Below, one piece after another: positions 1 through 64,000 of a stretch of DNA of 64,000 nucleotides. Under the pieces are notes generated by a model. It saw nothing but the letters and a program-made list of their open reading frames with translations, did no database searches and was not told the origin of the DNA. How positions within the stretch are numbered: the first letter of the stretch is position 1; every line of letters starts with the position of its first letter. The position numbers and the translations under genes are program-made. The stretch lies in sequence record NC_020079.1. The stretch is one strand, 5' to 3'. This DNA is from Escherichia phage phAPEC8.

Positions 1-29
1 GGGCGCACCAAGCGCCCTTTCTTTTTATA
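1..29 (+). terminator. Rho-independent terminator (GGGCGCACCAAGCGCCC hairpin + T-run)
   Basis: GC stem-loop followed by TTTCTTTTT; identical copy at 5494-5520. Confidence 0.7.
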
Positions 30-47
30 TGTAGAGGATAAACAAAG

Positions 48-233
48 ATGACTTTAAGCGAGCTTAAAACAGCCTACAACGCAACGTTAAAAATAGCCGT
101 GCGTTACCGTGATGCGTATGGTTTTATCGCGCAGGGCGTGATCCTGGGCTTTTCTGACGATGGTTTGATCTATGTTGATGCACATCATAACAAGGTAAAA
201 CCTGAAAACGTCATTAGCATAAAATATCTTTAA
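48..233 (+). CDS. hypothetical small protein
   Basis: ATG ORF with upstream GAGGA SD-like sequence. Confidence 0.5.
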   Translation: MTLSELKTAYNATLKIAVRYRDAYGFIAQGVILGFSDDGLIYVDAHHNKVKPENVISIKYL

Positions 234-239
234 AAGTGG

Positions 240-268
240 TTGACACCATAACCGGACCTGTTAAACTG
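240..268 (+). promoter_or_regulatory. sigma70-like promoter (TTGACA, 17 bp, TAAACT) followed by GC hairpin
   Basis: -35/-10 hexamers read directly; GGGGAA..TTCCCC stem just downstream. Confidence 0.5.
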
Positions 269-318
269 TATTACATCAGGCGGGGAATAGTTCCCCACCA
301 TACAAAAAGGTAAATATC

Positions 319-525
319 ATGATCACAACAAAACAAGAAAAAATTATTACAGACATTGCCGCAGTAGCCGCTATTGCTATTATTGGTACCTACTATGACA
401 CCGCGCGTCCTTCCTCCTTGCATGAGGTCGCCGCCGTTGCATCAGTTGGCGTGCTGTTTTACGTTGGTAAACGCTATTTATCACCAATGATTAACAAGCT
501 GACACCGTGGAAAAATAAAGGTTGA
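319..525 (+). CDS. small hydrophobic (membrane) protein
   Basis: ORF; Ala/Ile/Val-rich stretches consistent with TM helices. Confidence 0.5.
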   Translation: MITTKQEKIITDIAAVAAIAIIGTYYDTARPSSLHEVAAVASVGVLFYVGKRYLSPMINKLTPWKNKG

Positions 526-576
526 TCCTGTTTTACATTGTGTTATAGTTATCGTGTAGGGCGGCAATGGTGCCGC
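522..576 (+). promoter_or_regulatory. promoter (TTGATC/TATAGT) plus conserved 5' hairpin GTAGGGCGGCAATGGTGCCGC
   Basis: hexamers with 16 bp spacer; 21-nt element repeated at 1787-1807 and 3202-3222. Confidence 0.55.
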
Positions 577-596
577 GCCCCTTTGAGGATGCAATC

Positions 597-881
597 ATGA
601 GTAAAGCTAACACCGTGCTAATGTTTTCCCTGATTAATGATCCCGCTTACTTGTCCAACATGACGCAGGAGGGTGACACATTAACGGCAACATTCACCAA
701 TAAGCTTGACCGAGTGATCATCATCTCACTGAAAACAGTTAGTAAAGGCTTTTACTCGTTAGCTTATCATTGGATCACCGATACCGATGAGACAAGCCAG
801 GACTATAGCGCCCCTTTCCCTGAATCAATGGCACGGGAGATCATCGCCGCCGTTGTAAATGATGGTTTGTTTACTGCATAA
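597..881 (+). CDS. hypothetical protein
   Basis: ORF; start moved to ATG 597 (GAGG SD) because track ATG 567 lies inside the 5' hairpin. Confidence 0.5.
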   Translation: MSKANTVLMFSLINDPAYLSNMTQEGDTLTATFTNKLDRVIIISLKTVSKGFYSLAYHWITDTDETSQDYSAPFPESMAREIIAAVVNDGLFTA

Positions 882-979
882 AATAATTCAGAAAAAGGCT
901 TGCAATCATTTTGGGATAATGTATATTTAATGCATAGGGCGGCGGGAATAGTTCCCAAAGCAAACGAGAGGATTACACG

Positions 980-1099
980 ATGAGCAAGTACACAGTAGAA
1001 TACACGGTAGAAAATCCGGCAGTATCCGAAGGTAAAAAGATGACATTTGCCATCAGTAAAATCGCTTTCGTTGTCACTATCTTATCAATCATCTTATAA
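980..1099 (+). CDS. small hydrophobic protein (39 aa)
   Basis: ATG ORF below track size cutoff, GAGAGG SD upstream, follows promoter+hairpin at 899-957. Confidence 0.4.
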   Translation: MSKYTVEYTVENPAVSEGKKMTFAISKIAFVVTILSIIL

Positions 1100-1109
1100 G
1101 GTGCATACC

Positions 1110-1271
1110 ATGAAAACAGCAGACATTATCAAAGAGATCGCCCTTGCCGCTGACGTTGAGATCGAGGAAGTGATCGCGCTCAATCTTACAGAAAACGATC
1201 TGCGCAACTATGAAGCGGAAAGCGTGAAAGCAAGCGGCGCGGTCCTGGCATATAATCCGGCTAACAAATAG
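1110..1271 (+). CDS. hypothetical small acidic protein
   Basis: internal ATG of track ORF 1047-1271 with AAGGTG SD. Confidence 0.45.
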   Translation: MKTADIIKEIALAADVEIEEVIALNLTENDLRNYEAESVKASGAVLAYNPANK

Positions 1272-1350
1272 TTTGACAAGCTGAATCAACCTGATAAGAT
1301 GTATCACATAGGGGCGACAAGCGCCCCGCCTAACAGAAGAGAGAAAAATC

Positions 1351-1629
1351 ATGACCATCGTTAAATTAACAACCGAAGAAATGAAAACAATGTTAACCAC
1401 TAATTTACAAAATTGGAAAATTGGTGTTGACGTTGAAACAGTGTGCAAGTTGAACGACAAACTAACACCGGACGACATTGAAACGATCATCCGTGCAGAT
1501 TTCTATGATGCTTTATACGATGATTCCACAGTCCTTGAAACGATGTTGGATAACGCTTGGATCAATCCCGATTTGGCGGCTTATGGTCATCTTGCCTTTG
1601 AAGCCATCCATAATGTTTATAATCGTTAA
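1351..1629 (+). CDS. hypothetical protein
   Basis: ORF after promoter (TTGACA 1272-1277) and GC hairpin; SD AGAGAGA. Confidence 0.55.
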   Translation: MTIVKLTTEEMKTMLTTNLQNWKIGVDVETVCKLNDKLTPDDIETIIRADFYDALYDDSTVLETMLDNAWINPDLAAYGHLAFEAIHNVYNR

Positions 1630-1639
1630 GGGGGATAAC

Positions 1640-1750
1640 ATGAATCCGAAAGATATGCAAGCATGGAAAGGGTACGACGATCTAAGCGCCTTGCGCAATA
1701 AGTCAAGCCGTAACCTTAGACGGTTGGAAGCAAAGAAAAAGAAAAAATAG
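1640..1750 (+). CDS. small basic protein (36 aa)
   Basis: ATG with strong SD AAGGGGGA; C-terminal part of track ORF 1478-1750. Confidence 0.4.
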   Translation: MNPKDMQAWKGYDDLSALRNKSSRNLRRLEAKKKKK

Positions 1751-1751
1751 T

Positions 1752-1807
1752 TTGACAAGTCCGCGTAGTCTGGTAATATGTATCTTGTAGGGCGGCAATG
1801 GTGCCGC
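1752..1807 (+). promoter_or_regulatory. promoter (TTGACA, 16 bp, TAATAT) plus conserved 5' hairpin GTAGGGCGGCAATGGTGCCGC
   Basis: hexamers and hairpin read directly. Confidence 0.6.
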
Positions 1808-1828
1808 TCACAAGAAGAGAGAAAAATC

Positions 1829-2113
1829 ATGAAAATCACAAAAAGCCTGACTAATTATGCAGCACGTCGCGGATTATGTTTAACCGTTGAAAACTTAGGG
1901 AAAGAAGACTTTTTGTGTTTTTGGGAGCTTGAAAATGATTGCGAATGGATGTTTTCTTATTCTATCTGCGAAGATCAAAACGGTTGTTTGTTAACCTGGC
2001 GCGGTAATATCTATTTACCGGAAGAAATTAAAGAAGAGCTACCAGGTACGATCATGACAGAGAGACAGCTTAAGGAAGTGATCAATTTTGTAGGGCAAAA
2101 CATTAAAAAATAA
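1829..2113 (+). CDS. hypothetical Cys-rich protein
   Basis: ATG with same leader (AGAAGAGAGAAAAATC) as gene at 1351. Confidence 0.5.
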   Translation: MKITKSLTNYAARRGLCLTVENLGKEDFLCFWELENDCEWMFSYSICEDQNGCLLTWRGNIYLPEEIKEELPGTIMTERQLKEVINFVGQNIKK

Positions 2114-2198
2114 TTTGACAGCAGGCAAACAACGTAGTAAAGTTTATTACATAGAGCGGCGGAATGGTCCACCGCTCACAACAGAAGAGAAACAAATC

Positions 2199-2369
2199 AT
2201 GATCCCGACTATGTTTTATGTATCGCGCAAAGGTCACAATATTTTTTGGTCTGAAGATTTAAATGAAGCTATGACGTTTGCCCGTGATCGTGTTGCTATC
2301 GGTGGCGTTAACATCACTGTAACCGATGAAAACGGTATTGAATACTATAACGGCGACGATGAAGAATAA
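2199..2369 (+). CDS. hypothetical small protein
   Basis: internal ATG of track ORF 2115-2369 after promoter/hairpin, conserved leader. Confidence 0.45.
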   Translation: MIPTMFYVSRKGHNIFWSEDLNEAMTFARDRVAIGGVNITVTDENGIEYYNGDDEE

Positions 2370-2446
2370 TTAATGAGGCGGGGGAGTATTCCCCGCCGTC
2401 AATAGGGCGGGGCAATAAGGCAACGCCCACTAATGAGGGTAAAATC

Positions 2447-2551
2447 ATGTTAGAGAAAATTTTCACGGTTGCAGTGGTTGGCCTGGCGTTATCGGTTGGA
2501 GTAGTTGCAACTATGGCTAACATGATCCTATCTTCCCACGGTATCGGTTAA
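2447..2551 (+). CDS. small hydrophobic peptide (34 aa)
   Basis: ATG ORF below cutoff; SD GAGGG; single TM-like segment. Confidence 0.35.
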   Translation: MLEKIFTVAVVGLALSVGVVATMANMILSSHGIG

Positions 2552-2561
2552 GGTGAAACAA

Positions 2562-2777
2562 ATGATCACGAACAAAACAGGCAAAACGGAATTTTTACGC
2601 GGCTTACAAGTTGGTAAACCTGAGATCTGGCATTGCACGAAGTCCGCGCATAACGAAATGAAAGATTTCACCGCTACTTTACAACGTGTTAAAATATCTA
2701 TTACGCAGAAAAAAGCCTTATTAGTAGTAGAAAACGAGATCCCGCAAACTATTATTATTGTCGAGCGTACAGCATGA
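2562..2777 (+). CDS. hypothetical protein
   Basis: track ORF 2553-2777; ATG 2562 preferred over GTG 2553. Confidence 0.45.
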   Translation: MITNKTGKTEFLRGLQVGKPEIWHCTKSAHNEMKDFTATLQRVKISITQKKALLVVENEIPQTIIIVERTA

Positions 2778-3160
2778 AAACAGAAATCATTATTGAAATC
2801 ATCAACGGCTATAAAGAAGCCTTTATTTTTGCTGAATCAGCAAGGGATCATGAAGGTAATTTTATTGATAACTTAGACGATTATGATTTTTCTCCTAGTG
2901 CGGATCAACGGATCGCCCAGGATGTAACAGCCTTTATTAATGCTAATCTTGCCGCTATCTCTGAGGCAATGAGCGACGGCGCAACAGCCAACCAGATCGG
3001 GAATGATTTACATTTTACCCGTAACAGTCACGGCGTAGGCTTTTGGGATCGCCCTGAAATATACACCACTAACACGGCGAACCGCCTAACCAATGCAGCT
3101 AAGTTTATGCCGAACGTGTCGGCTTACATTGGTGAAGATAATTTGATTTATATTGAATAA
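2774..3160 (+). CDS. hypothetical protein
   Basis: ORF, ATGA overlap with upstream gene. Confidence 0.5.
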   Translation: MKTEIIIEIINGYKEAFIFAESARDHEGNFIDNLDDYDFSPSADQRIAQDVTAFINANLAAISEAMSDGATANQIGNDLHFTRNSHGVGFWDRPEIYTTNTANRLTNAAKFMPNVSAYIGEDNLIYIE

Positions 3161-3166
3161 AAAGTA

Positions 3167-3222
3167 TTGACACAGATCGCCAGTGTGCTAATATTTACCA
3201 CGTAGGGCGGCAATGGTGCCGC
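3167..3222 (+). promoter_or_regulatory. promoter (TTGACA/TAATAT) plus conserved 5' hairpin GTAGGGCGGCAATGGTGCCGC
   Basis: third exact copy of the 21-nt hairpin element. Confidence 0.6.
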
Positions 3223-3241
3223 CGATAATGAGGAAAATAAA

Positions 3242-3541
3242 ATGGAAACTATCGCTATTGTTACCGTAGAAAAACTGGTTGTTGGTGATGTATTCGCGTT
3301 AATGGTACCTAACAGCAGCAAGCTGGGCGCTTATGAAGTGATGGATCATAAAAATGAATCATTTGGCGACGGTTGCACAATGGCGGTAAAATCCTTAAAG
3401 GATGGAATCATCCGTCAAGCTAATTGGCACAAAGGGAATCAAGTCGGATTAATATCAGCTAATTTCTTGCCAGAACAGCAAACGTTAGACCAACTATCAG
3501 GCGGTAAGACGTTAGCCGAACTACTGGAAACAGCGATCTAA
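3242..3541 (+). CDS. hypothetical protein
   Basis: ORF with SD GAGGAAAA. Confidence 0.55.
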   Translation: METIAIVTVEKLVVGDVFALMVPNSSKLGAYEVMDHKNESFGDGCTMAVKSLKDGIIRQANWHKGNQVGLISANFLPEQQTLDQLSGGKTLAELLETAI

Positions 3542-3585
3542 TCAACAAAGGGGCGGCAACGCCCCACATCAGAAAGGAAAAGATT

Positions 3586-3822
3586 ATGAGTATTGCAACA
3601 GTATTAACCGCCGTTAAAACCGCTGAATCATCCGGCTTGCATGTTGAGCTTATAGATCAACCAGGTGGCGATCTCCTTGTCCAGGTTTACCCGCCGAAAG
3701 TAGGGGATGATCATTATTGGTGTTATTCTGATACGTTCGAACAAGTAGACACGAAAGCGATCACAGCCTTTATTTTAAAAGCCGTTGAAGAAAATAACTT
3801 TCATTATAACATCAATCAATAA
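3586..3822 (+). CDS. hypothetical protein
   Basis: ORF preceded by GGGGCGGCAACGCCCC hairpin and A-rich SD. Confidence 0.5.
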   Translation: MSIATVLTAVKTAESSGLHVELIDQPGGDLLVQVYPPKVGDDHYWCYSDTFEQVDTKAITAFILKAVEENNFHYNINQ

Positions 3823-3876
3823 ACCATAAGCAGGGCGGTAACGCCCCATTAAACGCAATAGGAAGAGGATAGACGC

Positions 3877-4161
3877 ATGAAAAAGATGATCGCAGTAGTT
3901 GCCCTGGTTGTTGGTATTAACGCGCCTACACTGGCTAATGAGTTGCCAGAATCCATCACGCTAACCGACATCAACGCAGTGAATCGGATCGGTGTTAATT
4001 ATCGCCTATGCCTTGCCGCTAAAACTTTCCAGGACGGCACGACAGAGTACTACGGATTCGAGGGTATCCGCTGCGGTGAGCTTGCACGCGACCTTAAGGA
4101 AGATCCAGACCTTGAGGCCATACCGATGACCGTAAACGGTAAAGCCCACGTAAACCGCTAA
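3877..4161 (+). CDS. secreted/periplasmic small protein
   Basis: N-terminal signal-peptide-like MKKMIAVVALVVGINAPTLA. Confidence 0.55.
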   Translation: MKKMIAVVALVVGINAPTLANELPESITLTDINAVNRIGVNYRLCLAAKTFQDGTTEYYGFEGIRCGELARDLKEDPDLEAIPMTVNGKAHVNR

Positions 4162-4163
4162 CC

Positions 4164-4298
4164 ATGAGAAAGGTAATCATCACAATGGGGATCGTAGTAG
4201 CAACGCTGGCGCTTATCCCTTTCATGGTTGAACATGTGCTGATCAGTGTTGTCCTTGTAGTCAGTGACCTATTGGAAACGGTTGGCACCTGGTTTTAA
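4164..4298 (+). CDS. small membrane peptide (44 aa)
   Basis: ATG ORF below cutoff; hydrophobic; terminator-like hairpin + T-run at about 4307-4332. Confidence 0.35.
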   Translation: MRKVIITMGIVVATLALIPFMVEHVLISVVLVVSDLLETVGTWF

Positions 4299-4550
4299 GA
4301 TAATAAATAGGGCTTGCAATAGTCCTATTTTTTGTTATACTTGTTGAACGGGCGGCACCTGGGAGCAGGGGAAGATAATCACCGGAAGACTCCGCTATAT
4401 ATTGATAACTAACGCCTATCAAACAACAAAACATCAAAGTAACAAACTATCAAATCTTTACAATTCCACCTATTGACACCGGATCACGCTTACACTATTA
4501 TTTATCACGTAGGGCGAGCAATACAGCAAGCCCACAAAGAGGAAAATAAA

Positions 4551-4919
4551 ATGAGCAAATCAGCAATTAAAGCACTTGAAAAAGCACAAAAAGTGATCGC
4601 CACTTCCACCACTGGCACAAGTATTAATCTGGTCGCTTACTTGGAAGATGAAACTATCCGTAAAAATTGGCGTAATGCTGATTTACTGGCTTGCTTGTTG
4701 ATTAATAGTGTCGCTAATGCTTTCCAGTGTGAAACAGCCGAGAGCCTAGAACAAAACTTGTTCGATAATATGGACCAAGCAATTGAAACATATATCCAAT
4801 CTAATTTGGACAGCTGGAACAGTAAAACATGGCCTGACAGCTTACGCGATACAACTGATCAACTGATCCGCCTTGCCCTGATGGTTGAACGCGATAACGT
4901 TTACAACAGCACAAAGTAA
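4551..4919 (+). CDS. hypothetical protein
   Basis: internal ATG with SD AGAGGAAAA; track ATG 4473 lies inside the TTGACA promoter. Confidence 0.5.
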   Translation: MSKSAIKALEKAQKVIATSTTGTSINLVAYLEDETIRKNWRNADLLACLLINSVANAFQCETAESLEQNLFDNMDQAIETYIQSNLDSWNSKTWPDSLRDTTDQLIRLALMVERDNVYNSTK

Positions 4920-5058
4920 GATTATACAAGGGCGCACTAAGCGCCCTTTAACGTAAAGAAATGTAAATAATGCGCTATTCCCTATTGACAGGGGATCGGC
5001 GTTATATTATATTTAACTCACTGGCAGCAAACAACGAAACGAAACAAAGGACAACACC

Positions 5059-5478
5059 ATGAACATTAAATCAAATAATCCGGCTTACTCCTTCGATAAC
5101 GCTTTTTGTCACGGTAGCGCCGCCAAAGGCTTCGAAATCGATGGTAAATTGGTTATCGTGAACGTTGACGGGGAAGAGGTTGCAGTATATCCGGTAAACG
5201 ATGTTAAAAGCCGTTTACAATGCCGCATGGATGTTACCGCATATCAGCTTGATCCGATCCGTGTAGTTGCCCTGGTATTAGAGGAAGAGATCAAAGCAAT
5301 GCATCACAGCAATAAGTTTATTGGTGACGCGCAGGATAATATGAACGTTTGCCGCCATAAAGTTAATGAAGCACTGAAAGAATGCGGTTTTAAGGATCTG
5401 ATGATCAAACGTGATGAAAAATTCCGCTTTCGTAATGACCTGGCAAACCGGATCTACTCAATCTATGAAGCGTTATAA
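5059..5478 (+). CDS. hypothetical protein
   Basis: ORF after promoter TTGACA 4985-4990. Confidence 0.55.
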   Translation: MNIKSNNPAYSFDNAFCHGSAAKGFEIDGKLVIVNVDGEEVAVYPVNDVKSRLQCRMDVTAYQLDPIRVVALVLEEEIKAMHHSNKFIGDAQDNMNVCRHKVNEALKECGFKDLMIKRDEKFRFRNDLANRIYSIYEAL

Positions 5479-5493
5479 TTGACAACAAAACAA

Positions 5494-5520
5494 GGGGCGC
5501 ACCAAGCGCCCTTTCTTTTT
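5494..5520 (+). terminator. Rho-independent terminator, identical to 1-29
   Basis: GGGCGCACCAAGCGCCC + TTTCTTTTT. Confidence 0.7.
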
Positions 5521-7020
5521 GCCCGAACAATGTTGATAGCTTTCGCCTATGAAAAACCGACACAGAACAAAATTGAATAAATCGCGGTATCGAGCTAATC
5601 AACCATTAAACGAATAACCATACCTCCCAGGGTAACAGGCTGTTAGAGAGCCATTTAAAGCGGTTAAAATCGATCAACAACCAACAACAAACCATCAAAA
5701 ACACCCTTTTACCTCCTTTCTAGTGCAATGATAACCATTATCATCTATCCATGTTTATCTATGCAATATAAGTGCATAACTATAATGTTGATAATAGTTC
5801 GCAACAACTAACTAACCAACAACCTAAAACAATAAGCAAACTAATCATAATCAAAGGAATAATAGCAAGATGATTGATAACGACAAACAATCAAACCATG
5901 ATGAATACTAAGCAAGATAACGATAACACGACAAAACAACCAACTAACGAACAATAACAAACGAAACCATTAAAATAACAACTATTAGCAAAATAGTGCC
6001 TGAATGAAATCATTACAAAACGAATCATTCACAGGATCATCATTAGCACGCTATGCCGGACACATAGCGAGCTAATAATAAGCCAACTACACCCCAACAA
6101 TCATAACCATCGGTGATGGTTATTTCTTGTTACTGCGTAGCTTGCAATAATTGCAAGCGTAATTACGCTTACACTTATTGCGCTGGCTTATTATTAGCAT
6201 TATATGTAATTACCAAGATCATAACATTAGCGCAATAACAATAATCATTGTGGTAATTACAAGATGAGATCATTAGCAAGATGAATAATTGCACGTAGCA
6301 ACATGAGCGAATAGCGACAGGTTGCATAGTGTGCACATAGTGTATAAACATACAAGAAAATAAAGGCTAATCTTTTGGGGGCGAATACTATCGCGTAGCG
6401 ATATGTTGAGCACCTTCTCTTAAACGTAAATAAAATCAGAATAATCTTGATTTATTTTAGTTTTTATGTTAATAAACGTTTAAATAATAATCATTCTCAT
6501 ATAAATAATAGTCCGTTTGTCATGAGCGGGATTAGTTGACAGTGTTCCGTCATATGATGAAGTTGCCAACCCCTTGATAAATAAGCCTTTGTGTGATTTA
6601 TAATCAAGTGGCCCACCTTGTCGCTACGTTGGCATGAAGCTTGCATAAGTCATTGAATACGAATGATAATTATTCTCATTCGCATGATATTTGGGAATTG
6701 TCGCTGCGTGGACCTGACGGCCCGAAAATTCGCGTTAAGCACTTCTTACGTATACGCCATGATTTTTGCCATATGATATTGATTCTATTAGATATTCTTG
6801 CCATGATTGCCATGAAACAGGGTGTCCCGAAATAATCTCTCCCCGTAGATATTTTGGGTTACTTTTTATACAAGAGTGGGGTGTCAAAAATAATCGGTAT
6901 ATATGGGATAATTGATAGGAATCCCCTATGATAATTCGATTGTAATTCCCTAAGATTGATCGTATGATGTTGGTGATTGATGATTGCCATGAAAGATGGC
7001 TAACGATGAGAGGAGATTAT
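5521..7020. other. ORF-poor, A+C-skewed, palindrome-rich non-coding region
   Basis: no credible ORF; CAACAA-type low complexity; palindromes GCGTAATTACGC, TTGCAATAATTGCAA; repeated CATTAGCA and TTGCCATGA motifs. Confidence 0.6.
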
Positions 7021-7021
7021 C

Positions 7022-7366
7022 ATGCAAGAGAGTAAAAATGTTCCGTTGAGTAGTTTACGTCTAATGAAGTTTTACAAAGCTTGGCTTGCTGGTGAGGTAG
7101 AAGGTCACACAACGAGTGGCTTGTGCATATGTTTGATTAAGTATGTAGAGGGAACATATCCTGATGAACTGTTACCTCGTCTACAACAGGAGATGAAATC
7201 ACAGTTTATTGGTGCAGGACTGGATTACAATTTCCCGTTTAATGAAGGTGGTTATGAGGAATACACCTTCGAACATAAAAAACATATTTGCCATAAAAAC
7301 AAACATCGTATACAATGGGTGCTAGATAGAATTCAAGATTACGAAGGAGAGAAAAATGACAAATAG
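7022..7366 (+). CDS. paralog family A member 1 (FY..W / GLC / GL..PFN / R..WV.DR motifs)
   Basis: ORF with SD; shared motifs with six other ORFs. Confidence 0.6.
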   Translation: MQESKNVPLSSLRLMKFYKAWLAGEVEGHTTSGLCICLIKYVEGTYPDELLPRLQQEMKSQFIGAGLDYNFPFNEGGYEEYTFEHKKHICHKNKHRIQWVLDRIQDYEGEKNDK

Positions 7367-7724
7367 TATTCCGTTGAGCAGTGCAACATTGCTTCGCTTC
7401 TATAAAGCATGGATTGCCAACTATCCTGCAATGAATCGCACAACGAGTGGCTTATGTGGTTGTCTGGTAGATTATGTAGATGATTTTGTTGGTGAGACAA
7501 CTAGAGAAGAAGATAGAAGATGGCGGGATAGTTTGTTGGACCGTTTGAAATATGAAATGAGGAAACAATTTACATGTGCAGGGCTGGACTATAATCTTCC
7601 GTTCAATGCAGATTGCATGGATTACCTTTCAGAGTGTATAAACTTGGCGTGTCATACCAACACGTTACGTCTTCAATGGGTGAAAGACAGAATTGAAGAT
7701 GCAAATAATGCTTGCATTGAATAA
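7356..7724 (+). CDS. paralog family A member 2
   Basis: LLRFYKAWI, SGLCGCL, AGLDYNLPFN, RLQWVKDRI. Confidence 0.6.
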   Translation: MTNSIPLSSATLLRFYKAWIANYPAMNRTTSGLCGCLVDYVDDFVGETTREEDRRWRDSLLDRLKYEMRKQFTCAGLDYNLPFNADCMDYLSECINLACHTNTLRLQWVKDRIEDANNACIE

Positions 7725-7773
7725 AAATGTCTGTATAGTGGATGACATAACAGATAGCCAATGAGGAGATGAA

Positions 7774-7983
7774 ATGAAGAATTTGAAAACTGTCACAATG
7801 TTCTTGACTGATCCTACACGTGTGCAAGCACTGGCTAAAGCCAGCCGTGTAGCTGTAGAATTCCAAAACTTTAAGCCGTCCGTTGTGACAGGCAGTGAAA
7901 CGTGTGTTATCGATTTCATTAACGAATACTTCCGAGGGAATCCGGTTAGTCGTTACTTCATTAAGGGTCTGAAGGATGCATAA
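7774..7983 (+). CDS. hypothetical protein
   Basis: ORF with SD GAGGAG. Confidence 0.5.
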   Translation: MKNLKTVTMFLTDPTRVQALAKASRVAVEFQNFKPSVVTGSETCVIDFINEYFRGNPVSRYFIKGLKDA

Positions 7984-7984
7984 T

Positions 7985-8206
7985 ATGAAACGCATGAAAA
8001 TTCGTATTGAGAATGATGGTGGTTATAAAGGATTGGCACATGCAAAATTTCCACTTGTGTTGGAAGCTACGGTGGAATACAGTGGGCTTGCTCATGTGCG
8101 ATTCTCGAAGATGATGGAAGTGCAGGAATGGTTTTGGGACGAGATAGATGCACGAGAAGGAGAAGATTATGTTTTCTTTCCTCACGAATATAACATTGTC
8201 TATTAA
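7985..8206 (+). CDS. paralog family B member 1 (W.W..E...G.DYVFF motif)
   Basis: C-terminal motif shared with 11486-11707; second ATG chosen to avoid overlap. Confidence 0.5.
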   Translation: MKRMKIRIENDGGYKGLAHAKFPLVLEATVEYSGLAHVRFSKMMEVQEWFWDEIDAREGEDYVFFPHEYNIVY

Positions 8207-8209
8207 AGG

Positions 8210-8458
8210 TTGTGTGCAATGATCACACCACAACAGAATGAAGCCGCAATGGATCTTCTTGATAGTTTGTATTTCGATAATTGGTACTCTGAATGTGAAT
8301 GGATGAATATGCAAACTCTGAAAGAGAAGACAAAAGCGTTGATTACAGTAGATCAATTTCTTGCAGAGACGGAAAGAATGAATTATGATATGGCATCTCG
8401 CGCACGACGCGTTTCCATTTTCAATAAAATGTTAGCATTATGGGGAGGTAGAAAATGA
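8210..8458 (+). CDS. hypothetical protein
   Basis: ORF tiling. Confidence 0.5.
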   Translation: MCAMITPQQNEAAMDLLDSLYFDNWYSECEWMNMQTLKEKTKALITVDQFLAETERMNYDMASRARRVSIFNKMLALWGGRK

Positions 8459-8916
8459 GACAACTATCTATACTAGAAGCGCATGTGCAATGTGTTGTAG
8501 ATTATGTCAAAGAACACTCAAGTTTGTTGAATGTAACCTGTGCAGTGCAAAACGATGTAGGTATTGTCTGTGTGCAACATATCTTATCTGAAACTCGTTA
8601 TGAAGTATTTCGTGCCACGTTGTTTGGATGTGATCGAGTACATGTAAACTTCCTGGACTCCAATTATCGTTATGCTTTAGAAAATATTGATGATTATCTT
8701 CCTTGCTCTCCGACAGGATATGTAATGGTAACAGCAAACGAAGTAACGCCAAACAACAGTGAGCAGGAAGCTTTGTTACGGAAGAAAATACGCCAACTAC
8801 AAGTGTTGAATGAACTGAAAGAAGAGATTGAAAAAGAACTAAAAGAAGATTTTGGTATGCTTCCAAAAGACGCTTTGAAATGGTATGATGAACTAGGAGG
8901 AGAGAACAATGTTTAA
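8455..8916 (+). CDS. hypothetical protein
   Basis: ORF, ATGA overlap, SD GGGGAGG. Confidence 0.55.
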   Translation: MRQLSILEAHVQCVVDYVKEHSSLLNVTCAVQNDVGIVCVQHILSETRYEVFRATLFGCDRVHVNFLDSNYRYALENIDDYLPCSPTGYVMVTANEVTPNNSEQEALLRKKIRQLQVLNELKEEIEKELKEDFGMLPKDALKWYDELGGENNV

Positions 8917-9358
8917 AGAAGGTCATGTCTACCGTTTCCAGGATGAGGATTATATGCGATTATATTCTACCTTTGATAACAGCATTGCTGCTATCATTGG
9001 AGAGAATTTTTTCGAGGTGTTGAGCACTGATACAAATGGTAATATCTTGTCAATGGTTGTGATAGGTATGAGAGACGGTATTATCACTGCTGGTGATGGG
9101 GATCGTTACATAATCAATTCGGCTCATATAGATTATTTTGTTGACGGTGGTGGTCGTGGAAAACCTCAAGAAGAACCCGCAGTGAATTTTAAACACTATG
9201 CTATTGTTAAAGGTATGAATGTCCAACTGGTGTCACATTCTTACGAAGAGATCGCCACAGAAGCAAAAAAGATGAAGGAAGAATACCCAATTTCTACTGT
9301 TGAGATCTATGAGCGTATTGGTGTTGTTAGTATTGAGCCTACTGCGGTAATAAAATAA
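8909..9358 (+). CDS. hypothetical protein
   Basis: ORF, SD GGAGGAG. Confidence 0.55.
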   Translation: MFKEGHVYRFQDEDYMRLYSTFDNSIAAIIGENFFEVLSTDTNGNILSMVVIGMRDGIITAGDGDRYIINSAHIDYFVDGGGRGKPQEEPAVNFKHYAIVKGMNVQLVSHSYEEIATEAKKMKEEYPISTVEIYERIGVVSIEPTAVIK

Positions 9359-9367
9359 GGAGTTATT

Positions 9368-9805
9368 ATGTTCAAAGTTAATGCTGTTTACTGTTTCAAA
9401 AGTAAAGCTGCCTGTGAAGCTTTCTCTATGATCTCTGATGAAAATTTCAAAATGGCAGCTTTGATTGAAGGGTCTTGTTTCCGCGTCGAAGATGTTAGTG
9501 AATCAGGGTCTGTTTGCTCATTGACTTTATTGGACAGCGGGGATATTATTGAAGCTGGACAGTATCCGTTCAGAAGTTGGGAGATATTGTTAGCTCGCGG
9601 AGAGCGTAACTTTTTTATGTGTGTGTCTGCGGGGGAAGTTGTGAAAGAAACTAAGGATGTTTCTGTTTACAATTCTGAATTTATAAGTTATAGTGAGTAT
9701 CAACATCTGGAAGGCATTGTTGGTCACTTGTTATCTCTGATTGACGTTGAATGTGACCTGCCTGAATCATTGAAAGAAGAGTTGAAAGCATTAGATCTGT
9801 TATAA
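9368..9805 (+). CDS. hypothetical protein
   Basis: ORF, SD AAGGAG. Confidence 0.55.
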   Translation: MFKVNAVYCFKSKAACEAFSMISDENFKMAALIEGSCFRVEDVSESGSVCSLTLLDSGDIIEAGQYPFRSWEILLARGERNFFMCVSAGEVVKETKDVSVYNSEFISYSEYQHLEGIVGHLLSLIDVECDLPESLKEELKALDLL

Positions 9806-9832
9806 TGTTTCGCACAACGAAAGGAGAATAAG

Positions 9833-10132
9833 ATGAATCTGACCGAACAGTTACGCCGTATTGCAAAAGAAGCTTCCTTCAACTTCCCTGTTGAAGAAGT
9901 GATCGAGACATGTTTTGCTGAAGCACGAGCGGGAAACTCTTCAAGAAATTTCACGCCATCTGATTTTGGTCTGGATAATTCCCCTACCCACCCAGGGGAG
10001 ATCTACAATCAGGTGAAGTGGATGGATGAAGCAGTAGCAATTCTTCGTGAGCGTGGACTTATTGTTTATAAAGAAATGGATTTGAACGGAGCATACGAGT
10101 GGATCACTATTGATTGGTCGGAGGTGAAATGA
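9833..10132 (+). CDS. hypothetical protein
   Basis: ORF, SD AAGGAG. Confidence 0.55.
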   Translation: MNLTEQLRRIAKEASFNFPVEEVIETCFAEARAGNSSRNFTPSDFGLDNSPTHPGEIYNQVKWMDEAVAILRERGLIVYKEMDLNGAYEWITIDWSEVK

Positions 10133-10341
10133 TGGTTACTATTACATTGACAGTTACACAAGAGCAAGCAGAAGAATTGCGTGACGCAGTGGCATACATG
10201 GGACGTTCTTATTATATGCCTCATAAATCTCAAGATGTTTTTGCTACAGCCGTTGAGAAAGCTTTAAACAAATATCGAGAAACTCATGCCGTTCCTAAAG
10301 TATCAGCAGAAGAGTTTGGCACTTGGCACGAAGTTCACTAA
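10129..10341 (+). CDS. hypothetical protein
   Basis: ATG after GGAGGTG; track start 10114 is TTG. Confidence 0.5.
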   Translation: MMVTITLTVTQEQAEELRDAVAYMGRSYYMPHKSQDVFATAVEKALNKYRETHAVPKVSAEEFGTWHEVH

Positions 10342-10351
10342 GGAGGTTTCG

Positions 10352-10585
10352 ATGAAAGGTAACAAGATGAAAGTTAATCAGGTACCAAGCGCATACACTT
10401 TGTGGCTTGCGCGAGCGTTACACCAGACGATCAAAAACCCTAAGAAGCCAATGAAGAGCGGGAAGAAGTTTATGTCTAAGGGCAAAACAACCTTTGGCTT
10501 CACTCGTATGTCTGTTAAGATGAAAAGGCTGGGGTACAAGCCAAACTACGCTCGTTACCCTTCCGAATACAACTGGTTTGACTAA
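10352..10585 (+). CDS. small basic (Lys-rich) protein
   Basis: internal ATG with SD AAGGAGG. Confidence 0.5.
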   Translation: MKGNKMKVNQVPSAYTLWLARALHQTIKNPKKPMKSGKKFMSKGKTTFGFTRMSVKMKRLGYKPNYARYPSEYNWFD

Positions 10586-10598
10586 AAGGAGAAAGATT

Positions 10599-10775
10599 AT
10601 GGCTACTTTTCAACAATTGAAAGATGTTTCACGTTTAGTAAGAAAAATCCGAGAAGCAGACGCTGCTGTGCGGAATGCACTAACACCAGCAGAGCGTGAA
10701 GATCTTGAAGAGGAGGTGAAAACAGCCGAGAATGCTTTTGCTGTGTATCTTTCAACACTGCATACGGGAGGCTAA
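10599..10775 (+). CDS. hypothetical small protein
   Basis: ATG with SD AAGGAG. Confidence 0.5.
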   Translation: MATFQQLKDVSRLVRKIREADAAVRNALTPAEREDLEEEVKTAENAFAVYLSTLHTGG

Positions 10776-11090
10776 ATGTCAGAGGAACTTAAAGAATTTT
10801 ATCAAGCATATCATAACTGGCTGTTAGCTGGTGCTCCAGACAATAATCCTTTCTGGCATGATAAAGGTTTGTGCAGTTGCCTCTATCTTTGGTCTGGTGG
10901 TTATGATGATCTAAATTATGAAATGCAAATGCAATTCCGCGAAGCAGGATTGTCTGAAGAATACCCGTTTGATGACGGAGACTGGTTTAAATATGATTTT
11001 GCACAAAGAAACGGGCTATTGCATTTGAATGCTGCCCGTATAAAATGGGTAAAAGATCATGCTACACAGGAGGATGTGCAATGCCAATAG
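10776..11090 (+). CDS. paralog family A member 3
   Basis: EFYQAYHNWL, KGLCSCL, AGLSEEYPFD, RIKWVKDH. Confidence 0.6.
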   Translation: MSEELKEFYQAYHNWLLAGAPDNNPFWHDKGLCSCLYLWSGGYDDLNYEMQMQFREAGLSEEYPFDDGDWFKYDFAQRNGLLHLNAARIKWVKDHATQEDVQCQ

Positions 11091-11281
11091 TGTTTAGTTT
11101 CTTGGTAATTGTTATGGTTGTTCTTTTCGCGGCATGGCTTTGGGATTTTGACCCAGGAGCAGCGCAGCAAAGAGCTACAGACTGGAAAGAACAATGTATT
11201 GTGCTCAAACATGAACGAAATGCGGAGAAATTTCTTGACCTGGAGTGTGATCGCCTTGTAAGATACAAGCAAGATAAATAA
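11081..11281 (+). CDS. small membrane protein
   Basis: ATG with SD AGGAGG; N-terminal hydrophobic helix. Confidence 0.5.
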   Translation: MPIVFSFLVIVMVVLFAAWLWDFDPGAAQQRATDWKEQCIVLKHERNAEKFLDLECDRLVRYKQDK

Positions 11282-11295
11282 CCTTGAGGTGCAAA

Positions 11296-11484
11296 ATGAT
11301 AATTGAGATTAAACTTGAATATGCTGGGGCTGTTGCTCTGATCGCACAAATGCTTGGAGCAAAGATTGAAGAAGTGTATATCAATGCCTGGAGCGTAGAG
11401 ATTGATGTTCCTATGGACAACATTGCTAATCGCTTGCTGGTGGCAGAGTGTGAACGCACCAACATAATCTACAAAGGAGCATAA
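11296..11484 (+). CDS. hypothetical small protein
   Basis: ATG with SD GAGGTG. Confidence 0.45.
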   Translation: MIIEIKLEYAGAVALIAQMLGAKIEEVYINAWSVEIDVPMDNIANRLLVAECERTNIIYKGA

Positions 11485-11485
11485 T

Positions 11486-11707
11486 ATGAAAATTAGAGTT
11501 TGTGATGTATTGGGTTATGTTGGTTTTGAGAATGTTCAGATTCCTTTTATTGTTGAAGCACATCTTGTTAGTGATGATATGACAACATTCTTTGTTACGA
11601 TAGAAGAAATGTCCAAAGTTGAGGGATGGGAGTGGTTTGAAGAAGATGTTTGGGAAGGTTGTGATTACGTATTTTTCTCTGACGAAGTGAATGTTCTTTC
11701 GGAGTAG
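11486..11707 (+). CDS. paralog family B member 2
   Basis: EGWEWFEEDVWEGCDYVFFSDEVN matches 7985-8206 C-terminus. Confidence 0.5.
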   Translation: MKIRVCDVLGYVGFENVQIPFIVEAHLVSDDMTTFFVTIEEMSKVEGWEWFEEDVWEGCDYVFFSDEVNVLSE

Positions 11708-11709
11708 GT

Positions 11710-11916
11710 ATGTCTCGTTTTACAAAAGCAGTGTCCATATGTAAGAAACAGTATGAAAGTGATTACGGAATATTTAATATTCCAGCGGATCATACAGAGT
11801 ATTGTTCATGTGGTAGCAGAATGAAGAAAACAGTGATTTATGCGGATAATGGAGATGAACTTGTTCCGGTTATGGTTTGCAAAGCTTGTCATTCTGTTAA
11901 AACATTAAAAGCGTAA
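11710..11916 (+). CDS. small Cys-rich (zinc-ribbon-like) protein
   Basis: CSCGSR ... CKACH pairs. Confidence 0.45.
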   Translation: MSRFTKAVSICKKQYESDYGIFNIPADHTEYCSCGSRMKKTVIYADNGDELVPVMVCKACHSVKTLKA

Positions 11917-12011
11917 GGAGTCGGGACACCCGACGATTGGAGCTAAAAATTTTGCGTACAACCCTTTCCGCCCAACAGGGGCGCGTCGGGTAAATAAAGA
12001 GGAGAGTTTAT

Positions 12012-12410
12012 ATGAAAAAGATCATCGTAGGTTTATTGTTACTCATTGCATCACTCGGAACAGCAAATGCGTCTCAAGTTTATGAGTGTGTGTCAGAGGT
12101 GGTTGTTAAAAATCTGAAAGGTGAAGTGATTTCTGGTCCTAAGAAAATGGCTTCTGTTGTCATTAATAAAGATAACTCCTTTATCCTTAAAAATTCAGGT
12201 GGTGCTTTGATGAGTGGCATTCTGCAATACACAGGAGAAAAAAGTAAAGATGGTAGTGCTATGTATGGTTCACAACAGTTTATTGGCACTACTGAAGTTG
12301 TGATGATGCGCACAGAGTATCGAGACACTTTAGCTTGGTTTGCATTTCTAAAAAATGATAAAACAATAACGAATGTTCTTACTCTAGAAGCTGATTGTAC
12401 GCAACGATAA
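12012..12410 (+). CDS. secreted protein
   Basis: signal-peptide-like MKKIIVGLLLLIASLGTANA; SD AGAGGAGAG. Confidence 0.55.
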   Translation: MKKIIVGLLLLIASLGTANASQVYECVSEVVVKNLKGEVISGPKKMASVVINKDNSFILKNSGGALMSGILQYTGEKSKDGSAMYGSQQFIGTTEVVMMRTEYRDTLAWFAFLKNDKTITNVLTLEADCTQR

Positions 12411-12419
12411 GGGGGATTT

Positions 12420-12875
12420 ATGACTAAAATGAGACATTACGCTGTAAACTGCAACGATGCTTGGCGTTTGTGTCCTGATGATCCGACAGAAGGCACATTT
12501 GTAAGATATGAAGATTATAAAAAGTTATCGGATGCTGTAATCGCATTGTTAACTGATATCCGTTCACGTTATCCAGGACAAGATTTCACTTGCCCTCACA
12601 TCAAACTTCTTGCTTGCCTGGTAGAAGGTGAGAAAGAAGTGGAAGATGGCTTCAAGCGTGTAGAGTATCAAGGTGAAACTTTAGATGTTCCTGAATTTGT
12701 TAATTATATTGCAACAGATTCAAGTGGCGAGCGTTATGGTTACACTCATAAACCGGAGATTCCAGATTTCGCTTATGCGTGGCGTATTCCTTATGAAGTT
12801 TTTAATGTTGCAGATTGCTGGTATTTAGGAGAAGGAAACAACCTTAATTGGCGTGATTCCTTGGTTCAGGTTTAA
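12420..12875 (+). CDS. hypothetical protein
   Basis: ORF, SD AAGGGGGA. Confidence 0.55.
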   Translation: MTKMRHYAVNCNDAWRLCPDDPTEGTFVRYEDYKKLSDAVIALLTDIRSRYPGQDFTCPHIKLLACLVEGEKEVEDGFKRVEYQGETLDVPEFVNYIATDSSGERYGYTHKPEIPDFAYAWRIPYEVFNVADCWYLGEGNNLNWRDSLVQV

Positions 12876-12879
12876 CAAT

Positions 12880-13143
12880 ATGAAAGAGACATTACCAGCA
12901 GCATACCGTTTGAATGATGAACGTATTTGGGAGTGGACCGACGTTTCTTGTTTTTACCCTGAAATAGTTCAATATTGGCGAGCAAAAGGGTGTGTTGTAG
13001 TTATCAACCCATGTGGACCAGTGGATGAAGATTGCTTGTATCTCGATGGAAAGTGGCACAGTTATTGTCGCTGGCCTTTTGAGTGGATGTGTAAAGAAGA
13101 TCTCCCAGAGGGTTGGGAGTATCCAAAAGCAAATAGGAGATAA
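12880..13143 (+). CDS. hypothetical Cys/Trp-rich protein
   Basis: ATG 12880 avoids overlap; track start is GTG 12853. Confidence 0.45.
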   Translation: MKETLPAAYRLNDERIWEWTDVSCFYPEIVQYWRAKGCVVVINPCGPVDEDCLYLDGKWHSYCRWPFEWMCKEDLPEGWEYPKANRR

Positions 13144-13144
13144 T

Positions 13145-13507
13145 ATGTCTAAAGATTTTGTTGAAATGTTTGTCAAAGATGAAGAAACTGGTTTAGGCAC
13201 AGGTTTCATTTGTGAAGAAACCTTTAAACGTGAACAAGAAAAAGCTATTCTTATGCGAAACTATGATCACGCATTAGAACAATGGAAAAATGCAGAACAA
13301 AAATGCAAAAACCTTTATGCAGAAAATAGAAAACTACAAGATCAAATGGAGTTGTTAGCTATCAGTTTACGATCTCTCATTTTGGCTGTAGAAGATGGTT
13401 TTAAAAATCCAGATGGTTTTCCTGTGAGCGATATTGAACATGATTTGTATCTTGCTCGTGGTGCTTACTTCTATGTTAAACAGAAGTCTGTAGAAGGAGA
13501 GAAGTGA
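13145..13507 (+). CDS. hypothetical protein
   Basis: internal ATG with SD AATAGGAGA. Confidence 0.5.
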   Translation: MSKDFVEMFVKDEETGLGTGFICEETFKREQEKAILMRNYDHALEQWKNAEQKCKNLYAENRKLQDQMELLAISLRSLILAVEDGFKNPDGFPVSDIEHDLYLARGAYFYVKQKSVEGEK

Positions 13508-13704
13508 TGGAAGAAAAACTGGAACGTATTATCGAGTTAGCCATGTCTATTGGCTACGACGATTGTTTTCTCCAAACTATTGGAGAAACAGAGAACGATT
13601 ACGACTCTTGGGTGAAAGAGTTGGAAGAACTTAAAACTTCCTTGATTGCTGACTTTGCTGAAGCAGAGGATAAAGCAGATCGTTACAACTATCTGTGTCG
13701 ATAA
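13507..13704 (+). CDS. hypothetical small acidic protein
   Basis: ATG after SD GAAGGAGAG. Confidence 0.5.
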   Translation: MEEKLERIIELAMSIGYDDCFLQTIGETENDYDSWVKELEELKTSLIADFAEAEDKADRYNYLCR

Positions 13705-13766
13705 GCCTTGACATTTATTTTATGTATGGTATACATACATTATCAACGTGAGCAAGGTGGTGTAAT

Positions 13767-14039
13767 ATGAATAAAGATCGGTTTCTTTCTTTAGTCGCGG
13801 AAGCTCCTTTTGATGTTCTTGGGGTGAGATTATGGAAAGACAGAAACTATGGGTTAGATGTTCAAACATACTCTCTTTGGTTGGTTGGGGAACACAGCTT
13901 AGATGAAAGCTTGTGCATGGGTAGGGATTCTCGTTCCCTCTGTTTAAAGTTCAGAAGCTTAGAACGCGCAAACAAAGAGCAAGAAAAACTAACGAGGTGG
14001 CTAAATGAAAACAAGCGCAAGGTTGATGGAGTTTTATAA
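13767..14039 (+). CDS. hypothetical protein
   Basis: ORF after promoter TTGACA 13707-13712; SD AAGGTGG. Confidence 0.5.
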   Translation: MNKDRFLSLVAEAPFDVLGVRLWKDRNYGLDVQTYSLWLVGEHSLDESLCMGRDSRSLCLKFRSLERANKEQEKLTRWLNENKRKVDGVL

Positions 14040-14331
14040 AATTTATCTAGCATGGATTGATGTTGGTGCTCCTGATGGTAAACCTTTTCGGCGGGATTGC
14101 GGTTTGTGTGCCAACTTATTCGACTATGTGCACGCGGATGGCTACAATCCCCTTATAACAACCTTGTCAGATGAAATGCACGCACAGTTTTACCACAAAG
14201 GGTTGAGTCAAGAATTACCCTTCAATGAGAACTACGATGCATATGTCTTAGAATCAGATGCAGAGGTATGTCACCTGAATGTGGACAGGATTAATTGGGT
14301 AAGAGATCGTATTGCAGAGGAGGATGAATAA
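14005..14331 (+). CDS. paralog family A member 4
   Basis: MEFYKIYLAWI, CGLCANL, KGLSQELPFN, RINWVRDRI. Confidence 0.6.
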   Translation: MKTSARLMEFYKIYLAWIDVGAPDGKPFRRDCGLCANLFDYVHADGYNPLITTLSDEMHAQFYHKGLSQELPFNENYDAYVLESDAEVCHLNVDRINWVRDRIAEEDE

Positions 14332-14558
14332 TGTCGGATTATAACTGGTATGAACTTGAGGCTGTTTGTCAGTTTTATGACTCAATAGTTCTGCGTGATC
14401 CAATCTGTCAAGAATTGAGTCGCCGTGCAAGTGCATTGGCAATCCGTGTTAAAATAAACGGTTGGAACGCAGATTTGGAAAAAGAGTTGGAATTTCTCTT
14501 AGAAAACACGCGGGTCTTCCGCAAAGTGTTCCCTGAATGGTTTGAGATGGAAGAATGA
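14331..14558 (+). CDS. hypothetical protein
   Basis: ORF, SD GAGGAGG. Confidence 0.55.
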   Translation: MSDYNWYELEAVCQFYDSIVLRDPICQELSRRASALAIRVKINGWNADLEKELEFLLENTRVFRKVFPEWFEMEE

Positions 14559-14773
14559 TCATGTGGATTGTGCGTCTTAAGTATGATGGCAAGTTTCCGT
14601 GGGAGAAAGATGTTTGTGCTTGTGATTCGGCAGCACATGCCAAAGCAGCGGGTCAGGCAGTAGTTGACATGTATAACAACACTTCCGTTGATCCAGAAAT
14701 GGCAGGTGTTACAATGAGCATGTTCACTTACTATTCTTTTGAGGTTTACTATCATGAAGGAGAGTGGAAATGA
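14555..14773 (+). CDS. hypothetical protein
   Basis: ORF, overlaps neighbours by 4 nt. Confidence 0.5.
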   Translation: MIMWIVRLKYDGKFPWEKDVCACDSAAHAKAAGQAVVDMYNNTSVDPEMAGVTMSMFTYYSFEVYYHEGEWK

Positions 14774-15090
14774 GCGAAGAACTATTAACATTTTACCGCA
14801 CGTATTTGGCATGGTTGGAAGCTGGTGCTCCTGAAGGCGAACCGTTCACCCGTTGCACAGGTTTGTGCTCGAACCTCTATGATTTTTACGATATGGGTGA
14901 AAGCGAACGATACGAACCCGTACTGGATGAAATGCATGAGCAGTTCTACCACAAAGATTTGGTTATGGTGTTGCCTTTCAACAGTAATTTTGGAAAGTAC
15001 ACCTTAGAAGCGGAAAAAAGCCGTTGTCATTTGAATGTGGATCGTGTGAACTGGGTAAAAGAACGTGTAGCAGAAGAAATAAATAGTTGA
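14770..15090 (+). CDS. paralog family A member 5
   Basis: MSEELLTFYRTYLAWL, TGLCSNL, LPFN, RVNWVKERV; ATG chosen over GTG 14764. Confidence 0.6.
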   Translation: MSEELLTFYRTYLAWLEAGAPEGEPFTRCTGLCSNLYDFYDMGESERYEPVLDEMHEQFYHKDLVMVLPFNSNFGKYTLEAEKSRCHLNVDRVNWVKERVAEEINS

Positions 15091-15144
15091 CAGAAGGATC
15101 TGTCTTTGTCATAATCATCTCATCGAAACAAAGAGGAGAAAATC

Positions 15145-15699
15145 ATGAAAAAGTTTATTTGCACCCGTTCCACTAACAGTGATATCCTTGTAGGTAAGGT
15201 TATCAAAGGAGAACTCTTCCATGCAAACGGTAAGAAATATATTCTGCTGAAAGATTCTTTCAACGGGGAATATCCGCGCTGCACTTTCTTCAATTACAAC
15301 ACTCCATTTGCTTTAGAAGGAGATGCTTGGGACTGGGCTGAACTTCATCCTTTCTGTGAAGATGGACAGACAGAAGAGCAGGAAGAATCTACGGGAAGTT
15401 TACGTGATAAATTGCGTAATAAAGCACTGCAAGCAAATTCCCATTTTACTGAAATGGTAGACGCCGTTCTATTAGAGATTGAAGATTGTGCGGAACAAGG
15501 GAAGTTTGAAAAATACTTTGAACCTTCCAGTTTTGGTTTGTGCAATAACCCTTCTTCTTATGAACAGATAAGTGAACAGAAAAGAGGGGCAAATGTTGTA
15601 GCTACAATACTACGTGCAAAAGGTTTGGATGTAACATTGGCAACCGCAGAGCACAGTATTTTTGGGATTATCAAACACATCATTATTAGTTGGAACTAA
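15145..15699 (+). CDS. hypothetical protein
   Basis: ORF after promoter TTGACA(15087)/CATAAT with inverted repeat GACAG..CTGTC in the spacer. Confidence 0.55.
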   Translation: MKKFICTRSTNSDILVGKVIKGELFHANGKKYILLKDSFNGEYPRCTFFNYNTPFALEGDAWDWAELHPFCEDGQTEEQEESTGSLRDKLRNKALQANSHFTEMVDAVLLEIEDCAEQGKFEKYFEPSSFGLCNNPSSYEQISEQKRGANVVATILRAKGLDVTLATAEHSIFGIIKHIIISWN

Positions 15700-15709
15700 A
15701 GGAGAGAAT

Positions 15710-16009
15710 ATGCAAGTTGAAGACCTGATCCACATCCTGAATAAAGCCAAAGAGAAGGGTGCTATCAAAGACTGGAAACGTGAAACAAGTGAAGATTTAT
15801 CTCACTGTTGTCGAGAATTTTACATCGAAGGTATTGCTAACGATCATTATACTATTGAATGGTATATCAACTTAATGACTCTTAAGCACGGTTCGTTTGA
15901 GGTTTGGTTTGATGACATTGATGTAAATGGTTTTCATCCTGGCTATAAAATCGCTATGCAGTTATCTTATCGTAGAGAAGTTGTAGCACATTTAGGTTTA
16001 CATAACTAA
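15710..16009 (+). CDS. hypothetical protein
   Basis: ATG with SD AAGGAGAG. Confidence 0.5.
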   Translation: MQVEDLIHILNKAKEKGAIKDWKRETSEDLSHCCREFYIEGIANDHYTIEWYINLMTLKHGSFEVWFDDIDVNGFHPGYKIAMQLSYRREVVAHLGLHN

Positions 16010-16019
16010 GGAGAAAAGA

Positions 16020-16343
16020 ATGCAAGCAGTTGTTAACGAAGCTATTATGAACTTATCCTTCTTGTTAGCTGGTTTAGGAGGTGTCCTCATAGGTTTGGCT
16101 CTTATCTGGTGTATTCGTCGATTAATCGGGTACCGACAAAAAGGTGTTTCATGTTTTGTATCTTACAATTTTACAACTGCTTACAGCAATGAGGTTGGAT
16201 CTGGCAATGCTCAAGCATTTTTACCAACATATCCTCCTACGGTGGAAGATATTCGAAACTTGGAAGTAGAACTTATGGGACTAGGTGATAACTATACATC
16301 TCTAGTTATTCAAAATATTTTTCGACTAAAACAGGGGGAGTGA
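16020..16343 (+). CDS. membrane protein
   Basis: TM-like LSFLLAGLGGVLIGLALIWCI; SD AAGGAGAA. Confidence 0.55.
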   Translation: MQAVVNEAIMNLSFLLAGLGGVLIGLALIWCIRRLIGYRQKGVSCFVSYNFTTAYSNEVGSGNAQAFLPTYPPTVEDIRNLEVELMGLGDNYTSLVIQNIFRLKQGE

Positions 16344-16556
16344 ATGAAGGTACATTACCCTCATCCGTTTGATCCTAAAAACAAAGCCGTAATTCTTCGT
16401 CAGTGGCAACGGGTTTGTCGTACTAAATGTCCAATCAATAGCCCACACAATGTAGACAAGGACTATCTTGGGACATTTGTTGAATACACTTACATAGACA
16501 AAAACAAGCGTAAACAACATGTCGAGGAATACTGCTTAAGAGTAGAATGGCTGTAA
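16344..16556 (+). CDS. hypothetical small protein
   Basis: ORF, SD GGGGGAG. Confidence 0.5.
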   Translation: MKVHYPHPFDPKNKAVILRQWQRVCRTKCPINSPHNVDKDYLGTFVEYTYIDKNKRKQHVEEYCLRVEWL

Positions 16557-16626
16557 ATAATAAATACCTTGACAAGTGTTTATTCGTTTTGTAAAGTGAG
16601 AATACAGCAATGGTTTAGGAGTGGTT

Positions 16627-17298
16627 ATGAAAAAGTTTGTTGTTTACAGTCGTCTTTCTAAACAGAAAAAAGGTGAGGCACAATATGGTATGGAGAGCCA
16701 AGAGAATGATATCCGTTACTTCTTAGACTCTGTGCCTGATGCGGAAGTTATTGGTCAATTTTCTGAATACTATTCGGGTAAGGGCGATTGGAAGCAACGT
16801 AAGGAACTGGTTAAAGCGGTTGAAATGTGTAAAGCTACCGGAGCAACTTTATTGGTAGCTAAAGTTGACCGCTTGGGTCGTAACAACGCCTCCGTAGCAA
16901 CTCTTCTAGAGATGATCGATGTTAAGATAGCCATCATGCCAGACGCAGATAAAATGGTTATACAGCTTCTGTCTGTTCTGGCTGAACAAGAAGTTAGAGG
17001 TATTGCTGATCGTATTAAAAAGGGTCTTGCTGTAGCAAAAAGCAAAGGTGTTTTATTAGGCAGTGCTAATCCTAAAACTGCCGCTGCACGTAGAAAAGGG
17101 AAAATGGAATACAACTCTGTTAAAGCAGACGCTTTTGCAGAGACATTCCGTGAACGCTTGGAGATCCTTAGAGATTTAAATACACCTTACAAAACTATTG
17201 CTGAAAAATTCAATAGTAAGAAAATAGCAACAGCACGTGGTGGTAAATGGGATGCTAAAACTGTTTCTCGTTTGTGTGCCAGACTGAACATTAAATAG
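16627..17298 (+). CDS. small serine recombinase (resolvase/invertase family)
   Basis: YSRLS (Ser nucleophile context), LLVAKVDRLGRN, E-helix LSVLAEQEVRGIADR; own TTGACA promoter at 16571. Confidence 0.7.
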   Translation: MKKFVVYSRLSKQKKGEAQYGMESQENDIRYFLDSVPDAEVIGQFSEYYSGKGDWKQRKELVKAVEMCKATGATLLVAKVDRLGRNNASVATLLEMIDVKIAIMPDADKMVIQLLSVLAEQEVRGIADRIKKGLAVAKSKGVLLGSANPKTAAARRKGKMEYNSVKADAFAETFRERLEILRDLNTPYKTIAEKFNSKKIATARGGKWDAKTVSRLCARLNIK

Positions 17299-17306
17299 GA
17301 GAGGAT

Positions 17307-17729
17307 ATGAAACAAGAAAATGAATCTGTAGATCACTTAATCATGCTGTCAGCCCTTTTTGCCGGATGGGACGTATTTTTTGAAAATTTGTTCAATTCTT
17401 CTACAGATGGTTCCGATTTTATGCGCCAGTTTAAACGACGAACTGTTGAGGACTATGCTTTCTATTCAGGTCGGATTGAAAAAGGTTACGAAGATACAAA
17501 TACAACACTCACCATTAAAGTTTTAGATGTGATGTTTAGTGTTATAGATGCTATCGACGAAAGTCTTCCGATCCTAGACAATTGTAATACGAAAGCCTAT
17601 GTTTACAAAATAGCTCGTGCTTATGTGTCTGCAAACAGTTGTCTTCTTTCCACCCAGATTGCCGTGAACAATCTTGCCAACTTGTTTGATGAAGGAGAAA
17701 CTTTTTATGACAATCGATTTGAAGTGTAA
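17307..17729 (+). CDS. hypothetical protein
   Basis: ORF, SD TAGGAGAGG. Confidence 0.5.
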   Translation: MKQENESVDHLIMLSALFAGWDVFFENLFNSSTDGSDFMRQFKRRTVEDYAFYSGRIEKGYEDTNTTLTIKVLDVMFSVIDAIDESLPILDNCNTKAYVYKIARAYVSANSCLLSTQIAVNNLANLFDEGETFYDNRFEV

Positions 17730-18072
17730 GAGGATTCTTTTAGATTTCTATAATAATTGGTTAGAACACCTCCGTCTCTTTCCAAGAGAAAGTGGTTACG
17801 CTGATGTTGGCTTATGCCGAGGTCTGCGTATGTATATAAGTGATGAATTTCGGGCAGAGCATTCTTTAGCATATTCTGTTTATGGTATGCAATTAGCCAG
17901 TTTTGAAAACGCTGGCTTAGATACAACTTTCCCATTTAACACAGCAAAATCTTTTGATCAAGAGTGTAAGGAAAAACGTTGCATGTTTAATGAAAAACGT
18001 GTACAGTGGGTTAAGGATCGAGTTAAACAACTGGAACAAGAGTTGGATTTCTTCTATGATGAGGCAGAATAA
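17707..18072 (+). CDS. paralog family A member 6
   Basis: LLDFYNNWL, VGLCRGL, AGLDTTFPFN, RVQWVKDRV; ATG after GAAGGAGAA. Confidence 0.55.
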   Translation: MTIDLKCKRILLDFYNNWLEHLRLFPRESGYADVGLCRGLRMYISDEFRAEHSLAYSVYGMQLASFENAGLDTTFPFNTAKSFDQECKEKRCMFNEKRVQWVKDRVKQLEQELDFFYDEAE

Positions 18073-18344
18073 TGGATAGACAAACCTTAAAAACAATGGC
18101 AGATGCCACTAATTCCCCGTACTTTGAAAAAGTAAGTAAATTGGTAGCTCAAGCCGCAGAGGAAGGATATTATAACATAAACATCCATAACCCAAGTCTT
18201 ATACTAGAAATGCCAAGTGATAAGAAGATACAAGAGAGTATCTGTGAAGGTATTGTTAGTTACTGGCGCGAGCGTGGGTGTGGTGCAAACATGGCTTTAG
18301 ACAGTGCAAACATTGTAAGATATATAAATATTTCTTGGGGGTGA
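18072..18344 (+). CDS. hypothetical protein
   Basis: ORF tiling. Confidence 0.5.
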   Translation: MDRQTLKTMADATNSPYFEKVSKLVAQAAEEGYYNINIHNPSLILEMPSDKKIQESICEGIVSYWRERGCGANMALDSANIVRYINISWG

Positions 18345-18348
18345 TTTT

Positions 18349-18960
18349 ATGATTCAATGCACTCATATCCAAATTACTTGGAGAGATGAACTTTACCATT
18401 TGGGACAATTTACTGTAGGGGAAACATACCCTGTCATTAAACATAATCCTAACATCGCAAACTTTGATAGGATGGTTCTTGTTGAGGACGATCTGGGTCA
18501 AACTTATTCTTTAGATCTAAAATATCCGTTTTCTTACGGCTACGATTGGATCGTTACTTTTGAAGACGTGGAGGAAAATAAAACAATGAACGAAAAAAAT
18601 TCTTGGTATTATCGTTGTGAACTGCCGCCAGTAGGTGAAAAGGTTATCTTTGTTCCTGATTTGGAAAGATATTCTTGGGACAGTTCTTATTCTATTCCTA
18701 AAGAAGGCACCGAAGTTGAAGTTATTGCACATCGCACAACTTCGCATGGTAACGATGTAGCAGTTGTTTTCTGGGATGATGAAGGCGCTGCTTGTGCAGG
18801 TGGCTTTGTTGCAGGTAATTTTGAACCCCTGCCAGATCCTTTGAAGGAGGCAATTTTAGGCGTAGCTTCTTTTGGACTCTCTTACACATCTGCACAAGAG
18901 ATCGTAGAAGGTATTTTAAACGGTACCGTTCCAAACGAAATTTTTAAACAGATTAAATAA
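18349..18960 (+). CDS. hypothetical protein
   Basis: ORF, SD GGGGGTGA; hairpin CACCCCGTTCTGCGGGGTG + T-rich tract follows. Confidence 0.55.
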   Translation: MIQCTHIQITWRDELYHLGQFTVGETYPVIKHNPNIANFDRMVLVEDDLGQTYSLDLKYPFSYGYDWIVTFEDVEENKTMNEKNSWYYRCELPPVGEKVIFVPDLERYSWDSSYSIPKEGTEVEVIAHRTTSHGNDVAVVFWDDEGAACAGGFVAGNFEPLPDPLKEAILGVASFGLSYTSAQEIVEGILNGTVPNEIFKQIK

Positions 18961-19011
18961 TAGTTGCACCCCGTTCTGCGGGGTGTTATTGTATATGTAA
19001 AGGAGGCGCTA

Positions 19012-19350
19012 ATGTATTACACTGAAGACTACATATTGTATAACTTTTTTAAAGGTTGGTTGAAATGGGCGGAACAAGCTCCTGTCGGAGATTGTGTTTT
19101 TCCTTGGGATTCTCGTCAAGGCTTGTGTCGTTGTTTGGAAGATTGGCTTATAACCACAAACTACAATTCAGAAACTAAGAAATCTACATCAAACAGATTA
19201 AAAATGTTGTTTGAAGAAGATGGTTTAGATCCAATTTATCCTTTCGGTGAGGAAAGTTTCCACAATGGTCTTTTCCTTGGCACTCAACATTATGATAAAG
19301 ATCGTGTAGATTGGGTAAAAGAAAAGGTAGCACAGTATGAATGGGGTTAA
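19012..19350 (+). CDS. paralog family A member 7
   Basis: FFKGWLKW, QGLCRCL, DGLDPIYPFG, RVDWVKEKV; ATG after AAAGGAGG. Confidence 0.55.
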   Translation: MYYTEDYILYNFFKGWLKWAEQAPVGDCVFPWDSRQGLCRCLEDWLITTNYNSETKKSTSNRLKMLFEEDGLDPIYPFGEESFHNGLFLGTQHYDKDRVDWVKEKVAQYEWG

Positions 19351-19540
19351 GAATTATCACCGCTGGTTAGAAAGCTATCTTAAGAAATGTGAACTTGGTG
19401 TTCCAGGTTATACTTACGACACGGACGAGATTCTTGATGAAATGGAAGTTTGGTTTAAAGAGCCTCGTGAACTATTGGAAAACATTCTAATGGCTTGGGA
19501 TGGTACGGCACAAAGCATTGAAGGAGATAGAAATGAGTAA
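19337..19540 (+). CDS. hypothetical small protein
   Basis: ORF but no clear SD. Confidence 0.35.
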   Translation: MNGVKNYHRWLESYLKKCELGVPGYTYDTDEILDEMEVWFKEPRELLENILMAWDGTAQSIEGDRNE

Positions 19541-19667
19541 GAAATTGTTTAATATTCGTGAGAACCGTGATGGATCGTTCTCTGTAGTCAATGAGTTTAA
19601 CGTTTCGGTTGGGACTTTTATTACTAAACGTCAAGCAGAACAAGTAAGAGATACTTTAAACAAGTAA
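19533..19667 (+). CDS. small protein (44 aa)
   Basis: ATG ORF below cutoff, SD GAAGGAGA. Confidence 0.35.
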   Translation: MSKKLFNIRENRDGSFSVVNEFNVSVGTFITKRQAEQVRDTLNK

Positions 19668-19685
19668 ATTTTTAAGGGGGGACTT

Positions 19686-20105
19686 ATGTTAGGTAAGATC
19701 AAAGCTTTTTTCAAACGTATTGTTGAAGGAAGTCCAACAGAAGGTGCATTAGGAAGATCTCTAACAGGAGAACCGCTTGCCATAATTTCTATCAGTCGGT
19801 ATGGTGGATATTCAATTAAACAAACACCTTTAGGTATAGAAGGTAGTATGCTTTCTTGGACAATATCTCAAGTTGGTGATAACAGGCTTGCAGCTATAGC
19901 ATTGCTTCGTGGGGAGTATGACTATTGTTTATCAGCGCCTTGTAAAAAGCATCTCATAGAGCACATTAGAGACAGAGTAGAAAGAGAAGGCGGATACTTC
20001 TTCGAAACTAAGAGAAACGAACAAGGAACTCTTGACTTCACTAAGGTTTACTGGGACAATCATACTCGTCAAACTGTTGAACAACTTCTGGAGGAAAGAT
20101 GTTAA
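19686..20105 (+). CDS. hypothetical protein
   Basis: ORF, SD AAGGGGGGA. Confidence 0.55.
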   Translation: MLGKIKAFFKRIVEGSPTEGALGRSLTGEPLAIISISRYGGYSIKQTPLGIEGSMLSWTISQVGDNRLAAIALLRGEYDYCLSAPCKKHLIEHIRDRVEREGGYFFETKRNEQGTLDFTKVYWDNHTRQTVEQLLEERC

Positions 20106-20308
20106 AAGCTTTTGCTGTATACTCTACTGTAGGATTCTTTTATTGGATTATAGTTATTGTCGGGTGTTGGTTAGGTTCTTGTGTTGTGATGGGAGAATGG
20201 TTAACATACAATGTATTTGAATGGGATGTAGTTTGTAGATCATTACTTGTTATATGGACTGCTATTGTTTGTTGGATAACTGTTAGTCTAACATTGGATC
20301 TATACTGA
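20099..20308 (+). CDS. small membrane protein
   Basis: two hydrophobic helices; SD GGAGGAAAG. Confidence 0.5.
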   Translation: MLKAFAVYSTVGFFYWIIVIVGCWLGSCVVMGEWLTYNVFEWDVVCRSLLVIWTAIVCWITVSLTLDLY

Positions 20309-20309
20309 T

Positions 20310-20668
20310 TAATAGATGGTAGATAGATGATCATAGTTTATCTACCTTCACTTACGTTTCATACCTCACTATCGTGAGTAACATGAAACATTATTATATA
20401 GAAATCTACTACTCGCTATCGCTCGTAAACATATGTTTAGGGTACCATATTTTTTTGAAAAAGTCAATGCTGATTCACCTATCAATTATCTGTTTAAGAT
20501 AAGTCTTACCTATCAATCTAACTCTTAACTAGTATTGCACCTATAGTCAGACTATTCCTATAGTTATTAACCCTCTTCTTCTATAGAATGTAATTAGATC
20601 CTTGACAAACTCACAAAGCTTGTGTTACATTGTGTCTCACAAGTGAATAATACCGAACAGGAGGAAGA
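20310..20668. promoter_or_regulatory. intergenic regulatory region with nested hairpins, CCTAT(C/A)(A/G) direct repeats and TTGACA promoter (20602)
   Basis: GGTAGATA..TATCTACC and GTTTCAT..ATGAAAC inverted repeats; five CTATCA/CTATAG motifs. Confidence 0.45.
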
Positions 20669-20884
20669 ATGAGTTCCAATTTTCTATACAAAGCAAAAGA
20701 TTCACGAGATGGAGAGAACCATTGGTGGTTGATCACAGGAGATGGTGTTATCATCCTACCGTGGGACGGAGAGACAAAAGTTCAAATACTGGAGAAAGTA
20801 AAAGGTGTTAGTTTTAATGTTAGTCATGACATAACAACTTTCAAAGCTTTTGCTATGAATCCTAGTCTTGTTGCTGAATGGTAA
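20669..20884 (+). CDS. hypothetical protein
   Basis: ORF, SD CAGGAGGAAG. Confidence 0.55.
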   Translation: MSSNFLYKAKDSRDGENHWWLITGDGVIILPWDGETKVQILEKVKGVSFNVSHDITTFKAFAMNPSLVAEW

Positions 20885-20897
20885 TCCAGGAGAAAAT

Positions 20898-21116
20898 ATG
20901 ACTAAAATGTATGCAGCCGTTGATAAGCTGGATGGGTCTGATTCTGTTTTTATTTTGAATAAAATGGGTGTCTTAGTTTATGCCCGAACTTCTCAAAACA
21001 TAGAACACCAAGTGGAAGCAGCACAAATTTTAGAGCAAATAACCCCTCCATACCTATACTCAAATGTTGAGCGTTTTAACGATGCACTTGGTTTGACGTT
21101 AATAGCGGAATGGTAA
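20898..21116 (+). CDS. hypothetical protein
   Basis: ATG after CCAGGAGAAA; track start is TTG 20868. Confidence 0.5.
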   Translation: MTKMYAAVDKLDGSDSVFILNKMGVLVYARTSQNIEHQVEAAQILEQITPPYLYSNVERFNDALGLTLIAEW

Positions 21117-21118
21117 TA

Positions 21119-21316
21119 ATGGCGAAAATGTTGGAAATTGATAATGTCGTAACAATCACTACGTCCACACCTTGTTCTCCTATGCCTTGCCCCTATTGTG
21201 GTGGTGCAGGATATGTTATGGCGGATGTAGGTCAAATTTACGAGTGTAACCCGTGCAAAACCACAGGTTATATCCAAATAGAATCAGAGGAGAAACACTA
21301 TGAGCCAAAACACTAA
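21119..21316 (+). CDS. small zinc-binding protein
   Basis: CPYCGG ... CNPCKTTG pairs. Confidence 0.45.
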   Translation: MAKMLEIDNVVTITTSTPCSPMPCPYCGGAGYVMADVGQIYECNPCKTTGYIQIESEEKHYEPKH

Positions 21317-21749
21317 AGAAAAAGAAGTAATCACGGTAATCCGTCAGATGGAAGGTGCCGAAAACAATGCTTTTGTTACTAAAATTCTTCTTAATATCTT
21401 TGAAGATGTTATTTTAAACAATCCTGGTCATAAAGATTATCAGTATGATGTTATGATGGGGGCTTTGCTTGAGATTAACAAAAACACTTTTGCTGAATAT
21501 GAGCAACACATGCTTTTACCAGAGGAAGATCAGGATTATTTGTTATCTGGTGCTTTAAGTGCACAAGAAAATTTCTACCACGTTCTTAATATGGCTTATG
21601 CAGATGAACTTGCTGTCTCCCTTGAAGAGCGGATTCAAATGGTTCGTGACGTAATGAATGAACAAATCCAAGAAGTTGAAGATCTGGTAGCAGAGCCTTT
21701 AGCAGAAATTCGTGCAGCTATTGAAAAACAAAAAGGAACTCAATCATGA
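21300..21749 (+). CDS. hypothetical protein
   Basis: ORF, SD GAGGAGAAA. Confidence 0.55.
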   Translation: MSQNTKEKEVITVIRQMEGAENNAFVTKILLNIFEDVILNNPGHKDYQYDVMMGALLEINKNTFAEYEQHMLLPEEDQDYLLSGALSAQENFYHVLNMAYADELAVSLEERIQMVRDVMNEQIQEVEDLVAEPLAEIRAAIEKQKGTQS

Positions 21750-21913
21750 TGCAAGTAGGTGATGTGGTTTGTCTTAAAGGTGCAAACAAACAAATGACAG
21801 TAATAGAAAGTTATGGTGAATCTTGTAAAGTAACTTGGTTTGATGAAAACGGTGAGTTGCAACACGCTATATTCGATCAAAAAGCTTTGAGGAAGGTTGA
21901 AGAAAAAGAATGA
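21746..21913 (+). CDS. small protein (55 aa)
   Basis: ATG ORF below cutoff, ATGA overlap both sides. Confidence 0.4.
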   Translation: MMQVGDVVCLKGANKQMTVIESYGESCKVTWFDENGELQHAIFDQKALRKVEEKE

Positions 21914-22173
21914 GCCATCCATCAATATTTTTCTGTTTTGTAGATCTTGAAAACGAGTCTTTAATCGTTGATAGTGAGGGTTACTTCACTTATTGGGAAT
22001 CCGAGCACGAAACTATAAGTGTAGTGAAAGAAATTATGCAAACCAATCCAAATCTACCAGCGCATAAGTACGGTATTGCAAAAGTGTTTGTTACTAAAAC
22101 AGAGTACACAAAAGAGCGAAGCACTTTGTACCATAATATTGAAGTGATTCACTATTTCAAAGATGTTATTTAG
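21910..22173 (+). CDS. hypothetical protein
   Basis: ORF tiling. Confidence 0.5.
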   Translation: MSHPSIFFCFVDLENESLIVDSEGYFTYWESEHETISVVKEIMQTNPNLPAHKYGIAKVFVTKTEYTKERSTLYHNIEVIHYFKDVI

Positions 22174-22181
22174 GAGGTTAT

Positions 22182-22790
22182 ATGGAAGAGAAGATTTGGG
22201 ATGGTAAAGATCCTTTAGAAGTTGGACACGTAGCGCGTGTCAAAAAATCTACTACAGGTCCTGGTTTTTCTGGTTTGTATCATATACCAGAAGAAGGTCA
22301 GCACGTTACAATTTTGGCTCGTGACAAACAAAACGGAGCAACGCCTGTGTGGATTGTTCGTTGGTATGACAAAGATCTTAACATTTGCTTGTCACCTATT
22401 ATGGCTCATTTGCTGGAAGCCCCTTGCTCTGAAGAAGCTCTAATTTTTGTTTCGGCTTTTCAGAAAGCCACAGGTTTAACATTAGATGCAAAAGATGTGC
22501 AAAAAGCATTTGACATTATTCAGGAAGACAACGATACTACATCTAACGACGAACTGGTTGAAGTTACAATCTTATCTTCAGAAGATATCCGAGAGATTGA
22601 TAATTGTGATTTTCCAATCACATTTAAAATGTCGCAGAAAGACATACAGTCATCTGGAAGTTGTTTTGGTATACCTCGTTGGTTTTTTGATTCTATCAAA
22701 AATTCTACTACAGAGGGATCAGACTATGATCAAGATGACATGCTTTGGTTCTTAAAAAACAGAGAGATTGTTCTCTCACCACTTAAATAA
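22182..22790 (+). CDS. hypothetical protein
   Basis: ORF, SD TAGGAGG. Confidence 0.55.
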   Translation: MEEKIWDGKDPLEVGHVARVKKSTTGPGFSGLYHIPEEGQHVTILARDKQNGATPVWIVRWYDKDLNICLSPIMAHLLEAPCSEEALIFVSAFQKATGLTLDAKDVQKAFDIIQEDNDTTSNDELVEVTILSSEDIREIDNCDFPITFKMSQKDIQSSGSCFGIPRWFFDSIKNSTTEGSDYDQDDMLWFLKNREIVLSPLK

Positions 22791-22799
22791 GGAGAAATA

Positions 22800-22901
22800 A
22801 TGGTTTCATTTATCGTAGGTGTAGTTGTAGGCTATCTTATTAACAAATATCAAGACGTTATCACGGCAAAAGTAAAAGACATTTTAGACTCATCTAAATA
22901 A
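22800..22901 (+). CDS. small membrane peptide (33 aa)
   Basis: ATG after AAGGAGAAA; hydrophobic N-terminus. Confidence 0.35.
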   Translation: MVSFIVGVVVGYLINKYQDVITAKVKDILDSSK

Positions 22902-22953
22902 TCTATCAAAGCTGCATCTTCAATAGGTGCAGCCTTTTAAAAGGAGATATGGC

Positions 22954-23127
22954 ATGACTAAACGCACTGATTTTAAATGTATGCATTGTGGGAAATCTTT
23001 TGGGGATCATCAAGCTCGCACATTCAACTGTCCACGTAAAGGTCGCGGAAATTTTAAAGGTTTTAATCCCGCACATGTTTATTCTCCAGATTACGATAAG
23101 CCAGAAGAAGAAAAATTTGTTATTTAA
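22954..23127 (+). CDS. small zinc-finger protein
   Basis: CMHCG ... NCPRKGRG; SD AAAAGGAGA. Confidence 0.5.
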   Translation: MTKRTDFKCMHCGKSFGDHQARTFNCPRKGRGNFKGFNPAHVYSPDYDKPEEEKFVI

Positions 23128-23139
23128 TAAGGAGGTCAT

Positions 23140-23421
23140 ATGGAACTCGTTCAAGAATTGTATAATGCTTTAGGAGCAAAAGGAAAAGATTGGCCCGAAC
23201 ATGCGCTTATTGCTATAAGAGACTCCGATGGTGAGATTAAGTTTTCAAGCGTAAGTAAAGAGCACATCGTAGAAACAAAACTGGGTATTTACATGCGTGG
23301 AACTTATTGCTTATTCAACACCAGAATGGTAGAAGCTCCTGTTATCGAGGATGGAACAAAAGATTGCCCCACAATCGTAACAAAATCTGAATATGAGAAG
23401 TTTTTCTACGCTAAGGCTTGA
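23140..23421 (+). CDS. hypothetical protein
   Basis: ORF, SD TAAGGAGG. Confidence 0.55.
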   Translation: MELVQELYNALGAKGKDWPEHALIAIRDSDGEIKFSSVSKEHIVETKLGIYMRGTYCLFNTRMVEAPVIEDGTKDCPTIVTKSEYEKFFYAKA

Positions 23422-23455
23422 CACAGAAACAATACTATAGGATAGTGATCCTATC

Positions 23456-23490
23456 GTAGCAATAAAACCCGCTTCGGCGGGTTTTTTCAT
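23456..23490 (+). terminator. Rho-independent terminator
   Basis: AACCCGCTTCGGCGGGTT hairpin + TTTTTT. Confidence 0.7.
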
Positions 23491-23512
23491 ATCTGTAGCA
23501 ATAGGAGGTCGT

Positions 23513-23743
23513 GTGTTAAATAAAATCGAAGAAGGTTGTATGGCATTTTTGGTAGATAACCCGTTTCCCTTTATGGTTAAGGTCCATGTAGGAGAGTATT
23601 TAGGTTATGACGAATGGGATTGTAGTATCAATAGTGAAATGCACCACTACCAACCAACAATACTTAAGACGGATCAAATGGCGCGTATTACAGTAGAGGA
23701 TGAATTGATCATTGAGTTATACGAGAGAGCACTACACAAGTAA
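23513..23743 (+). CDS. hypothetical protein
   Basis: GTG start with SD AGGAGG. Confidence 0.45.
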   Translation: MLNKIEEGCMAFLVDNPFPFMVKVHVGEYLGYDEWDCSINSEMHHYQPTILKTDQMARITVEDELIIELYERALHK

Positions 23744-23780
23744 GCTAGAACCCACCTAAATCGAACAGAGACGCTCTAAA

Positions 23781-23812
23781 ATAGAAAAGGCACCCACTTG
23801 GGTGCCTTTGTT
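23781..23812. terminator. bidirectional terminator at convergent junction
   Basis: AGGCACCCACTTGGGTGCCT hairpin with T-rich tracts on both strands. Confidence 0.6.
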
Positions 23813-24085
23813 TTATTCTTCGTTAGATTGCGTTTCAGACGCGTTAAATTCGGTTTCAGTACAGCTTGCTAGGTAACTTATGTTTTGCATCACTACAACT
23901 ACAGGTGTTTGAAGTTTATCTTCTAGCCCAGCAGCCACTTGAGCCAAGGCGTTATCAATATTTGATTTCCTAACGCCTGTTCCATGCCCTGTTGCCAAGT
24001 AAAGATTACCTTCCCCTTTTTGTGTAGCATTGGCAAAGTAGTAAACGTAATGTGCAAGGTAGTAATCACGGATTTCTTCAGTCAT
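23813..24085 (-). CDS. hypothetical protein
   Basis: ORF with SD; preceded by cUUCGg-loop terminator of upstream gene. Confidence 0.5.
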   Translation of the reverse strand: MTEEIRDYYLAHYVYYFANATQKGEGNLYLATGHGTGVRKSNIDNALAQVAAGLEDKLQTPVVVVMQNISYLASCTETEFNASETQSNEE

Positions 24086-24128
24086 TTTATTCTCCTAATA
24101 AGAAAGGGGCCGAAGCCCCTTGAGTGGT

Positions 24129-24929
24129 TTATTTGTTTAAGTGGTCTTCGACCATTTTAATGAAACCTTCATTGCTGAAGGCTGTTGCAGCTTTTTCTCG
24201 GTAAACAAAAACTCCACGATCTTCATAGAGAAGTGTTTCTTCGTAATTAACTCCAGGGTTAACTACAACCATTTTTGTTCCGATGTTAAGAGCAGGAAAA
24301 AGCTCCCAGTTAAAATTGATAACTTGATTAGAGCAACCCACTACAATCACCATATCTTGAGCCGTCAAGCCGTCTAAGATGTGGTACATATCGTTATACA
24401 ATGGGGCAGTCTCCCCAAAGAACACTACATTGGGCTTCACATACTTGTAATCATCTACATCGATAGCAGCATAGCCAACATCTTTGATGATTCTATTGTC
24501 TACGATCACTTCAGGCAGGAAGCCGTGAACATGTAGAACATCTTCATGAACAACACCTGCTTGTTCCAGAAGATCATCTACGTTTGTCGTGATGTTGATA
24601 ACACGATCACAGCCGTACTCTTGGAACCACTCTGCGATCTGGTAATGCGCAGCGTTAGGAGACACACTATCCATCTCTACGCGACGTTTATTGTAGAAGT
24701 CATGAGTTTTACGGTAGAGGTTGTATCCCTCTGCATCTAATCCACCAACAGCGCCAGGAACACACTGTTCTTGCTGGTAGCCAGCACGGAAATTGAAAAT
24801 ATCGCACACTTCAGAAAGGTCGTATTCATCCCACAAAGCTTTCCCACTATCTGTATCAGTGCGGAAAGTACGTACACCGCTATCGGCGCTTAGACCCGCG
24901 CCGCTGATCACTATTAATCGTCTTGGCAT
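24129..24929 (-). CDS. SIR2-family (sirtuin-like) NAD-dependent protein, no zinc-ribbon module
   Basis: GAGLSADSGVRTFR, NAAHYQIAEW, NITTNVDDLLEQAG, HVHG, KPNVVFFGE, VVGCSNQV, VVVNP; no CxxC pairs. Confidence 0.75.
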   Translation of the reverse strand: MPRRLIVISGAGLSADSGVRTFRTDTDSGKALWDEYDLSEVCDIFNFRAGYQQEQCVPGAVGGLDAEGYNLYRKTHDFYNKRRVEMDSVSPNAAHYQIAEWFQEYGCDRVINITTNVDDLLEQAGVVHEDVLHVHGFLPEVIVDNRIIKDVGYAAIDVDDYKYVKPNVVFFGETAPLYNDMYHILDGLTAQDMVIVVGCSNQVINFNWELFPALNIGTKMVVVNPGVNYEETLLYEDRGVFVYREKAATAFSNEGFIKMVEDHLNK

Positions 24930-25417
24930 TCTTCCTCCTCATAATCATCATAATCTTCGTCATCCAAATCGTACACTTCGTCTTGAGAATAACTCACTTC
25001 AAAGTAAATATCAAACTCCGCAAACAAACGTAGAATGTTGGACATGCTGTAATAATTATCGTAGGCAGATTCAGCTTCATAGTAAACATAAAGCAAATGG
25101 TTAGCCTTATCATCTTCCAAATATTTCCCGTCTGCATACGCATAGTCTGCATATGCTTTACCTGCATCTTCCACAAGAGAACGATCAAGCAGAGTAGGAA
25201 ATGGTTTCTCTTTTTCTTTTAGTTTGCTCACCAACCAGTGTGCAATATCATGCCAATCTGCATCCTCTCCGCTGAAGCAGCTTGCGACTTCGCCAAACTT
25301 GGCATCTCCTAAGTCTCCGCTAATAGTGATCATGGTTGAACTATTGTAACCACAAGTCTCGCAATTTGAACAACTGTTGTGCACATGAATTTCTACTTGA
25401 AACATATTTCCTCCCAT
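24914..25417 (-). CDS. hypothetical protein with N-terminal Cys cluster and acidic C-terminus
   Basis: CSNCETCG; DD/EE-rich tail; overlaps SIR2 start by 16 nt. Confidence 0.5.
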   Translation of the reverse strand: MGGNMFQVEIHVHNSCSNCETCGYNSSTMITISGDLGDAKFGEVASCFSGEDADWHDIAHWLVSKLKEKEKPFPTLLDRSLVEDAGKAYADYAYADGKYLEDDKANHLLYVYYEAESAYDNYYSMSNILRLFAEFDIYFEVSYSQDEVYDLDDEDYDDYEEEECQDD

Positions 25418-25463
25418 AAAAGAAAAGCCCCCTGAAACAGGAGGCTTTGTTCAGATATCGGCA

Positions 25464-26117
25464 CTATATCAGACTTTCAAGGTATTTGTCAAGGGCTTCT
25501 TGATCACCTTGACAAACATAGCAACGGAAGTCTTGAGCCGAAGGTTGTTTATTTTCATCCCAGTCCCAATAAACATTACCCTTATAACGTGAACCAGGAA
25601 ACTCAAAAGAGGCTGTATGTGTAATGTATCCTGGGCCACCAGTGAAATCACAGAATGAGAATTGGGGGTATGCCGCCTTTACTGCCTCAATAAACCAAGC
25701 TTTACGATCTAAAGCTTCATTGATGCTATACGCATGTCTCTCCATTTCTTCCCACGTTTTCCAGACACTTCTCTCATCAGGAGAAAAGACAAGCCATTCT
25801 GGAAGGTACAGAGTGTCATAGTAATCATCATATTCGATCTCGGAGGCGCACGAAGCTGACTCCTCCAGTTTTGAGTAATCAAAAGCAGAATATACCCACC
25901 AACCATCTTCCAGTAACGCTTTGATAGGGACGAAGCCTTTATCAGCATATTGATCGAATTGTTTGACACGGTGGCTTGTGCAGTCTTCAAACTCACATTC
26001 TAAACGATATGCACCTTTTCGACGAGCCTCAAGACCGTGTGTACTGAAAATAACAACACTTCCTTCACCATCATTACGATCTACTTGATAAGCAACTACT
26101 GGTTTTGAATTTGACAT
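25464..26117 (-). CDS. hypothetical protein
   Basis: ORF tiling. Confidence 0.5.
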   Translation of the reverse strand: MSNSKPVVAYQVDRNDGEGSVVIFSTHGLEARRKGAYRLECEFEDCTSHRVKQFDQYADKGFVPIKALLEDGWWVYSAFDYSKLEESASCASEIEYDDYYDTLYLPEWLVFSPDERSVWKTWEEMERHAYSINEALDRKAWFIEAVKAAYPQFSFCDFTGGPGYITHTASFEFPGSRYKGNVYWDWDENKQPSAQDFRCYVCQGDQEALDKYLESLI

Positions 26118-26800
26118 TATTTCTCCTTATCTAGAAGATTGTTAGACAAAAACACTGCACGAGCAAAACCACGTGCGGTTAAGGATCTAAGTTGTTTTGT
26201 TTTTGCACTAGCTCCACCTAAGCTTTTCCAACCCCAGAAGCAGCCTATATGATCTACTGGTTTCTTCACTGGTTGAACAAAACCATTGCCGTGCCAAATA
26301 CAAGTTTTCTTTGTATACCCATCACGGGTAGGCATTTTAGGATGAAAGCTTCCTTCCTCTTCAAACAAATACCCACCATACTCATAAGGATCAAAGTAAA
26401 AATCGGGTTTACGCCATAAGGTTGAAAGTTTACCTACTGGGTTCTCAATCATCCAAGGAACATTATATTTGTTACCCAAAGCTTCCACTACACGAATATT
26501 AGCTAAAGCTTCATCTAGTTCCTCTGTGCTACGTTCGTGTTTGCTACCACTACCTGCTAACATAGTGCAAGGTGGAAATCCAAAAATAATATCGGGTTTA
26601 GGTATCCCATGATCTTCAGGGTTGAATGTAGAATCTATCCAGGCATTCACATAGGTTATGTTTGGGTGCTCCATCCTAACCTCGTATTTACCGTGATCCC
26701 CTTCATCAGCGTTTACACAAAAACACTTGTGACCTGCTTCGGCATAACGTAACACCATGATCCCAGATCCGTCAAACATAGACAAAACTGTTTTACTCAT
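26117..26800 (-). CDS. C5-cytosine methyltransferase-like protein
   Basis: FDGSG (motif I-like), GFPPCT (PC motif), ENP (ENV-like); start set at MSKT with SD GGAGGGG. Confidence 0.4.
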   Translation of the reverse strand: MSKTVLSMFDGSGIMVLRYAEAGHKCFCVNADEGDHGKYEVRMEHPNITYVNAWIDSTFNPEDHGIPKPDIIFGFPPCTMLAGSGSKHERSTEELDEALANIRVVEALGNKYNVPWMIENPVGKLSTLWRKPDFYFDPYEYGGYLFEEEGSFHPKMPTRDGYTKKTCIWHGNGFVQPVKKPVDHIGCFWGWKSLGGASAKTKQLRSLTARGFARAVFLSNNLLDKEK

Positions 26801-27206
26801 TACCCCTCCATTCAAGACAAGCCATAACTTTACGCCAATCACTTTCTGTAAGAAAAATCTCGTTTGCTTTCTTCCACAAATCTAAATCGTGAAGGGTTGG
26901 AATACGATATGTTAGTTCACAGAATCTATGCTCTTCTTCTGTAATATAACCAAAATGCAGAGCCACATCGTGAAACCAACACCAACCATGCATCTCTCGA
27001 ACAACATGGTCATGCTGAGACATTGTTTTATGCCGTAAACCTAACCAACAAGGAACAGATACTTTAGTAGTCTTTAATCTGTGATCAACAGTATTAGAGT
27101 ATTCAATAATAGCTGTCAGTTTCAATCGTGCTTTTTCTAAATCCTCATGGGTCACTTTGAAATAACTTTCTGAAAGATATCCACACATATTAATAACCTC
27201 CTTCAA
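26793..27206 (-). CDS. hypothetical protein
   Basis: ORF tiling. Confidence 0.5.
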   Translation of the reverse strand: MKEVINMCGYLSESYFKVTHEDLEKARLKLTAIIEYSNTVDHRLKTTKVSVPCWLGLRHKTMSQHDHVVREMHGWCWFHDVALHFGYITEEEHRFCELTYRIPTLHDLDLWKKANEIFLTESDWRKVMACLEWRGNE

Positions 27207-28131
27207 AAGGCTTAACTACATGTTGATTAGCTTTAAAACGTTCAACATAATCGTTTTCGCCCATGTTTTCATATAGCTTAGTAACAACATAAAAGTTTTC
27301 CCAAGCATATTCCCTAAACCAACCACTAGTGATGGATGTGCAGACTTTAGATAAAGCCATTATAAAACTTTGCTTAGGGGTTGGACCTCCGATCTCTTCA
27401 CCGAAAGGAATTTGTGAACGTTCCAAAGCCAAAACACACGCTTCTTCATAAACACCTAACAGGCGCACATGTTTTGGTTGAGCAAAAAACTTTTCTTTGC
27501 TGGTCATAACTTCACTTCCATCTTTCATATAAGATTTATATGCTGGAGCATCCATTACCGCGATTGCTTCATGGATAGAATCATGATCATAAACATACGG
27601 AACCTCATCACCTTTAAAGAAGTCTTTACTTTTTACGTTTAAGTTCGGATGAGAGTAAGTGTATGTTTCTTTCTCACGCAATTCATAAATACTCTTAAGA
27701 TTTTCTGGGATCTTTGCACCCAGTGACCGCATGAAATGAATATCTTTCATAGTTTTAAAGAAGTGAGGACTATCCTTTTTAAAACGATGACTCATTTTAA
27801 GAAGGTAGAGCACATCTAAAGGAGCAACAACATGTCCAGCGTAAGTTCGACGAACATCATCAGAACCTTCACAATAACTAATCAAAGCTTCTGTGCTATC
27901 TCCTTGAGAAGCAATATCATATTCCAAATGTGCACCAGCTATCATTTTGACATGGCCTTTGTTTCCTTTACGTTCTACAAGTTCAACAAACTCATCTTGA
28001 GAGAACATTTTTGATAATTCTTCCCACTCTTGTTCTGTACACAGGTAATCTAAATCTACACAAGGGCGATACAAGTCTTTTCCCATGTCCATAGCATGAA
28101 TTTGTAATGCACGGCTACCAATTAACACCAT
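27190..28131 (-). CDS. Pol-beta-superfamily nucleotidyltransferase-like protein
   Basis: N-terminal GS-x(n)-VDLD signature (IGSRALQ...CVDLDYL). Confidence 0.4.
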   Translation of the reverse strand: MVLIGSRALQIHAMDMGKDLYRPCVDLDYLCTEQEWEELSKMFSQDEFVELVERKGNKGHVKMIAGAHLEYDIASQGDSTEALISYCEGSDDVRRTYAGHVVAPLDVLYLLKMSHRFKKDSPHFFKTMKDIHFMRSLGAKIPENLKSIYELREKETYTYSHPNLNVKSKDFFKGDEVPYVYDHDSIHEAIAVMDAPAYKSYMKDGSEVMTSKEKFFAQPKHVRLLGVYEEACVLALERSQIPFGEEIGGPTPKQSFIMALSKVCTSITSGWFREYAWENFYVVTKLYENMGENDYVERFKANQHVVKPFEGGY

Positions 28132-28221
28132 AATATTTCTCCTCTATTGGTTGATAGGTTAAGTTTATCAAGCTTCCAGATTCCTGTCAATAAAAAACCC
28201 GCCGAAGCGGGTTATTATTTA

Positions 28222-28494
28222 CTAACACATTGAGGAAGAAGAGATCCAAACACCTCTTGTGGTTAAACCATTTTCATCCAACTCTACACCATAATCTTCA
28301 CAAATGAAATCAATATAGTGATCTGCGGCTGGCGTTCCTGTAGGGTAATAAGTTTCTCCGTTACCGTAGTCACCTATCCAAGCTTGTTCCTGAAACTGTT
28401 CACAAAGTTCTTCAATTTCCTTACGAAACTTTCTTTGTGCTTGTTCCATCTCTTTAACTTTCTTTTTTATCAGCAGTTCGCCTTCAGACTCCAC
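28222..28494 (-). CDS. acidic small protein, paralog 1 (C-terminal W-x-SSS-C)
   Basis: ends GVWISSSSMC; highly acidic. Confidence 0.5.
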   Translation of the reverse strand: MESEGELLIKKKVKEMEQAQRKFRKEIEELCEQFQEQAWIGDYGNGETYYPTGTPAADHYIDFICEDYGVELDENGLTTRGVWISSSSMC

Positions 28495-28503
28495 AATCTC
28501 TCC

Positions 28504-28764
28504 TTAACAGCTACTACTGTGCCAAACGCCTTGAGAATTAACGACGAAACCATCATCACCTTCACCATAACAAGAAGAGGATTGCCAATCTTCAAAACAG
28601 ATTGCGTCATCTTCTAAACTAAGACCAAAACCAGCATCTTCAGCTTCTTTTGTAAGTTCGTCCACTAAAGCCATAATAGCTTGGGCTTTTTCAGTTAATT
28701 CTTCAACATTACGATAACTCATTAGTATTTCTCCTCTGGTTGGAAAACGGAACGACATGCCCAC
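28504..28764 (-). CDS. acidic small protein, paralog 2
   Basis: ends QGVWHSSSC. Confidence 0.5.
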   Translation of the reverse strand: MGMSFRFPTRGEILMSYRNVEELTEKAQAIMALVDELTKEAEDAGFGLSLEDDAICFEDWQSSSCYGEGDDGFVVNSQGVWHSSSC

Positions 28765-29030
28765 ATAGAAGCTTCTTTCAACTTAGTCTTTGCTATTGAA
28801 ATTTGGTCAAGGCGGGTGGATATATTGGTAGACTCTTCCAAATCTTCACAATCATCCAGTTCAGTCCACAATTCAGACATTAGAGCATCAAAGATTAAGC
28901 CTAATCGAACTTCAGCATCTTTAAGAGCATTCACTTTACCAATTTTGTCATCGGTATGCGGTTTATAACCTTTGATATCTTCGATTCCCACTTTACCTCC
29001 TATTAACAACTTAAAGAAGATGGATGCCAA
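28722..29030 (-). CDS. hypothetical protein
   Basis: ORF; overlaps neighbour, start uncertain. Confidence 0.35.
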   Translation of the reverse strand: MASIFFKLLIGGKVGIEDIKGYKPHTDDKIGKVNALKDAEVRLGLIFDALMSELWTELDDCEDLEESTNISTRLDQISIAKTKLKEASMWACRSVFQPEEKY

Positions 29031-29200
29031 TTTGTTCCAGTATTCTCATTTTCATCTTCTGGATCATAATAACCACCCATCCCATATTCAGGGGAGAAAC
29101 TGAAACCTTCACCAGTCTCGTCTGCTAACTGCTCTGCTTCCGCTAAAGCCTCATAAGCTGCTTTTACGGCTTCTTCTACTGTTTTAAACTTGGTCGTCAT
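29003..29200 (-). CDS. acidic small protein, paralog 3
   Basis: ends NWHPSSLSC. Confidence 0.5.
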   Translation of the reverse strand: MTTKFKTVEEAVKAAYEALAEAEQLADETGEGFSFSPEYGMGGYYDPEDENENTGTNWHPSSLSC

Positions 29201-29474
29201 AAAATTTCTCCTCTCCTAAAGACATGTTGACATGAAATGCGCGGTATGTAAATTCGTTGTCCGTTGTGTTAGAATAAAACTCAAATTGAACAACACCATC
29301 TTGAGAAGACAGATACATGCCAATTTGAACTGTTCCTTCTGGTACTAGGTAAGCATACTCTGGACGTAGTGTTACATTGTAAAAATAAAGTTCCCCAACA
29401 CCCATTTCATCCCAAGCTTCCCAAGCGGTAACGAAGTTACTTTCAAAACTTGTTACTGATCTGAACTCTGCCAT
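29184..29474 (-). CDS. hypothetical protein
   Basis: ORF tiling. Confidence 0.5.
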   Translation of the reverse strand: MAEFRSVTSFESNFVTAWEAWDEMGVGELYFYNVTLRPEYAYLVPEGTVQIGMYLSSQDGVVQFEFYSNTTDNEFTYRAFHVNMSLGEEKFYDDQV

Positions 29475-29965
29475 AAAACCTCCTCAATCTTGTAGTTTGA
29501 CTCCATCTCCAACACATTTCCACGAACGTCTCTCCGAAGAAAGGCATAAGCTTTATTAGGTATTGTAGACTCATATTTAACCATATCTGGCACAGCAAAA
29601 GATACTACTACTCCTGCTGGGCTTCTGTCAAGAGCCTTATTAATATTTCTAAGGATATCGTTAGCCAAGATTTCTGCCAATTCTCCAAGAACGGTTTCGG
29701 TTATATCTTTATATCCCATTAAGTATTTGTTGATATCTTTCATCTCTGTATTGTTCAGAGTATAATCCAAAGGATAGAAATTCAAAGCGGAGTCACTTTT
29801 ATGTGTCCACATGAAATGCACCCGATCCGAGCAGAATCGTAACCCTCTTTGAAGAATATCTTCTACAACAGGTAGAATTTCTTTTGTCACATCATTAACC
29901 ATGTTGTAATCTAAGATTTCTGCCAAGTTTGTTCTTTGTTCACCACGTTTACGTTTAGGAATCAC
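29453..29965 (-). CDS. hypothetical protein
   Basis: ORF tiling. Confidence 0.5.
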   Translation of the reverse strand: MIPKRKRGEQRTNLAEILDYNMVNDVTKEILPVVEDILQRGLRFCSDRVHFMWTHKSDSALNFYPLDYTLNNTEMKDINKYLMGYKDITETVLGELAEILANDILRNINKALDRSPAGVVVSFAVPDMVKYESTIPNKAYAFLRRDVRGNVLEMESNYKIEEVLWQSSDQ

Positions 29966-30560
29966 TTGTTATTGCCCTCATTACCAAAGGTCGTAGAAAA
30001 TCGTAAATCTCTTGTTTTGTTTTCCCACGAATATTTAAACAAGGAACATTATTGGCTTTAGCTATCTTCCAAGCCGTAGCTGTTCCACCTTTTGCATCTC
30101 CATGTTTATCAGTATTAGCACAAGCCAACAAGAAACATGATGGAGCAGGATTCTCCAAATCTCTACCTAACACTTGATGCACATTACGTTGGTGCAATTT
30201 TCTAGCACCCTGCTTAAGCTTTTCATAGGCTGGGTGAACATCTTTGATCCATTGCACAGAGATAGCATAGTTCATTGTATCTGGTTTTGCAAGAACAATA
30301 ACATCCCCTGGAATCTGATTACCTTTGAAATTTTCCCAAGGAACATAAATCTCCTTGTTAGTAGGATTTTCAGACTCTTGGACACCTGTTTCAAAAGCAG
30401 AATCACTACCCTCTGCCTTCCCAGACCTTAATTTAAACCCAAGGTTTGAAAGCCATTTCCCTATGCCTACCATCAAAGCCCACTCTTCTTCGGATATGTC
30501 TCTACTTCCAACTCCCGTATAGAACAGTTCTGCCATAATCACCTCAACAAGTAATTTCAA
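29955..30560 (-). CDS. DprA/Smf-like (SLOG-superfamily) Rossmann-fold protein
   Basis: YTGVGSR ... SGKAEGSDSAFETG pattern. Confidence 0.45.
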   Translation of the reverse strand: MKLLVEVIMAELFYTGVGSRDISEEEWALMVGIGKWLSNLGFKLRSGKAEGSDSAFETGVQESENPTNKEIYVPWENFKGNQIPGDVIVLAKPDTMNYAISVQWIKDVHPAYEKLKQGARKLHQRNVHQVLGRDLENPAPSCFLLACANTDKHGDAKGGTATAWKIAKANNVPCLNIRGKTKQEIYDFLRPLVMRAITSDS

Positions 30561-30852
30561 AAGGTGTATACGGTTCCGTATTTCTCATGATCCAAGGACT
30601 GCTAGGATTGCTCGGATCATAAGGACCAAAAGGTTTTATGGTCGGTTGTGTTTCTTTCTTCTGAATCTCTTCAAAAATACGACGAAGTTCAGAATATTCT
30701 TGATCCACCATAAGATTCGGTGCATCTGATTCTACAGCTTGCAGGTTATCTTCCTTAAGAACAATCTCACGAACAAGATTAACATCTTCTGTTTCTAAGA
30801 TAACTTCTTTACGGATATTACCTACACTTTGAATAATTGTAATCTTATACAT
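30544..30852 (-). CDS. hypothetical protein
   Basis: ORF tiling. Confidence 0.5.
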   Translation of the reverse strand: MYKITIIQSVGNIRKEVILETEDVNLVREIVLKEDNLQAVESDAPNLMVDQEYSELRRIFEEIQKKETQPTIKPFGPYDPSNPSSPWIMRNTEPYTPFEITC

Positions 30853-31595
30853 TAATCCTCCTCAAGAGTTGAATAAAATTGAAGACCACCGTCCATATCG
30901 AAATAAGCAAATGTTAAGTTATTATTGAACACAGATCCAGTATCCATATAAACACGATTCGCATTGATAATAGGTGTTTTTACATAAGAGTGTCCATGAA
31001 ACACATAATCCACACCCATCACAACAGGAAGTTTCATTCCCTCTTTAGCACAGTCTACCATATCTCTGTCCCACATAAGTGCTTCAGCAAAACGGTTTTC
31101 CTGTGTTTTTGTCATCTTCGAAATGTATTCTGGGATATCTGTTACAGGGAGATATTCCAAAGAAGATGGATACCCACCATGAATAAACGCAAGTTTCATG
31201 CCTCTGTAGTTAACAATGAGAACAACAGGTAAATCTTCTGTCATCATTGCTAAGGCTGTAGCTCCTTCTTCACCACATTCTTCAAAGACCGTATATCCTC
31301 CATTTTGATACCAACACTCGTAGTAGCTACGATCTCCTTCCAGCATACCTTTAATCATCATGTCTTCATGATTGCCACGAATAGCGTAGCGATTGTGTTT
31401 ACGAGTAAATTCTAAAACACAACGAAAGTTTTGCTTTCCACGGTCAGTAAGATCTCCTAGAGATACAACCACATCTGTATCTCGGATACCTAACTTTGCC
31501 TTTCCTTTTTCATACAAATTATAACAACCGTGTAGATCTCCAATTATAAAAAGATCTTGATCGCTTTTAACAGTAATTTCTCTGTGTATGATCAC
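30852..31595 (-). CDS. Ser/Thr protein phosphatase (lambda PPase-like metallophosphatase)
   Basis: GDLHGCY, GDLTDRG, GNHEDMM, VFHGHS. Confidence 0.9.
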   Translation of the reverse strand: MIIHREITVKSDQDLFIIGDLHGCYNLYEKGKAKLGIRDTDVVVSLGDLTDRGKQNFRCVLEFTRKHNRYAIRGNHEDMMIKGMLEGDRSYYECWYQNGGYTVFEECGEEGATALAMMTEDLPVVLIVNYRGMKLAFIHGGYPSSLEYLPVTDIPEYISKMTKTQENRFAEALMWDRDMVDCAKEGMKLPVVMGVDYVFHGHSYVKTPIINANRVYMDTGSVFNNNLTFAYFDMDGGLQFYSTLEED

Positions 31596-31921
31596 TTATC
31601 CTCCTCAAAATCTAAGAAAATAAAAATATTCACCTTTCCTTCAATCTCTTGTTCTAAAACAAGATCGGCAAATTCTGCATAAGCTTTCTCTTCAACTTTT
31701 TCAATATGTTCTGCGGCATCTTTAAAAGGCGTATCCCCATCCACCTTTACTAATAAGAAAAGAGATCGCATTTCGACGTTTTTACTGTTACGAGGAAGGA
31801 AATCTACAGCTTCAACAATTCTCCAACCCAAATAGCCAGGGGTTTTATGAATCTCCCCTAAATACTTTTCTAAGATTTTACGACCCTCGTCGATAAGGGC
31901 TTGTTCTGTAGTAATTTCCAT
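31592..31921 (-). CDS. hypothetical protein
   Basis: ORF, ATGA overlap. Confidence 0.5.
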   Translation of the reverse strand: MEITTEQALIDEGRKILEKYLGEIHKTPGYLGWRIVEAVDFLPRNSKNVEMRSLFLLVKVDGDTPFKDAAEHIEKVEEKAYAEFADLVLEQEIEGKVNIFIFLDFEEDK

Positions 31922-31931
31922 TCCTTCCTCC

Positions 31932-32522
31932 TCAAATTATTAACGAAACCGCATGACTAAATCTTGGTTCAGATATAACCTCTGCTACAGTCACATATGT
32001 ATCGTGCAGCCAAAAAGATTCTACTCTACAAACACAAATACCGTTGATAATGAAATCTACACAGGCTTTATTATTTTCGCACACTTGTTGACTATAAACA
32101 ACCCCTAAAGAGTCATAAAGTGATCTCACTGTTGCTACCATTTCATCTGTTTCGTCTTCCTGTGAAACAAAGAAAACGAATACAGACAAGTTATTAGCGA
32201 AAGTATTGCTATTCTCTACTTCAACCGACTTACAAGGTAAAAAGGAGTAATATTTACCGTTAGGTATCAATTTCGCCTCAACCTGGTTAAGTATGCTTTG
32301 AGATGGTTTTGTTACATAAAAAAGATTTTCTGTTGGGTTTTCAACATTACTCCTTACTATGCAACGAGTGGGGTTCGAAGGATCAAAAACATGATCGAAA
32401 TCGACACACACAGGTAAGTTAACAACTTTAAACTTTTTGCTAAGAATGCTTACTGCTGTAAAAATCAAACCAGCATTTATTTTGCCAGTGAAAGTTGAAC
32501 GCATAACTACTCCTCGGATCAT
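31932..32522 (-). CDS. hypothetical protein
   Basis: ORF tiling. Confidence 0.5.
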   Translation of the reverse strand: MIRGVVMRSTFTGKINAGLIFTAVSILSKKFKVVNLPVCVDFDHVFDPSNPTRCIVRSNVENPTENLFYVTKPSQSILNQVEAKLIPNGKYYSFLPCKSVEVENSNTFANNLSVFVFFVSQEDETDEMVATVRSLYDSLGVVYSQQVCENNKACVDFIINGICVCRVESFWLHDTYVTVAEVISEPRFSHAVSLII

Positions 32523-32713
32523 TCTACCAAAGAGAATTCCGCCTCTTCCAGGTAGATTACAGACCTTGTTGCATGATATTTAACGCTCCAGAAATTACCT
32601 TCGCGCCGTAAAAGTATCTCATTCACATCAAGATTGCTTAGAAAAACCATATAACTTAAAGCTTGTTGACGCGTTGAGAATTGTTTCTCTAAAAGTTCTT
32701 CTCCGCTCTGCAT
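32519..32713 (-). CDS. hypothetical small protein
   Basis: ORF tiling. Confidence 0.45.
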   Translation of the reverse strand: MQSGEELLEKQFSTRQQALSYMVFLSNLDVNEILLRREGNFWSVKYHATRSVIYLEEAEFSLVE

Positions 32714-32758
32714 AATCCCTCCTTAAAATACTCCCTCCGAAAAGGGAGTATAAGTATA

Positions 32759-32962
32759 TCACGTAGTTGTTATGTTGTCTTCTTGGATTCTAGAATCCAC
32801 TTCTGCAAACATATCTTCTGCACTGTAATTATTTCCAGTCCAGCGTGATAAAAGGATAGCACCAATCTCTTTTGCATGAGATTCGGACTCCGCATAAACG
32901 TTAGTCCCAGTGTCACCTTTTTTCTTTTCATGTGCATAAATGCAGTAATAATTGTAAGCCAT
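32759..32962 (-). CDS. hypothetical small protein
   Basis: ORF tiling. Confidence 0.45.
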   Translation of the reverse strand: MAYNYYCIYAHEKKKGDTGTNVYAESESHAKEIGAILLSRWTGNNYSAEDMFAEVDSRIQEDNITTT

Positions 32963-33198
32963 TAATCTTCCCAGTCATTGCCCTCGGTAGAGTGAACTAA
33001 AGCTCGCACGATACCACCGTAATCTACTGCCTGATTTGCAGCATGTTCGGCATAAACTTCAATGGCTTTTTTGAAGAAAAGAGCAGTAGCTGCTTCAATA
33101 TTATCCATTTCGCCATCTACGTCAGTAGAAAGTGAAAGGTTGAGGCTTTCATCTACTTCATCAAAATCAATAGCCACTGTCATAATTAGTTTACCCAT
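32962..33198 (-). CDS. hypothetical small acidic protein
   Basis: ORF tiling. Confidence 0.45.
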   Translation of the reverse strand: MGKLIMTVAIDFDEVDESLNLSLSTDVDGEMDNIEAATALFFKKAIEVYAEHAANQAVDYGGIVRALVHSTEGNDWED

Positions 33199-33210
33199 AG
33201 TTCACACTCC

Positions 33211-33720
33211 TTAAACAAAATAAAATGGTTGAGAGAGGCCCAAACGATTCTTTGGGTCGTATACATACCAAGCGTATGCTGTCTTATCTGTTCCACCTGC
33301 AACAAACGAAGGCCGTTCTGAAAGGACTATAAGGTTTGTTGGTGGATTCTTTTGATGGAACTCTCGTCGTTTCTTTGACTCCAAGAAGCCCAACCGAAGA
33401 AGATAAATACAAACATCCGCCTCTTTTAAGCTCTTTTCCAAGAACTCCATTGCTAACTTAAATGGAGGATTTGTGATTATAATATCGGGACGATTTTCCC
33501 ATTTATGACTAAAATAATCTTTACCTTCTTCAAGTTCGCAATATTCTGAACCTTCAGGAAAATGGCGATAAATCGCTTCAGCTTCACCTCTACAAGGTTC
33601 TGCAAAAACCCAACCTTCTTCCTTTAGATTTTTGAAATCTATAACACTAAACAAACTATTGATTGCTTTTTGCGGTGTCGGATAATAATCGCTCGTTGGG
33701 CGATCATAATCTAATGCCAT
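33211..33720 (-). CDS. DNA N6-adenine methyltransferase-like protein
   Basis: DIIITNPPF motif IV; EPCRGEA motif I-like. Confidence 0.6.
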   Translation of the reverse strand: MALDYDRPTSDYYPTPQKAINSLFSVIDFKNLKEEGWVFAEPCRGEAEAIYRHFPEGSEYCELEEGKDYFSHKWENRPDIIITNPPFKLAMEFLEKSLKEADVCIYLLRLGFLESKKRREFHQKNPPTNLIVLSERPSFVAGGTDKTAYAWYVYDPKNRLGLSQPFYFV

Positions 33721-34138
33721 CTAAAATCTCCTCTTTTGTAATATTATCCAACTCTTTAAAGGATGAAATCTCGTTTAATAATCCTATTTGATCAGCTTCT
33801 AGAGGATAAGTGTTTTTATCTGTTTTTCTAGACAGGATATCTTCAACAAACTTATCAATAGCCAAAGAAGAATCATAAAATTTTAAAAGTTGGTAATCCA
33901 TAGGAGATATTTTGTCATCTCTTAGAAATATTTCTAACATGTTTTCAGGAGTATCGTGGTTTAGTTTATGTTCACCAAAAATATTAACTTCGTAAACATC
34001 TTTGCCAAACCAACGTTTCTTCTTTTCAACAGTATAGGTTTTTGCCACCAGACCATCTAAACAGTTTCTTGCCCTCTTACATGTTTGACGGTAAGAGTGG
34101 ATAGCGCCTTCAACAAACTTAGCAGGAACTTGTAACAT
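33704..34138 (-). CDS. hypothetical protein
   Basis: ORF; cUUCGg terminator downstream. Confidence 0.5.
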   Translation of the reverse strand: MLQVPAKFVEGAIHSYRQTCKRARNCLDGLVAKTYTVEKKKRWFGKDVYEVNIFGEHKLNHDTPENMLEIFLRDDKISPMDYQLLKFYDSSLAIDKFVEDILSRKTDKNTYPLEADQIGLLNEISSFKELDNITKEEILDGIRL

Positions 34139-34183
34139 TATTAATCTCCTATGTTTAAGAAATGCCCCCGAAGGGGCAGTTTG

Positions 34184-34876
34184 TTAAATAGCGGTTCCTT
34201 CGAAATCCGCCACATTTACGAGATTAATATTTTCAGATTTAGAAGTCAAGTTGTTTTCTGCAACAGATTTTTCTTCAGTATCCGCCTCGTTACCTGCCAC
34301 GTTACGAGGTTCTTCTTCACCGTAGGGATTACCGAATTTCAAAAGATTGATCAATTCTTCTTTGGAGAAGTTTTCTAAATCATCGTCTGTTAATTCAATA
34401 ATCTCGTCTTGTTCTTCAATAAATGTTTCACCACCAGAAAAAGCATCTCGCTTTTTAGCTACTTCCATAGCCTGTTCTGGTGTTGCCCCTGCATCAAGAG
34501 CAGCTAAAGCAAAGTCTGACCCACTTCCTACCGCATAATATTCTTCATCAATCGGATATGCACGTGTTGGGTTGTTACCTTCGTGCAGGAAAATACGTCC
34601 GTCTGGATGAACAACAAGTGCAATAAACTCTTCATCTTCTTTATCTGGATCAGAGTGAATCATCAAACCAGGGACAGCATCACGTGCTGCTTCGCACTGT
34701 AGATTTTGTTCAAACCATTGAAAGAAAGAAAGCACGGAGGTCAGACGACCAGCACCACCTACAAGGTAATCTCCAATTTTTCGGACCTTTTTGAAATTAA
34801 TAGAATCTACACGTCCACCAAAAGTTACCTTACCGTCACTCAAAATCTTATTTTTGGTTGCAATAATTGTCGTCAC
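34184..34876 (-). CDS. HslV-like N-terminal-threonine peptidase with acidic C-terminal extension
   Basis: MTTIIATKN..DGKVTFGG..KKVRK..YAVGSGSDFALAA parallels E. coli HslV; SD GAGGAGG. Confidence 0.65.
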   Translation of the reverse strand: MTTIIATKNKILSDGKVTFGGRVDSINFKKVRKIGDYLVGGAGRLTSVLSFFQWFEQNLQCEAARDAVPGLMIHSDPDKEDEEFIALVVHPDGRIFLHEGNNPTRAYPIDEEYYAVGSGSDFALAALDAGATPEQAMEVAKKRDAFSGGETFIEEQDEIIELTDDDLENFSKEELINLLKFGNPYGEEEPRNVAGNEADTEEKSVAENNLTSKSENINLVNVADFEGTAI

Positions 34877-35379
34877 TATTCTTCCTCCTCTGTTAATGTT
34901 TTAAGAACCGCTTTCCCGCCATTCACATATTTGCAGATGTATTCTATCGCACGTAGTGTCTCTTTGTCAACAAAAATTTGATCAGACGTTGCGAGCGGGT
35001 TATTAAGAAGATCACTGCAATCACGAACAAGCAGTGCTTTCTTATTAAACAAATTACTTAAGAACAGTAACTTCGCCTCTTCTTCTGTTATGTGCAGAAG
35101 GCTAGGATCGGAGCCAGCTATTCCTATTATACAATCAAACAAGCTTTCTTTACTATCAGAAAGTTCTTGAAAATGGTTTAAAAGCCAATCTTCTCCTAGA
35201 CACCAACATTTAAACATTTCCAGTTTATCTCGGAGGGTCATATTCTCTAAAGTAAGAGCAATCTCTTTTTCAATATGGTTTACACAAATTTGACGAAATT
35301 CGTTAGGTTTTACGAGTCCCGTTTGATAGCACTCATCTATACCGCTTCTTCCGATAGCTATTGTTGCTACACCCATCAA
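34876..35379 (-). CDS. hypothetical protein
   Basis: ORF tiling. Confidence 0.5.
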   Translation of the reverse strand: MMGVATIAIGRSGIDECYQTGLVKPNEFRQICVNHIEKEIALTLENMTLRDKLEMFKCWCLGEDWLLNHFQELSDSKESLFDCIIGIAGSDPSLLHITEEEAKLLFLSNLFNKKALLVRDCSDLLNNPLATSDQIFVDKETLRAIEYICKYVNGGKAVLKTLTEEEE

Positions 35380-35411
35380 TCCTCCTTATAAATGGCTTCC
35401 CTGCCATGTTA

Positions 35412-36170
35412 TTAAATAAACACTTCAGTAATCAGTTTAGACAAACGTCCACGTTTATTATCGTCCGTTGTCAGTTCAACGTATCCAATAAAATCTACAA
35501 TTGGCTCACGAACACCTTCTTCATTTTCTGGATATAAAAGTTCCAAAATTTGATGCAGACCATTGCTACGTTTTTTAATTGCATATGTCTGGCGAACATC
35601 GCCTAATACAATAACATGCGTATTAATACCTGCACGTTCAATAAGAAGTTTAAGTGTTTCTGTTGACATAAGTTGTGCTTCGTCAATAATGACGATTGTA
35701 TTATCCAGGGTGGCCCCCAACAAATAGTTAGGAATATTCAATTCGATCTTACCTGATCCAATATCGTTTTCCAATTTGTTGGCTGTCATGAATTGCTGGA
35801 AAATACGTTTTGTAGATTCATAGTGTGCTGCTAGTTTATCTGTTTTATCCCCAGACAAGAAACCAATCTGGTCATCTCCTACTTCAGTAGGGTTCTTGAT
35901 AAAAAGTAGTTTACGGAAGTCTCCTGAACGAAGCATCTGCAAAGCTTTCCATAAAGCAACAGAGGTTTTACCAGTCCCTGCCGGAGCATTTACAACAGTC
36001 AGATCATTCCAGATCATGCTTTGAACAATCTTATTTTGGTCCCCTTCAGGCATAAATTCATCTAAACGGTAATCGTCATTACCTACCGCTTTTGCTGCAT
36101 AACGGCTTTCAATCTTTGCTGAATTAGCCAATTTCTGCCGTTGTGTTTTAGCTGCGGTTTTATTTCCCAT
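35412..36170 (-). CDS. phoH: PhoH-like ATPase
   Basis: Walker A NAPAGTGKTS, Walker B VIIDEAQ; start moved to MGNK after terminator hairpin and SD. Confidence 0.85.
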   Translation of the reverse strand: MGNKTAAKTQRQKLANSAKIESRYAAKAVGNDDYRLDEFMPEGDQNKIVQSMIWNDLTVVNAPAGTGKTSVALWKALQMLRSGDFRKLLFIKNPTEVGDDQIGFLSGDKTDKLAAHYESTKRIFQQFMTANKLENDIGSGKIELNIPNYLLGATLDNTIVIIDEAQLMSTETLKLLIERAGINTHVIVLGDVRQTYAIKKRSNGLHQILELLYPENEEGVREPIVDFIGYVELTTDDNKRGRLSKLITEVFI

Positions 36171-36207
36171 AGTAGCACTCCTTTTAGAAGGGGCCGAAGC
36201 CCCTTTA

Positions 36208-36708
36208 TTAGTTGTAAGCATCTAAAGTTCCAGAAGTCAGAACTTTAATTACTCGTTCAGCACGGTTTGGCGTCTGGCTATACCATTGGCTTTTACGCAT
36301 GTTTTTACCTGCTTGAGTATAATATGCATTGCTGATTAAAGTCAAGCTATTTTGAAACCCTTCAGCACCTTTTAACCCCAACTGGAAAACCATGTTGATT
36401 ATTCCCAATTTACGAGTATCACTAACCTTATCATAGATTGGTGATAAGATAGCACTGTTTTTTATGTCTCTCTTCACTTTTGCAACATCGTCAGCAAAGA
36501 TTTGACGGGCTTCTTTTTCTGTGATAACTCCATTAGTCTTACGACCAAGAAGATTATCTAAGATTTGAATAGCCTTTGCTTTATCTTTTATTTTAGTCAG
36601 AAGGTGTCCTATGCCGACTGTCCAATAACCAAGATGGTCTTGATAAACAGTAAGCTTCAGTCCTTCATCGACTCGTAGCATATCAAACTCATCTACTACT
36701 TTAGCCAT
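36208..36708 (-). CDS. T4-type lysozyme (GH24 endolysin)
   Basis: RVDEGLKLTVYQDHLGYWTVGIGHLLTK, INMVFQLG, WYSQTPNRAERV collinear with T4 lysozyme. Confidence 0.95.
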   Translation of the reverse strand: MAKVVDEFDMLRVDEGLKLTVYQDHLGYWTVGIGHLLTKIKDKAKAIQILDNLLGRKTNGVITEKEARQIFADDVAKVKRDIKNSAILSPIYDKVSDTRKLGIINMVFQLGLKGAEGFQNSLTLISNAYYTQAGKNMRKSQWYSQTPNRAERVIKVLTSGTLDAYN

Positions 36709-36870
36709 TTACTTCCTATTCGTCGTCTCCTACTCCGTGATCCAACTCGTTAAACAACAGATGTTCTGGAGAAGTTTCACGTTTTGGTTTCGTTTTCTTT
36801 ATGTTGGACTTCAGCTCATTTGCCAAAGCACGAGAAAAGATCTTACGTTTCTGTTTACTTTTCATAATTG

Positions 36871-37131
36871 TTACTCCGCAATTTGAGCCATGAGATCACG
36901 CAGTTCGGTAAAACCGCCTACGTATGTTACCTCCCCGTTCACTTCAGACAGAATTTGTGGAAATGTGCGTGGAGGAACTCCGGTAAGATCAACAACTGTT
37001 TTAGTCATTGATTCTAAATCATAGTCTTGATCAAGACTTAAATATTCAAACTGTTTATTGCGCATGGTTAATAGTTGTTTTGACATTTCACAAAATTGAC
37101 AGTTAGGTTTACCAAAAATTACAAATTCCAT
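36871..37131 (-). CDS. glutaredoxin/NrdH-like redoxin
   Basis: 86 aa, N-terminal CQFC active-site motif. Confidence 0.6.
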   Translation of the reverse strand: MEFVIFGKPNCQFCEMSKQLLTMRNKQFEYLSLDQDYDLESMTKTVVDLTGVPPRTFPQILSEVNGEVTYVGGFTELRDLMAQIAE

Positions 37132-37973
37132 TACCTCTCCTTATTAAGTAATACTGCTAAAGACTGTTCAATACCTTTATTTAAATCTGATTTTGTAAGA
37201 TAGTGACTGGTTACTAGTTGTGACTTCATCGGACGTGCTGCTGGAGCATTATAGGTTGAAGCTGATACCGCCGATATCTTAACAGGTTCTGGCATCTGTG
37301 TCAAGATCTTTTCCGCAAACTCCGCCCAAGAAATAAGATGGCTTCCTGCAAAATGGTAAGTCTTAACAGACCTTGACCAACCTGTTCTTAATACTTCAAA
37401 AATAGCTTCTGCTAAATCTGGAGCATATGTTGGACAAGAGAACTGATCAGCAACAATAATAAAATCACGTTGTCCATCATTATAGCGAGACAACATGGTT
37501 TTTAGAAAGTTATTTCCAAATTCGCTATATACCGAGGCTGTTCGAATAATATATGCATTTGGGTTAACTCCTCGCACCATTTTTTCACCAAGTTCTTTCG
37601 TATACCCATAATTGTTTATTGGGTTAGGTGTAGTATCTTCAAAAATAGGATGAGAATAATTAAAAATATAGTCTGTAGAAATATGCACAAAATCAATTTT
37701 AAGTTTGCTGCACACTGCCGCAATATTTGCAGGTCCATACGCATTAACAGCCAAAGCAGTAGCAAAATCATGTTCTGCTTTATCTACAGCCGTATAAGCG
37801 GCGCAATTAATAACACCATCTACATAATCTTCAATAATAGCGTTTCGCACAGCTTCAAAATTTGTAATATCTACACGTTCTTTAGGATAAATTAAAGATA
37901 CATTTGAAGGAGCCACTTTACGTAAAGCTTGTCCCAGTTGTCCATTACCGCCCAATACCAGATATGTTAGCAT
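37131..37973 (-). CDS. rmlD: dTDP-4-dehydrorhamnose reductase
   Basis: N-terminal GGNGQLG Rossmann motif; size and operon context. Confidence 0.8.
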   Translation of the reverse strand: MLTYLVLGGNGQLGQALRKVAPSNVSLIYPKERVDITNFEAVRNAIIEDYVDGVINCAAYTAVDKAEHDFATALAVNAYGPANIAAVCSKLKIDFVHISTDYIFNYSHPIFEDTTPNPINNYGYTKELGEKMVRGVNPNAYIIRTASVYSEFGNNFLKTMLSRYNDGQRDFIIVADQFSCPTYAPDLAEAIFEVLRTGWSRSVKTYHFAGSHLISWAEFAEKILTQMPEPVKISAVSASTYNAPAARPMKSQLVTSHYLTKSDLNKGIEQSLAVLLNKER

Positions 37974-38533
37974 ACACCCTCGCTACGTAACTGTTGAAAA
38001 GATTTAGCCATTGCATCTTTTGTTGATAGAATAGGTTTAAAACCTTCGTCAAAAATCATATCGAAGCCCCAATCGATCCCTATATCAGGATCATCCCAAC
38101 GTAAACTTTGTTCACTAGAAGGGTCGTATGGAGTTGTGCATTTGTATTCAAAGATAGCATCCATACTCAAAACTATAAAACCATGAGCCAAACCAGGCGG
38201 AAGCCAAAACTGCGTATGGTGTCGTGCACGAAGAACAACACCGTCCCAAGCACCGTAAGTTGGACTATCTTTACGTAAATCTACAGCGAAATCCAATACT
38301 TCCCCACTTACACAACGAACTAGCTTACCTTGCGGGTTATTTGTTTGAAAGTGCATTCCTCGCAAAACACCGAAGTTTGATTTAGACATGTTATCTTGAA
38401 CGAAAGTTTGTCTACCAATAATATCTTCGTATTTTTGTTCATTATATGTTTCTAGAAAGAAACCACGATCATCTTTATAAACGTCTGGTTTGATAATTAC
38501 CGCACCTTCAATTTTTGTTTTTTCTACTTTCAT
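37967..38533 (-). CDS. rmlC: dTDP-4-dehydrorhamnose 3,5-epimerase
   Basis: [35 protein letters not shown]; start at internal ATG. Confidence 0.9.
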
Positions 38534-39408
38534 TTTCTCTCCGCTAATTTGAGTAGGTATTGCCCGTACTCTGTTTTCTTCAGTGAGTTTCCATGATACA
38601 CCAAAGTCTCTAAAGAAATCCACCCTTTTTTGAAAGCAATTTCTTCCAAGCACGCAATCTTCAATCCTTGACAGTTCTCAATAGTCTGCACGAATTGACC
38701 AGCTTCCATCAGACTGGCGTGTGTTCCTGTGTCAAGCCAAGTAAATCCTCGTCCGAGAACTTCCACTTGTAACTTCCTGTCTTCTAGGTAGCTGCGATTG
38801 ATATCAGTGATCTCCAGTTCTCCACGCGCGGAAGGGGTTACTTCTAATGCACGTTGAATAACAGAGTTATCATAGAAATACAAACCTGTGACAGCATAAT
38901 CTGATTTAGGATTTTCAGGTTTCTCTTCAATAGAAATAGCTTGACGATTACTCCCAAATTCAACCACACCGAATCGTTCAGGATCTTTCACCAAATACCC
39001 GAAAATACAAGCTCCGCCCCAAACATCTACCATCTCACTGGCGTTAATCAGTAGTTTACCAAAGCTTTGTCCGAAGAATAGGTTGTCACCTAAAATAAGA
39101 GCAACAGAGTCTTCTCCGATAAAATCTTTACCTATGATGAAAGCTTCCGCAAGACCTCGTGGCTCGGATTGGATTGCGTAAGTGAGTTTTATCCCAAACA
39201 TAGACCCATCTCCGAGAAGATACTCAAAGTCTTCCTGATCACCTGGTGTGGTGATGATTAAAATATCCTTAATGTCAGCCAACATCAATACCGATAAAGG
39301 GTAGTAGATCATGGGTTTGTCATACACAGGGAGCAATTGCTTGCTCACACTGCGTGTTACCGGATGAAGGCGGGTTCCACTTCCTCCCGCCAAAATAATA
39401 CCTTTCAT
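38530..39408 (-). CDS. rmlA: glucose-1-phosphate thymidylyltransferase
   Basis: [18 protein letters not shown]. Confidence 0.9.
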
Positions 39409-39416
39409 AACCCTCC

Positions 39417-40409
39417 TTAAATTTTCTCACTCCACCATTGAGGGTTGTTTAAGTACCATTCAATCGTTGAGTAGAGATCTTGTTCAAATGTAGAGTTTGC
39501 ACTCCAGCCCAGTTCAGACTCTATCTTAGAAGGATTGATTTCATAACGCAAGTCATGTCCTTTACGATCTTCAACAAAAGTTATCAAGTTGGAAGAAGGG
39601 TAGGTTACTGCTTCTGGATGTACAGTATCCATATAGTCACAAACCATATAGATGATCTCCATATTGGTTTTGGGATTACGTGTTCCAACATTATACGTTT
39701 GACCTGGTTCTCCACCTGTTGCCACTTGAAGAATAGCTCGCGCATGATCCTCAACAAAAAGCCAGTCTCGCACCTGGTCGCCTTTACCATACACCGGAAT
39801 CTCTTTATTCGTCAAGATACTTGTGATGATTTTTGGGATCAGCTTTTCTGGATGTTGATAAGGCCCAAAGTTATTGGAGCAGTTGGTTATCACAACAGGC
39901 AAATCGTAGGTGCGGTGCCAAGCTTTCACAAGATGGTCAGATGCTGCCTTAGACGCACTGTACGGGCTTGAAGGGGCATAAGCTGTCTCTTCGGTAAAGG
40001 GAACGCCAGAGTCTGCCATATCGCCGTACACTTCGTCTGTGGAGACGTGTACGAACATCTTCAGTTTATTTTTTGGGAGGAGCCTTGCAGCTTCCAATAA
40101 ATTGTATGTACCGATAATATTGGAGTCGATGAAAACTCGTGGATTCTTGATAGAATTATCCACATGACTTTCTGCCGCTAAGTGAATGATGAAGTCAGGA
40201 TTGCACTCTACTACTAAACTTTTGACCTGGGTTTCGTTTGCCAAATCTGTCATGCTTAGTTTAACGTGAGTGATATCGCCTACATTCTCAATATCTGCTG
40301 CATAGCCCATCTTATCAACGACAAAAACTTCGTTATTAGGATCTTGACAAAGAGAGCGCACCACGGCACTCCCAATAAAACCAAGACCACCTGTTACCAG
40401 ATAGCGCAT
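39417..40409 (-). CDS. rmlB: dTDP-glucose 4,6-dehydratase
   Basis: [16 protein letters not shown]; extended SDR fold. Confidence 0.9.
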
Positions 40410-40418
40410 CAGTTCTCC

Positions 40419-40745
40419 TTACCAGACATGTTGAGAAATAATAGTTTCCGTTTTAATGTTATATTTTTCAAGTAGCTTTGCATAGGCTTCTTTTGCATTC
40501 TCATTCAATTGCTCAAGATCTACAGCTATGCTTCCCTCTCCGCCTTCTAAATCAAGGCCATATATGCAATAAGACTCATCCGCATCGTAGAAAGGAGAGA
40601 TGCGGCTTAAGTCCAGACCTTCTTGTAAGAACCAGTTAAAATCTCCATCAAATTCTTCTTCAATTCTAGGATCTTCTCCTACAGCCTCTTCCCATTTATT
40701 AAAAGGTGCACCCTGTAACATACGCCATTCAATATCAATACCCAT
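40419..40745 (-). CDS. hypothetical acidic protein
   Basis: ORF tiling. Confidence 0.5.
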   Translation of the reverse strand: MGIDIEWRMLQGAPFNKWEEAVGEDPRIEEEFDGDFNWFLQEGLDLSRISPFYDADESYCIYGLDLEGGEGSIAVDLEQLNENAKEAYAKLLEKYNIKTETIISQHVW

Positions 40746-40899
40746 TTTTCATCTCCTCCTCTTCTTGAGCAGCTTTAATAATTGCTTCATAAATATCGTA
40801 AGCAATGCCTCCACAACATCTAGCTTCGAAAGCTATTGCTTCTGCAATGTGATCTGTTAATTCTCGTGGAATACGGACATACTCTTTTTCATTCTCCAT
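40735..40899 (-). CDS. hypothetical small protein
   Basis: ORF; start set at internal ATG. Confidence 0.4.
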   Translation of the reverse strand: MENEKEYVRIPRELTDHIAEAIAFEARCCGGIAYDIYEAIIKAAQEEEEMKNGY

Positions 40900-41035
40900 C
40901 TTCCACCTCTTCTTTTTCAAAGACTACTACTCGTCCCTCACCATGACAATTCAGGCAAGGAAATGTTACCATAATTTCCACTTCCATCTGTCCAGTCCCA
41001 CCGCACACAGGACAAAAAATAAGTTTTTCAGCCAT
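40889..41035 (-). CDS. small zinc-ribbon protein (48 aa)
   Basis: ATG ORF below cutoff; CPVCGG ... CLNCHG; TAATG coupling. Confidence 0.4.
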   Translation of the reverse strand: MAEKLIFCPVCGGTGQMEVEIMVTFPCLNCHGEGRVVVFEKEEVEDGE

Positions 41036-41244
41036 TATTCCTCCTTAATTATTTCAAACTTGGCAACACCATTTACAATAATATGACCACAAGACATAAC
41101 TCCTAGCCAAGGATCGCCGTTTTTCTTCAGGCGTTTACCGAATACATCACAAAAACCATTCTTCATTTCGGAGGCTTCATAAGAAGCCCCTTTATCAAAA
41201 ACGTCTTTGAATGTGTCGATTATACCAACACATCTCAAAATCAT
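41035..41244 (-). CDS. hypothetical small protein
   Basis: ORF tiling. Confidence 0.45.
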   Translation of the reverse strand: MILRCVGIIDTFKDVFDKGASYEASEMKNGFCDVFGKRLKKNGDPWLGVMSCGHIIVNGVAKFEIIKEE

Positions 41245-42329
41245 TAGAAGTCAAGCTCCTCATCATCAGAGAGATCTTTGTTAGCTGAATTCAATTTGTA
41301 ATTAGTTAACTGAATCTCTTGGGCTGCTGACTGAATCAAATCAGGATTCAACCATTTTTCCATCCAAGCTAAAGGACTATGTTTAGGTGCTTTAAACTTG
41401 GCTTTCATTTTCAATCGACGATAAATAGGAGCAGCATTGAAATAAACCCACTGTTTAGACAATTCGGCGTTAAGACCTACAATAAAACGACCTTCACTAA
41501 ACAGGTAGTCACACCACTGTTCCTCTTGTTCAACAACAGTGTCGAGGATCAAAGTCAACTCTTCAATATTGTCTTCGTAAATTTTACGCCAAATTGGGTC
41601 ATGCATCAATGCATCAATTACAGCATAATCCATCTTAACATGCAAGATTTCATCTAGCATAATTTTCTGGATCAGTTTACAAGCCCCAACAAACAGTTGT
41701 TGTTCTGCCATAGCAAAAGTAGCAGAGAAGGAAGATATAAACTGAATACCTTCTAATCCAATCAGGGCTACCATCCCTTTAAGAATCAACAATCGAAGTT
41801 CATCGTTAGCTTCAATCAATCCTAGAGCATACTTATGACCAGCTTCTTCCAACTGACCCATGATATCAGCAATGATACCCATACGATTGAAAATTTTATC
41901 ATTAACCATAATCTGATTGATGACTTCAATTGGATCTGGAGTACATTGGCGGATTATTTCAGAATACGTTAACGCATGGAGAACTTCCATTTCACTCTGC
42001 TTCATCATCATAGCACAGGCTTCATTGTTACTCAAGAATGGAGAGAACAAAGTGATGATTGATTTTGCAAGAGAATCATTTTCCCATTGGAACGATAAGT
42101 TTTTAATCATAACGTCATAGTTGTTTTTAGAACAAGCTACGAAATCTTTACGTGTCTGATCCAGATTAACTTCGTTTTCATCCCAATCTTGTGCTTTTTG
42201 AAGTTTGTAGAGTTTGTGCATTTCTGGATAAGTTACGTTAACAGAATCAAAGATCCCTAATTGCTCCCCCAAAAATACTGGATATTTCCCTGTCTTGTAA
42301 ACTTCGTTGTGTAAATTAATTGCTGCCAT
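41244..42329 (-). CDS. nrdB: ribonucleotide reductase class Ia small subunit
   Basis: two E..H iron-ligand motifs (EVLH, EILH); size and adjacency to nrdA. Confidence 0.85.
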   Translation of the reverse strand: MAAINLHNEVYKTGKYPVFLGEQLGIFDSVNVTYPEMHKLYKLQKAQDWDENEVNLDQTRKDFVACSKNNYDVMIKNLSFQWENDSLAKSIITLFSPFLSNNEACAMMMKQSEMEVLHALTYSEIIRQCTPDPIEVINQIMVNDKIFNRMGIIADIMGQLEEAGHKYALGLIEANDELRLLILKGMVALIGLEGIQFISSFSATFAMAEQQLFVGACKLIQKIMLDEILHVKMDYAVIDALMHDPIWRKIYEDNIEELTLILDTVVEQEEQWCDYLFSEGRFIVGLNAELSKQWVYFNAAPIYRRLKMKAKFKAPKHSPLAWMEKWLNPDLIQSAAQEIQLTNYKLNSANKDLSDDEELDF

Positions 42330-42654
42330 TTAAATCCTCCACTATTTCACAAAAACCTCTTAAGCTTAAAATATCTTCTTCCTCAAAATCATTGCTCCGG
42401 TAGAAAGCTTCCAGTGCTTCCCATACGCTTCTACCAAGTATAACAGTCACTGTTTCTTCACTTCTTGCCCTTATTATTGCGTAAGCCGTGGCTTCTGGAT
42501 AAAAAGATTCCCAAATCTGCATGTTAGCTATTTCAAGACCGCCAAGATAATGGTGACACCAAGTAGGGGTAAAATCTTCAGGGCGAATCAACAGAGGCTT
42601 AAACCCAGGTCGGTAGATTGGGGTTACTCCAGGTAAAACTATAAGTGTGCTCAT
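42316..42654 (-). CDS. hypothetical protein
   Basis: start at internal ATG after cUUCGg terminator and SD GAGGAGG. Confidence 0.45.
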   Translation of the reverse strand: MSTLIVLPGVTPIYRPGFKPLLIRPEDFTPTWCHHYLGGLEIANMQIWESFYPEATAYAIIRARSEETVTVILGRSVWEALEAFYRSNDFEEEDILSLRGFCEIVEDLNGSN

Positions 42655-42694
42655 AATCCTCCTCAATAAAAAGGGGCTGAAGCCCCTAGTTTCA

Positions 42695-44935
42695 TCACAT
42701 TTTGCAAGCTTCACAACCACCATCAGAATCTTCTTGTGCTAAAGAGTCTGCTGATTTTGTTCTACTGTTAAGGTAATACAATGACTTGCCACCAAGTCTA
42801 GCAAAATTCAGAATAAACTGCATCTCAGCTTTCACTGATAAACGTCCACCTACCAATTTAGAATAATCTAGCCAAGAATCACAAGAAATTCCTTGGTCCG
42901 TAAACTTGGTAAAGATACCATACATTTCTGCAAGATCTTTAGCCGGAGTGTCCCAGGCAGACTGGTAGAACATTTTCAGTTTTTCATAGTCTGGAACAAT
43001 AAATAATACACTACCTTTCTGACTTTGTTTATACATAATAGTATCACGAACAGGATACAGAGAGTTAGTAGTATTGCTTACCAAACTGCTGGACTCATTA
43101 GGTGCAATAGCAGCCAAGACACTGTTACGGATACCACCTTGTTCAATGATTTCAGCACGTAAGCCTTCCCAGTCCATTTTAAGATCAAAATTACCGATAC
43201 TATCTACTGTTTTAGCATAAGTGTCAATTGGTAGCCAACCTTGAGGCCATTTGGTCTTATCGATCCATTCTGCATTACCTTTTTCCTTAGCCAGACGCAG
43301 AGAGGCTTTTGCCAACCAAAAGTAATGACGTTCTGCAAGTTCATGCATTAATTTTTTAGCATAAGCGTCTGAATAATTTACAAAATTACTTGCCAAATAA
43401 TGCGCTAAGTTTGTAATGCCTACACCAATAGATCTACGTGCTTTAGCAGTTATTTCGTTATGTTTAAATGGATAATCCATTGTTTCAATAACGTTGTCAA
43501 TTGTCAATACAGTGTAGTATGCAACATCCTCATATTCTTCAGGTAAGACACGACCAGCAACAATAGAAGATAAGAAGCATAAAGCCAATTCTTGATTTTC
43601 TGTATTCTCACCAGTAAAGAGATCCGGCATACTGTGGAAAGCTTTAGTTGGTAAGAAGATCTCTTGACACAGGTTTGATTGATACACCGTATCCAGGAAA
43701 GGTGTATGGTTGTTAACGTTGTCAGCAAAGAACATGTAAATACGTCCTGTTTCTGCACGTTGAACAATAATCTCTGTCAGAAGATCACGAGCCTTAACAA
43801 ATTTTTTCTTAATGCGACGACGGCTTACTTTGTCATAAACTGCATCAAACTCTTCTTCACTTTTATACAAAGCTTCATAAAGTTCAGGAGCATCATCACA
43901 ACTAACTAACATCCAATCTTCGTTTTTTGCTGCTCGACGCAAGAACGAACGGTTAACAACAATAGAATAATCCAGTTTGTCTACTCGTTTATCTATAGGT
44001 GTTGTTGGATTCTTCAGTCGAATCAGATCGTCGAAGTCTGGTTCAAGTATGGTAAAGGTAACTGTAGCACTACCTCCACGGCTTGCTTGCTTCGAAGCTC
44101 CAACACTATCTTCCATCCATTTCAGATACGGAAGAAGACCACCATGAATAATACGATTATTCTTAACACCTTGACCTGTGGCACGAGTTTGAAGATTAAC
44201 ACCAATACCTGCGTTATTCAACGTATACTCATGAGCTAAGTAATTAGCAATGGCTAAAGACTCTGCCGTATCGTCTGCACGGAACAAACAACAAGACGCA
44301 CTTCCTTTGATTGGAGTTCGTAGAGTTGTCAGATACGGCGATGGCAGATTAATCTTAAGATCGCTAACATAAGTATAAAGTTTTTTAATATCTTCTATAC
44401 GGCGTTCTTTTGGTTGGATCTCCATAACCTTCATTGCGATACCAATGAAAAGAAACTGTGGAGACTCATGCACCACATCGTTTACTGCATCTCGAATAAG
44501 ATATTTATCTACCATCTGACGTAAAACAGAATAACCATAAGTTAGATTTTTATTATGCTTTACAATCTTACCGATTTCTTTGATCTCTTCATCAGTATAA
44601 TCCATTTTAGCCCAATGTCCACGTTCTACCATATCATGATAAAAGGTATTCAGTGAAGGGATACTGTGGTATCCCCCATGAGCCTGTTTGTAAATCATAC
44701 CCAGAAGAAGTCTTCCTGCCATATCACTGTAAGCTTGTGTTTTCTTGTCAATACACGCTGCAATCATTGCTTTATGCAGATCACGTGTAGACACACCGTC
44801 ATAACACCGCTTCACAGCTTCTAATTCAATTTCAGACCAGTTTAGTTTACCTGCTGCAAATTCAGACCACTTGCGAAGTTTTTCTGGATTAAACTCCTCT
44901 GTCTTACCGTTAGATTTAGTTACAAAACGAATCAA
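42695..44935 (-). CDS. nrdA: ribonucleotide reductase class Ia large subunit
   Basis: 746 aa with N-terminal ATP-cone; C-terminal Cys pair. Confidence 0.9.
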   Translation of the reverse strand: MIRFVTKSNGKTEEFNPEKLRKWSEFAAGKLNWSEIELEAVKRCYDGVSTRDLHKAMIAACIDKKTQAYSDMAGRLLLGMIYKQAHGGYHSIPSLNTFYHDMVERGHWAKMDYTDEEIKEIGKIVKHNKNLTYGYSVLRQMVDKYLIRDAVNDVVHESPQFLFIGIAMKVMEIQPKERRIEDIKKLYTYVSDLKINLPSPYLTTLRTPIKGSASCCLFRADDTAESLAIANYLAHEYTLNNAGIGVNLQTRATGQGVKNNRIIHGGLLPYLKWMEDSVGASKQASRGGSATVTFTILEPDFDDLIRLKNPTTPIDKRVDKLDYSIVVNRSFLRRAAKNEDWMLVSCDDAPELYEALYKSEEEFDAVYDKVSRRRIKKKFVKARDLLTEIIVQRAETGRIYMFFADNVNNHTPFLDTVYQSNLCQEIFLPTKAFHSMPDLFTGENTENQELALCFLSSIVAGRVLPEEYEDVAYYTVLTIDNVIETMDYPFKHNEITAKARRSIGVGITNLAHYLASNFVNYSDAYAKKLMHELAERHYFWLAKASLRLAKEKGNAEWIDKTKWPQGWLPIDTYAKTVDSIGNFDLKMDWEGLRAEIIEQGGIRNSVLAAIAPNESSSLVSNTTNSLYPVRDTIMYKQSQKGSVLFIVPDYEKLKMFYQSAWDTPAKDLAEMYGIFTKFTDQGISCDSWLDYSKLVGGRLSVKAEMQFILNFARLGGKSLYYLNSRTKSADSLAQEDSDGGCEACKM

Positions 44936-44951
44936 CTTCTCCTCCCTATTA

Positions 44952-45206
44952 TTAATGCATATTCAAAACATCTACATCATAACCGAACTTCATTTCATTA
45001 AAAAGTCCATTAGCATATAGAAAACCTTCAAAATGAGTTATGTCATCAAACCCTTTTGCTTTTGCTCGACGGTCTGCTTCTTGTCTTTTAGGAGATAAAC
45101 GTTTTGAAGTGTCTAGAATTACAGTTACATTACAACCAACAGTTTCATCAAAATAGACTTCGATTTCACAGCCTTCATATTTATTATCAGTCATTGTCCC
45201 TCTCAT
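44952..45206 (-). CDS. hypothetical small protein
   Basis: ORF tiling. Confidence 0.45.
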   Translation of the reverse strand: MRGTMTDNKYEGCEIEVYFDETVGCNVTVILDTSKRLSPKRQEADRRAKAKGFDDITHFEGFLYANGLFNEMKFGYDVDVLNMH

Positions 45207-45613
45207 TGATTAGTATCATCTGCTTTCGCAGGATCATAAGAGTTACCGAAATCATCCATCTTAATATGTGACGCACCCCAACCTGTAAATTCTTCATCAC
45301 CAAAATGAAAAATATCATTTTCTTGATAGATTCGTTTAAAACCACAATTAGGTGAAACAGGGAAAGTGAAAAGCGTTGTATTTGAAAACACTACTCGCTT
45401 ATCGTTATTGCTTCGGATATTCACATTACGCTCAACAGAATAGTGTGAATCTTCAGCCATACCCAGCATTACAAGCGACGCTCTAATAACAGCATTTTGT
45501 TTCTCGTGTGGGATATTGCCATTGTGTTTATTTGATTCTAGTTTCCAGATAGGGGTAGACATTACAGTAGACATGCTTACGGTAGCCCAAGTTGTAGTAT
45601 TTACTAATGACAT
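45203..45613 (-). CDS. hypothetical protein
   Basis: start at internal ATG with SD GAAGGAGAA. Confidence 0.45.
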   Translation of the reverse strand: MSLVNTTTWATVSMSTVMSTPIWKLESNKHNGNIPHEKQNAVIRASLVMLGMAEDSHYSVERNVNIRSNNDKRVVFSNTTLFTFPVSPNCGFKRIYQENDIFHFGDEEFTGWGASHIKMDDFGNSYDPAKADDTNQ

Positions 45614-45664
45614 ATTTTCTCCTTCATTTTGAATGGGAGGACTCACCTCCTCCCAGTATTGTGC

Positions 45665-45697
45665 TATATTATACTAAAACTAATACTAAAGTCAATA
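45665..45697 (-). promoter_or_regulatory. sigma70-like promoter (TTGACT, TATAAT) on minus strand
   Basis: consensus hexamers read on reverse complement. Confidence 0.5.
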
Positions 45698-45711
45698 ACT
45701 ATTTAAACAGA

Positions 45712-46710
45712 TCACCATTTAGTATGATTTGTTAAAAGTTGACGATGTTGAATCCAGCCTTTGAAATTGCCAGACCAAAACTTACCATTACGATCTACAT
45801 GGGTAATACCTGGTTCCCAAGAGTTAAAATCCCAAGGAGCATTGATAAACAAATCTTCAAAACAGTTCTCTCCATATTGTTCGCATGTTTCTTGAATTGG
45901 AGTGGCTTGATGTTCAAACGGAGAAGCATGAACCTTGCGCCCAGTCAGCAAACGACCATAGATATCTAAAGCTTTATCTTTAGTTGCATTTAAACGACGA
46001 TAGCTAACCTGTGCACAACATGAAGCTGAAATAGCTTTGGCTTCTTCCAAAGTAAGCACAACAACTTCTCCAGATTCATCTTGAACGTAGTATCCACCAA
46101 AAACAAAATGATCGTCACCTTCTGTGCCAATATTATCGTAGAAATGGTCTACATAAGGTGTGTGCCATTGCCCTGGTTTCAGCACTTCTGGTGTAGATCC
46201 TTCATACTCTTTGTGCATCTCTTTAGCCAAAGCTTCGATAGTAGGATCGGCTTCTTTGTCATCACGTAGCCACCAGAAATTTTCATATTCTGTTGCTGTC
46301 AGAACTGTTTTAATTCGTTGGAAAGGTTCCAGAAGACGGTTTGCAACTTGTTTGTGGTACCCTGCCAAAGAGAATTCTTCTGCAAAACGTGCTGCACTAA
46401 GCGCGGCAAGATCCCACCACTCTTGAGCAGTATAACCTGCATCAATAAGAGCGTCATGATCAACACCTTTATCCTGCATACCAGGTTGGTTAGCCCCAAA
46501 ACGATAAGGACGAGCAGGTTGATTTCGCACCATTTCAATCAGTGTTTTAACAGGTATAGCACGGCTAGAAGCAGCATTACGACTGAACAGGCGGTGAGTC
46601 ATCAATTCTGAATGAATAATACGTGGATATTCTAGTTCAAAAGTTACAATCTCTTTTCCGTCTTCAGTGATGGAATGCGCAATAATACTAGCCGAAATCT
46701 GTTTTGTCAT
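45712..46710 (-). CDS. thyX: flavin-dependent thymidylate synthase-like (ThyX family)
   Basis: ThyX-type signature THRLFSRNAASSRA; 332 aa, longer than typical. Confidence 0.65.
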   Translation of the reverse strand: MTKQISASIIAHSITEDGKEIVTFELEYPRIIHSELMTHRLFSRNAASSRAIPVKTLIEMVRNQPARPYRFGANQPGMQDKGVDHDALIDAGYTAQEWWDLAALSAARFAEEFSLAGYHKQVANRLLEPFQRIKTVLTATEYENFWWLRDDKEADPTIEALAKEMHKEYEGSTPEVLKPGQWHTPYVDHFYDNIGTEGDDHFVFGGYYVQDESGEVVVLTLEEAKAISASCCAQVSYRRLNATKDKALDIYGRLLTGRKVHASPFEHQATPIQETCEQYGENCFEDLFINAPWDFNSWEPGITHVDRNGKFWSGNFKGWIQHRQLLTNHTKW

Positions 46711-46719
46711 TTTTTCTCC

Positions 46720-47328
46720 TTAGTTTTTAAAATTGTTCAAAGTGTTAAAAACATCCAAACATGTTAGCCACTGATCTTCTAAACCTGTGATCACAACATT
46801 TGGTTTTTTCTTTAGTTCTTCTAGATGGTTATCTTTATAAGGCGTATTAAAATATATTTTAACCACTTCATCTGGAAAATATAGTAGGTTATCAGACCTG
46901 TCATCTATTGCTATATCACAAGGCAATAAGTATTTTTCTTTCGTAGCAAAAAAGCCGTTACCAGATCCTTTGCTAAAATCAATCGTATCTAACGTTCTTA
47001 AAACATGCTTATGTTTAGAACTTAAGTGACCACCTTTTGTCACACTTGCGATCAAAAGATTGCTACCTTTCCTTGAAACATACTTTAAGAAATCTGGCAT
47101 ACCTGGAACAAAACCCATTGTATCATAGAGATGAGGATTATCCAGAAATCCGTAAGGATCTATATTGAACTCCTCCCTGAAACCAGGAAAGTAGTTGGTA
47201 AGATCATAGTCTGCATTTTTTGTGAATGTGTCTATCTTAACACCAAGTCCACTAATCTTATTCAACCATTCTAACCAAGCAACATCTAATGGAGCCACAA
47301 CTAAATCCCAATCACATACTATCTGCAT
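46720..47328 (-). CDS. HAD-superfamily 5'(3')-deoxyribonucleotidase-like
   Basis: N-terminal DWDLV (DxD motif I). Confidence 0.45.
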   Translation of the reverse strand: MQIVCDWDLVVAPLDVAWLEWLNKISGLGVKIDTFTKNADYDLTNYFPGFREEFNIDPYGFLDNPHLYDTMGFVPGMPDFLKYVSRKGSNLLIASVTKGGHLSSKHKHVLRTLDTIDFSKGSGNGFFATKEKYLLPCDIAIDDRSDNLLYFPDEVVKIYFNTPYKDNHLEELKKKPNVVITGLEDQWLTCLDVFNTLNNFKN

Positions 47329-47364
47329 AAAACCTCCTCTCTCTTTTAGTATAGTTATCTTATA

Positions 47365-47940
47365 CTAACTTTCAATTTCCTGCAATAGGATTTTGACTAT
47401 TTGTTTGCGGCGTTTCGCTACTGTGCTTTCAGGTTCTATTTTACGCTTCTTCAACCAAGCTTTATCTTTCTTAGCTCTACACAAAGCTATTGCTTCTTTT
47501 TCAGCTTTCGCTTCTTCAAAAGATATACCTTGTTTATCTGCATAAGCAAGAATAGAGTTGCACAATTTACAAACCATTCGCAAATCTTCTTCTTTCACAT
47601 AGATCAAACGGAAAACAAAAAGGGGAATATCCTCAAAACATTGAAGTTGTTTTGCTGCGTGAATATGATCCACTTGGAAGTCTTTCATTCCTCCTCTGTG
47701 TCCACATATTTCGCACTCACAATTCCAAACTTGTTTTGGTTTTCCAGTTTTCTTGTCTATCATCACATTGCCGTCTTTATCTACACGATCAACTTTAAAA
47801 CGCCTTGCATTGATAACCTTAATTTTATTAGGGTGTCTCATCCATGCTTTTCTAAAACATCCCCTAAGATAAGTATAAAATTCAGCTTGTGTTTTCCAGG
47901 GTGTTCCTTCACCCCACATTATTTTTGGTTCACCTGCCAA
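47365..47940 (-). CDS. HNH endonuclease
   Basis: CECEICGH ... DHIHA ... CKLCN. Confidence 0.6.
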   Translation of the reverse strand: MAGEPKIMWGEGTPWKTQAEFYTYLRGCFRKAWMRHPNKIKVINARRFKVDRVDKDGNVMIDKKTGKPKQVWNCECEICGHRGGMKDFQVDHIHAAKQLQCFEDIPLFVFRLIYVKEEDLRMVCKLCNSILAYADKQGISFEEAKAEKEAIALCRAKKDKAWLKKRKIEPESTVAKRRKQIVKILLQEIES

Positions 47941-47980
47941 TATTGCTCACCTTTTTAGCTGTATATTCCCCTGGTGGGAT

Positions 47981-48010
47981 ATTGTGTTTAAAAAACAAAA
48001 GGCGGTCTAA
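47981..48010 (-). terminator. Rho-independent terminator
   Basis: GGCGG..CCGCC hairpin followed by T-run on minus strand. Confidence 0.5.
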
Positions 48011-48107
48011 CCCCGCCTTGCACATTGTTTCTGGAATAGTCAAAGTTAGTAAAAGTTTATCACCTTTTCGGTTGAATATTTTATAAACTTCTCCTGCTCC
48101 ATATTGT

Positions 48108-48509
48108 TTAGTATTGCTCGCCACTAATACGTTCCTTAAGTTGTTTAATAGCTTCGATTGCATCTACATAAGAAGAGTTATACATGTGTTTCAGTGCTAC
48201 TCGTACTAAAGGATCTTTTGTGAAGAAATCAATAAGAAGCATAGCTTGATCATGTTTAGCTGCATTTGTCATAGATGGATAATTTTCACGAACCATATAC
48301 GTGTTATTTTGCATAAGGGTTCTTTCTAGTTCAATACAATGAATAGCTTTATCTAGGTTAATCTGACGTTCACCTTTAATACGTGTTGCGTATTTTGCCA
48401 ATTTGCAAAAACAAGGTGTGCCACCAACCAAATAAGCTAGTTCAATAGGTTGCATTGCCATTTTTGTGTAGTGATCACCGTCAACCTGATTATCAAAAGC
48501 ATTAGACAT
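48108..48509 (-). CDS. hypothetical protein
   Basis: ORF tiling. Confidence 0.5.
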   Translation of the reverse strand: MSNAFDNQVDGDHYTKMAMQPIELAYLVGGTPCFCKLAKYATRIKGERQINLDKAIHCIELERTLMQNNTYMVRENYPSMTNAAKHDQAMLLIDFFTKDPLVRVALKHMYNSSYVDAIEAIKQLKERISGEQY

Positions 48510-48765
48510 AATTTTCCTCCTGAATTCCTACTGCACCTTCTTCTGGGTAGTCTGCATAATAAGCTACCCTACCTTGATAGATAACATCACCATCATTATT
48601 GTAGATTGCTGTATCTTCTTGAATTGTTATTTCAACATCAAGTAAATCTGGGTCTTTCTCGATGGTATAGTTCAAACCTAACATTTCAAACAGTTCGAAA
48701 ATTTCGTTACCTGTTAATGTAATGCTCATATTTCCTCCTTTTATTGTGGTTAGCAGAGTATACAC
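48502..48765 (-). CDS. hypothetical protein
   Basis: ORF tiling. Confidence 0.5.
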   Translation of the reverse strand: MYTLLTTIKGGNMSITLTGNEIFELFEMLGLNYTIEKDPDLLDVEITIQEDTAIYNNDGDVIYQGRVAYYADYPEEGAVGIQEENYV

Positions 48766-48815
48766 TAATATAAAATTTTTGTCAATAAAAAAGGGAGCAA
48801 TAAGCTCCCTGATTA

Positions 48816-49775
48816 TTAGATTCCAATAATAGTTGCTGCTCGTTTATCCTTGGATCTGGTGTTTGCTCTACTACGTGACAAACCGCCGCAAGATTCACAA
48901 CGAATGATATCGAAAGAACTTACCGCAGTGTGGTATTGTTTACCAGTAACAACGTGAACGTGATCACTGCCACAACGAGAACAACGGACCTTCTCATCTG
49001 GGTAATAAGCGGATAAGTTAGGATGCTGTGGAATCCACGGAAGGATTTTCATATACAAATCACGGAGTGAAACAACATCACCATCATTGTAAATCTGCAT
49101 ACGTTCAAAAGCATCACGATCACCTTCACAACATGCTTTCCATAAAGGGAATCCCTCGTTATCCAGTTTTTCACTTTCTGTTTCGAAATATGCTCCCATT
49201 TCTTTAAGGGAGTTGGAAGGAAGTGCAAATTGTTTCTTAGCTGCCTTCAATGTATCAACAACTACATAATTAGAAGGAGGAGCCATATCGTGATATGCAA
49301 ATCGTTGGTTAATGTATGCACGGTCAAACTTATACCCGTTGTGTGCCACAACTACATCTGCCTCATTCAGAAGGTTCCAAAGATCTTGGCAAAGCTCCCA
49401 ATCATCTGTATGATCAATATCAAAAAGAGGATAAGAAGACAAGTTCTTACCTTCCACTTCACCAGTATACAGGTCAGCAGAAGAGTAAGATAACAAATAA
49501 CCCCTACGAATTACTTGATCTGGAGAAATGAAGGCTTTGAATCGACGGAAAGTATATGCAATCTCTGGTGCAGTTTCAACATCAATAATTTTAATAACGG
49601 GTTGTTTCTTTTTAACTAGCTCTTGTTTACTTGCTCCAAATCGTGCAAGGAAATCGTTCACTGTGCTTTTTCTTGTTGGACTACCTAAAACAATTGCTGC
49701 AATATTACGAGAAGACATACCCTCTGCACTCATACTAAGGATATCTGCTTTCTGCTCTTCTGTTAATCTGCTCAC
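48816..49775 (-). CDS. DEDD-type 3'-5' exonuclease-like protein with N-terminal HTH and C-terminal zinc ribbon
   Basis: IIDVET (Exo I), VVVAHNGYKFD (Exo II), C-terminal CSRCG..CESCGG. Confidence 0.5.
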   Translation of the reverse strand: MSRLTEEQKADILSMSAEGMSSRNIAAIVLGSPTRKSTVNDFLARFGASKQELVKKKQPVIKIIDVETAPEIAYTFRRFKAFISPDQVIRRGYLLSYSSADLYTGEVEGKNLSSYPLFDIDHTDDWELCQDLWNLLNEADVVVAHNGYKFDRAYINQRFAYHDMAPPSNYVVVDTLKAAKKQFALPSNSLKEMGAYFETESEKLDNEGFPLWKACCEGDRDAFERMQIYNDGDVVSLRDLYMKILPWIPQHPNLSAYYPDEKVRCSRCGSDHVHVVTGKQYHTAVSSFDIIRCESCGGLSRSRANTRSKDKRAATIIGI

Positions 49776-50461
49776 TCTGCCTCCTGTTGTGAGATGTATG
49801 ACTGAAGCATACTCTCAAATGTTGTATCGTCATTATCCCAGCGTTTCATGTATACCAACTGGAAAATTGTTTCTATCCATTCATCTGTTGTCATATGGAC
49901 TTCTTCTCCATCCCAAGAAGTAAAATTAACACCATCTGGGAACCATGAGTAGTAAGTATCTTTAACTGTTTGGAAAAGTTCTGCTTGAGTTTTACAAGCT
50001 GAAAGAAGATTAAAACAAGTAATATCTCCGAACTTAATATCAAAATCTTGATAAGGTCGGATACTATCTGTTTTATCTCCCATTAGCATCTGATATGCTA
50101 ACCAGTAACTGCCCCAACCTTTAACTTCTTTCTTTTTACCTTTATCTACGATCCATATATCGCCAATAGACTCGTCAATAAGAATTATATCTGGATTTTT
50201 AAATACTCCATCCTCTTTGTAGAAATTAAAAAGGATACTAGGAGTATGTAAACTATCTTTATCTATAGATACTACGATATAAGAAAATTTACCCGTCCTT
50301 TTATAATCTTTATAACCTTGGAAACCATACTTCTCTAACTCATCATCAGCTTCTATTACAGTAACAACATCACCATTGTGGAACTCCACAAGATAATCTT
50401 TGGTTTCTGAAAGCTGAAGTGGTTTGATATCTAATCGTTCAGATTTATATTCTACAGGCAT
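49772..50461 (-). CDS. hypothetical protein; reading frame stays open upstream to 50902 with GVGKT P-loop-like motif
   Basis: ATG ORF; 147 in-frame sense codons upstream without ATG/GTG/TTG. Confidence 0.45.
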   Translation of the reverse strand: MPVEYKSERLDIKPLQLSETKDYLVEFHNGDVVTVIEADDELEKYGFQGYKDYKRTGKFSYIVVSIDKDSLHTPSILFNFYKEDGVFKNPDIILIDESIGDIWIVDKGKKKEVKGWGSYWLAYQMLMGDKTDSIRPYQDFDIKFGDITCFNLLSACKTQAELFQTVKDTYYSWFPDGVNFTSWDGEEVHMTTDEWIETIFQLVYMKRWDNDDTTFESMLQSYISQQEAE

Positions 50462-50902
50462 TTTGAAGGCGTGTCTGAAAGTTTTTCCTACGCCAATAAC
50501 TCCGCAATATTTTTCTAAACGTAGATGTTTTAGAATACCTAAGACTTTTGTTTTAGCTGCTTGGAAGGTGTGTCCGATATCTTCTGGCGGGTATTGCTTA
50601 TCAATGATTTCGAACTCTTCCTTTGTGAAGGGACGTTTGTTTTTGGAGGCTCTTTCTGCATTTGTATCTCCTAGCCAACCTCCAATTTTAGTCTTGCTTT
50701 TACCCCAAAACTCTGTCTTATTTTTAAATTCCTTTTGAGCACCTGAAGGGATGTGCTTCGCAATGATTGTTCTTTTCTCTAATGCAGACGCTGCTTGGAA
50801 AGCGATCTGATCATAATCAATTGCAGCTATTGTTTCTTCATTGACATATAAATGAAGATCTTCAGGTTTAATTAAAATATAACCGCTAATATTTCCCCCT
50901 AG

Positions 50903-51112
50903 TTATTCATCGTCATCCTCTGTTGAGAATGTTTTAGTATACGGACATTGACGACTTTTCGGGATTGCTATAACTTCATCTTGGTTAGCGTTAGAATAGT
51001 AGCAATATTTTGTATTGCCATTAACTTCAGAATCAGACAAGATTAAAGTAATTTGACCTGCTGCTACTGTGAAACTAAAAGCTAAAAGAACGACTGTCAG
51101 AATCTTTTTCAT
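50903..51112 (-). CDS. small secreted protein
   Basis: signal-peptide-like MKKILTVVLLAFSFTVAAG; two Cys. Confidence 0.5.
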   Translation of the reverse strand: MKKILTVVLLAFSFTVAAGQITLILSDSEVNGNTKYCYYSNANQDEVIAIPKSRQCPYTKTFSTEDDDE

Positions 51113-51184
51113 AACGCCTCCTAAAAAGCCTACCTCATTAAGTAGGTAGGCATAATATCATAACTAATCCCGCAAGTCAAGAAC

Positions 51185-52063
51185 TTATTTAAGGATTGTT
51201 GCTTTGGTTAAATCTTCCATCAGACCTCGAATCTCATTGAAGCACAGAAGGACTGAAGCTTCAATACTGCCTTCTTCGTCTGCAAAATATTTCGGAAAAC
51301 GTAGTTTAGAAAGTTTAAACTCTTTATCCACTACGAAATCTACAACACCGTCATATTCAAGACCGATTGCAACAACATCTTTACCATCTTCTTTTAGTTC
51401 GACAGCTTTAGACTCGTATAGGGATTCTTTACTCCAAACAACAACGCCCTCGCTATCCTCCATTTTGATATAATTTCCGAGAGTAATACGATCTGCTTCG
51501 TGATTCTCCAGCAATTCACCAAAACCTTTTACAATAGCTTCTTCATGCACACTAAAACCTACCGAAGGGAAAGTCCCCAGAACGGAACGGAGGAAAGAAG
51601 TAATCTCTTCTGCAACCTTTTTACTTCCATTAAGAACATAAAGAAGATTCGTAGTTTTATCCAAGACAACATAGTTAAAGAAATCTTCAGGTTCTGTTTC
51701 AGGCAATAGTGCAAATTCAATATCTTCCTTCATTGCTTTTACTACTTCTTTATCGACATAAAACTCTTTACCTTCGCTCTCCATGTCCTGACGCATTTCT
51801 TCTAGACGTTCATTCAGAATACGTTTAACTTTCTTTTTATCTACCTTCTTCACAGATTGACCTACATTAAGCAGTTCAAGATCTGAAAACTCTTTTACAA
51901 ATTTAGAGTCATCTTCGAAACGAACAAGACCGATAGTGTGTGACTGGGAGCCTTCTGCTGTTACAAATTCCAGAGGAATATCTGTAATGTTGTTAAGGGA
52001 TGCTACAGAAGCATTGTCACCAACAACCATAGGCAGAGCGGATTTAAAAGATTTTACAAACAT
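51185..52063 (-). CDS. RdgC-like recombination-associated protein
   Basis: FALLPETEPEDFFNYVVLDKTTNLLYV...LRSVLGTFPSV parallels E. coli RdgC. Confidence 0.6.
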   Translation of the reverse strand: MFVKSFKSALPMVVGDNASVASLNNITDIPLEFVTAEGSQSHTIGLVRFEDDSKFVKEFSDLELLNVGQSVKKVDKKKVKRILNERLEEMRQDMESEGKEFYVDKEVVKAMKEDIEFALLPETEPEDFFNYVVLDKTTNLLYVLNGSKKVAEEITSFLRSVLGTFPSVGFSVHEEAIVKGFGELLENHEADRITLGNYIKMEDSEGVVVWSKESLYESKAVELKEDGKDVVAIGLEYDGVVDFVVDKEFKLSKLRFPKYFADEEGSIEASVLLCFNEIRGLMEDLTKATILK

Positions 52064-52119
52064 GTTTCCTCCTATTTAATACATCTCACATTACCGCCCG
52101 TAAAGGGCGGCTTACAACA

Positions 52120-52845
52120 TTACTTGTTAATAATACCTGCAATATTAGGTTTGACAAAGGTCGATGGTTTCATGATCTTACCTTTATCATCAAAGAACAC
52201 ATACACTTTCTGTTTTTCATTATAAACAGCATGAACACCAGTGTATGCCCCTTCTGGACGATTGGCATTTCGTTCTTCAATTGCAGCGCATTCTTGTGCA
52301 ATGGCTGAATCGATATCCGAAGTTTTCCAAGTTTTCAGCAACTGTTGTTTAGTTGGATACTTGGAATCATTACTTTTCAATACCTCTTTAATAACTTTCT
52401 TTTCTGGATATTTTGAACGGATTAGAGTGTCACGAGACATACGCATAATACCAGCAGCCATTAGTGCCATTTGAACTGGCTCTGTAAATGTTTGTTCCAA
52501 AGCATCAAAATCAGTATACACAGTTGGAGTAAAAACATCGCCTACAGCATAGTCCAAGAAATTCATCGTATGTTCTTCACCAAAGAACATGTAAGTCAGA
52601 TAACTGGATACTACAAAAATATCCGCTGCTGCATCCAAGAGTTCTACATGATCGTTTACTTTCGCGGCTGTTTCATACTCTTTAAGCTCTTCACGAACGA
52701 ACCCGATTTGGGACATAAATAACTCTTGAGTGAATTCAGGTTGTTCACCACCTCGTGCTTTGGCATTCCAATCAATTACGTGCTTTGCTGCATTTTTGAA
52801 AAATTCAGTATCGAATTTAATATCTTTAAAAAAATTCTCGATCAT
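52120..52845 (-). CDS. MazG-like nucleotide pyrophosphohydrolase-like protein
   Basis: EELKEYETAA...ELLDAAADIFVV (ExxE...DxxD pattern). Confidence 0.4.
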   Translation of the reverse strand: MIENFFKDIKFDTEFFKNAAKHVIDWNAKARGGEQPEFTQELFMSQIGFVREELKEYETAAKVNDHVELLDAAADIFVVSSYLTYMFFGEEHTMNFLDYAVGDVFTPTVYTDFDALEQTFTEPVQMALMAAGIMRMSRDTLIRSKYPEKKVIKEVLKSNDSKYPTKQQLLKTWKTSDIDSAIAQECAAIEERNANRPEGAYTGVHAVYNEKQKVYVFFDDKGKIMKPSTFVKPNIAGIINK

Positions 52846-52854
52846 TATAACTCC

Positions 52855-53037
52855 TTATTTAAAATAGCTTTCTAGAAAGTTGCTAATATTTACTACAGAC
52901 TCACCCATGTAAATCCCTGCGAAACCGAAAACAAGCATACGTGGAATATTGAAATACCATTTATCTGCCGGAAAAGATGCCAGAATTACAATAGCAATTG
53001 CTATCAACATCATAAGAATTGTTGCTAAAATTATCAT
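52855..53037 (-). CDS. small membrane protein
   Basis: two hydrophobic helices. Confidence 0.45.
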   Translation of the reverse strand: MIILATILMMLIAIAIVILASFPADKWYFNIPRMLVFGFAGIYMGESVVNISNFLESYFK

Positions 53038-53090
53038 AAAAATGCCTCCAGGTATTTTTCACAATGATAAGCTAAGAACATTTTTCCTCC

Positions 53091-54218
53091 TTATTCTGCT
53101 GGTTCCCAAGTGCCTGGGATCATTTCTCGAATACGAACACCAACAGGTTTTGTTGGAATACCTTCATCTGAAAATTCTTCATACTCTATTTCAACGAACT
53201 GATTAATCAAGGTAGAAGCATTCTCTGCTTTACGATAATTGATAGTCTCATGAGCATCTTTACGCATTAAGAATTCGACTACTTTACCATTTTCCATCTC
53301 GCCTGTCAACACTCCATCACCATTTTTATCACTTTTTGAATTTATTACTTTAACTTCAAGCGTATGACGAGGCTTACGTTTAATAACATCATAAGAACGT
53401 TTATCAAATTCGTAAACTCCGTGAGCATTACGATATACTACACCTTCAGCTTTCTCAAGTAAAGCTTTTTCATAGAAAGCATCAAACTGTTCTTGGTTTT
53501 CAATATACTCTGTATGAACTACACAAATAAGCTCATCAAGACCATAATCCTCCACTACTGCCTTAAGAGCAGTAAGAACATCAACACGTTTTTCAAACGG
53601 TAGATCTGGAACTGGAATATCGTATACGTAATAGTTCAGCAAAGGTGTATTTGCATTATGCTTCTTCCAGGCACTGTTAATTTGTTGTAGACTAAGGACA
53701 CCTAACCCAGCAAACACTTCACCATCAAGAGGATGACCAACAACTTCACTAATAAAGTTTGGAATACCTTTCCAATGAGGTGGCAGGTTATACACTTCCC
53801 CAGCTTTTGATAAACACTCCCCTTTCATGTTAATCATAGAACGTAACCCGTTCAGTTTGTATTGTGCATAACCAGGGAACACAACCCTTTCAGGATAATC
53901 TTTATAATCCTGGCATTTCATTGGTGTGGAAGGAACATGGTTTTCAGCTTCTTCTTTTGTTTTATAATAGCCATTCTTTAACTGTTTTGTCCATTTGGCA
54001 AAAGCTTCAAGTTCAGCTTGTTCTTCCGGTGTTGTTTCATTGGAACGACCAATGTTTTTTGCTTCTGCTGTATAAGATTTTTCTGTGATTTTTCCACCTA
54101 CCCTTCCATGAGCTACAGTAACAACTGCACCATCTGTATACACTGTCCACTGTTTAAGTTTTCCTTTTGAATCTTTACCATACAGCGTTTGATTTGTTTG
54201 TTGCATTAGTCCTCCCAT
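53091..54218 (-). CDS. nucleotidyltransferase-superfamily ligase-like protein (DNA or RNA ligase)
   Basis: motif I-like YKLNGLR (KxNG rather than KxDG). Confidence 0.4.
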   Translation of the reverse strand: MGGLMQQTNQTLYGKDSKGKLKQWTVYTDGAVVTVAHGRVGGKITEKSYTAEAKNIGRSNETTPEEQAELEAFAKWTKQLKNGYYKTKEEAENHVPSTPMKCQDYKDYPERVVFPGYAQYKLNGLRSMINMKGECLSKAGEVYNLPPHWKGIPNFISEVVGHPLDGEVFAGLGVLSLQQINSAWKKHNANTPLLNYYVYDIPVPDLPFEKRVDVLTALKAVVEDYGLDELICVVHTEYIENQEQFDAFYEKALLEKAEGVVYRNAHGVYEFDKRSYDVIKRKPRHTLEVKVINSKSDKNGDGVLTGEMENGKVVEFLMRKDAHETINYRKAENASTLINQFVEIEYEEFSDEGIPTKPVGVRIREMIPGTWEPAE

Positions 54219-54538
54219 TTAAAAACTGAAATTTTCAATCTGTTACACACTTCATCCAAATCTGCGTCGAGTAACGTTGTAGATGTTGCCAACATATAAT
54301 CAATGCTTGTGAAACCTTGCCCTTTGGCATAGTCAAACATATCTTCATACATATCTTCTTCAGTCCCGAAACAGAAGTCACCCAAATGCCACATCTTGAC
54401 ACCTGGACTCGTAGCGCATTTATTCCATGCTTCGATCAGTGCTTCTGTCATGTGGTCCATATCTTCCCACGGTCGATATTCAGGAGCAAACTCTCGTATA
54501 CGTTTGTGCATAAAATGCAAATCACTTGTAATAAACAT
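54206..54538 (-). CDS. hypothetical protein
   Basis: ORF; DLH and GD motifs only. Confidence 0.4.
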   Translation of the reverse strand: MFITSDLHFMHKRIREFAPEYRPWEDMDHMTEALIEAWNKCATSPGVKMWHLGDFCFGTEEDMYEDMFDYAKGQGFTSIDYMLATSTTLLDADLDEVCNRLKISVFKWED

Positions 54539-54894
54539 TAGTATAATCCCTCGCTAAATAGGTCACGATCATGACCATTACGTTCGTAGTCAATCTGGTC
54601 TGCGTGTTTTGCAATAATGTATGCATCTTCACGACTCCACCAATTGTAGTATTGATCAATAAAACCTTGATTGTTTGGAAGACAATGCACTTTATCAAGC
54701 ACACCTGCTTCTTTCAATACATTCAACTGTGTAGATAATACAGGATTTGCATGTCGAACACAAGGAATAATTAACTCTTCACCATTATTCAAAATATACT
54801 TATTCGCAGCACAGACTATAACACGTTGCGCATAATGACCCTCACCAATCCAGGTAAGAGGCTGGTAACAAATGTTGTTTTCAATACCACTCAT
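54538..54894 (-). CDS. hypothetical protein
   Basis: ORF tiling. Confidence 0.45.
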   Translation of the reverse strand: MSGIENNICYQPLTWIGEGHYAQRVIVCAANKYILNNGEELIIPCVRHANPVLSTQLNVLKEAGVLDKVHCLPNNQGFIDQYYNWWSREDAYIIAKHADQIDYERNGHDRDLFSEGLY

Positions 54895-55053
54895 TGTTTC
54901 CTAATCCTCCTCTCTTAAGTTATCCTCTAAAAAGCTAGTATCTGGAAGTAAAAGATCATTACTTGTGTCGGGCCAACCCTCTTCTTCTCGGTAGATAAAG
55001 TAACCTTCGTCCTCTTCTTGTTCTGACCAAACCGAATGATGCATGTTCTCTCC

Positions 55054-55398
55054 TTAATAGTGCACACGAATCATTTTAATACCATAACGCAGCATGGATT
55101 CTTTTGCAAGCATGAATTTATCCCCAGCGGCGGGATTAGAAGTATGCACGAAAATGGTAGGTGAACCAAAGCAAGGTTTACCAAACGCCAGAAGTTCTTC
55201 CAGGTACAGGAAAACATCATACCCATCTTGGTCTGACTCCATACCTAAATCATTGTCAAAAGACCACTCGGTTACTCTTCGATACAGTTTAGCAGGATCA
55301 TTAAGAAAAGCCATAGCTTCTTGTGACGTTTTAAACCAAATTGCATCTTCCTGTCCATAGTCGGCTGGGTTCCGCATATCATCTATCCAAACTTTCAT
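55054..55398 (-). CDS. hypothetical protein
   Basis: ORF tiling. Confidence 0.45.
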   Translation of the reverse strand: MKVWIDDMRNPADYGQEDAIWFKTSQEAMAFLNDPAKLYRRVTEWSFDNDLGMESDQDGYDVFLYLEELLAFGKPCFGSPTIFVHTSNPAAGDKFMLAKESMLRYGIKMIRVHY

Positions 55399-55408
55399 AT
55401 AACCTCCT

Positions 55409-55879
55409 CTAAGCTGGCATGATTAAAAAAGAACTCTCCACTTCAAAATGCCAATCCTCCACAAGCCCTGATTCCCAGTCCTTCTCTTCGTGGAAGGAAC
55501 AGATCCAACGGTACATTCCTGGCGGTGTATTCTCCACATCTTCCGGCAACCCATAATCCAAGGCTGTCTTGCCATTCTCTGTAAAACCAGGGTGGAGATT
55601 AGGAGCTTTCAGTACAGAAACCATACCTCCAACATCCACAGCTACGATCCACTCTGTCATGTATGGGCTGTCATATTGAGGCTCATCAGAACCTACCTCA
55701 ACAGCCTCTGTGCGTAAGATGATAATAGGCTGCTCTGTGATTGGGGCTTTGACAATATAACCGTGGTCCTCAAAAAGATCGATAACCTCGAACTCATCGC
55801 CGTTTTCGACACCATAGCTCTTATTCAAAGAGATAAACTTCGGGTTATCATCATAAGCTTTAGTTACTTTAATTCTCAT
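55409..55879 (-). CDS. hypothetical protein
   Basis: ORF tiling. Confidence 0.5.
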   Translation of the reverse strand: MRIKVTKAYDDNPKFISLNKSYGVENGDEFEVIDLFEDHGYIVKAPITEQPIIILRTEAVEVGSDEPQYDSPYMTEWIVAVDVGGMVSVLKAPNLHPGFTENGKTALDYGLPEDVENTPPGMYRWICSFHEEKDWESGLVEDWHFEVESSFLIMPA

Positions 55880-56100
55880 TTTCCCTCCTTCACTTTAACC
55901 TCAAATTCTACAGGCTTACCCTCAATGTAAAAACACTGATACTCTGCCTTATCATCCTCATCACGAGGCCAAGTTACCAAGGAGTTATAGCAATCTTCTG
56001 GTGCTTTGAAGATGGTTTTAGTCTCCATAGTAACATTCCCATTAAGTGTTGCCAATACCACCCACCCAGCTACAGGGATCATAGTGCCTCCACTTTCCAC
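55876..56100 (-). CDS. hypothetical small protein
   Basis: ORF, ATGA overlap. Confidence 0.45.
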   Translation of the reverse strand: MESGGTMIPVAGWVVLATLNGNVTMETKTIFKAPEDCYNSLVTWPRDEDDKAEYQCFYIEGKPVEFEVKVKEGK

Positions 56101-56261
56101 GTTTTACCCTTATCAACCAAGGTCTTTGCTACAGCATACTCCTTCCCATTAACAAGGAAATAATAAACTATAAAAGATTTCCCGATTGTTACTGTCTTAG
56201 TAACCTCTACACGTTTAACACCTTGCATGTATTTTGCCTTACCGGAATAGAGTAAAATCAT
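56079..56261 (-). CDS. hypothetical small protein
   Basis: ORF tiling. Confidence 0.4.
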   Translation of the reverse strand: MILLYSGKAKYMQGVKRVEVTKTVTIGKSFIVYYFLVNGKEYAVAKTLVDKGKTWKVEAL

Positions 56262-56539
56262 TTTGCATTCCTCTTGTTGTTGATAACATCCATAGCAGTA
56301 TATGGTTTATTAGTGCCATGATACTCTAGAATCATTGGAGAGCCTTCTTGCACTACTTCAAAAATACCATAAACAGAACTTTCAGCAAATACCATTTGCT
56401 TCGTTCCTTCATCGTTTACAACGAGAGAAAACTTCTTACCTGTCCCGTTGAGGATCTCGTATTTCTTGCCAGCAGTGAATAATCCAGAGTACCACTCACT
56501 ATCTGTTGCTTTTACACACTTCAGGAAAGTCTTGATCAT
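56258..56539 (-). CDS. hypothetical protein
   Basis: ORF tiling. Confidence 0.45.
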   Translation of the reverse strand: MIKTFLKCVKATDSEWYSGLFTAGKKYEILNGTGKKFSLVVNDEGTKQMVFAESSVYGIFEVVQEGSPMILEYHGTNKPYTAMDVINNKRNAK

Positions 56540-56889
56540 TTCTTTTTGCTCCTCTTCTTAGATTTATCATACAAACCTAACACAGCAGCCTCTTTTGCAC
56601 AAGTAGGGACTGAAGTCATTCCTCTTCGCTTTGCATCGGGCAGGTTGAGCGTCCACCATCCGAACCAGTAGATTTGGTCTTCCGTGAGTGGTTCAGCCAT
56701 TGGATCTGCCTCCTGCTTCTCAAGACGTTGCAACGCTTCTTCAATCTTCTCAATTGGTGTGTCAAAGACGAATGCCTCCGTATCAAACTTATCTTTCTTA
56801 GGAACTGATTTGGCTACTTTGAGAACCTCGTTTTTCGGTTTCTTAGTAACGTTCTTTGGCTTTGATAACTTCTTCGGTGTTTTCGCCAC
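56536..56889 (-). CDS. Lys-rich basic protein
   Basis: N-terminal KKxxK repeats. Confidence 0.45.
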   Translation of the reverse strand: MAKTPKKLSKPKNVTKKPKNEVLKVAKSVPKKDKFDTEAFVFDTPIEKIEEALQRLEKQEADPMAEPLTEDQIYWFGWWTLNLPDAKRRGMTSVPTCAKEAAVLGLYDKSKKRSKKK

Positions 56890-57082
56890 TTACTACCTCC
56901 ATACGATCTAAAAAGTCATTCACAAATCTCCAATAACGTTGACCTGTTCTAAGATCTTCATAGATAACAACAGGATCAAACACTTTAGATATTCCGGCAG
57001 GTTTTGGAAATTCCACGACCGTATATAAGCCACCTTTTGATACACAAGAATAGGTTACACCTGTAATTGGATATTTGCTCAT
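56843..57082 (-). CDS. hypothetical small protein
   Basis: ORF; 47 nt overlap with downstream gene. Confidence 0.4.
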   Translation of the reverse strand: MSKYPITGVTYSCVSKGGLYTVVEFPKPAGISKVFDPVVIYEDLRTGQRYWRFVNDFLDRMEVVSGENTEEVIKAKERY

Positions 57083-57273
57083 TTCTTTACGTACTCCATG
57101 ATTGGGGTATGGTCGCCAGTGAGCGTCACACGGTTGTAGGAAACGTTTTGTGTCTTCAACGTCTCAACCCATTCCAGGAAATGTTCTTTCGCTTCTGTGT
57201 AGTTCTGGGTGCCTTTAACAACATGAATATCATCCAGGGTGACACGGAATACCATTTGAATAACGTCTTTCAT
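57079..57273 (-). CDS. hypothetical small protein
   Basis: ORF tiling. Confidence 0.4.
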   Translation of the reverse strand: MKDVIQMVFRVTLDDIHVVKGTQNYTEAKEHFLEWVETLKTQNVSYNRVTLTGDHTPIMEYVKK

Positions 57274-57386
57274 TTCTTACCTCCTTTGTTGTCAAAATAG
57301 CTTACCAGAACATCGTGAACCACACAAATGGCAAAAATCAGAACAATTGTTGCCAGGATTGGGTTCTCACTAATTAGTGCTATCAT
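57270..57386 (-). CDS. small membrane peptide (38 aa)
   Basis: internal ATG with SD GGAGG; hydrophobic core. Confidence 0.35.
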   Translation of the reverse strand: MIALISENPILATIVLIFAICVVHDVLVSYFDNKGGKK

Positions 57387-57693
57387 CTTTAACCACCTCC
57401 AATTGCCTTTCGAGTTTGACTCTGTTTGAGAACTGATAATGACACAACTTACATTGCATGTCAACAATCTGATCGTGATTTAACCCTACAATTTTAACTT
57501 CCTTTGCACCATCCCACTCCAAATACTCAAAGCCATCCAAATGATTACTCTTGTCCAACAGGAATGCTATCTGCTGCCATTCAATCTGAATGTCATTTAA
57601 ATGATATGCTGCACAGAAGATATCCTCATAGTAAAAGACGATCATTGTCATTGCTTCGTCCAGCACAACTACTTCTTGTCTTGTAAATCTCAT
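57370..57693 (-). CDS. hypothetical protein
   Basis: first gene of minus block; SD GGAGG. Confidence 0.5.
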   Translation of the reverse strand: MRFTRQEVVVLDEAMTMIVFYYEDIFCAAYHLNDIQIEWQQIAFLLDKSNHLDGFEYLEWDGAKEVKIVGLNHDQIVDMQCKLCHYQFSNRVKLERQLEVVKDDSTN

Positions 57694-57699
57694 TCTAGC

Positions 57700-58164
57700 C
57701 TCCTAAACGCGTCTCTGACGCACTTTTTATATATAAGATGATAAATCACCTTACCTAGTAAGTAAGCTTGCTCTACGAGCCTCTTATGAAGCTTAAGTTA
57801 TACTATTGCTACCTGTTTAAGCAAGGTTTTGCACACAGAAAATAATTTTTAATAAAACTCTTGACTTTTGTGTTCGAAGTATGCTACCCTAGAAATCTAT
57901 TAACGAGCGCAGCGAGTTAAGGTTTTAGGTTGTTGATGTAGTACTCTGTACTAAAGCACTGTACTCCGTACTAGATTAATAATTATTAAATATTAATAAA
58001 TAATTATTAGATCTAACAAACAGGTACAGTGTATCAGAACTGGTACGTACATATCAACTTCTATCAATTAAAAAATAAAATAATAAATTATTATAAATAA
58101 TACTTGATCTATAAATCAGTATGAAGTACAGTACGTAACATCTTAACAAGAATGGAGGTGTGCA
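57700..58164. promoter_or_regulatory. divergent intergenic control region with GTAC-containing repeats and AT-rich palindromes
   Basis: TGTACT/AGTACAG half-sites about 8 times; TAATAATTATTAAATATTAATAAATAATTATTA; minus-strand TTGCTT/TATAAC promoter. Confidence 0.5.
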
Positions 58165-58350
58165 ATGATTAGTGAGAATCCGTGCAAATGGCATCATGTG
58201 CCTATTAAAGATTGTATGTCTTGTAATCCACGTTCTATTTATAACATTGCATCTTATGATGATGACAATGTGTTAGACGATGATGAAGGCTGGGAGGATT
58301 TAGATTGGACTGGTTATGAAACCAAAAAGGATAAAATTATTCCTAGTTGA
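58165..58350 (+). CDS. hypothetical small acidic protein
   Basis: ORF, SD GGAGGTG. Confidence 0.5.
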   Translation: MISENPCKWHHVPIKDCMSCNPRSIYNIASYDDDNVLDDDEGWEDLDWTGYETKKDKIIPS

Positions 58351-58387
58351 CTTAAGATATCCTTCGTGCTAAACTAGAAGTGAGGAG

Positions 58388-58639
58388 ATGCCGATCACTC
58401 CCCATTTGGGGTTCGAAGGATATATGCAAAATAGCTTTTATTTTAGGTGCCGTGCTTGTAATAGGCATTTGACAAACCACTCCAGACGTGATAAAAATGG
58501 AGTCATCAAGGAATCAGACCTCTGTTCTATTTGCACAGGTTTGGCTTTTGATGATAGTCCCGAAAGGGTTTATCAGCATCAATGTATAACAGACGTTCTC
58601 GTGTCAAACTTGGTAGAGGACGAACAACTAACAGATTAG
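58388..58639 (+). CDS. small zinc-finger protein
   Basis: CRACN ... CSICTG pairs; SD GAGGAGA. Confidence 0.5.
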   Translation: MPITPHLGFEGYMQNSFYFRCRACNRHLTNHSRRDKNGVIKESDLCSICTGLAFDDSPERVYQHQCITDVLVSNLVEDEQLTD

Positions 58640-58647
58640 GAGGAACA

Positions 58648-58896
58648 ATGTCTCTATTAGAAAAACACGTGTTTGAAGATGGTAACGGCAATGCAGTTTT
58701 TCTTTTCCATCCAGAAAAATACACATCTGAAAACAATGGTACAACTTCTATTGTAATCACTAAAGATGTTAAAGTTATTGATTTCTTGGCTCTGATGCGA
58801 GAGATGGATCTTGAAATTAATACTTTTAACGCAGAAGCTTTGGTTGTTGCTCTTCTGGAAAAGAAAGATAGTGAAGAAGTAGCAGAATATGCTTAA
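58648..58896 (+). CDS. hypothetical protein
   Basis: internal ATG with SD TAGGAGGAA. Confidence 0.5.
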   Translation: MSLLEKHVFEDGNGNAVFLFHPEKYTSENNGTTSIVITKDVKVIDFLALMREMDLEINTFNAEALVVALLEKKDSEEVAEYA

Positions 58897-58903
58897 ATAA
58901 CTA

Positions 58904-58938
58904 TTGACAAACGTATCCTTCATATGTTAGGATACGTT
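58904..58938 (+). promoter_or_regulatory. promoter (TTGACA) overlapped by 9-bp inverted repeat AACGTATCC..GGATACGTT
   Basis: hexamer and palindrome read directly. Confidence 0.5.
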
Positions 58939-59142
58939 CATCAAGTGTGGTAACAGGGTCGTTGACTTTTGTTAAGAGGGGCTTGCACTGCGGTAGTGTT
59001 AGAGACTACTTCTTCAGAGGTTAGCTACCAAAGAGGAAAAGGAATAGTCTCGGCTCAAGAACTTTTACGCTGAAAGTTGGGCTTGGTCTTAGAGAATGTA
59101 GCGGTTCTCTACAATCGTCAGCGTCTCTGTTACCACATTTAT

Positions 59143-59214
59143 GGCCCTGTAGCTCAATGGGAGAGCTGTCGGCTCATAACCGATAGGTAGCTGGATCGAA
59201 ACCAGCCAGGGCCA
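59143..59214 (+). tRNA. tRNA-Met (anticodon CAT)
   Basis: manual cloverleaf: acceptor GGCCCTG/CAGGGCC, loop CTCATAA, T-loop GATCGAA, CCA encoded. Confidence 0.75.
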
Positions 59215-59219
59215 CCAAC

Positions 59220-59291
59220 GTCTTTATGGTGTAATGGATAGCACAGGAGTCTTCTAAACTCTTAGTCAAGGTTCGATTCCTTGTAAAGACA
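59220..59291 (+). tRNA. tRNA-Arg (anticodon TCT)
   Basis: acceptor GTCTTTA/TAAAGAC, loop CTTCTAA, T-loop TTCGATT. Confidence 0.7.
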
Positions 59292-59528
59292 CCAGAACAT
59301 TTTAACATGAATTAGCTCAAGTGATTTGAACCCACTACTGATCATGGTGGCAGAGAATGAGGCAAGTATGTCAGACATTATAAACAAAGGCCACGGTTAC
59401 ATTAGAAGACATAAATGCTCGAAGAGCACCGTTCGTGGAGAACGGGGGTTGGTGGAGTCACCATTCATGGTAAAATGTTTTAAAAAACTATTGACAACTA
59501 ACATTATTTTATGTTAGATTATAAGTAT

Positions 59529-59616
59529 GGAAGGGCAAATCGACGTGGCGACGAAAACGGTCTTGAAAACCGCCGAGCTTGAAAGAGCCTTGGGAGTTCG
59601 ACTCTCCCTCCTTCCG
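59529..59616 (+). tRNA. tRNA-Ser (anticodon TGA), type II
   Basis: long variable arm; loop CTTGAAA; T arm GGGAG-TTCGACT-CTCCC. Confidence 0.7.
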
Positions 59617-59623
59617 CCAGATT

Positions 59624-59706
59624 GGTAGATTGGTGAAATGGTAGCCACGACAGTTTGCTAAACTGTAGTCGGAAACGGCGTGTAGGTTCGAGTCCTACAT
59701 CTACCG
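59624..59706 (+). tRNA. tRNA-Ser (anticodon GCT), type II
   Basis: acceptor GGTAGAT/ATCTACC; stem ACAGT/ACTGT loop TTGCTAA; long variable arm. Confidence 0.7.
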
Positions 59707-59836
59707 CCAAGTTGTTTTTAATGTAGCGTTGCGGCTACTTACTTTAGCAGAGTAAATCTTCGGCAAGTGGCGGTAACCACTTTACCGATACCGCATAGTC
59801 AGTAAGGCGAATACTGGCTACTTTAAAAACAATTTT

Positions 59837-59917
59837 GTGAGATTGGCAGAGTGGTCGATTGCGGGGGACTGTAAATCCCTTCTGAAAGGCGCGGTGGTTC
59901 GAATCCATCATCTCACA
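59837..59917 (+). tRNA. tRNA-Tyr (anticodon GTA), type II
   Basis: acceptor GTGAGAT/ATCTCAC; loop CTGTAAA; long variable arm. Confidence 0.7.
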
Positions 59918-59926
59918 CCAAATTAA

Positions 59927-60009
59927 GATGAGTTGGCTGAATGGTTTAAGCGGCGGACTGTTAATCCGTGTTCGAAAGAACGATATAGGTTCAAATCCTA
60001 TACTCATCG
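59927..60009 (+). tRNA. tRNA-Asn-like (anticodon GTT) with 15-nt variable arm
   Basis: anticodon arm GCGGA-CTGTTAA-TCCGT matches E. coli tRNA-Asn; extra GTTC-GAAA-GAAC hairpin in variable region. Confidence 0.55.
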
Positions 60010-60019
60010 CCAGAATTAT

Positions 60020-60096
60020 GGACTTGTAGAGTTAAGGTAAACCCCCAGTCGCCAAGAGGCTTCTGGAATTGCAGGTATCGAATCCTGCCGAGTCCC
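60020..60096 (+). tRNA. tRNA-like element, non-canonical, anticodon unresolved
   Basis: 7-bp acceptor GGACTTG/CGAGTCC and T-arm-like GCAGG..CCTGC, but no canonical anticodon arm and 8-nt T-loop. Confidence 0.3.
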
Positions 60097-60102
60097 AGCT
60101 TT

Positions 60103-60174
60103 GCTCCTATAGTATAATGGCTATTACAACGGTTTTGTAATCCGTGGATCTCTGTTCGATTCAGAGTGGGAGCA
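60103..60174 (+). tRNA. tRNA-Thr (anticodon TGT)
   Basis: acceptor GCTCCTA/TGGGAGC; loop TTTGTAA; T arm CTCTG-TTCGATT-CAGAG. Confidence 0.65.
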
Positions 60175-60452
60175 CCAACACAACATTAAGGGCACTGTGA
60201 TTGATCGTCGTATCCTGTGCACAAGGTCTGTTCGAAAGACAGTGTTCTTAGTATTGTGTTGATCACACAAAAAGAGTTACCTGAAACTTGACCGGAGTAG
60301 GGTTGGATGGGGCAAAAGAAGAAGCGGCTCTCCCATCGACAGCAACGAAGAATAATATTTGACTTTGGTTTTGTATTATTTTAAGTTAGCTTACCGAACG
60401 TAGGGCTAGTCACCCAACGGGATACTCGTCACTGTCCCACTCAATAAAACTA

Positions 60453-60483
60453 TTGACAACCAATAGTAAAATGTAGTATAGTA
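60453..60483 (+). promoter_or_regulatory. promoter (AACTATTGACAA ... TAGTAT) upstream of tRNA-Gly
   Basis: -35 TTGACA, 16 bp spacer, -10-like hexamer. Confidence 0.5.
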
Positions 60484-60493
60484 AAGATGTAGG

Positions 60494-60564
60494 GCGTTCT
60501 TGGTGTAGCGGTAGCATTCCGTCCTTCCAAGTCGGCGGCACGAGTTCGATCCTCGTAGAACGCT
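60494..60564 (+). tRNA. tRNA-Gly (anticodon TCC)
   Basis: acceptor GCGTTCT/AGAACGC; D-loop AGCGGTAG; loop CTTCCAA; T arm ACGAG-TTCGATC-CTCGT. Confidence 0.7.
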
Positions 60565-60666
60565 CCAAATTATTTAATAAAGGGTTGCCAGAAAACTTTC
60601 TCTTTTACTCATGGTTTTCTCCTTCTCTCACACCTCTTCTGGTTGCCCTTCATTAAATGATTTATT

Positions 60667-60739
60667 GGTTTGTAGTGTAGTCCGGTAGCACACGACACTT
60701 TGACTGTCGTAGGTTTGGTTCAAATCCAGACAGACCAGC
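60667..60739 (+). tRNA. tRNA-Gln (anticodon TTG)
   Basis: acceptor TGGTTTG/CAGACCA; stem CGACA/TGTCG loop CTTTGAC. Confidence 0.7.
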
Positions 60740-60834
60740 CATATAACAAAGGTGAGTCACTACCTCAAGTGTGAAGTTAAAAACGAGGAGCCGCCGAACA
60801 CTTTCTTTTGCGGCGTACCTTTAGAATGTTATGA

Positions 60835-60908
60835 CGGAATTTAGCTCAGTTTGGTAGAGTGTACGCTTTGGGAGCGTATTGTCGCAGGTTCGAATCCTGC
60901 AATTCCGA
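60835..60908 (+). tRNA. tRNA-Pro (anticodon TGG)
   Basis: acceptor CGGAATT/AATTCCG; D arm TAGCTCAGTTTGGTAGAG; loop TTTGGGA; T arm GCAGG-TTCGAAT-CCTGC. Confidence 0.8.
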
Positions 60909-60917
60909 CCAATTAAA

Positions 60918-60988
60918 TGTTTCGTAGTTCAATGGTAGAACCCACGACTGATAATCGTGAGATACAAGTTCGATTCTTGTCGAAACAA
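60918..60988 (+). tRNA. tRNA-Ile (anticodon GAT)
   Basis: acceptor TGTTTCG/CGAAACA; stem CACGA/TCGTG loop CTGATAA. Confidence 0.75.
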
Positions 60989-60993
60989 CCAGT

Positions 60994-61062
60994 TTCCCGT
61001 TAGACTTACAGGATAAGAGTTCCACAATTTATTGTGACGCTGGTTCGAATCCAGCACGGGAT
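60994..61062 (+). tRNA. degenerate tRNA-like element (possible tRNA pseudogene)
   Basis: 6-bp acceptor TCCCGT/ACGGGA and canonical T arm GCTGG-TTCGAAT-CCAGC, but anticodon region is a palindrome with no 7-nt loop. Confidence 0.3.
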
Positions 61063-61069
61063 ACATAAT

Positions 61070-61145
61070 AGCGGGATAGAGGAGTCTGGTCGTCCTCGCC
61101 AGTTTCATATGCTGGAGATCATTGGTTCAAATCCAATTCCCGCCT
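61070..61145 (+). tRNA. tRNA with CAT anticodon (Met, initiator or Ile-lysidine)
   Basis: D arm GAGG..CCTC; stem CCAGT/GCTGG loop TTCATAT; A1-C72 mismatch. Confidence 0.6.
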
Positions 61146-61355
61146 CCAAATATCGCTTGCCAGCGGTATCTTTGAAGACCTTGCCTGGTTCCTTCTAAGA
61201 TGGAGGGGTGCGACTCCTTAACGCACAATTATAATAAAGCATTTCAAATTAACAGTATTTATTAGCCTCCTTATTGGAGGCTTTTTGCTATCTATTGAAT
61301 AAAACTTGACTTATTATTTTTTATATGTTAAGATAAAGTTTAGGAGGATTTTATT

Positions 61356-61652
61356 ATGCCTAAACTAAAACGTGGTCGTGGAAGACCAACAGCCGAAATG
61401 CAACAGATTTACGCAATGGATGCGGCGCAAGCAAGTGTAAAAGAATTATTTGCAGAGCATTATTTAGAAGCTATGCGGTATATTGTTGAACTTGTTAATG
61501 ATAAGGATGCAGCAAAACCTCTCCGCTTCCAAGCAGCTAAAGCTATTAAAGAGCAAGTAGAAGAATGGTTAGAAGAACATTATGAAGCTATGGAAGAAGA
61601 AACCCCTGCCGTGCAGAATACAGATGACGTTCCTAAAAAGATCGTAATCTAA
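61356..61652 (+). CDS. hypothetical protein with N-terminal AT-hook-like motif
   Basis: KRGRGRP motif; promoter TTGACT at 61306; SD AGGAGG. Confidence 0.5.
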   Translation: MPKLKRGRGRPTAEMQQIYAMDAAQASVKELFAEHYLEAMRYIVELVNDKDAAKPLRFQAAKAIKEQVEEWLEEHYEAMEEETPAVQNTDDVPKKIVI

Positions 61653-61699
61653 TCCCTCTCCTCTCTTGGGGCTTTGCCCCTCCTCCTTGTTATTTTTAA

Positions 61700-61735
61700 C
61701 ACCCCTCTCCGAAAGGTTAGGGGCTTTTTTATTTT
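61700..61735 (+). terminator. Rho-independent terminator
   Basis: CCCCTCTCCGAAAGGTTAGGGG hairpin + TTTTTTATTTTT. Confidence 0.6.
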
Positions 61736-61814
61736 TAATGCTTGCAATTATATATCATTTTGTGATAAGATCAGATATGAGGAGGATAAAATATGCGCAA
61801 TTTTGTAGTTAAAA

Positions 61815-62030
61815 ATGATTTTAACCGTTCTTCTTATCATAAAGATAAAAAGAATGATTACACACGGGCTTGGAACTTGGAGGAAGAACTTTATGATGAC
61901 AGAGAAGACTTGGGAAGAGATCCTAGCGGAGGCTCAACCAATGGAAGTGAAGAAGATAGTTAACAACGCCCCTTCTCTTCCTAAAATAAAATTTTATGAG
62001 AAAGTAGAAGATAATGAATCTAAAGACTAA
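61815..62030 (+). CDS. hypothetical small protein (frame and start uncertain)
   Basis: track ORF; competing 59-aa ORF 61793-61969 in another frame has the stronger SD. Confidence 0.3.
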   Translation: MILTVLLIIKIKRMITHGLGTWRKNFMMTEKTWEEILAEAQPMEVKKIVNNAPSLPKIKFYEKVEDNESKD

Positions 62031-62406
62031 AACTGTATTAAGTTTTGTTTTAATTGTTGTTCTTATTCTTGCCGGAATGTTTGCTTATAACAAGATACGT
62101 GAGTCTGGCTACAAAGATGGTGTTGCCTATCAAACGCAAGTATATCAAGCAGCCCAAGCAAAAGCAAAACAAGATTTTGATGTTCTTCAAAAAAGAGCAG
62201 ATGAAGAAAGAGCATTATTAAATACTCAAATAAACAACTTGTCTAAAAACAATGCACAATTAAAAGCAGATTTAGAGAAGAAGAAACAAACGATCAATGA
62301 GGATACAACGAATTATGCAAAAACTAATTCTGGCAGTATGTCTTGCTTTGCCCCTAATGATGACGGGTTGTTCATCATCAACAAAAGTTTCCCCAGTTCT
62401 TATTGA
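62014..62406 (+). CDS. i-spanin (Rz-like) candidate
   Basis: N-terminal TM helix then Gln/Ala/Lys-rich coiled-coil-like region; overlaps lipoprotein ORF. Confidence 0.5.
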   Translation: MNLKTKTVLSFVLIVVLILAGMFAYNKIRESGYKDGVAYQTQVYQAAQAKAKQDFDVLQKRADEERALLNTQINNLSKNNAQLKADLEKKKQTINEDTTNYAKTNSGSMSCFAPNDDGLFIINKSFPSSY

Positions 62407-62641
62407 TGAGTGTAAGGCTGTAGCCATAGAAAAGGTTAAAGGTCCAGATTCGGACTTGATGGATAAAGTATCGACACCTGTGCCATACACTAAAAATCAA
62501 ATTGCAAAAGGGGTTAGTAGATCTGAAGTTGTTAACAACCAAACTCAAAACAATGCTCTTTGGGAGCAAGATAGACGAAAGGTTCTAGGTTTACAAACAT
62601 ATATTAAAACACTGCAAGAAAAAGGTATTATTGCTGAATAA
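62315..62641 (+). CDS. o-spanin (Rz1-like) lipoprotein candidate
   Basis: lipobox-like LMMTGC after hydrophobic signal; +1 frame overlap with i-spanin. Confidence 0.5.
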   Translation: MQKLILAVCLALPLMMTGCSSSTKVSPVLIDECKAVAIEKVKGPDSDLMDKVSTPVPYTKNQIAKGVSRSEVVNNQTQNNALWEQDRRKVLGLQTYIKTLQEKGIIAE

Positions 62642-62650
62642 GGAGGGAAT

Positions 62651-64000
62651 GTGGCAAAGAAAAAGGCAGCAGGTAGTTTAGCTGGAGTAGATATTGAAGT
62701 AAAGGCTCAACCAGGTAAACAGACTCTTGCAATGGATTTAATGCCAGAAGTTATGATTTATGGTGGTGCCGCTGGATGTGTTTCTGCTGAAACGGAATAT
62801 CTTACAAAAGATGGTTGGAGGCAGATTAGTGAATATTCGGGAGAGGATATTTACCAATACAATCCTAAGAATAAGCGTTTAGAATTGGTAACACCTTATT
62901 TTGTAGAATATGATTTAAATGGAGATAACCTATACAGAATAACAAATGGTGTAGGATTGTTCCAAGAACTTAGTATGGAACACCGTTTTGTATTCTATAA
63001 GAAAAAGAAATCAAAGAAACATTTCGAGATTCTTGTAGGAGATCTTATTGCATTACAGCAAATAGGAAAACCCCTGCGAGGTTATGTAGAAAATCCATTC
63101 GGTAAACGTGTTCCTTTTAACATACCTGGTAAAAAGAGCACTTACTTAAAAATACACGAGGTTATTTCAACAGATGATAAGAAATATTGTTTTGAGACTC
63201 CAAGCAGCTATATTGTCTTTAGACGTGGCGATCACTGCTTCGTTACTGGGAATAGCGGCAAGTCTCGTCTGCTATTGCTGAAAGCTTTAAAATACGCCTA
63301 CAAAGACCCTTTGTTTGGTGGAATACTTTTCCGTAAGAACACCACTGCTCACCGTAAACCAGGTGGTCTGTTTACAGAAGCAAAACGTTTGTATCTTCCT
63401 TTACAACCACACGTAAAAGAAAGTACAATGGATATCATTTTTGAAGCCACTGGTGGTGGAACCCTCAAATTTGACCATTTGGAAAATGATAACGTAACAG
63501 CAGAAACAAACCATCAGGGTACACAGTATTCAATGGTAGGTTTTGACGAGTTAACCCACTTCACACAATATGAAATGCTCTATCTTCTGGGACGTATGCG
63601 TTCAGAGTCAGAAACAAGTTTCATGTTGTGCACATGTAACCCTGACGCAGATAGTTGGGTTTTGAATTGGGTGTTACCTTATCTTGATGAGGGTGGTTAT
63701 CCTAGAGAAGATATGTGTGGTAAACAAAAATATTTCATCATTGTTAACGATGAACCTGTTTTTGCTGACACACCTGAAGAACTGAAAGAAAAATATCCAG
63801 AGAACTGTTTCATGGAAAACCCTAATACAGGGGAGACAGTTGTTATTGAACCACAAACTTTCGTATTTATTGGTGGGACAATATTTGATAACCCAGAACT
63901 CATTAGGCTTAACCCTAATTACTTAGCACAGCTTAAATCACAAACAGCTATCAAAAGAGCACAGCTTCTGGACGGTTGTTGGTTTGCACGTATCCAGAAA
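62651..64000 (+). CDS. terL: terminase large subunit-like P-loop ATPase (runs off window end), interrupted by mini-intein
   Basis: GTG start after SD AGGAGGG; Walker B MVGFDELTHF; canonical Walker A GAAGSGKS only if 62777-63253 is removed. Confidence 0.55.
   Translation, partial: MAKKKAAGSLAGVDIEVKAQPGKQTLAMDLMPEVMIYGGAAGCVSAETEYLTKDGWRQISEYSGEDIYQYNPKNKRLELVTPYFVEYDLNGDNLYRITNGVGLFQELSMEHRFVFYKKKKSKKHFEILVGDLIALQQIGKPLRGYVENPFGKRVPFNIPGKKSTYLKIHEVISTDDKKYCFETPSSYIVFRRGDHCFVTGNSGKSRLLLLKALKYAYKDPLFGGILFRKNTTAHRKPGGLFTEAKRLYLPLQPHVKESTMDIIFEATGGGTLKFDHLENDNVTAETNHQGTQYSMVGFDELTHFTQYEMLYLLGRMRSESETSFMLCTCNPDADSWVLNWVLPYLDEGGYPREDMCGKQKYFIIVNDEPVFADTPEELKEKYPENCFMENPNTGETVVIEPQTFVFIGGTIFDNPELIRLNPNYLAQLKSQTAIKRAQLLDGCWFARIQK
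62777..63253 (+). mobile_element. mini-intein (159 aa) in terminase P-loop
   Basis: starts CVSAETEY (block A-like), SMEH (block B-like), ends ...FVTGN before Ser +1; no endonuclease domain. Confidence 0.5.

Follow-up and report, generated by a model that had tools for sequence, protein, structure and literature searches.

In a window of 64,000 nucleotides from a phAPEC8-type Escherichia phage (the whole stretch of DNA analysed here), the genes rmlB-rmlA-rmlC-rmlD encode a complete RmlB-RmlA-RmlC-RmlD pathway with intact catalytic residues, as profile matches and sequence motifs demonstrate. The predicted product is dTDP-L-rhamnose. We consider it somewhat probable that this nucleotide sugar would feed glycosyltransferases (GTs) encoded elsewhere in the phage genome, with an acceptor that is likelier to be a virion protein than bulk DNA.

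The original prediction had assigned RmlB, RmlA, RmlC and RmlD signatures to four contiguous minus-strand genes at 37131-40409. This assignment is borne out: the open reading frames are present, and each of the four products passes the curated NCBIfam equivalog cut-off that served as the threshold for membership (Table 1). The E-values of the four profile matches range from 2e-70 to 1e-139, which rules out chance. RmlD clears the TIGR01214 cut-off by only 13 bits, a marginal distance, so that its product could conceivably be a related compound, e.g. dTDP-6-deoxy-L-talose. Alignment to Salmonella RmlC (1dzr, E 4e-56) shows that the phage RmlC has kept the motifs RGMHFQ (His), GKLVRC (Lys) and FEYKCT (Tyr), and alignment to the RmlD structure 3sc6 (E 4e-44) shows the same for GGNGQLG (GxxGxxG), STDYIF and YGYTK (YxxxK) in RmlD. 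The motif GGSGTRL of RmlA and, among others, YSASK of RmlB can be read directly in the translations. Translation of rmlC starts at the ATG at 38533; the mechanically derived reading frame extends to a GTG at 38653, which is not the real start.

Table 1. Features of the rml locus (window coordinates).
Feature	Position	Strand	Remarks
Glutaredoxin gene (grx)	36871-37131	minus	Context; one transcription unit with rml, outside the sugar pathway
rmlD, dTDP-4-dehydrorhamnose reductase	37131-37973	minus	280 aa; TIGR01214 237 bits (cut-off 224)
rmlC, dTDP-4-dehydrorhamnose 3,5-epimerase	37967-38533	minus	188 aa; TIGR01221 225 bits (cut-off 156)
rmlA, glucose-1-phosphate thymidylyltransferase	38530-39408	minus	292 aa; TIGR01207 464.5 bits (cut-off 361)
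rmlB, dTDP-glucose 4,6-dehydratase	39417-40409	minus	330 aa; TIGR01181 431 bits (cut-off 365)
GGAGA, Shine-Dalgarno sequence of rmlC, within the 3' end of rmlA	38538-38542	minus	Downstream boundary of the 1876-bp indel
GGAGA, Shine-Dalgarno sequence of rmlB	40414-40418	minus	Upstream boundary of the 1876-bp indel

The genes were expected to lie in operon order with overlapping stops and starts. The order is as described, and overlaps exist at the rmlA/rmlC junction (ATGA, with the rmlC start codon on the rmlA stop) and at the rmlC/rmlD junction (7 nt), but rmlB and rmlA do not overlap and are separated by an 8-nt spacer containing GGAGG. The rmlD stop shares one base with the grx start codon (TAATG). 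The module is followed by the genes for glutaredoxin, a T4-type lysozyme and PhoH, and preceded by four small open reading frames, NrdB, NrdA and a divergent ThyX, which agrees with the location in a nucleotide-metabolism block that had been proposed. The window also encodes an NT5C-like deoxynucleotidase and a MazG-like pyrophosphohydrolase. A terminator scan detected no convincing minus-strand terminator between nrdB and phoH; the sole plausible one in the scanned region of 35-47 kb is located at 42687-42672, just past nrdA. This region contains 47 promoter-like sites (33.9 +/- 5.1 expected) and 9 terminator-like sites (7.2 +/- 3 expected), and the scan was uninformative overall.

The phage belongs to the genus Phapecoctavirus (phAPEC8-like, Stephanstirmvirinae) and shares 99.8% identity with Escherichia phage tuntematon and 97-98% with phAPEC8-type phages. 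The rml module is already known, and recognising it takes no more than routine annotation: dozens of GenBank records carry it as annotated genes, and in 2020 Olsen et al. reported both the pathway and its unusual position and proposed DNA glycosylation, one of the roles named in the original prediction (PMC7552041). Later papers repeat this description (Maffei et al. 2021, PMC8594841; PMC10844046). The window carries the module published for phAPEC8, phi92 and the Stephanstirmvirinae, and nothing in it differs. The additions made here are a presence/absence polymorphism of rmlB-rmlA, a link to a GT trio and homologues of that trio in prophages.

Across the Stephanstirmvirinae, the pathway has been inherited at a single fixed locus. 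Justusliebigvirus PaulScherrer and the deep-branching Klebsiella phage 05F01 carry rmlB-A-C-D between nrdB and grx, and Klebsiella phage phi1_175008 contains only rmlC-D at the same position. At least three genera, between which protein identity has fallen to 40-66%, have kept the module, and its proteins diverge faster than their core neighbours (53-71% identity versus 77-84% for lysozyme and NrdB). The closest relatives of RmlA are found in other Stephanstirmvirinae (72-86% identity), followed by RfbA of Vibrio and Pseudoalteromonas (68-71%). A recent capture of the whole pathway from an enterobacterial host was rejected, since the phage RmlA proteins cluster together with Vibrio/Pseudoalteromonas as the nearest bacterial sequences, and since the phage proteins score far below the cut-offs of the enterobacterial RfbA- and RffG-specific models.

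The first half of the module is not universal. About 40% of the Phapecoctavirus records are devoid of rmlB-rmlA, while rmlC-rmlD is always retained; at 95% identity or more, rmlC-D is found in all 69 near-identical phage records and rmlB-A in only about 40. The difference is a 1876-bp indel between two GGAGA repeats (Table 1). ESCO37-type phages read ...TGGTAAGGAGAGAAAATGAAAG, in which the repeat at 40414-40418 is fused to the one at 38538-38542, and all rmlBA-less records stop matching at one and the same query base, 1412, corresponding to window position 38542. Neither ESCO37 nor the laboratory recombinant REC needs rmlA and rmlB for viability (PMC10269720). The GC3 values of rmlB (0.41) and rmlA (0.40) deviate from the window background (0.30 +/- 0.05) and from the values of both genes in two sister lineages (0.22-0.27), while the composition of rmlC-rmlD is phage-like. 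Because of this anomaly, rmlB-A could have been replaced or re-acquired alone from some donor, and the indel can accordingly be read as either a deletion or an insertion. Enterobacterales hosts all produce dTDP-4-keto-6-deoxyglucose via RffH/RffG for the synthesis of enterobacterial common antigen (ECA). As the RmlB product is therefore already supplied by the host and rmlC-D is always kept, it is apparently the end product on which selection acts.

No GT had been recognised in the window, and this holds for the 64 kb analysed by tblastn but not for the genome: four GT genes, gp113-gp116, are present at tuntematon 48463-51607, about 45 kb outside the window. The suggested search of the remaining genome for GTs and base-modifying enzymes thus yielded the former; for the latter, neither a hydroxymethylase nor a TET/JBP protein or hmU kinase was detected in the whole-genome annotation or in Pfam scans. 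In E. coli phages, the rml and GT modules are about 70 kb apart, and the GT genes are located directly upstream of those for primase/helicase, a Dam-type methyltransferase and DNA polymerase. Across the Stephanstirmvirinae, the GT genes have been conserved along with the rml genes, and in the phage collection the gp115 family is essentially confined to rml-bearing records of this subfamily, including the rmlBA-less ESCO37. Streptomyces and Arthrobacter phages contain remote gp115 homologues (approx. 25% identity) with an annotation as glycosyltransferases. Sequence searches of gp113, gp114 and gp115 against PDB chains gave no match, while fold searches identified gp114 as a GT-A fold with a DXD motif and gp115 and gp116 as two-Rossmann GT-B folds. 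The T4 enzymes AGT and BGT share the GT-B fold with them; in the fold comparison, more than 20 generic GT4 enzymes rank ahead of AGT and BGT. GT4 enzymes use mostly UDP- or GDP-sugars as donors, which is a point against dTDP-L-rhamnose in this role. None of the four GTs has a predicted transmembrane segment (maximum Kyte-Doolittle 19-residue mean of at most 1.65).

Relatives of these genes also occur in temperate phages. An Enterobacter prophage contains, in a row, genes for a gp113-like protein (44% identity), an RmlB-like NDP-hexose 4,6-dehydratase (TIGR01181, 180 bits), a gp114-like protein (hhalign E 7e-58) and a gp115-like protein. In unrelated prophages of Enterobacter, Serratia and Pseudomonas and in one lambdoid metagenome contig, the GT genes follow the lysis genes and directly precede HNH/TerS/TerL/portal/capsid; in lambdoid prophages, however, this lysis-terminase interval is also a classic site for morons that mediate lysogenic conversion. 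The co-conservation of the two modules and the independent linkage of the GT trio to an RmlB-like dehydratase in a prophage suggest a functional tie between rml and GTs. One GT pair recurs in phages that infect E. coli, Klebsiella, Enterobacter, Serratia and Pseudomonas. The surface glycans of these hosts are unrelated, and this speaks for an acceptor specified by the phage.

In the role proposed here, the rml pathway would guarantee dTDP-L-rhamnose in whichever enterobacterial host the broad-host-range phage infects, and this would serve as donor for the phage's own three to four soluble GTs (tuntematon gp113-gp116). RmlC and RmlD would constitute the indispensable part of the pathway; RmlA and RmlB, which are often absent, would only boost the supply of dTDP-4-keto-6-deoxyglucose or free it from the host. 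More weakly, we infer that the acceptor would be a host-independent, phage-specified macromolecule rather than bulk DNA, with a virion structural protein as the favoured candidate and, as a second choice, a cell-envelope glycan or lipid carrier. In the Stephanstirmvirinae, both modules are found among replication and nucleotide-metabolism genes and not among structural genes, a placement that suits a DNA acceptor at least as well as virions. We know of no glycosylated virion described for phages of Gram-negative bacteria, and a literature search for phi92 and phAPEC8 retrieved no report of glycan staining, rhamnose or glycosylated virions.

The hypothesis put forward in the literature is DNA modification (PMC7552041, PMC10844046), i.e., the transfer of dTDP-rhamnose by gp113-gp116 to phage DNA bases, either globally, as in the glucosyl-hmC of T4, or at sparse motifs, in evasion of host nucleases. 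We consider it quite unlikely, although it would fit the position of rml amid NrdAB, Grx and ThyX, the replication genes next to the GTs, and the NT5C-like and MazG-like enzymes of the window. It is also in line with weak matches of gp114 to the TET-associated glycosyltransferase family PF20691 (E 1e-3, a sub-threshold 19.5 bits against a cut-off of 27.5) and to the PHROG of the T-even beta-glucosyl-HMC alpha-glucosyltransferase (E 8e-6), but these span only the DXD region, and the T4 enzymes are outranked by generic GT4 enzymes. Enzymes for preparing a base were not recognised either: the whole-genome RefSeq annotation and Pfam scans of 36 candidate ORFs contain no ThyA-family dCMP/dUMP hydroxymethylase, dCTPase/dUTPase or dNMP/hmU kinase, and genome annotation and Pfam scans contain no TET/JBP dioxygenase, 2OG domain or C5-methyltransferase domain. 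The nearest nucleotide enzymes in the hydroxymethylase search were only the divergent ThyX (33 bits) and the NT5C-like and MazG-like proteins. A route from 5mC via TET to glycosylated 5hmC was rejected, as the 'Dcm'-annotated ORF at 26117-26842 and its neighbours are devoid of DNA_methylase (PF00145), TET_JBP and 2OG domains; matches in this neighbourhood are limited to SIR2, DUF7275/7277 and an HslV-like domain. In the temperate prophages, the GT trio has no nucleotide-modification genes nearby. Justusliebigvirus carries both the rml and the GT module, yet its members Bas60-62 are 'exceptionally susceptible' to type I-III restriction-modification (PMC8594841), and for the Durham phages phiPATM and phiPau, restriction by BREX reaches 10^7-fold, and neither is a target of BrxU, which cleaves DNA with modified cytosine (PMC8565348). 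This literature, which concerns the sister genus, departs from the T4-type profile of resistance to types I-III and sensitivity to the type IV enzymes GmrSD/BrxU. The sensitivity of the sister phages argues against bulk DNA modification and is compatible with sparse, site-specific modification. The Durham DNA-modification paper of 2026 does not mention phAPEC8-group phages. Among the three roles that had been considered, namely DNA hypermodification, virion glycosylation and envelope remodelling, the first therefore turns out to be the least supported.

Remodelling of the host envelope is also unlikely. Here, host rhamnosyltransferases would draw on the dTDP-rhamnose, or the phage GTs would attach the sugar to lipid-linked or LPS acceptors, and surface glycans such as the O-antigen would be altered for superinfection exclusion, for reducing the sticking of progeny to debris or for tying up undecaprenyl-phosphate around lysis. 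Rhamnose is a typical O-antigen sugar, the T4-type lysozyme gene lies 0.4 kb downstream of rmlD, a SleB-type hydrolase is encoded 0.7 kb upstream of gp113, and the prophage trio follows the lysis cassette at the conversion site. Furthermore, these phages recognise glycans by many fibres and spikes (PMC10844046, PMC11990801). However, the four GTs are without transmembrane segments, and the genome annotation contains no GtrABC O-antigen glucosylation set (GtrA flippase, GtrB bactoprenol glucosyltransferase, GtrC). Envelope GTs specific for one acceptor should not move so freely between hosts with differing glycans, the phages form plaques on K-12, which is devoid of O-antigen, and the lytic cycle allows little time for replacing glycan already on the surface, a point that the BASEL authors made on virulent phages generally. 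Masking of an ECA receptor was dropped as a candidate, because the BASEL follow-up assigns the common receptor to the NGR glycan and not to ECA (PMC11990801). Management of the nucleotide pool without any glycosylation is highly improbable: dTDP-rhamnose would inhibit host RmlA/RffH by feedback and spare dTTP, or the ECA precursor would be drained. The compound is a known allosteric inhibitor of RmlA, and the rml operon lies in one transcription unit with nrdB and grx inside a dNTP-supply block, but rmlA itself would use up dTTP, lysozyme and NrdB evolve more slowly than the rml proteins, and neither the co-conserved GT cluster nor the linkage of the prophage trio to an RmlB-like dehydratase would be explained. 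It is just as hard to regard the module as a dispensable passenger, i.e., an inherited accessory with little function in E. coli hosts that is being lost. K-12 hosts already make dTDP-rhamnose, and both the frequent lack of rmlB-A and the viability of ESCO37 and the recombinant would agree with such a loss; against this, rmlC-D is intact in 69 of 69 records, the catalytic motifs are retained in all four genes, and at least three strongly diverged genera have kept the module.

The preferred reading, GT-dependent use of phage-made dTDP-L-rhamnose, can be extended, if only doubtfully, to a portable cassette consisting of a gp113/gp114/gp115-like set and 6-deoxyhexose nucleotide-sugar enzymes, which would rhamnosylate virion proteins in lytic Stephanstirmvirinae and in unrelated lambdoid/HK97-like prophages alike. 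Less likely still, the cassette would modify DNA at rare sites with a deoxyhexose, through a reaction for which no hydroxymethyl base is required. If true, virion rhamnosylation would give phages of Gram-negative bacteria their first described case of virion glycosylation and could affect gut persistence, immune recognition and resistance to host proteases. Phapecoctavirus and Justusliebigvirus have among the broadest host ranges of coliphages and are entering therapeutic and biocontrol cocktails (PMC10844046). They carry a conserved sugar system of six to eight genes; a sugar on their virions could influence immunogenicity, stability and pharmacokinetics, and a sugar on their DNA would amount to a modification by new chemistry. 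Genetic material for comparison is at hand in natural isolates with and without rmlBA and in the recombinant REC.

The bacterial rmlBACD/rfbBDAC operons for O-antigen and cell-wall polysaccharide encode the same four enzymes in translationally coupled genes, and the order B-A-C-D is also found in some proteobacterial operons. Unlike these, the phage module resides in the NrdAB/ThyX/Grx block of a virulent myovirus, has no adjacent rhamnosyltransferase, flippase or polymerase, and its closest bacterial RmlA, only 68-71% identical, stems from Vibrio/Pseudoalteromonas rather than Enterobacteriaceae. T-even glucosylation, based on hmC and alpha/beta-glucosyltransferases, likewise combines phage-encoded sugar transfer near replication genes with the GT-B fold, but the genome annotation of the phAPEC8-type phage contains no set of hydroxymethylase, dCTPase and dNMP kinase, the sister phages are sensitive to RM and BREX and are not BrxU targets, and the donor would be a dTDP-6-deoxyhexose rather than UDP-glucose. 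Phages with arabinosyl-hmC also carry their own sugar-nucleotide genes. This modification has been reported in phages (PMC13390438). Soluble GT-A/GT-B enzymes without DNA-modification partners, and a trio near late genes in prophages, resemble virion glycosylation in mycobacteriophages. There, GT operons reportedly O-glycosylate capsid and tail-tube proteins, as Freeman et al. are said to have found in 2023; the putative system proposed here would differ by its Gram-negative hosts and its phage-made nucleotide sugar. Mimivirus and chlorella viruses synthesise their own rhamnose for the glycosylation of virion components. These giant viruses thus also encode the synthesis of a rhamnose nucleotide sugar, but they employ the UDP-rhamnose route (UGD/UGER), infect eukaryotic hosts and contain no homologous operon.

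The original prediction of a complete dTDP-L-rhamnose pathway was real and correctly read: judged by the curated NCBIfam equivalog models, one per enzyme of the pathway, each of the four contiguous minus-strand ORFs between 37131 and 40409 scores above its own cut-off (4/4). Aligned to Salmonella RmlC (1dzr, E 4e-56), the phage RmlC retains the His, Lys and Tyr catalytic motifs, and the GxxGxxG, STDY and YxxxK motifs are kept in RmlD (alignment to the solved RmlD structure 3sc6, E 4e-44). The overlapping stops and starts described for the block hold for three of its four junctions. For rmlC, the true start codon is the ATG at 38533, within an ATGA overlap with the rmlA stop; rmlC/rmlD and rmlD/grx overlap by 7 nt and 1 nt, respectively. 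Between rmlB and rmlA there is instead an 8-nt spacer with GGAGG. The rml genes are followed on the 3' side by glutaredoxin, a small ORF, a T4-type lysozyme and PhoH, and flanked on the 5' side by four small ORFs, NrdB, NrdA, two small ORFs, ThyX and an NT5C-like deoxynucleotidase. A terminator scan gave no convincing candidate from nrdB through to phoH, and thus the sugar genes and the nucleotide-metabolism genes apparently share a transcript.

ThyX is long and divergent, and a MazG-like NTP pyrophosphohydrolase is encoded further along. The HslV-like gene adjoining PhoH is conserved throughout the subfamily Stephanstirmvirinae. The early-gene block encodes a Sir2-family protein and a DUF7277-DUF7275 protein, which may have counter-defence or NAD-related functions.

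Features of the window and of related sequences, with coordinates
Feature	Sequence	Position	Strand	Basis
rmlB	window	39417-40409	minus	TIGR01181, 431 bits (cut-off 365)
rmlA	window	38530-39408	minus	TIGR01207, 464.5 bits (cut-off 361)
rmlC	window	37967-38533	minus	TIGR01221, 225 bits (cut-off 156)
rmlD	window	37131-37973	minus	TIGR01214, 237 bits (cut-off 224)
Sir2-family protein	window	24129-24929		PF02146, E 6e-20
'Dcm'-annotated ORF	window	26117-26842		VOG/PHROG clustering only
DUF7277-DUF7275 protein, 313 aa	window	27190-28131		E 1e-75
HslV/proteasome-like peptidase	window	34184-34876		weak Pfam Proteasome match; HslV annotation in relatives
ThyX, 332 aa	window	45712-46710		weak partial Pfam Thy1 match, 33 bits
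NT5C-like deoxypyrimidine 5'-nucleotidase	window	46720-47328
MazG-like NTP pyrophosphohydrolase	window	52120-52845
gp113-gp116, four consecutive glycosyltransferases	tuntematon	48463-51607		RefSeq annotation
Ter-type stress-response cluster	tuntematon NC_052660 (L004)	37066-47140
Ter-type stress-response cluster	L015	1-3749
DNA polymerase, intein-containing precursor	PaulScherrer MZ501100 (L018)	8982-9972		annotation
gp113/gp114/gp115-homologue cassette	L008	7797-10921
gp113/gp114/gp115-homologue cassette	L010	9357-10960
gp113/gp114/gp115-homologue cassette	L012	714-2317
gp113/gp114/gp115-homologue cassette	L016	6358-7960
gp113/gp114/gp115-homologue cassette	L017	5589-7670

The window shares 99.8% identity with Escherichia phage tuntematon and 97-98% with the phAPEC8/ESCO5/ESCO13 group, virulent myoviruses of ~150 kb that belong to the genus Phapecoctavirus of the Stephanstirmvirinae. 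All four rml genes have been annotated by depositors in dozens of public records. Olsen et al. (PMC7552041) described it as 'peculiar' that the pathway lies in the DNA-metabolism region and put forward a possible T4-like glycosylation of hydroxymethylated nucleotides with rhamnose, Maffei et al. 2021 (PMC8594841) referred to 'a putative dTDP glycosylation machinery', and a 2024 paper (PMC10844046) to 'rhamnose modification in Stephanstirmvirinae'. Since these publications state both the observation and its interpretation, the finding itself is the ordinary annotation of a published feature; an experimental test of rml function was not found in the literature search. Six records with odd host labels, the Campylobacter-labelled MG065650 (B15), MG065656 (C3), MG065645 (A145) and MG065689 (A110a), together with OP562383 (Acinetobacter phage vB_AbaM_ABPW7) and OR584014 (Pseudomonas phage PsgM04F), all fall among the E. 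coli Stephanstirmvirinae when judged by rml and/or gp115 glycosyltransferase genes. B15 and ABPW7 are 98-99% matches to Phapecoctavirus; for C3, A145 and A110a the similarity is at the level of Justusliebigvirus (rml DNA 65.7%, gp115 71.5%), and for PsgM04F at the level of phiWec (gp115 78.7%). Probably the hosts were mislabelled or the samples contaminated.

The two halves of the pathway differ in their distribution. At an identity of at least 95%, rmlC-rmlD are matched in 69 phage records and rmlB-rmlA in only about 40. The pair is present in tuntematon and ESCO5, for example, and lacking in phages such as ESCO37, nepoznato, anhysbys, Mt1B1_P17 and ZCKP1. In all phages without it the match stops at the same base: a clean 1876-bp indel joins the GGAGA before rmlB (40418-40414) to the GGAGA before rmlC (38542-38538), giving the junction sequence TGGTAAGGAGAGAAAATG. 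ESCO37 is a viable isolate, and rmlB and rmlA were regained by a laboratory recombinant (PMC10269720). Klebsiella relatives, e.g., phi1_175008, contain rmlC-rmlD only at this locus. By the established biochemistry of E. coli, every Enterobacterales host produces dTDP-4-keto-6-deoxyglucose via RffH/RffG for enterobacterial common antigen, and RmlC and RmlD are present only in hosts with rhamnose O-antigens. The steps that the phage always keeps are therefore exactly the two that its hosts may lack, a pattern indicating selection of the end product rather than of a dTTP sink.

GC3 in the window is 0.41 for rmlB and 0.40 for rmlA, compared with 0.26 for rmlC, 0.22 for rmlD and a background of 0.30 ± 0.05 in 30 other minus-strand ORFs. 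In PaulScherrer, a member of the sister genus Justusliebigvirus, and in the Klebsiella phage 05F01, all four genes range from 0.20 to 0.27 (rmlB/rmlA 0.22-0.27). These values suggest that the rmlBA pair of Phapecoctavirus has a history different from that of rmlCD and, being above both the background and the sister lineages, hint at a re-acquisition or replacement of rmlB-rmlA in this genus. No bacterial RmlA closer than 71% was found.

The original prediction recognised no glycosyltransferase (GT) in the window and proposed looking for GTs or base-modifying enzymes in the rest of the genome. The first statement holds within the window (tblastn, best E 0.42), which corresponds to tuntematon from ~12070 down to 1 and then from 150 kb down to 96.6 kb, but not beyond it, where four consecutive GT genes, gp113-gp116, are located directly upstream of the genes for primase/helicase, a Dam-type methyltransferase and DNA polymerase I. 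The GT assignments are supported by PHROGs (E 1e-79 to 1e-149), with sub-threshold Pfam GT matches only, and transmembrane segments are predicted in none of the four proteins. Gp114 is a GT-A enzyme with invariant FDDD and YGxED motifs, and its AlphaFold model (pLDDT 89) is matched by Foldseek to STIV A197, TarP, WrtF and the LH3 GT domain. The polymerase of PaulScherrer is annotated as an intein-containing precursor, that of Phapecoctavirus without an intein.

Just upstream of the GT genes, a Ter-type stress-response cluster encodes a HAD hydrolase, a ComF-like PRTase (PF15610, E 4e-42), a phosphatase, a TerC membrane protein, a SprT-like metallopeptidase, TelA (E 3e-33), a vWA-TerF-like protein (E 2e-37) and TerD (E 3e-28); the gene for a SleB-type hydrolase comes next. 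Sets of this kind were reportedly proposed by Anantharaman et al. in 2012 to make a nucleoside-like metabolite.

The gp115 family comprises 144 records in the phage collection, almost all from Stephanstirmvirinae, phages that have the rml genes as well, and is absent from the related Vequintavirus in this search. The two modules keep their positions in PaulScherrer and in the deep-branching 05F01. The Rml enzymes of the latter share only 40-66% protein identity with those of the window. We infer that the rml and GT modules are probably both ancestral to the subfamily. Homologues of gp115 in bacterial genomes (42-51% identity) were found to be in temperate prophages. Enterobacter, Pseudomonas and Serratia temperate prophages, as well as metagenomic lambdoid phages, carry a compact cassette of gp113, gp114 and gp115 homologues, always between lysis genes and HNH/terminase; in the Serratia, Pseudomonas silvicola and metagenomic lambdoid prophages, the GT genes immediately precede the terminase. 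In one case, an RmlB-like 4,6-dehydratase is included: the Enterobacter huaxiensis prophage has the order endolysin, gp113-like (44% identity), NDP-hexose 4,6-dehydratase, gp114-like (hhalign probability 100%, E 7e-58), gp115-like, HNH, TerS, TerL and capsid, and its dehydratase is closest to RmlB (TIGR01181, 180 bits; 30% identity to the phage RmlB). The combination of this GT set with a 6-deoxyhexose enzyme is an independent association, and no other evidence available speaks as strongly for the rml product as the donor for these GTs. A further gp115 homologue (42% identity) is found in a non-phage context in Trinickia symbiotica (PYUC01000018), where a gene for an intimin/invasin-like giant adhesin and several ORFs with no annotation are close by, a context that may reflect a protein-glycosylation role of this GT family in bacteria.

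Bulk modification of DNA by the phage-made sugar is disfavoured. Whole-genome annotation and Pfam scans of 36 candidate ORFs revealed no ThyA-type hydroxymethylase, TET/JBP dioxygenase or hmU kinase, and no route leading to a hydroxymethyl acceptor was found; an ORF listed as 'Dcm' or 'DNA methyltransferase' in public records has no C5-methyltransferase domain and no Pfam match at E ≤ 0.01. The Justusliebigvirus isolates Bas60-62, which contain both modules, are 'exceptionally susceptible' to restriction-modification (PMC8594841). The Durham phages phiPATM and phiPau, identified by name and by PMC12210895 as the rml-carrying vB_Eco_PATM and Paula, are BREX-sensitive by seven logs and fall outside the phages targeted by BrxU, an enzyme cleaving modified cytosine (PMC8565348). 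The GT trio is also present in temperate phages without nucleotide-modification genes. Sparse, motif-specific DNA modification may nevertheless occur.

An acceptor that is phage-specified and made late in infection is favoured by two observations: phages whose hosts have differing surface glycans share the GT pair, and in prophages the pair is part of the late operon. We therefore rank virion proteins as the first candidate and an envelope glycan or lipid carrier as the second. Against this order, both modules are located among replication genes in the E. coli phages, glycosylated virions are not known from such phages, and the GT site in prophages is a classic position for morons too. An envelope- or lysis-related role is likewise possible, with the rml and GT modules both adjoining peptidoglycan hydrolases.

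Follow-up and report, generated by a model that had tools for sequence, protein, structure and literature searches.

The question raised by this locus is what an unusually long relative of the flavin-dependent thymidylate synthase ThyX does in the nucleotide metabolism of an E. coli phage. The window (the whole stretch of 64,000 nucleotides analysed, from Escherichia phage phAPEC8; NC_020079.1) belongs to a Phapecoctavirus, i.e., a phAPEC8-like E. coli phage. vB_EcoM_UP17 is 99.9% identical over the 6,085 bp considered here, and the region is covered to at least 80% in 69 phage records. The initial annotation proposed a nucleotide-metabolism module made up of NrdA, NrdB, a ThyX-signature protein of 332 aa and a HAD nucleotidase-like protein. 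It also suggested that the ThyX-like protein has an extra domain or performs a different pyrimidine-C5 chemistry, with a possible bearing on the DNA-modification question that the rml operon raises.

The four named genes do cluster at the positions first assigned to them, all on the minus strand, and the Pfam and PHROG matches of NrdA, NrdB and the ThyX-like protein agree with a nucleotide-metabolism module. NrdB, the small subunit of ribonucleotide reductase (41244-42329, minus strand), matched Ribonuc_red_sm (PF00268; 115.5 bits) and phrog_86 (E=2e-103). NrdA, the large subunit of an aerobic class I ribonucleotide reductase (42695-44935, minus strand), matched phrog_84 (E=3e-268), Ribonuc_red_lgC (PF02867; 327 bits) and Ribonuc_red_lgN (PF00317; 43.5 bits), with an N-terminal ATP-cone at 23 bits, below the Pfam cut-off of 25.8. 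The Pfam features of a class I aerobic NrdAB are therefore present, namely the barrel and all-alpha domains of the large subunit and the ferritin-like domain of the small one. Interspersed among the named genes, likewise on the minus strand, are three small ORFs that are conserved but have no known function: 45203-45646 (147 aa as listed; phrog_15711 over residues 12-147; no match in Pfam and NCBIfam searches), 44952-45206 (84 aa; phrog_15807) and 42316-42723 (phrog_17458 over residues 24-135). As consensus matches only, the best sigma-70-like promoter (TTGACT-16-TATAAT, 11/12; 45668-45695, minus strand) lies in the intergenic stretch that follows the ThyX-like gene, and a terminator-like hairpin, AGGGGCTTCAGCCCCT, with a T-run (42672-42687, minus strand) lies directly past the nrdA stop codon. 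Along the minus strand, the order is an NT5C-type dNMP phosphatase, the ThyX-like gene, two of the small ORFs and NrdA, followed by the third ORF, NrdB, four further small ORFs, RmlB-A-C-D and a glutaredoxin. This looks like an ordinary phage dNTP-supply module, probably the one that a phAPEC8-like phage uses in the early/middle phase.

The ThyX-like gene (45712-46710, minus strand) encodes a 332-aa homologue of flavin-dependent thymidylate synthase of a permuted phage type. It matched phrog_85 'thymidylate synthase' (E=1e-107) and Pfam Thy1 (PF02511) at 33.3 bits, above the gathering threshold of 24.8. However, the Thy1 match extended only over profile positions 59-190 (residues 22-174 of the protein), and the score against NCBIfam TIGR02170 (31.1 bits) did not reach the thyX equivalog cut-off of 87.9. 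No match was obtained in a PDB search with the single sequence, and a family profile was required. The protein is indeed longer than canonical ThyX (191 positions in the Pfam model, 216-270 aa in PDB chains); 332 aa is normal for its subfamily, whose members tend to have ~295-350 aa. Homologues of 630-680 aa were considered as tandem ThyX proteins or fusions, an idea that we rejected because their length is due to inteins with HNH or LAGLIDADG endonucleases.

Profile alignment established both the homology to canonical ThyX and the fact that the homologous segments are not collinear. Residues 19-176 (46183-46656, minus strand) correspond to residues 59-201 of Thermotoga maritima ThyX, the catalytic core (hhalign probability 95.7%, P=9e-9). 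The alpha1-alpha2-HASPFEH segment, ahead of the core in the collinear order, was found after it, at residues 227-271 (45898-46032, minus strand), equivalent to T. maritima residues 21-63 in a second alignment (P=1.5e-5). When the C-terminal sub-profile alone was compared with canonical ThyX, hhalign returned a probability of 90% (P=1.6e-6). HMMER domain matches to T. maritima ThyX were also out of order, with profile positions 212-255 matching residues 31-72, and further domains at 23-52 and 129-174 matching residues 73-102 and 167-212, respectively (tagged numbering). Restoring segment 227-271 to its canonical place in an in-silico construct lifted the match to Pfam Thy1 to 45.5 bits, against 33.3 for the natural order, and extended the profile coverage from 59-190 to 14-190. 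The chain runs from an N-terminal strand through the catalytic core, a family-specific sheet and the alpha1-alpha2-HxxPFEH cofactor segment to a family-specific tail. The rearrangement may have originated by duplication with differential loss or by segment transposition. With regard to the tail (272-332) and the sheet (177-230), hhalign comparisons with the protein's own N-terminus or with canonical ThyX gave nothing (probability <1%); they showed no sign of an internal duplication, and a 'QHR' in the tail could not be demonstrated to be a second RHR motif.

Three stretches on the minus strand are specific to the family. The first is a loop (residues 64-94; 46429-46521) with an invariant G77-M78 in a 'GxNQPGMQ' motif, gapped in hhalign and without a canonical counterpart. 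The second (residues 177-226; 46033-46182) contains invariant H183 and P185 ('W-H-x-P-Y') and forms a three-stranded sheet in the model (E188-193, E202-210, E216-219). The third is the C-terminal tail (residues 272-332; 45715-45897), in which a variable loop precedes a 'WSGN..GW.Q.RQL' motif (pLDDT 71-83 over ~residues 271-290, then >96). Given that Pfam and NCBIfam matches are confined to residues 22-176, that ~155 residues lie beyond them, and that the sheet and the last 60 residues are like nothing known, the protein might be a complete canonical ThyX followed by a separate accessory domain (e.g., for regulation, protein-protein docking or nucleic-acid binding). We consider this very unlikely, as the part covered by Pfam is itself incomplete: it is without alpha1-alpha2 and the H53, S30, T55 and E58 ligands, which are present at the C-terminal side only. 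Domain analysis and structure prediction yielded one compact model (pTM 0.92) with the three-dimensional fold of ThyX; a search for any other fold in PDB and BFVD detected none, and Pfam found no match in residues 174-332 taken alone. The C-terminal 155 residues carry an essential canonical element rather than an add-on, and the suggested extra domain is not borne out.

Residue conservation was counted over 117 diverse subfamily members, with identity to the query down to 38%. Equivalents of canonical S30 (S236 in the phage protein), H53 (H261), H79, R90 (R50), R147 (R125), N169 (N144) and R174 (R149) were each present in 117/117. Those of S88 (S48) and H59 were found in 116/117, of T55 (S263) in 115/117 and of E58 (E266) in 111/117, while the R80 equivalent was Arg in 96/117 and Lys in 7/117. 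Across this alignment, the 12 canonical ligand-binding residues are invariant or near-invariant in the subfamily. From the T. maritima structures, we take S88, R90, R147 and R174 to be the dUMP-binding set and S30, H53, T55 and E58 to lie on the flavin/folate side. H267 in the relocated segment is near-invariant, and in the tail R323 is present in 117/117, Q321 in 114/117 and N315 in 112/117.

The protein does have a ThyX signature, though in altered form: it reads THRLFSRNAASSR (residues 38-50; 46561-46599, minus strand, from the translation) against the canonical RHRxxSxxxxSxR. Its H and second R, the two S and the last R are as in the canonical motif and conserved, whereas the first R (Arg78) is replaced by Thr38 in 113/117 members. 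H39, R50 and A51 are invariant, and S48 is present in 116/117. Ala51 takes the place of canonical Tyr91 in 117/117, Glu86 is changed to Ala or Ser and Arg165 to Thr, the Gln75 equivalent is also changed, and three invariant residues (K120, H183 and R323) are new to the subfamily. The catalytic Tyr91, which follows the motif, has been called 'strictly conserved' in canonical ThyX (PMC11940539). It is the proposed general acid in carbinolamine breakdown, and Arg78 stabilises N1/C2=O of FADH-.

That the subfamily systematically lacks two residues which work on canonical ThyX describes as mechanistically important or strictly conserved is, in these alignments, an argument against a working thymidylate synthase. 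Together with a score far under the equivalog cut-off and a host that already supplies ThyA, it could mean that the protein is a catalytically dead relic with a structural or regulatory part to play, such as binding nucleotides or folate or serving as a decoy. Such a relic is extremely improbable in our view, considering that the 12 ligand-binding residues are (nearly) invariant down to 38% identity, that the subfamily is kept in thousands of phage lineages, and that its place within the nucleotide-synthesis module is conserved. It is also at odds with the inteins, which target the motifs of the subfamily: their insertion points in homologues follow H33 and R40 and, in P0157 and P0172, H261. 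Such placement, precisely in the THR motif and behind H261, is common for active-site motifs in enzymes under selection.

The subfamily comprised 4,982 clusters (50% identity) at E<=1e-3, 1,608 of them at E<=1e-30. A total of 1,033 phage records contained it, among them rV5-like, ICP1, PAK_P1-like, N4-like and phiCbK-like phages, and Vequintavirus phages carry it as well; canonical ThyX was present in 2,142 phage records. This rearranged clade of ~5,000 clusters makes up roughly one third of the ThyX-type genes of sequenced phages. Among 185,579 species genomes of cellular organisms, at least 10 subfamily loci were found, all on MAG contigs, and this count is a lower bound since the scan used two peptide patterns only. 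Judged by these searches, the subfamily appears to be essentially phage-only. Neither a biochemical or genetic test nor a solved structure of a member was found in PDB and a literature search excluding most subscription journals, and no description of a permuted or atypical ThyX was found in literature of the same scope; both are weak negatives.

Since Tyr91 and Arg78 are systematically replaced, a different pyrimidine-C5 chemistry is still possible from the sequences, with no positive evidence for it. The ThyX scaffold and its flavin/folate chemistry could then deliver a product other than dTMP. For example, the exocyclic-methylene intermediate might be kept, or hydrated to 5-hydroxymethyl-dUMP, or dCMP or UMP might be methylated (cf. 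PolB), and the adjacent nucleotidase would trim the competing canonical nucleotide. This would accommodate the invariant Ala in place of the proposed general acid, the Thr in place of Arg78 and the changed Glu86, Gln75 and Arg165 equivalents, as well as the new invariant residues and the conserved loop close to the motif. It would also fit a genomic setting in which a dNMP phosphatase of the NT5C type is conserved directly upstream, with the rmlBACD operon a short way downstream and, in a close relative, four glycosyltransferase genes at other places in the genome. Nonetheless, we regard a product other than dTMP as unlikely. The dUMP phosphate- and base-binding residues are all retained, and no other thymidylate synthase was found in the phage. 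The subfamily occurs in >1,000 phages spread over many well-studied groups, and to our knowledge there is no report of modified thymine for rV5-like, N4-like, ICP1, PAK_P1-like or phiCbK-like phages. Furthermore, known thymidine-hypermodifying phages employ hydroxymethylases of the ThyA family (PMC8989533), and a flavin-dependent hydroxymethylase was not found in the literature outside most subscription journals (a weak negative).

High restriction sensitivity among relatives also speaks against a modified product. Vequintavirinae and their relatives were described as 'exceptionally susceptible' to restriction-modification systems, although phi92-like phages have putative dTDP-glycosylation machinery (PMC8594841); these data come from Vequintavirus and phi92-like relatives, not from Phapecoctavirus. 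The proposed link between the ThyX-like protein and DNA modification through the rml operon is weakened by this susceptibility, and our result on that question is mostly negative. It seems decidedly improbable that the permuted ThyX is a flavin-dependent pyrimidine-C5 enzyme of another outcome or substrate (dUMP hydroxymethylase, dCMP/UMP methylase) which, with the phosphatase, the dTDP-rhamnose operon and the glycosyltransferases, makes up an unnoticed nucleotide or DNA modification pathway. The phosphatase gene itself, the first of the run (46720-47328, minus strand), encodes a 202-aa HAD 5'(3')-deoxyribonucleotidase-like protein that reaches the Pfam PF06941 threshold and has HAD motifs I-IV and an NT5C-type fold. 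Sequence and shallow-profile PDB searches gave no homologue, and the NT5C assignment was settled by fold comparison; the protein is only 13-20% identical to the NT5C family (human cdN/mdN; S. epidermidis 3BWV), and its close relatives were detectable in only 23 clusters, from related phages. Its dNMP phosphatase activity is putative. A dNMP phosphatase directly upstream is not obviously synergistic with a dTMP synthase, which counts against the reading that we favour.

That reading is that the 332-aa protein is probably a working flavin-dependent thymidylate synthase, the only one of the phage, belonging to a rearranged phage subfamily and placed in an ordinary supply module. As far as sequence can tell, it is most likely a genuine dTMP synthase and an undescribed architectural variant. 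ThyA, FolA, trimeric Dut, dCMP deaminase and canonical ThyX were not found in tblastn searches of the window and of 144 kb of the close relative vB_Ec-G1, and no other thymidylate synthase is listed in the vB_Ec-G1 annotation. Besides this annotation, the negatives depend on the correctness of the query sequences, taken from E. coli (ThyA, FolA, Dut), phage T4 (dCMP deaminase) and T. maritima (ThyX); the last of these agrees with PDB numbering and the HMMER fragments and recovered viral ThyX genes. The enzyme would convert dUMP, CH2-THF and NADPH to ordinary dTMP, with FAD as methylene and hydride relay. S236, H261, S263 and E266 would bind FAD and folate, S48, R50, R125 and R149 would bind dUMP, and R323, K120, H183 and possibly Y237 may replace the roles of the missing Arg78 and Tyr91. 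The dTMP, and hence dTTP, would serve both replication and the adjacent dTDP-rhamnose pathway.

Humans have no ThyX, and the enzyme is a drug target whose mechanism is under debate. Work on that mechanism treats Tyr91, Ser88 and Arg78 as universal, whereas the rearranged clade is without Tyr91 and Arg78. If its members make dTMP, other residues must assume the proposed roles of these two, and nature has already run an experiment on how the enzyme works; should they not make dTMP, the annotation is wrong in >1,000 phage genomes. A dedicated family model is warranted, because Pfam detects only half of the protein and TIGR02170 rejects it.

When compared with known systems, the phage protein shares the fold, and nothing more specific, with PolB (PDB 4P5A; 226-residue chain), a UMP/dUMP C5-methylase of polyoxin biosynthesis and a ThyX homologue whose range of substrates has changed. 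PolB presumably has the canonical segment order, and we take it to belong to a Streptomyces antibiotic gene cluster. Phage enzymes of the ThyA family (thymidylate synthase, dCMP/dUMP hydroxymethylases) have an analogous place and role in nucleotide modules, and this family is the known route to the 5-hmdU and 5-hmdC precursors of modified phage DNA (PMC8989533, PMC7824862). They differ from the ThyX-like protein in their unrelated fold and mechanism and in their dependence on DHFR; ThyA and DHFR homologues were not found in this phage. The closest comparison is with canonical ThyX, a homotetramer in which active sites are shared (PF02511, TIGR02170; 1O26/1KQ4 of T. maritima, 2AF6 of M. tuberculosis, 2CFA of PBCV-1 and 3AH5 of H. 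pylori). The two have in common a homologous core, the xHR...S....SxR motif, the 12 ligand-residue equivalents and a role in phage nucleotide modules where DHFR was not found. In canonical ThyX the cofactor segment precedes the core, whereas in the phage protein it follows the core, and the latter is further distinguished by ~110 extra residues (loop, sheet and tail) and by Ala at Y91, Thr at R78, Ala/Ser at E86 and Thr at R165.

The cluster of NrdA, NrdB, ThyX-like and HAD nucleotidase-like genes reported in the initial annotation was present as described (Pfam and phrog matches), and every gene of interest was carried on the minus strand. It comprised an NT5C-like HAD protein (46720-47328; Pfam NT5C 27.2 bits, cut-off 24.8), the 332-aa ThyX-like protein (45712-46710; Pfam Thy1 33.3 bits; phrog_85, E=1e-107), two unknown ORFs (45203-45646, phrog_15711; 44952-45206, phrog_15807), NrdA (42695-44935; Ribonuc_red_lgC 327 bits), another unknown ORF (42316-42723, phrog_17458), and NrdB (41244-42329; Ribonuc_red_sm 115.5 bits). 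Further downstream on this strand, RmlB (39417-40409), RmlA (38530-39408), RmlC (37967-38653), RmlD (37131-37973) and a glutaredoxin spanned 36871-40409 with strong Pfam matches throughout. The complete dTDP-L-rhamnose pathway lies between nrdB and glutaredoxin, shares its strand with the nucleotide genes, and therefore forms a sugar-nucleotide operon embedded in the dNTP module; the host surface, virion proteins or DNA may be its target. Escherichia phage vB_EcoM_UP17 matched the 6-kb region at 99.9% identity, and at least 80% of the region was covered by 69 phage records, among them close Phapecoctavirus (Stephanstirmvirinae) relatives. The nucleotide module itself is ordinary, and many genomes already annotate it as such.

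The nucleotidase gene is closely preceded by one for an HNH endonuclease (phrog_1985; 47365-47940, minus strand). In the close relative vB_Ec-G1 (record L001, 10453-11109) and similar phages, another HNH gene separates nrdA from the ORF that precedes nrdB; its absence from phAPEC8 splits BLAST alignments to relatives in two pieces. Of the promoter-like sites in 36500-48600 (12 kb), the best (TTGACT-16-TATAAT, 45668-45695, minus strand) falls in the gap directly downstream of the ThyX-like gene, and a GC-rich hairpin with a T-run (42672-42687, minus strand) immediately follows the nrdA stop codon; both are consensus matches only. The hairpin falls within the extra N-terminal sequence that mechanical calling gave to the phrog_17458 ORF (135 aa as called); this ORF probably starts at Met24. 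GC skew changes sign at ~24 kb and ~58 kb of the window, bracketing a long minus-strand early/middle gene block that includes the nucleotide module. Record L020 of vB_Ec-G1 (87984-91128 and 103359-107090) carries four consecutive glycosyltransferases adjoining primase/helicase, together with a second, anaerobic ribonucleotide reductase (NrdD/NrdG-like); these glycosyltransferases may be the users of dTDP-rhamnose. The same phage has two annotated DNA methyltransferases (EcG1_123 beside DNA polymerase, L020; EcG1_019, L001).

With regard to the neighbouring 202-aa protein, it is predicted to be a true NT5C-type HAD phosphatase, with a marginal Pfam score and invariant HAD motif residues. In 7/7 related viral contigs examined, its gene immediately preceded that of the ThyX-like protein. 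It could take part in a dUMP/dTMP substrate cycle, clear dUMP (no Dut was detected in this phage), or process dNMPs from host DNA.

The ThyX-like protein had been flagged as atypically long, which holds against canonical ThyX (Pfam model of 191 positions; solved structures of 216-270 residues) but not within its own lineage, where 295-350 aa is typical. When 1.84 billion representatives were scanned exhaustively with HMMER, 4,982 clusters of this subfamily were found at 50% identity (E<=1e-3). By tblastn, its members occurred in 1,033 of 50,697 phage records (canonical ThyX: 2,142 records), including rV5-like, ICP1, PAK_P1-like, N4-like, phiCbK-like and Flavobacterium phages; Vequintavirus homologues were ~53-54% identical. 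A pattern-limited scan of 185,579 cellular species genomes gave 10 loci only, all on MAG contigs of 7-130 kb, and the subfamily looks essentially viral. Two genomes labelled 'Campylobacter phage A110a' (MG065689.1) and 'Campylobacter phage A135' (MG065690.1) encode ThyX-like proteins with 72% and 53% identity to that of phAPEC8; their genome sizes are typical of rV5/phAPEC8-like phages, and the host labels may be wrong.

Pfam and TIGR02170 matched residues 22-176 only, a stretch equivalent to the latter two-thirds of the ThyX model. Searched against PDB sequences, a profile of 117 diverse members matched ThyX alone, as three out-of-order pieces: profile 212-255 corresponded to T. maritima 31-72 (the alpha1-alpha2-'GHETPFEH' segment), 23-52 to 73-102 (RHR...S.R motif), and 129-174 to 167-212 (His-tagged numbering). 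Using hhalign against T. maritima ThyX plus viral ThyX genes, residues 19-176 aligned with T. maritima 59-201 (probability 95.7%, P=9e-9), and a second, non-collinear alignment placed residues 227-271 on 21-63 (P=1.5e-5); the sub-alignment of residues 177-332 alone matched the canonical N-terminal region (probability 90%, P=1.6e-6). With residues 219-267 moved in silico to between 18 and 19, the protein scored 45.5 instead of 33.3 bits against Pfam Thy1, and the profile positions covered grew from 59-190 to 14-190. AlphaFold2 on the 117-sequence alignment returned a single confident fold (pLDDT 95.1, pTM 0.92), with a predicted order of two strands, core helices and strands, a three-stranded sheet, two helices and the FEH turn, with which the non-collinear segment order agrees. 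The extra domain suggested by the initial annotation was not borne out by the profile, hhalign and rearrangement results, as the C-terminal part holds a relocated canonical segment. That a canonical ThyX is joined to a separable accessory domain is very unlikely; the long ThyX is not peculiar to this phage, nor does it amount to ThyX plus an extra domain.

Three segments are family-specific: a loop (residues 64-94, invariant G77-M78), residues 177-226 (invariant H183 and P185), and a tail (residues 272-332) ending in a conserved WSGN..GW.Q.RQL motif with invariant R323. We found no likeness of these to canonical ThyX or to the protein's own N-terminus; the arrangement may have arisen either through duplication with differential loss or through segment transposition. 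Relatives of 630-680 aa were considered as fusions and rejected, the extra sequence being inteins (Intein_splicing with HNH, or LAGLIDADG domains). Five intein carriers of 556-683 aa (P0128, P0135, P0143, P0157, P0172) use three different sites, and their inteins include homing endonucleases (HNH or LAGLIDADG), suggesting that the active-site motifs have been invaded repeatedly and independently. Insertion occurs after H33, after R40 (within the THR motif) or after H261, which marks this motif and the relocated segment alike as central to function. Several further phage ThyX proteins, 300-370 aa long (BFVD; crAss-like phages, Sulfitobacter phage phiCB2047-B, Pseudomonas phage goonie and Gordonia phage Skog among them) match the predicted model over ~160 columns only, and further long variants with different architecture probably exist.

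T. maritima residues were mapped through profile alignments and counted over the 117 sequences (down to 38% identity to the query). Conserved in all were S30 (S236), H53 (H261), H79 (H39), R90 (R50), R147 (R125), N169 (N144) and R174 (R149), followed by H59 (H267) and S88 (S48) in 116, T55 (S263) in 115, E58 (E266) in 111, and R80 (R40) in 96 plus 7 Lys. Replaced were Y91 by A51 (117/117), R165 by T140 (115/117), R78 by T38 (113/117), and E86 by A46 (Ala or Ser in 99/117; 65 Ala, 34 Ser). The subfamily has also gained invariant residues of its own (K120, H183, P185 and R323), and Y237 occurs in 105/117. In ThyX, a recent structural study describes Tyr91 and Ser88 as 'strictly conserved' and critical, Tyr91 being the proposed general acid in carbinolamine breakdown, and assigns Arg78 to stabilising the reduced flavin (PMC11940539). 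The subfamily therefore keeps the predicted nucleotide, flavin and folate ligands without two residues considered mechanistically important. Those losses could point to an inactive relic, which is scarcely credible beside the ligands retained in nearly every sequence. They might also accompany an altered substrate or product, which we consider unlikely; known thymidine hypermodification pathways begin with ThyA-family hydroxymethylases (PMC8989533).

It is simplest to read the protein as a genuine flavin-dependent thymidylate synthase, since its gene sits where such genes usually do in phage dNTP modules, beside the RNR subunits and glutaredoxin, and since ThyA, DHFR and canonical ThyX were not found, nor were trimeric dUTPase and dCMP deaminase, in the window and 144 kb of vB_Ec-G1 (tblastn and vB_Ec-G1 annotation). 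ThyX-type enzymes do not require DHFR. The directly downstream dTDP-rhamnose operon uses dTTP, which would be a second reason to raise dTMP synthesis. Overall, the protein is probably an ordinary dTMP synthase whose architecture has been rearranged.

The long ThyX, rather than the module, is the useful result of our analysis, and a directly testable variant. We found no experimentally tested member or solved structure (literature and PDB sequences), and no description of such a variant in the literature. The subfamily to which it belongs is a very large, phage-specific form of ThyX in which the topology is non-collinear and the set of catalytic residues is systematically altered: where canonical ThyX has Tyr91 and Arg78, the subfamily has Ala51 and Thr38.

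Follow-up and report, generated by a model that had tools for sequence, protein, structure and literature searches.

A full-length flap-endonuclease-type exonuclease gene of phage phAPEC8 that very probably starts at a near-cognate ATT codon

In Escherichia coli reporter assays, codons of the AUU class initiate translation at anywhere from a few percent to about 15% of the AUG rate. The near-cognate class, comprising AUA, AUC, AUU, and CUG, has been put at about 1 to 2% of AUG initiation in E. coli, with an N-terminal Met on the product, and only infC and pcnB, both starting with AUU, are confirmed natural non-canonical starts in this organism (10.1101/063800). When AUU was compared with AUG in a reporter system, 6 to 8 times less product was made, and the infC junction (UAA GGU AUU, with the start 3 nt past the upstream stop) was about two-fold more productive when the upstream cistron was translated (PMC3592434). 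For tailed phages, ATT, ATC, and CTG have been described as start codons that automated callers miss (Phage Annotation Guide, PMC8785237); the guide holds no case of deep near-cognate conservation in one gene family.

The gene considered here, which encodes a putative flap-endonuclease (FEN)-type exonuclease of phage phAPEC8, resembles infC and pcnB in its proposed AUU start preceded by a Shine-Dalgarno (SD) sequence, and resembles infC also in that this start lies a few nucleotides after the stop codon of the upstream gene (thrS in the case of infC). In infC and pcnB, the weak start limits or regulates output. Unlike these two, the phAPEC8 gene codes for a phage DNA nuclease and its start is proposed here from sequence. 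Furthermore, its relatives drift among AUU, AUC, AUA, and CUG, whereas infC is known for AUU. The IF3-dependent feedback belongs to infC, and the likeness drawn for the FEN gene is one of start codon and context only.

The DNA analyzed, referred to below as the window, was a 64,000-nt stretch from Escherichia phage phAPEC8 (NC_020079.1). An earlier note, made from the letters alone, had pointed to a minus-strand frame that stays open for 147 codons above the ATG at 50461 without any ATG, GTG, or TTG, and this was confirmed by translation and by the ORF listing. Running from 50902 to 49772, the open frame comprises 376 sense codons followed by TGA (49774-49772); its upstream bound is the TAA at 50905-50903 that ends a 69-aa gene. 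Translation of the minus strand from 51112 to 49772 gave the 69-aa protein, the TAA, and the 376 codons, all in one frame. The ATG at 50461, which specifies Met148 of the open frame, is thus the first canonical start codon in it. The window has 108 stop-to-stop ORFs that reach 100 codons or more; in these, the next-longest start-free stretch was 59 codons and the median 6. Given that in-frame ATG, GTG, and TTG make up 5.46% of the codons in the window's long ORFs, the chance that 147 coding codons would lack a canonical start is about 2.6e-4.

Thirty-one phage records matched the region at 99% identity or better and a further 32 at 95% or better; all of these are phAPEC8-like E. coli myoviruses (Phapecoctavirus, Stephanstirmvirinae). 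In the records of PNJ1809-36, ASO2A, phAPEC8_ev052, and WPEC4, only a 229-aa 'putative exonuclease' starting at the ATG was annotated, leaving a 441-nt gap that in WPEC4 is occupied by two small out-of-frame ORFs. The phi92 record has a 344-aa version that begins at an internal GTG and bears the remark 'No RBS identified; weak Prodigal statistics'. One record of the same gene in a near-identical phage, ESCO13_00118 (AQM50955.1; KX552041.2 / NC_047770.1), carries a 372-aa 'putative exonuclease' annotated from the same ATT that we propose, together with an RBS feature, although this is a database annotation only and the ESCO13 genome announcement does not mention the ATT start of the exonuclease gene. 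The start region (68 nt) was present in 125 records, and among the 60 records listed for it, the ATT start was annotated only in the two ESCO13 entries. In the literature, we found nothing usable on an ATT start in the exonuclease gene or on FEN toxicity. The features of the locus are collected in the table.

Features of the phAPEC8 FEN locus and its surroundings (positions are those of the window)
Feature	Position	Strand	Remarks
Proposed full-length CDS, putative 372-aa FEN-family 5'-3' exonuclease	49772..50890	-	ATT 50890-50888 to TGA 49774-49772
Proposed initiation codon ATT (AUU)	50888..50890	-	Aligned near-cognates in relatives; ESCO13 annotation
Shine-Dalgarno AGGGGG	50895..50900	-	4 nt above ATT; -9.3 kcal/mol; AGGAGG at same place in relatives
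N-terminal region absent from most annotations, residues 2-143	50462..50887	-	Holds first FEN motif IDYDQIAF (D25, D27), also E38
ATG annotated as start in most GenBank records; internal Met148 codon	50459..50461	-	No SD; Leu in many relatives
GVIGVGKT, residues 130-137, chance Walker A match	50480..50503	-	K not conserved
Upstream 69-aa gene, phrog_4641, predicted signal peptide	50903..51112	-	TAA 12 nt before ATT
Sigma-70-like promoter match TTGACT-17-TATTAT, TG extension	51152..51180	-	Consensus match only; above three-gene unit
Downstream RNase_H_2 / DnaQ-like exonuclease gene	48816..49775	-	GTG start overlaps FEN stop codon (GTGA)
Terminator-like hairpin closing three-gene unit	48792..48810	-	Terminator annotated at same place in ASO2A

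Homology, invariant residues, and the substitution pattern all bore out the earlier impression that the extension above the ATG looks coding. Using all 376 residues as a tblastn query, 1378 phage records were found, 899 of which cover at least 80% of the query. The comparison with orthologues, which had been proposed as a check, placed the extension firmly within one protein: single exonuclease genes of about 370 aa in the Vequintavirinae (KNP2, PBES02, Mydo, and the rV5-likes), ICP1, Pakpunavirus, and other phages give alignments that begin at residue 2-20 and end near residue 367, and are colinear with the extension as their N-terminal third. Likewise, phrog_107 ('exonuclease') matches residues 14-371 in a single stretch (1e-55), and the extension alone and the 229-aa part alone match neighboring parts of it. 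Three acidic residues of the extension, D25, D27, and E38, are invariant in an alignment of 13 homologues (A1) and at least 90% conserved in one of 67 (A2); the IEADD, DKD, and GDxxD motifs beyond the extension are also invariant or at least 90% conserved in these alignments. When the extension was compared with ten diverged relatives, synonymous differences were saturated (pS 0.66-0.81) and nonsynonymous differences low (pN 0.09-0.35), as in the rest of the gene. Judged from the resulting pN/pS of about 0.1-0.45, the extension is evidently under purifying selection.

As to what the gene encodes, the window protein had no Pfam or NCBIfam match at threshold and no sequence match in the PDB, and a profile of 67 homologues searched against PDB sequences returned a chance match only; structure prediction and transitive Pfam matches were therefore required to assign the protein to the FEN family. 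The 372-aa protein, modeled with the 67-sequence alignment, gave a pLDDT of 96.4 and a pTM of 0.90, with structured elements from residue 5 onward, and the predicted fold is that of a PIN-like alpha/beta nuclease resembling solved FEN enzymes. In addition, 16 of the 67 homologues match PF02739 (best E-value 1.7e-6), the family of FEN / 5'-3' exonucleases to which T5 D15, E. coli ExoIX (Xni), T4 RNase H, and mycobacterial FenA belong. Across the 67 sequences, E180, D182, D183, D210, D212, D272, and D275 are invariant, while D25 and D27 are at least 90% conserved, and these carboxylates would be equivalent to the two-metal-ion clusters of the T5 enzyme (N-terminal D, EADD, DKD, and GDxxD). Together, the predicted model and the transitive homology identify the product as a putative flap-endonuclease-type 5'-3' exonuclease. 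Compared with T5 FEN, the phAPEC8 protein is about 100 residues longer; sequence identity to T5 D15, ExoIX (Xni), T4 RNase H, and FenA is only 12-20%, and its activity is predicted.

With the extension read as part of the nuclease, the question is where translation begins. The ATT said in the earlier note to sit a few nucleotides after a G tract was found at 50890-50888, 4 nt past AGGGGG (50900-50895), and of the four explanations offered there, a non-canonical start at this codon is the one supported by SD geometry and by conserved near-cognates in relatives. The predicted duplex with the 3' end of 16S rRNA reaches -9.3 kcal/mol at the ATT, which equals or beats 66% of the window's long ORFs, while the ATG at 50461, at +0.4 kcal/mol (i.e., no SD), falls in the lowest 9%. 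A 4-nt spacer is modal in phAPEC8 (17 of 35 GGAGG-preceded ORF starts) and is also found in both neighboring genes.

To follow the start over the family, relatives were taken from IMG/VR, metagenomes, Logan/ENA assemblies, and GenBank, and the homologous codon was located in each. All 30 distinct start contexts, the window and four outgroups included, have an AGGAGG-like SD at a spacer of 4-6 nt (4-5 nt in all save PBES02), and in all of them the aligned start codon lies 20-24 codons ahead of IDYDQ. Within the ingroup (29 distinct proteins, 50-100% identity), this codon is ATT (Phapecoctavirus, the phi92-likes, the L021 group, L027, L032, L033, L037, and L038), ATC (L010/phiWec179, L013, L014, L029, L030, and L051-L055), ATA (L034, L035, L056, and L057), or CTG (L036), and ATG, GTG, or TTG in none. 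Parsimony on a neighbor-joining tree required at least 7 changes among near-cognate codons and 0 to ATG, GTG, or TTG. In the outgroup, on the other hand, the aligned codon is ATG (PBES02 and SSBI34), GTG (Mydo), or TTG (the rV5-likes and KNP2). We conclude that the near-cognate codon at the predicted start is conserved over the whole clade.

It should be kept in mind that ATT, ATC, and ATA are also what would be expected of a conserved internal Ile codon, and that the family-wide set of I, L, V, and M at this position is a conservative one. The lack of ATG despite at least 6 third-base changes has a probability of (2/3)^6, about 0.09, which is weakly significant alone. Because of this ambiguity, the case for the start leans on in-frame stops, SD spacing, and the aligned Met in distant relatives. 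In L014/L020, L052, L053, and L055, an in-frame TAA abuts the start codon (ATC), so that an ORF beginning earlier is impossible there; in the other relatives an in-frame stop lies at most 10 codons above the start, and most of the codons between belong to the SD or border on it. A Met occupies the aligned position in SSBI34 and PBES02 (MGYPVV versus I(S)GYILI). In L033-L035, an ATG without SD occurs 9 codons below the near-cognate codon, and when the 9 codons from ATA to ATG are compared for L034 and L035, three of four differences prove synonymous, indicating that this interval is translated. The second residue of the FEN-gene relatives is always G, S, T, or A, residues that are typical at this position of processed N-termini. 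Together, these results make it very probable that translation of an intact 372-aa FEN gene starts at the near-cognate AUU at 50890-50888, presumably with fMet.

Several later codons could in principle serve instead for an essentially full-length protein, namely, ATT 50878, ATT 50872, ATA 50830, or ATT 50821, since the interval from the SD to IDYDQ has several ATT and ATA codons in frame and the first three of these candidate starts would keep D25 and D27. However, their SD duplexes are weak (-5.5 to -1.0 kcal/mol), they lie at least 16 nt from the SD, and they are not conserved as such in relatives, in which the codon 4-5 nt past the SD is always near-cognate. The model moreover has structured elements at residues 5-14, and the aligned Met in SSBI34 and PBES02 falls on the first codon, which together make a later start unlikely. 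We consider it a little less likely still that the gene yields two products, the full-length nuclease from the ATT and a 229-aa C-terminal protein from ATG 50461. This ATG does exist, gene callers pick it in more than 100 records, and internal starts are known from other phage genes; yet it has no SD, its Met is Leu in many relatives, and the 229-aa fragment would be devoid of the first strand and helix of the PIN-like core and of the D25/D27 motif. That the 229-aa protein is the sole functional product, with the 147 codons a decaying remnant of a recent N-terminal truncation, as the earlier note had suggested among its options, would agree with the want of any canonical start and with the form annotated in most database records. 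It is nevertheless very improbable, as 63 near-identical records keep the frame open, as do relatives that have reached saturation at synonymous sites, the extension holds invariant residues and shows the mark of purifying selection described above, and both the SD and the near-cognate codon are conserved.

The remaining two options fared no better. Read-through of the stop of the 69-aa gene, or a frameshift there, giving a fusion protein, could draw on the fact that in the window this TAA is in frame with the extension, and on a 444-aa 'fusion' protein, P0005, in a protein database. The latter proved to be a caller artefact (the DNA has TAG, read as Gln) and was rejected. The upstream stop of phi92 and L032 lies out of frame with the extension, L014, L052, L053, L055, and the L021 group have two in-frame stops, and L033 and L036 have an unrelated gene (methyltransferase or HNH) at the upstream position. 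A fusion would also join a signal peptide, which is annotated on the phi92 orthologue of the 69-aa protein, to a DNA nuclease, and we regard it as highly unlikely. A sequencing or assembly error concealing a canonical start or a frameshift has nothing in its favor except the oddity itself. The same open frame is seen in about 62-63 near-identical records, at least 62 of them independently sequenced phages, in dozens of diverged relatives, and, with the same architecture, in independent metagenome assemblies, and the 68-nt start region recurs in 125 records; such an error is therefore extremely improbable.

We also asked whether the AUU start at 50890-50888 is one of a kind in this DNA. When the whole window was scanned for genes that have both a near-cognate codon with a strong SD and a long start-free stretch, only the FEN gene qualified, and a genome-wide relaxed start usage was rejected because the window has no second gene of this kind. 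The sole other match in the scan was a 56-codon ORF, right at the threshold.

In the mechanism we propose, the AUU would be read by initiator fMet-tRNA, with the strong SD AGGGGG 4 nt upstream setting it in the P site. Throughout the clade, no more than about 15 nt separate the stop of the upstream ORF from the start codon (the window has 12 nt), and ribosomes ending the 69-aa ORF may re-initiate at the AUU, making translational coupling to the upstream ORF plausible. Since starts of the AUU class are weak compared with AUG, the AUU probably keeps the amount of nuclease low; it would thus limit the dose of a DNA nuclease, with its strength set by the strong SD and possibly by re-initiation. 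Such dosage limitation is the most likely reason for the weak start. It is conceivable, but so far a tentative suggestion, that selection has kept the near-cognate start as a control of dose or timing, acting via IF3, via translation of the upstream ORF, or both. If this were true, the gene would be a phage counterpart of infC control, its clade would be the first in which AUC and AUA are conserved by nature as initiation codons of genes expressed in E. coli, and changing the ATT to ATG should harm the phage or the infected cell. Two other ideas were dropped. The start-region RNA of the window alone folds modestly (z = -2.45), and a consensus structure around the start had 0 predicted pairs in 14 diverged relatives; a structural RNA switch was discarded, as the fold of the window sequence is not conserved. 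The phage tRNA-Ile(GAU) was rejected as a special initiator, as it has a normal U1:A72 pair and no G:C-rich anticodon stem.

What was already known is the ATT annotation in one record and the fact that ATT, ATC, and CTG are phage starts that callers miss. The present analysis adds that the full-length FEN gene is real, that public records truncate it systematically, and that near-cognate codons mark its apparent start over the whole clade. The 229-aa database protein is an artefact produced by gene callers restricted to ATG, GTG, and TTG. The FEN gene occurs in about 130 public coliphage genomes of phAPEC8-like or phi92-like type, several of these phages being therapy candidates. Almost every record inspected or listed has a product without its first 143 residues, which include part of the active site, while in phi92-type and phiWec-type records 28-35 residues are missing; some records place spurious small ORFs in the gap, and databases derived from them carry the error on. 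A nuclease gene whose predicted start has stayed within the AUU class, with no AUG, GUG, or UUG, while its sequence diverged to saturation would also be a natural test system for why weak starts persist and for how far a strong SD and coupling compensate.

Finally, a P-loop-like motif had been noticed in the extension and quoted as lying just before the annotated Met. The extension reads ...LEKYCGVIGVGKTFRHAFK, then Met148; the motif is indeed present in it but ends 6 residues short of Met148. GVIGVGKT fits the Walker A pattern G-x4-G-K-[ST], so the resemblance was correctly seen, but the protein is not a P-loop NTPase. In relatives, the Walker A Lys is E, P, or G (GAIGKGET, GVAGSGPT, GVLGESGT, and GVLGGSGN), and only G130, G133, F138, and R139 are invariant around the motif. 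In the model, GVIGVGKT lies within strands 127-137, a beta-hairpin of the FEN fold, and no NTPase was seen among the significant structural matches of the 372-aa model. A P-loop NTPase was rejected on these grounds, the Lys being unconserved and the NTPase strand-loop-helix being absent from what is predicted to be a FEN fold. The conserved G..G...FR residues, with Y148 and K149, would more likely belong to the arch region of the nuclease.

Judging by the gene orders compared, the junction immediately upstream of the exonuclease start looks like a hot spot where mobile or accessory genes insert. In the phAPEC8-like clade, this position is constantly held by the gene for a 69-aa protein, with rdgC on one side and the exonuclease gene on the other. 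In the Vequintavirinae and in intermediate relatives, an HNH endonuclease gene lies directly 5′ of the exonuclease start, while the related locus L033 carries a DNA methyltransferase gene at the junction instead of HNH. These inserted genes replace the gene for the small secreted protein, whose sequence is conserved, as is its C-terminal motif QCPYTKTFS...DDDE. A predicted signal-peptide protein is odd company for DNA-metabolism genes.

The sigma-70-like promoter match upstream of the 69-aa gene (TTGACT-17-TATTAT with TG) was rated good, and a terminator-like hairpin, GCCTACCT...AGGTAGGC followed by a T run, begins exactly where it ends. The same hairpin carries a terminator annotation in the record of phage ASO2A. 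Either a promoter and a terminator are placed back to back here, or the transcript carries a hairpin at its 5′ end.

Two sets of protein predictions touching the exonuclease gene were also considered. In the 444-aa protein cluster P0005 (48 member sequences), the signal-peptide protein encoded upstream is joined with the exonuclease. Its DNA carries a TAG stop and the caller therefore put Gln at this codon; the fusion is a genetic-code artefact of the protein collection. Over the exonuclease N-terminal region, the records of WPEC2, WPEC4 and WPEC6 contain an extra "hypothetical protein", and in the WPEC4 record the otherwise unannotated gap is occupied by two short CDSs (40 and 30 aa). These WPEC entries are ORFs lying out of frame within the stretch that encodes the exonuclease N-terminus, and they are almost certainly spurious.

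Features surrounding the exonuclease gene and in the tRNA cluster
Feature	Location	Strand	Remark
Sigma-70-like promoter match and terminator-like hairpin	window 51128-51180	-	just 5′ of 69-aa gene
69-aa protein gene	window 50903-51112	-	phrog_4641; predicted signal peptide
Small ORF	window 50539-50661	-	second small ORF adjoins
Start/stop overlap GTGA	window 49772-49775	-	GTG start of RNase_H_2 / DnaQ-like exonuclease gene with FEN stop codon
tRNA cluster	window 59143-61148		
tRNA-Met(CAT)	window 61070-61148	+	inside tRNA cluster
Two small ORFs	related locus L004, 2440-2562 and 2572-2664		
P0005 source	related locus L029, 1501-2835		Logan SRR30397360
Inserted upstream genes	related loci L036, 600-1133; L033, 731-1465		also upstream genes of L006, L039-L041

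At its other end, the FEN gene overlaps the downstream nuclease gene, which has AGGAGG 4 nt before its GTG start, and by this arrangement the two look tightly coupled in translation.

Finally, 11 tRNA genes lie in the window, among them two for tRNA-Met(CAT) and one for tRNA-Ile(GAT). The acceptor stem of the tabulated tRNA-Met is topped by an A1xC72 mismatch; its T-loop (UUCAAAU) is initiator-like, and its anticodon stem is without the three G:C pairs. This tRNA may be of an unusual kind, either initiator-like or of the Ile2 type.
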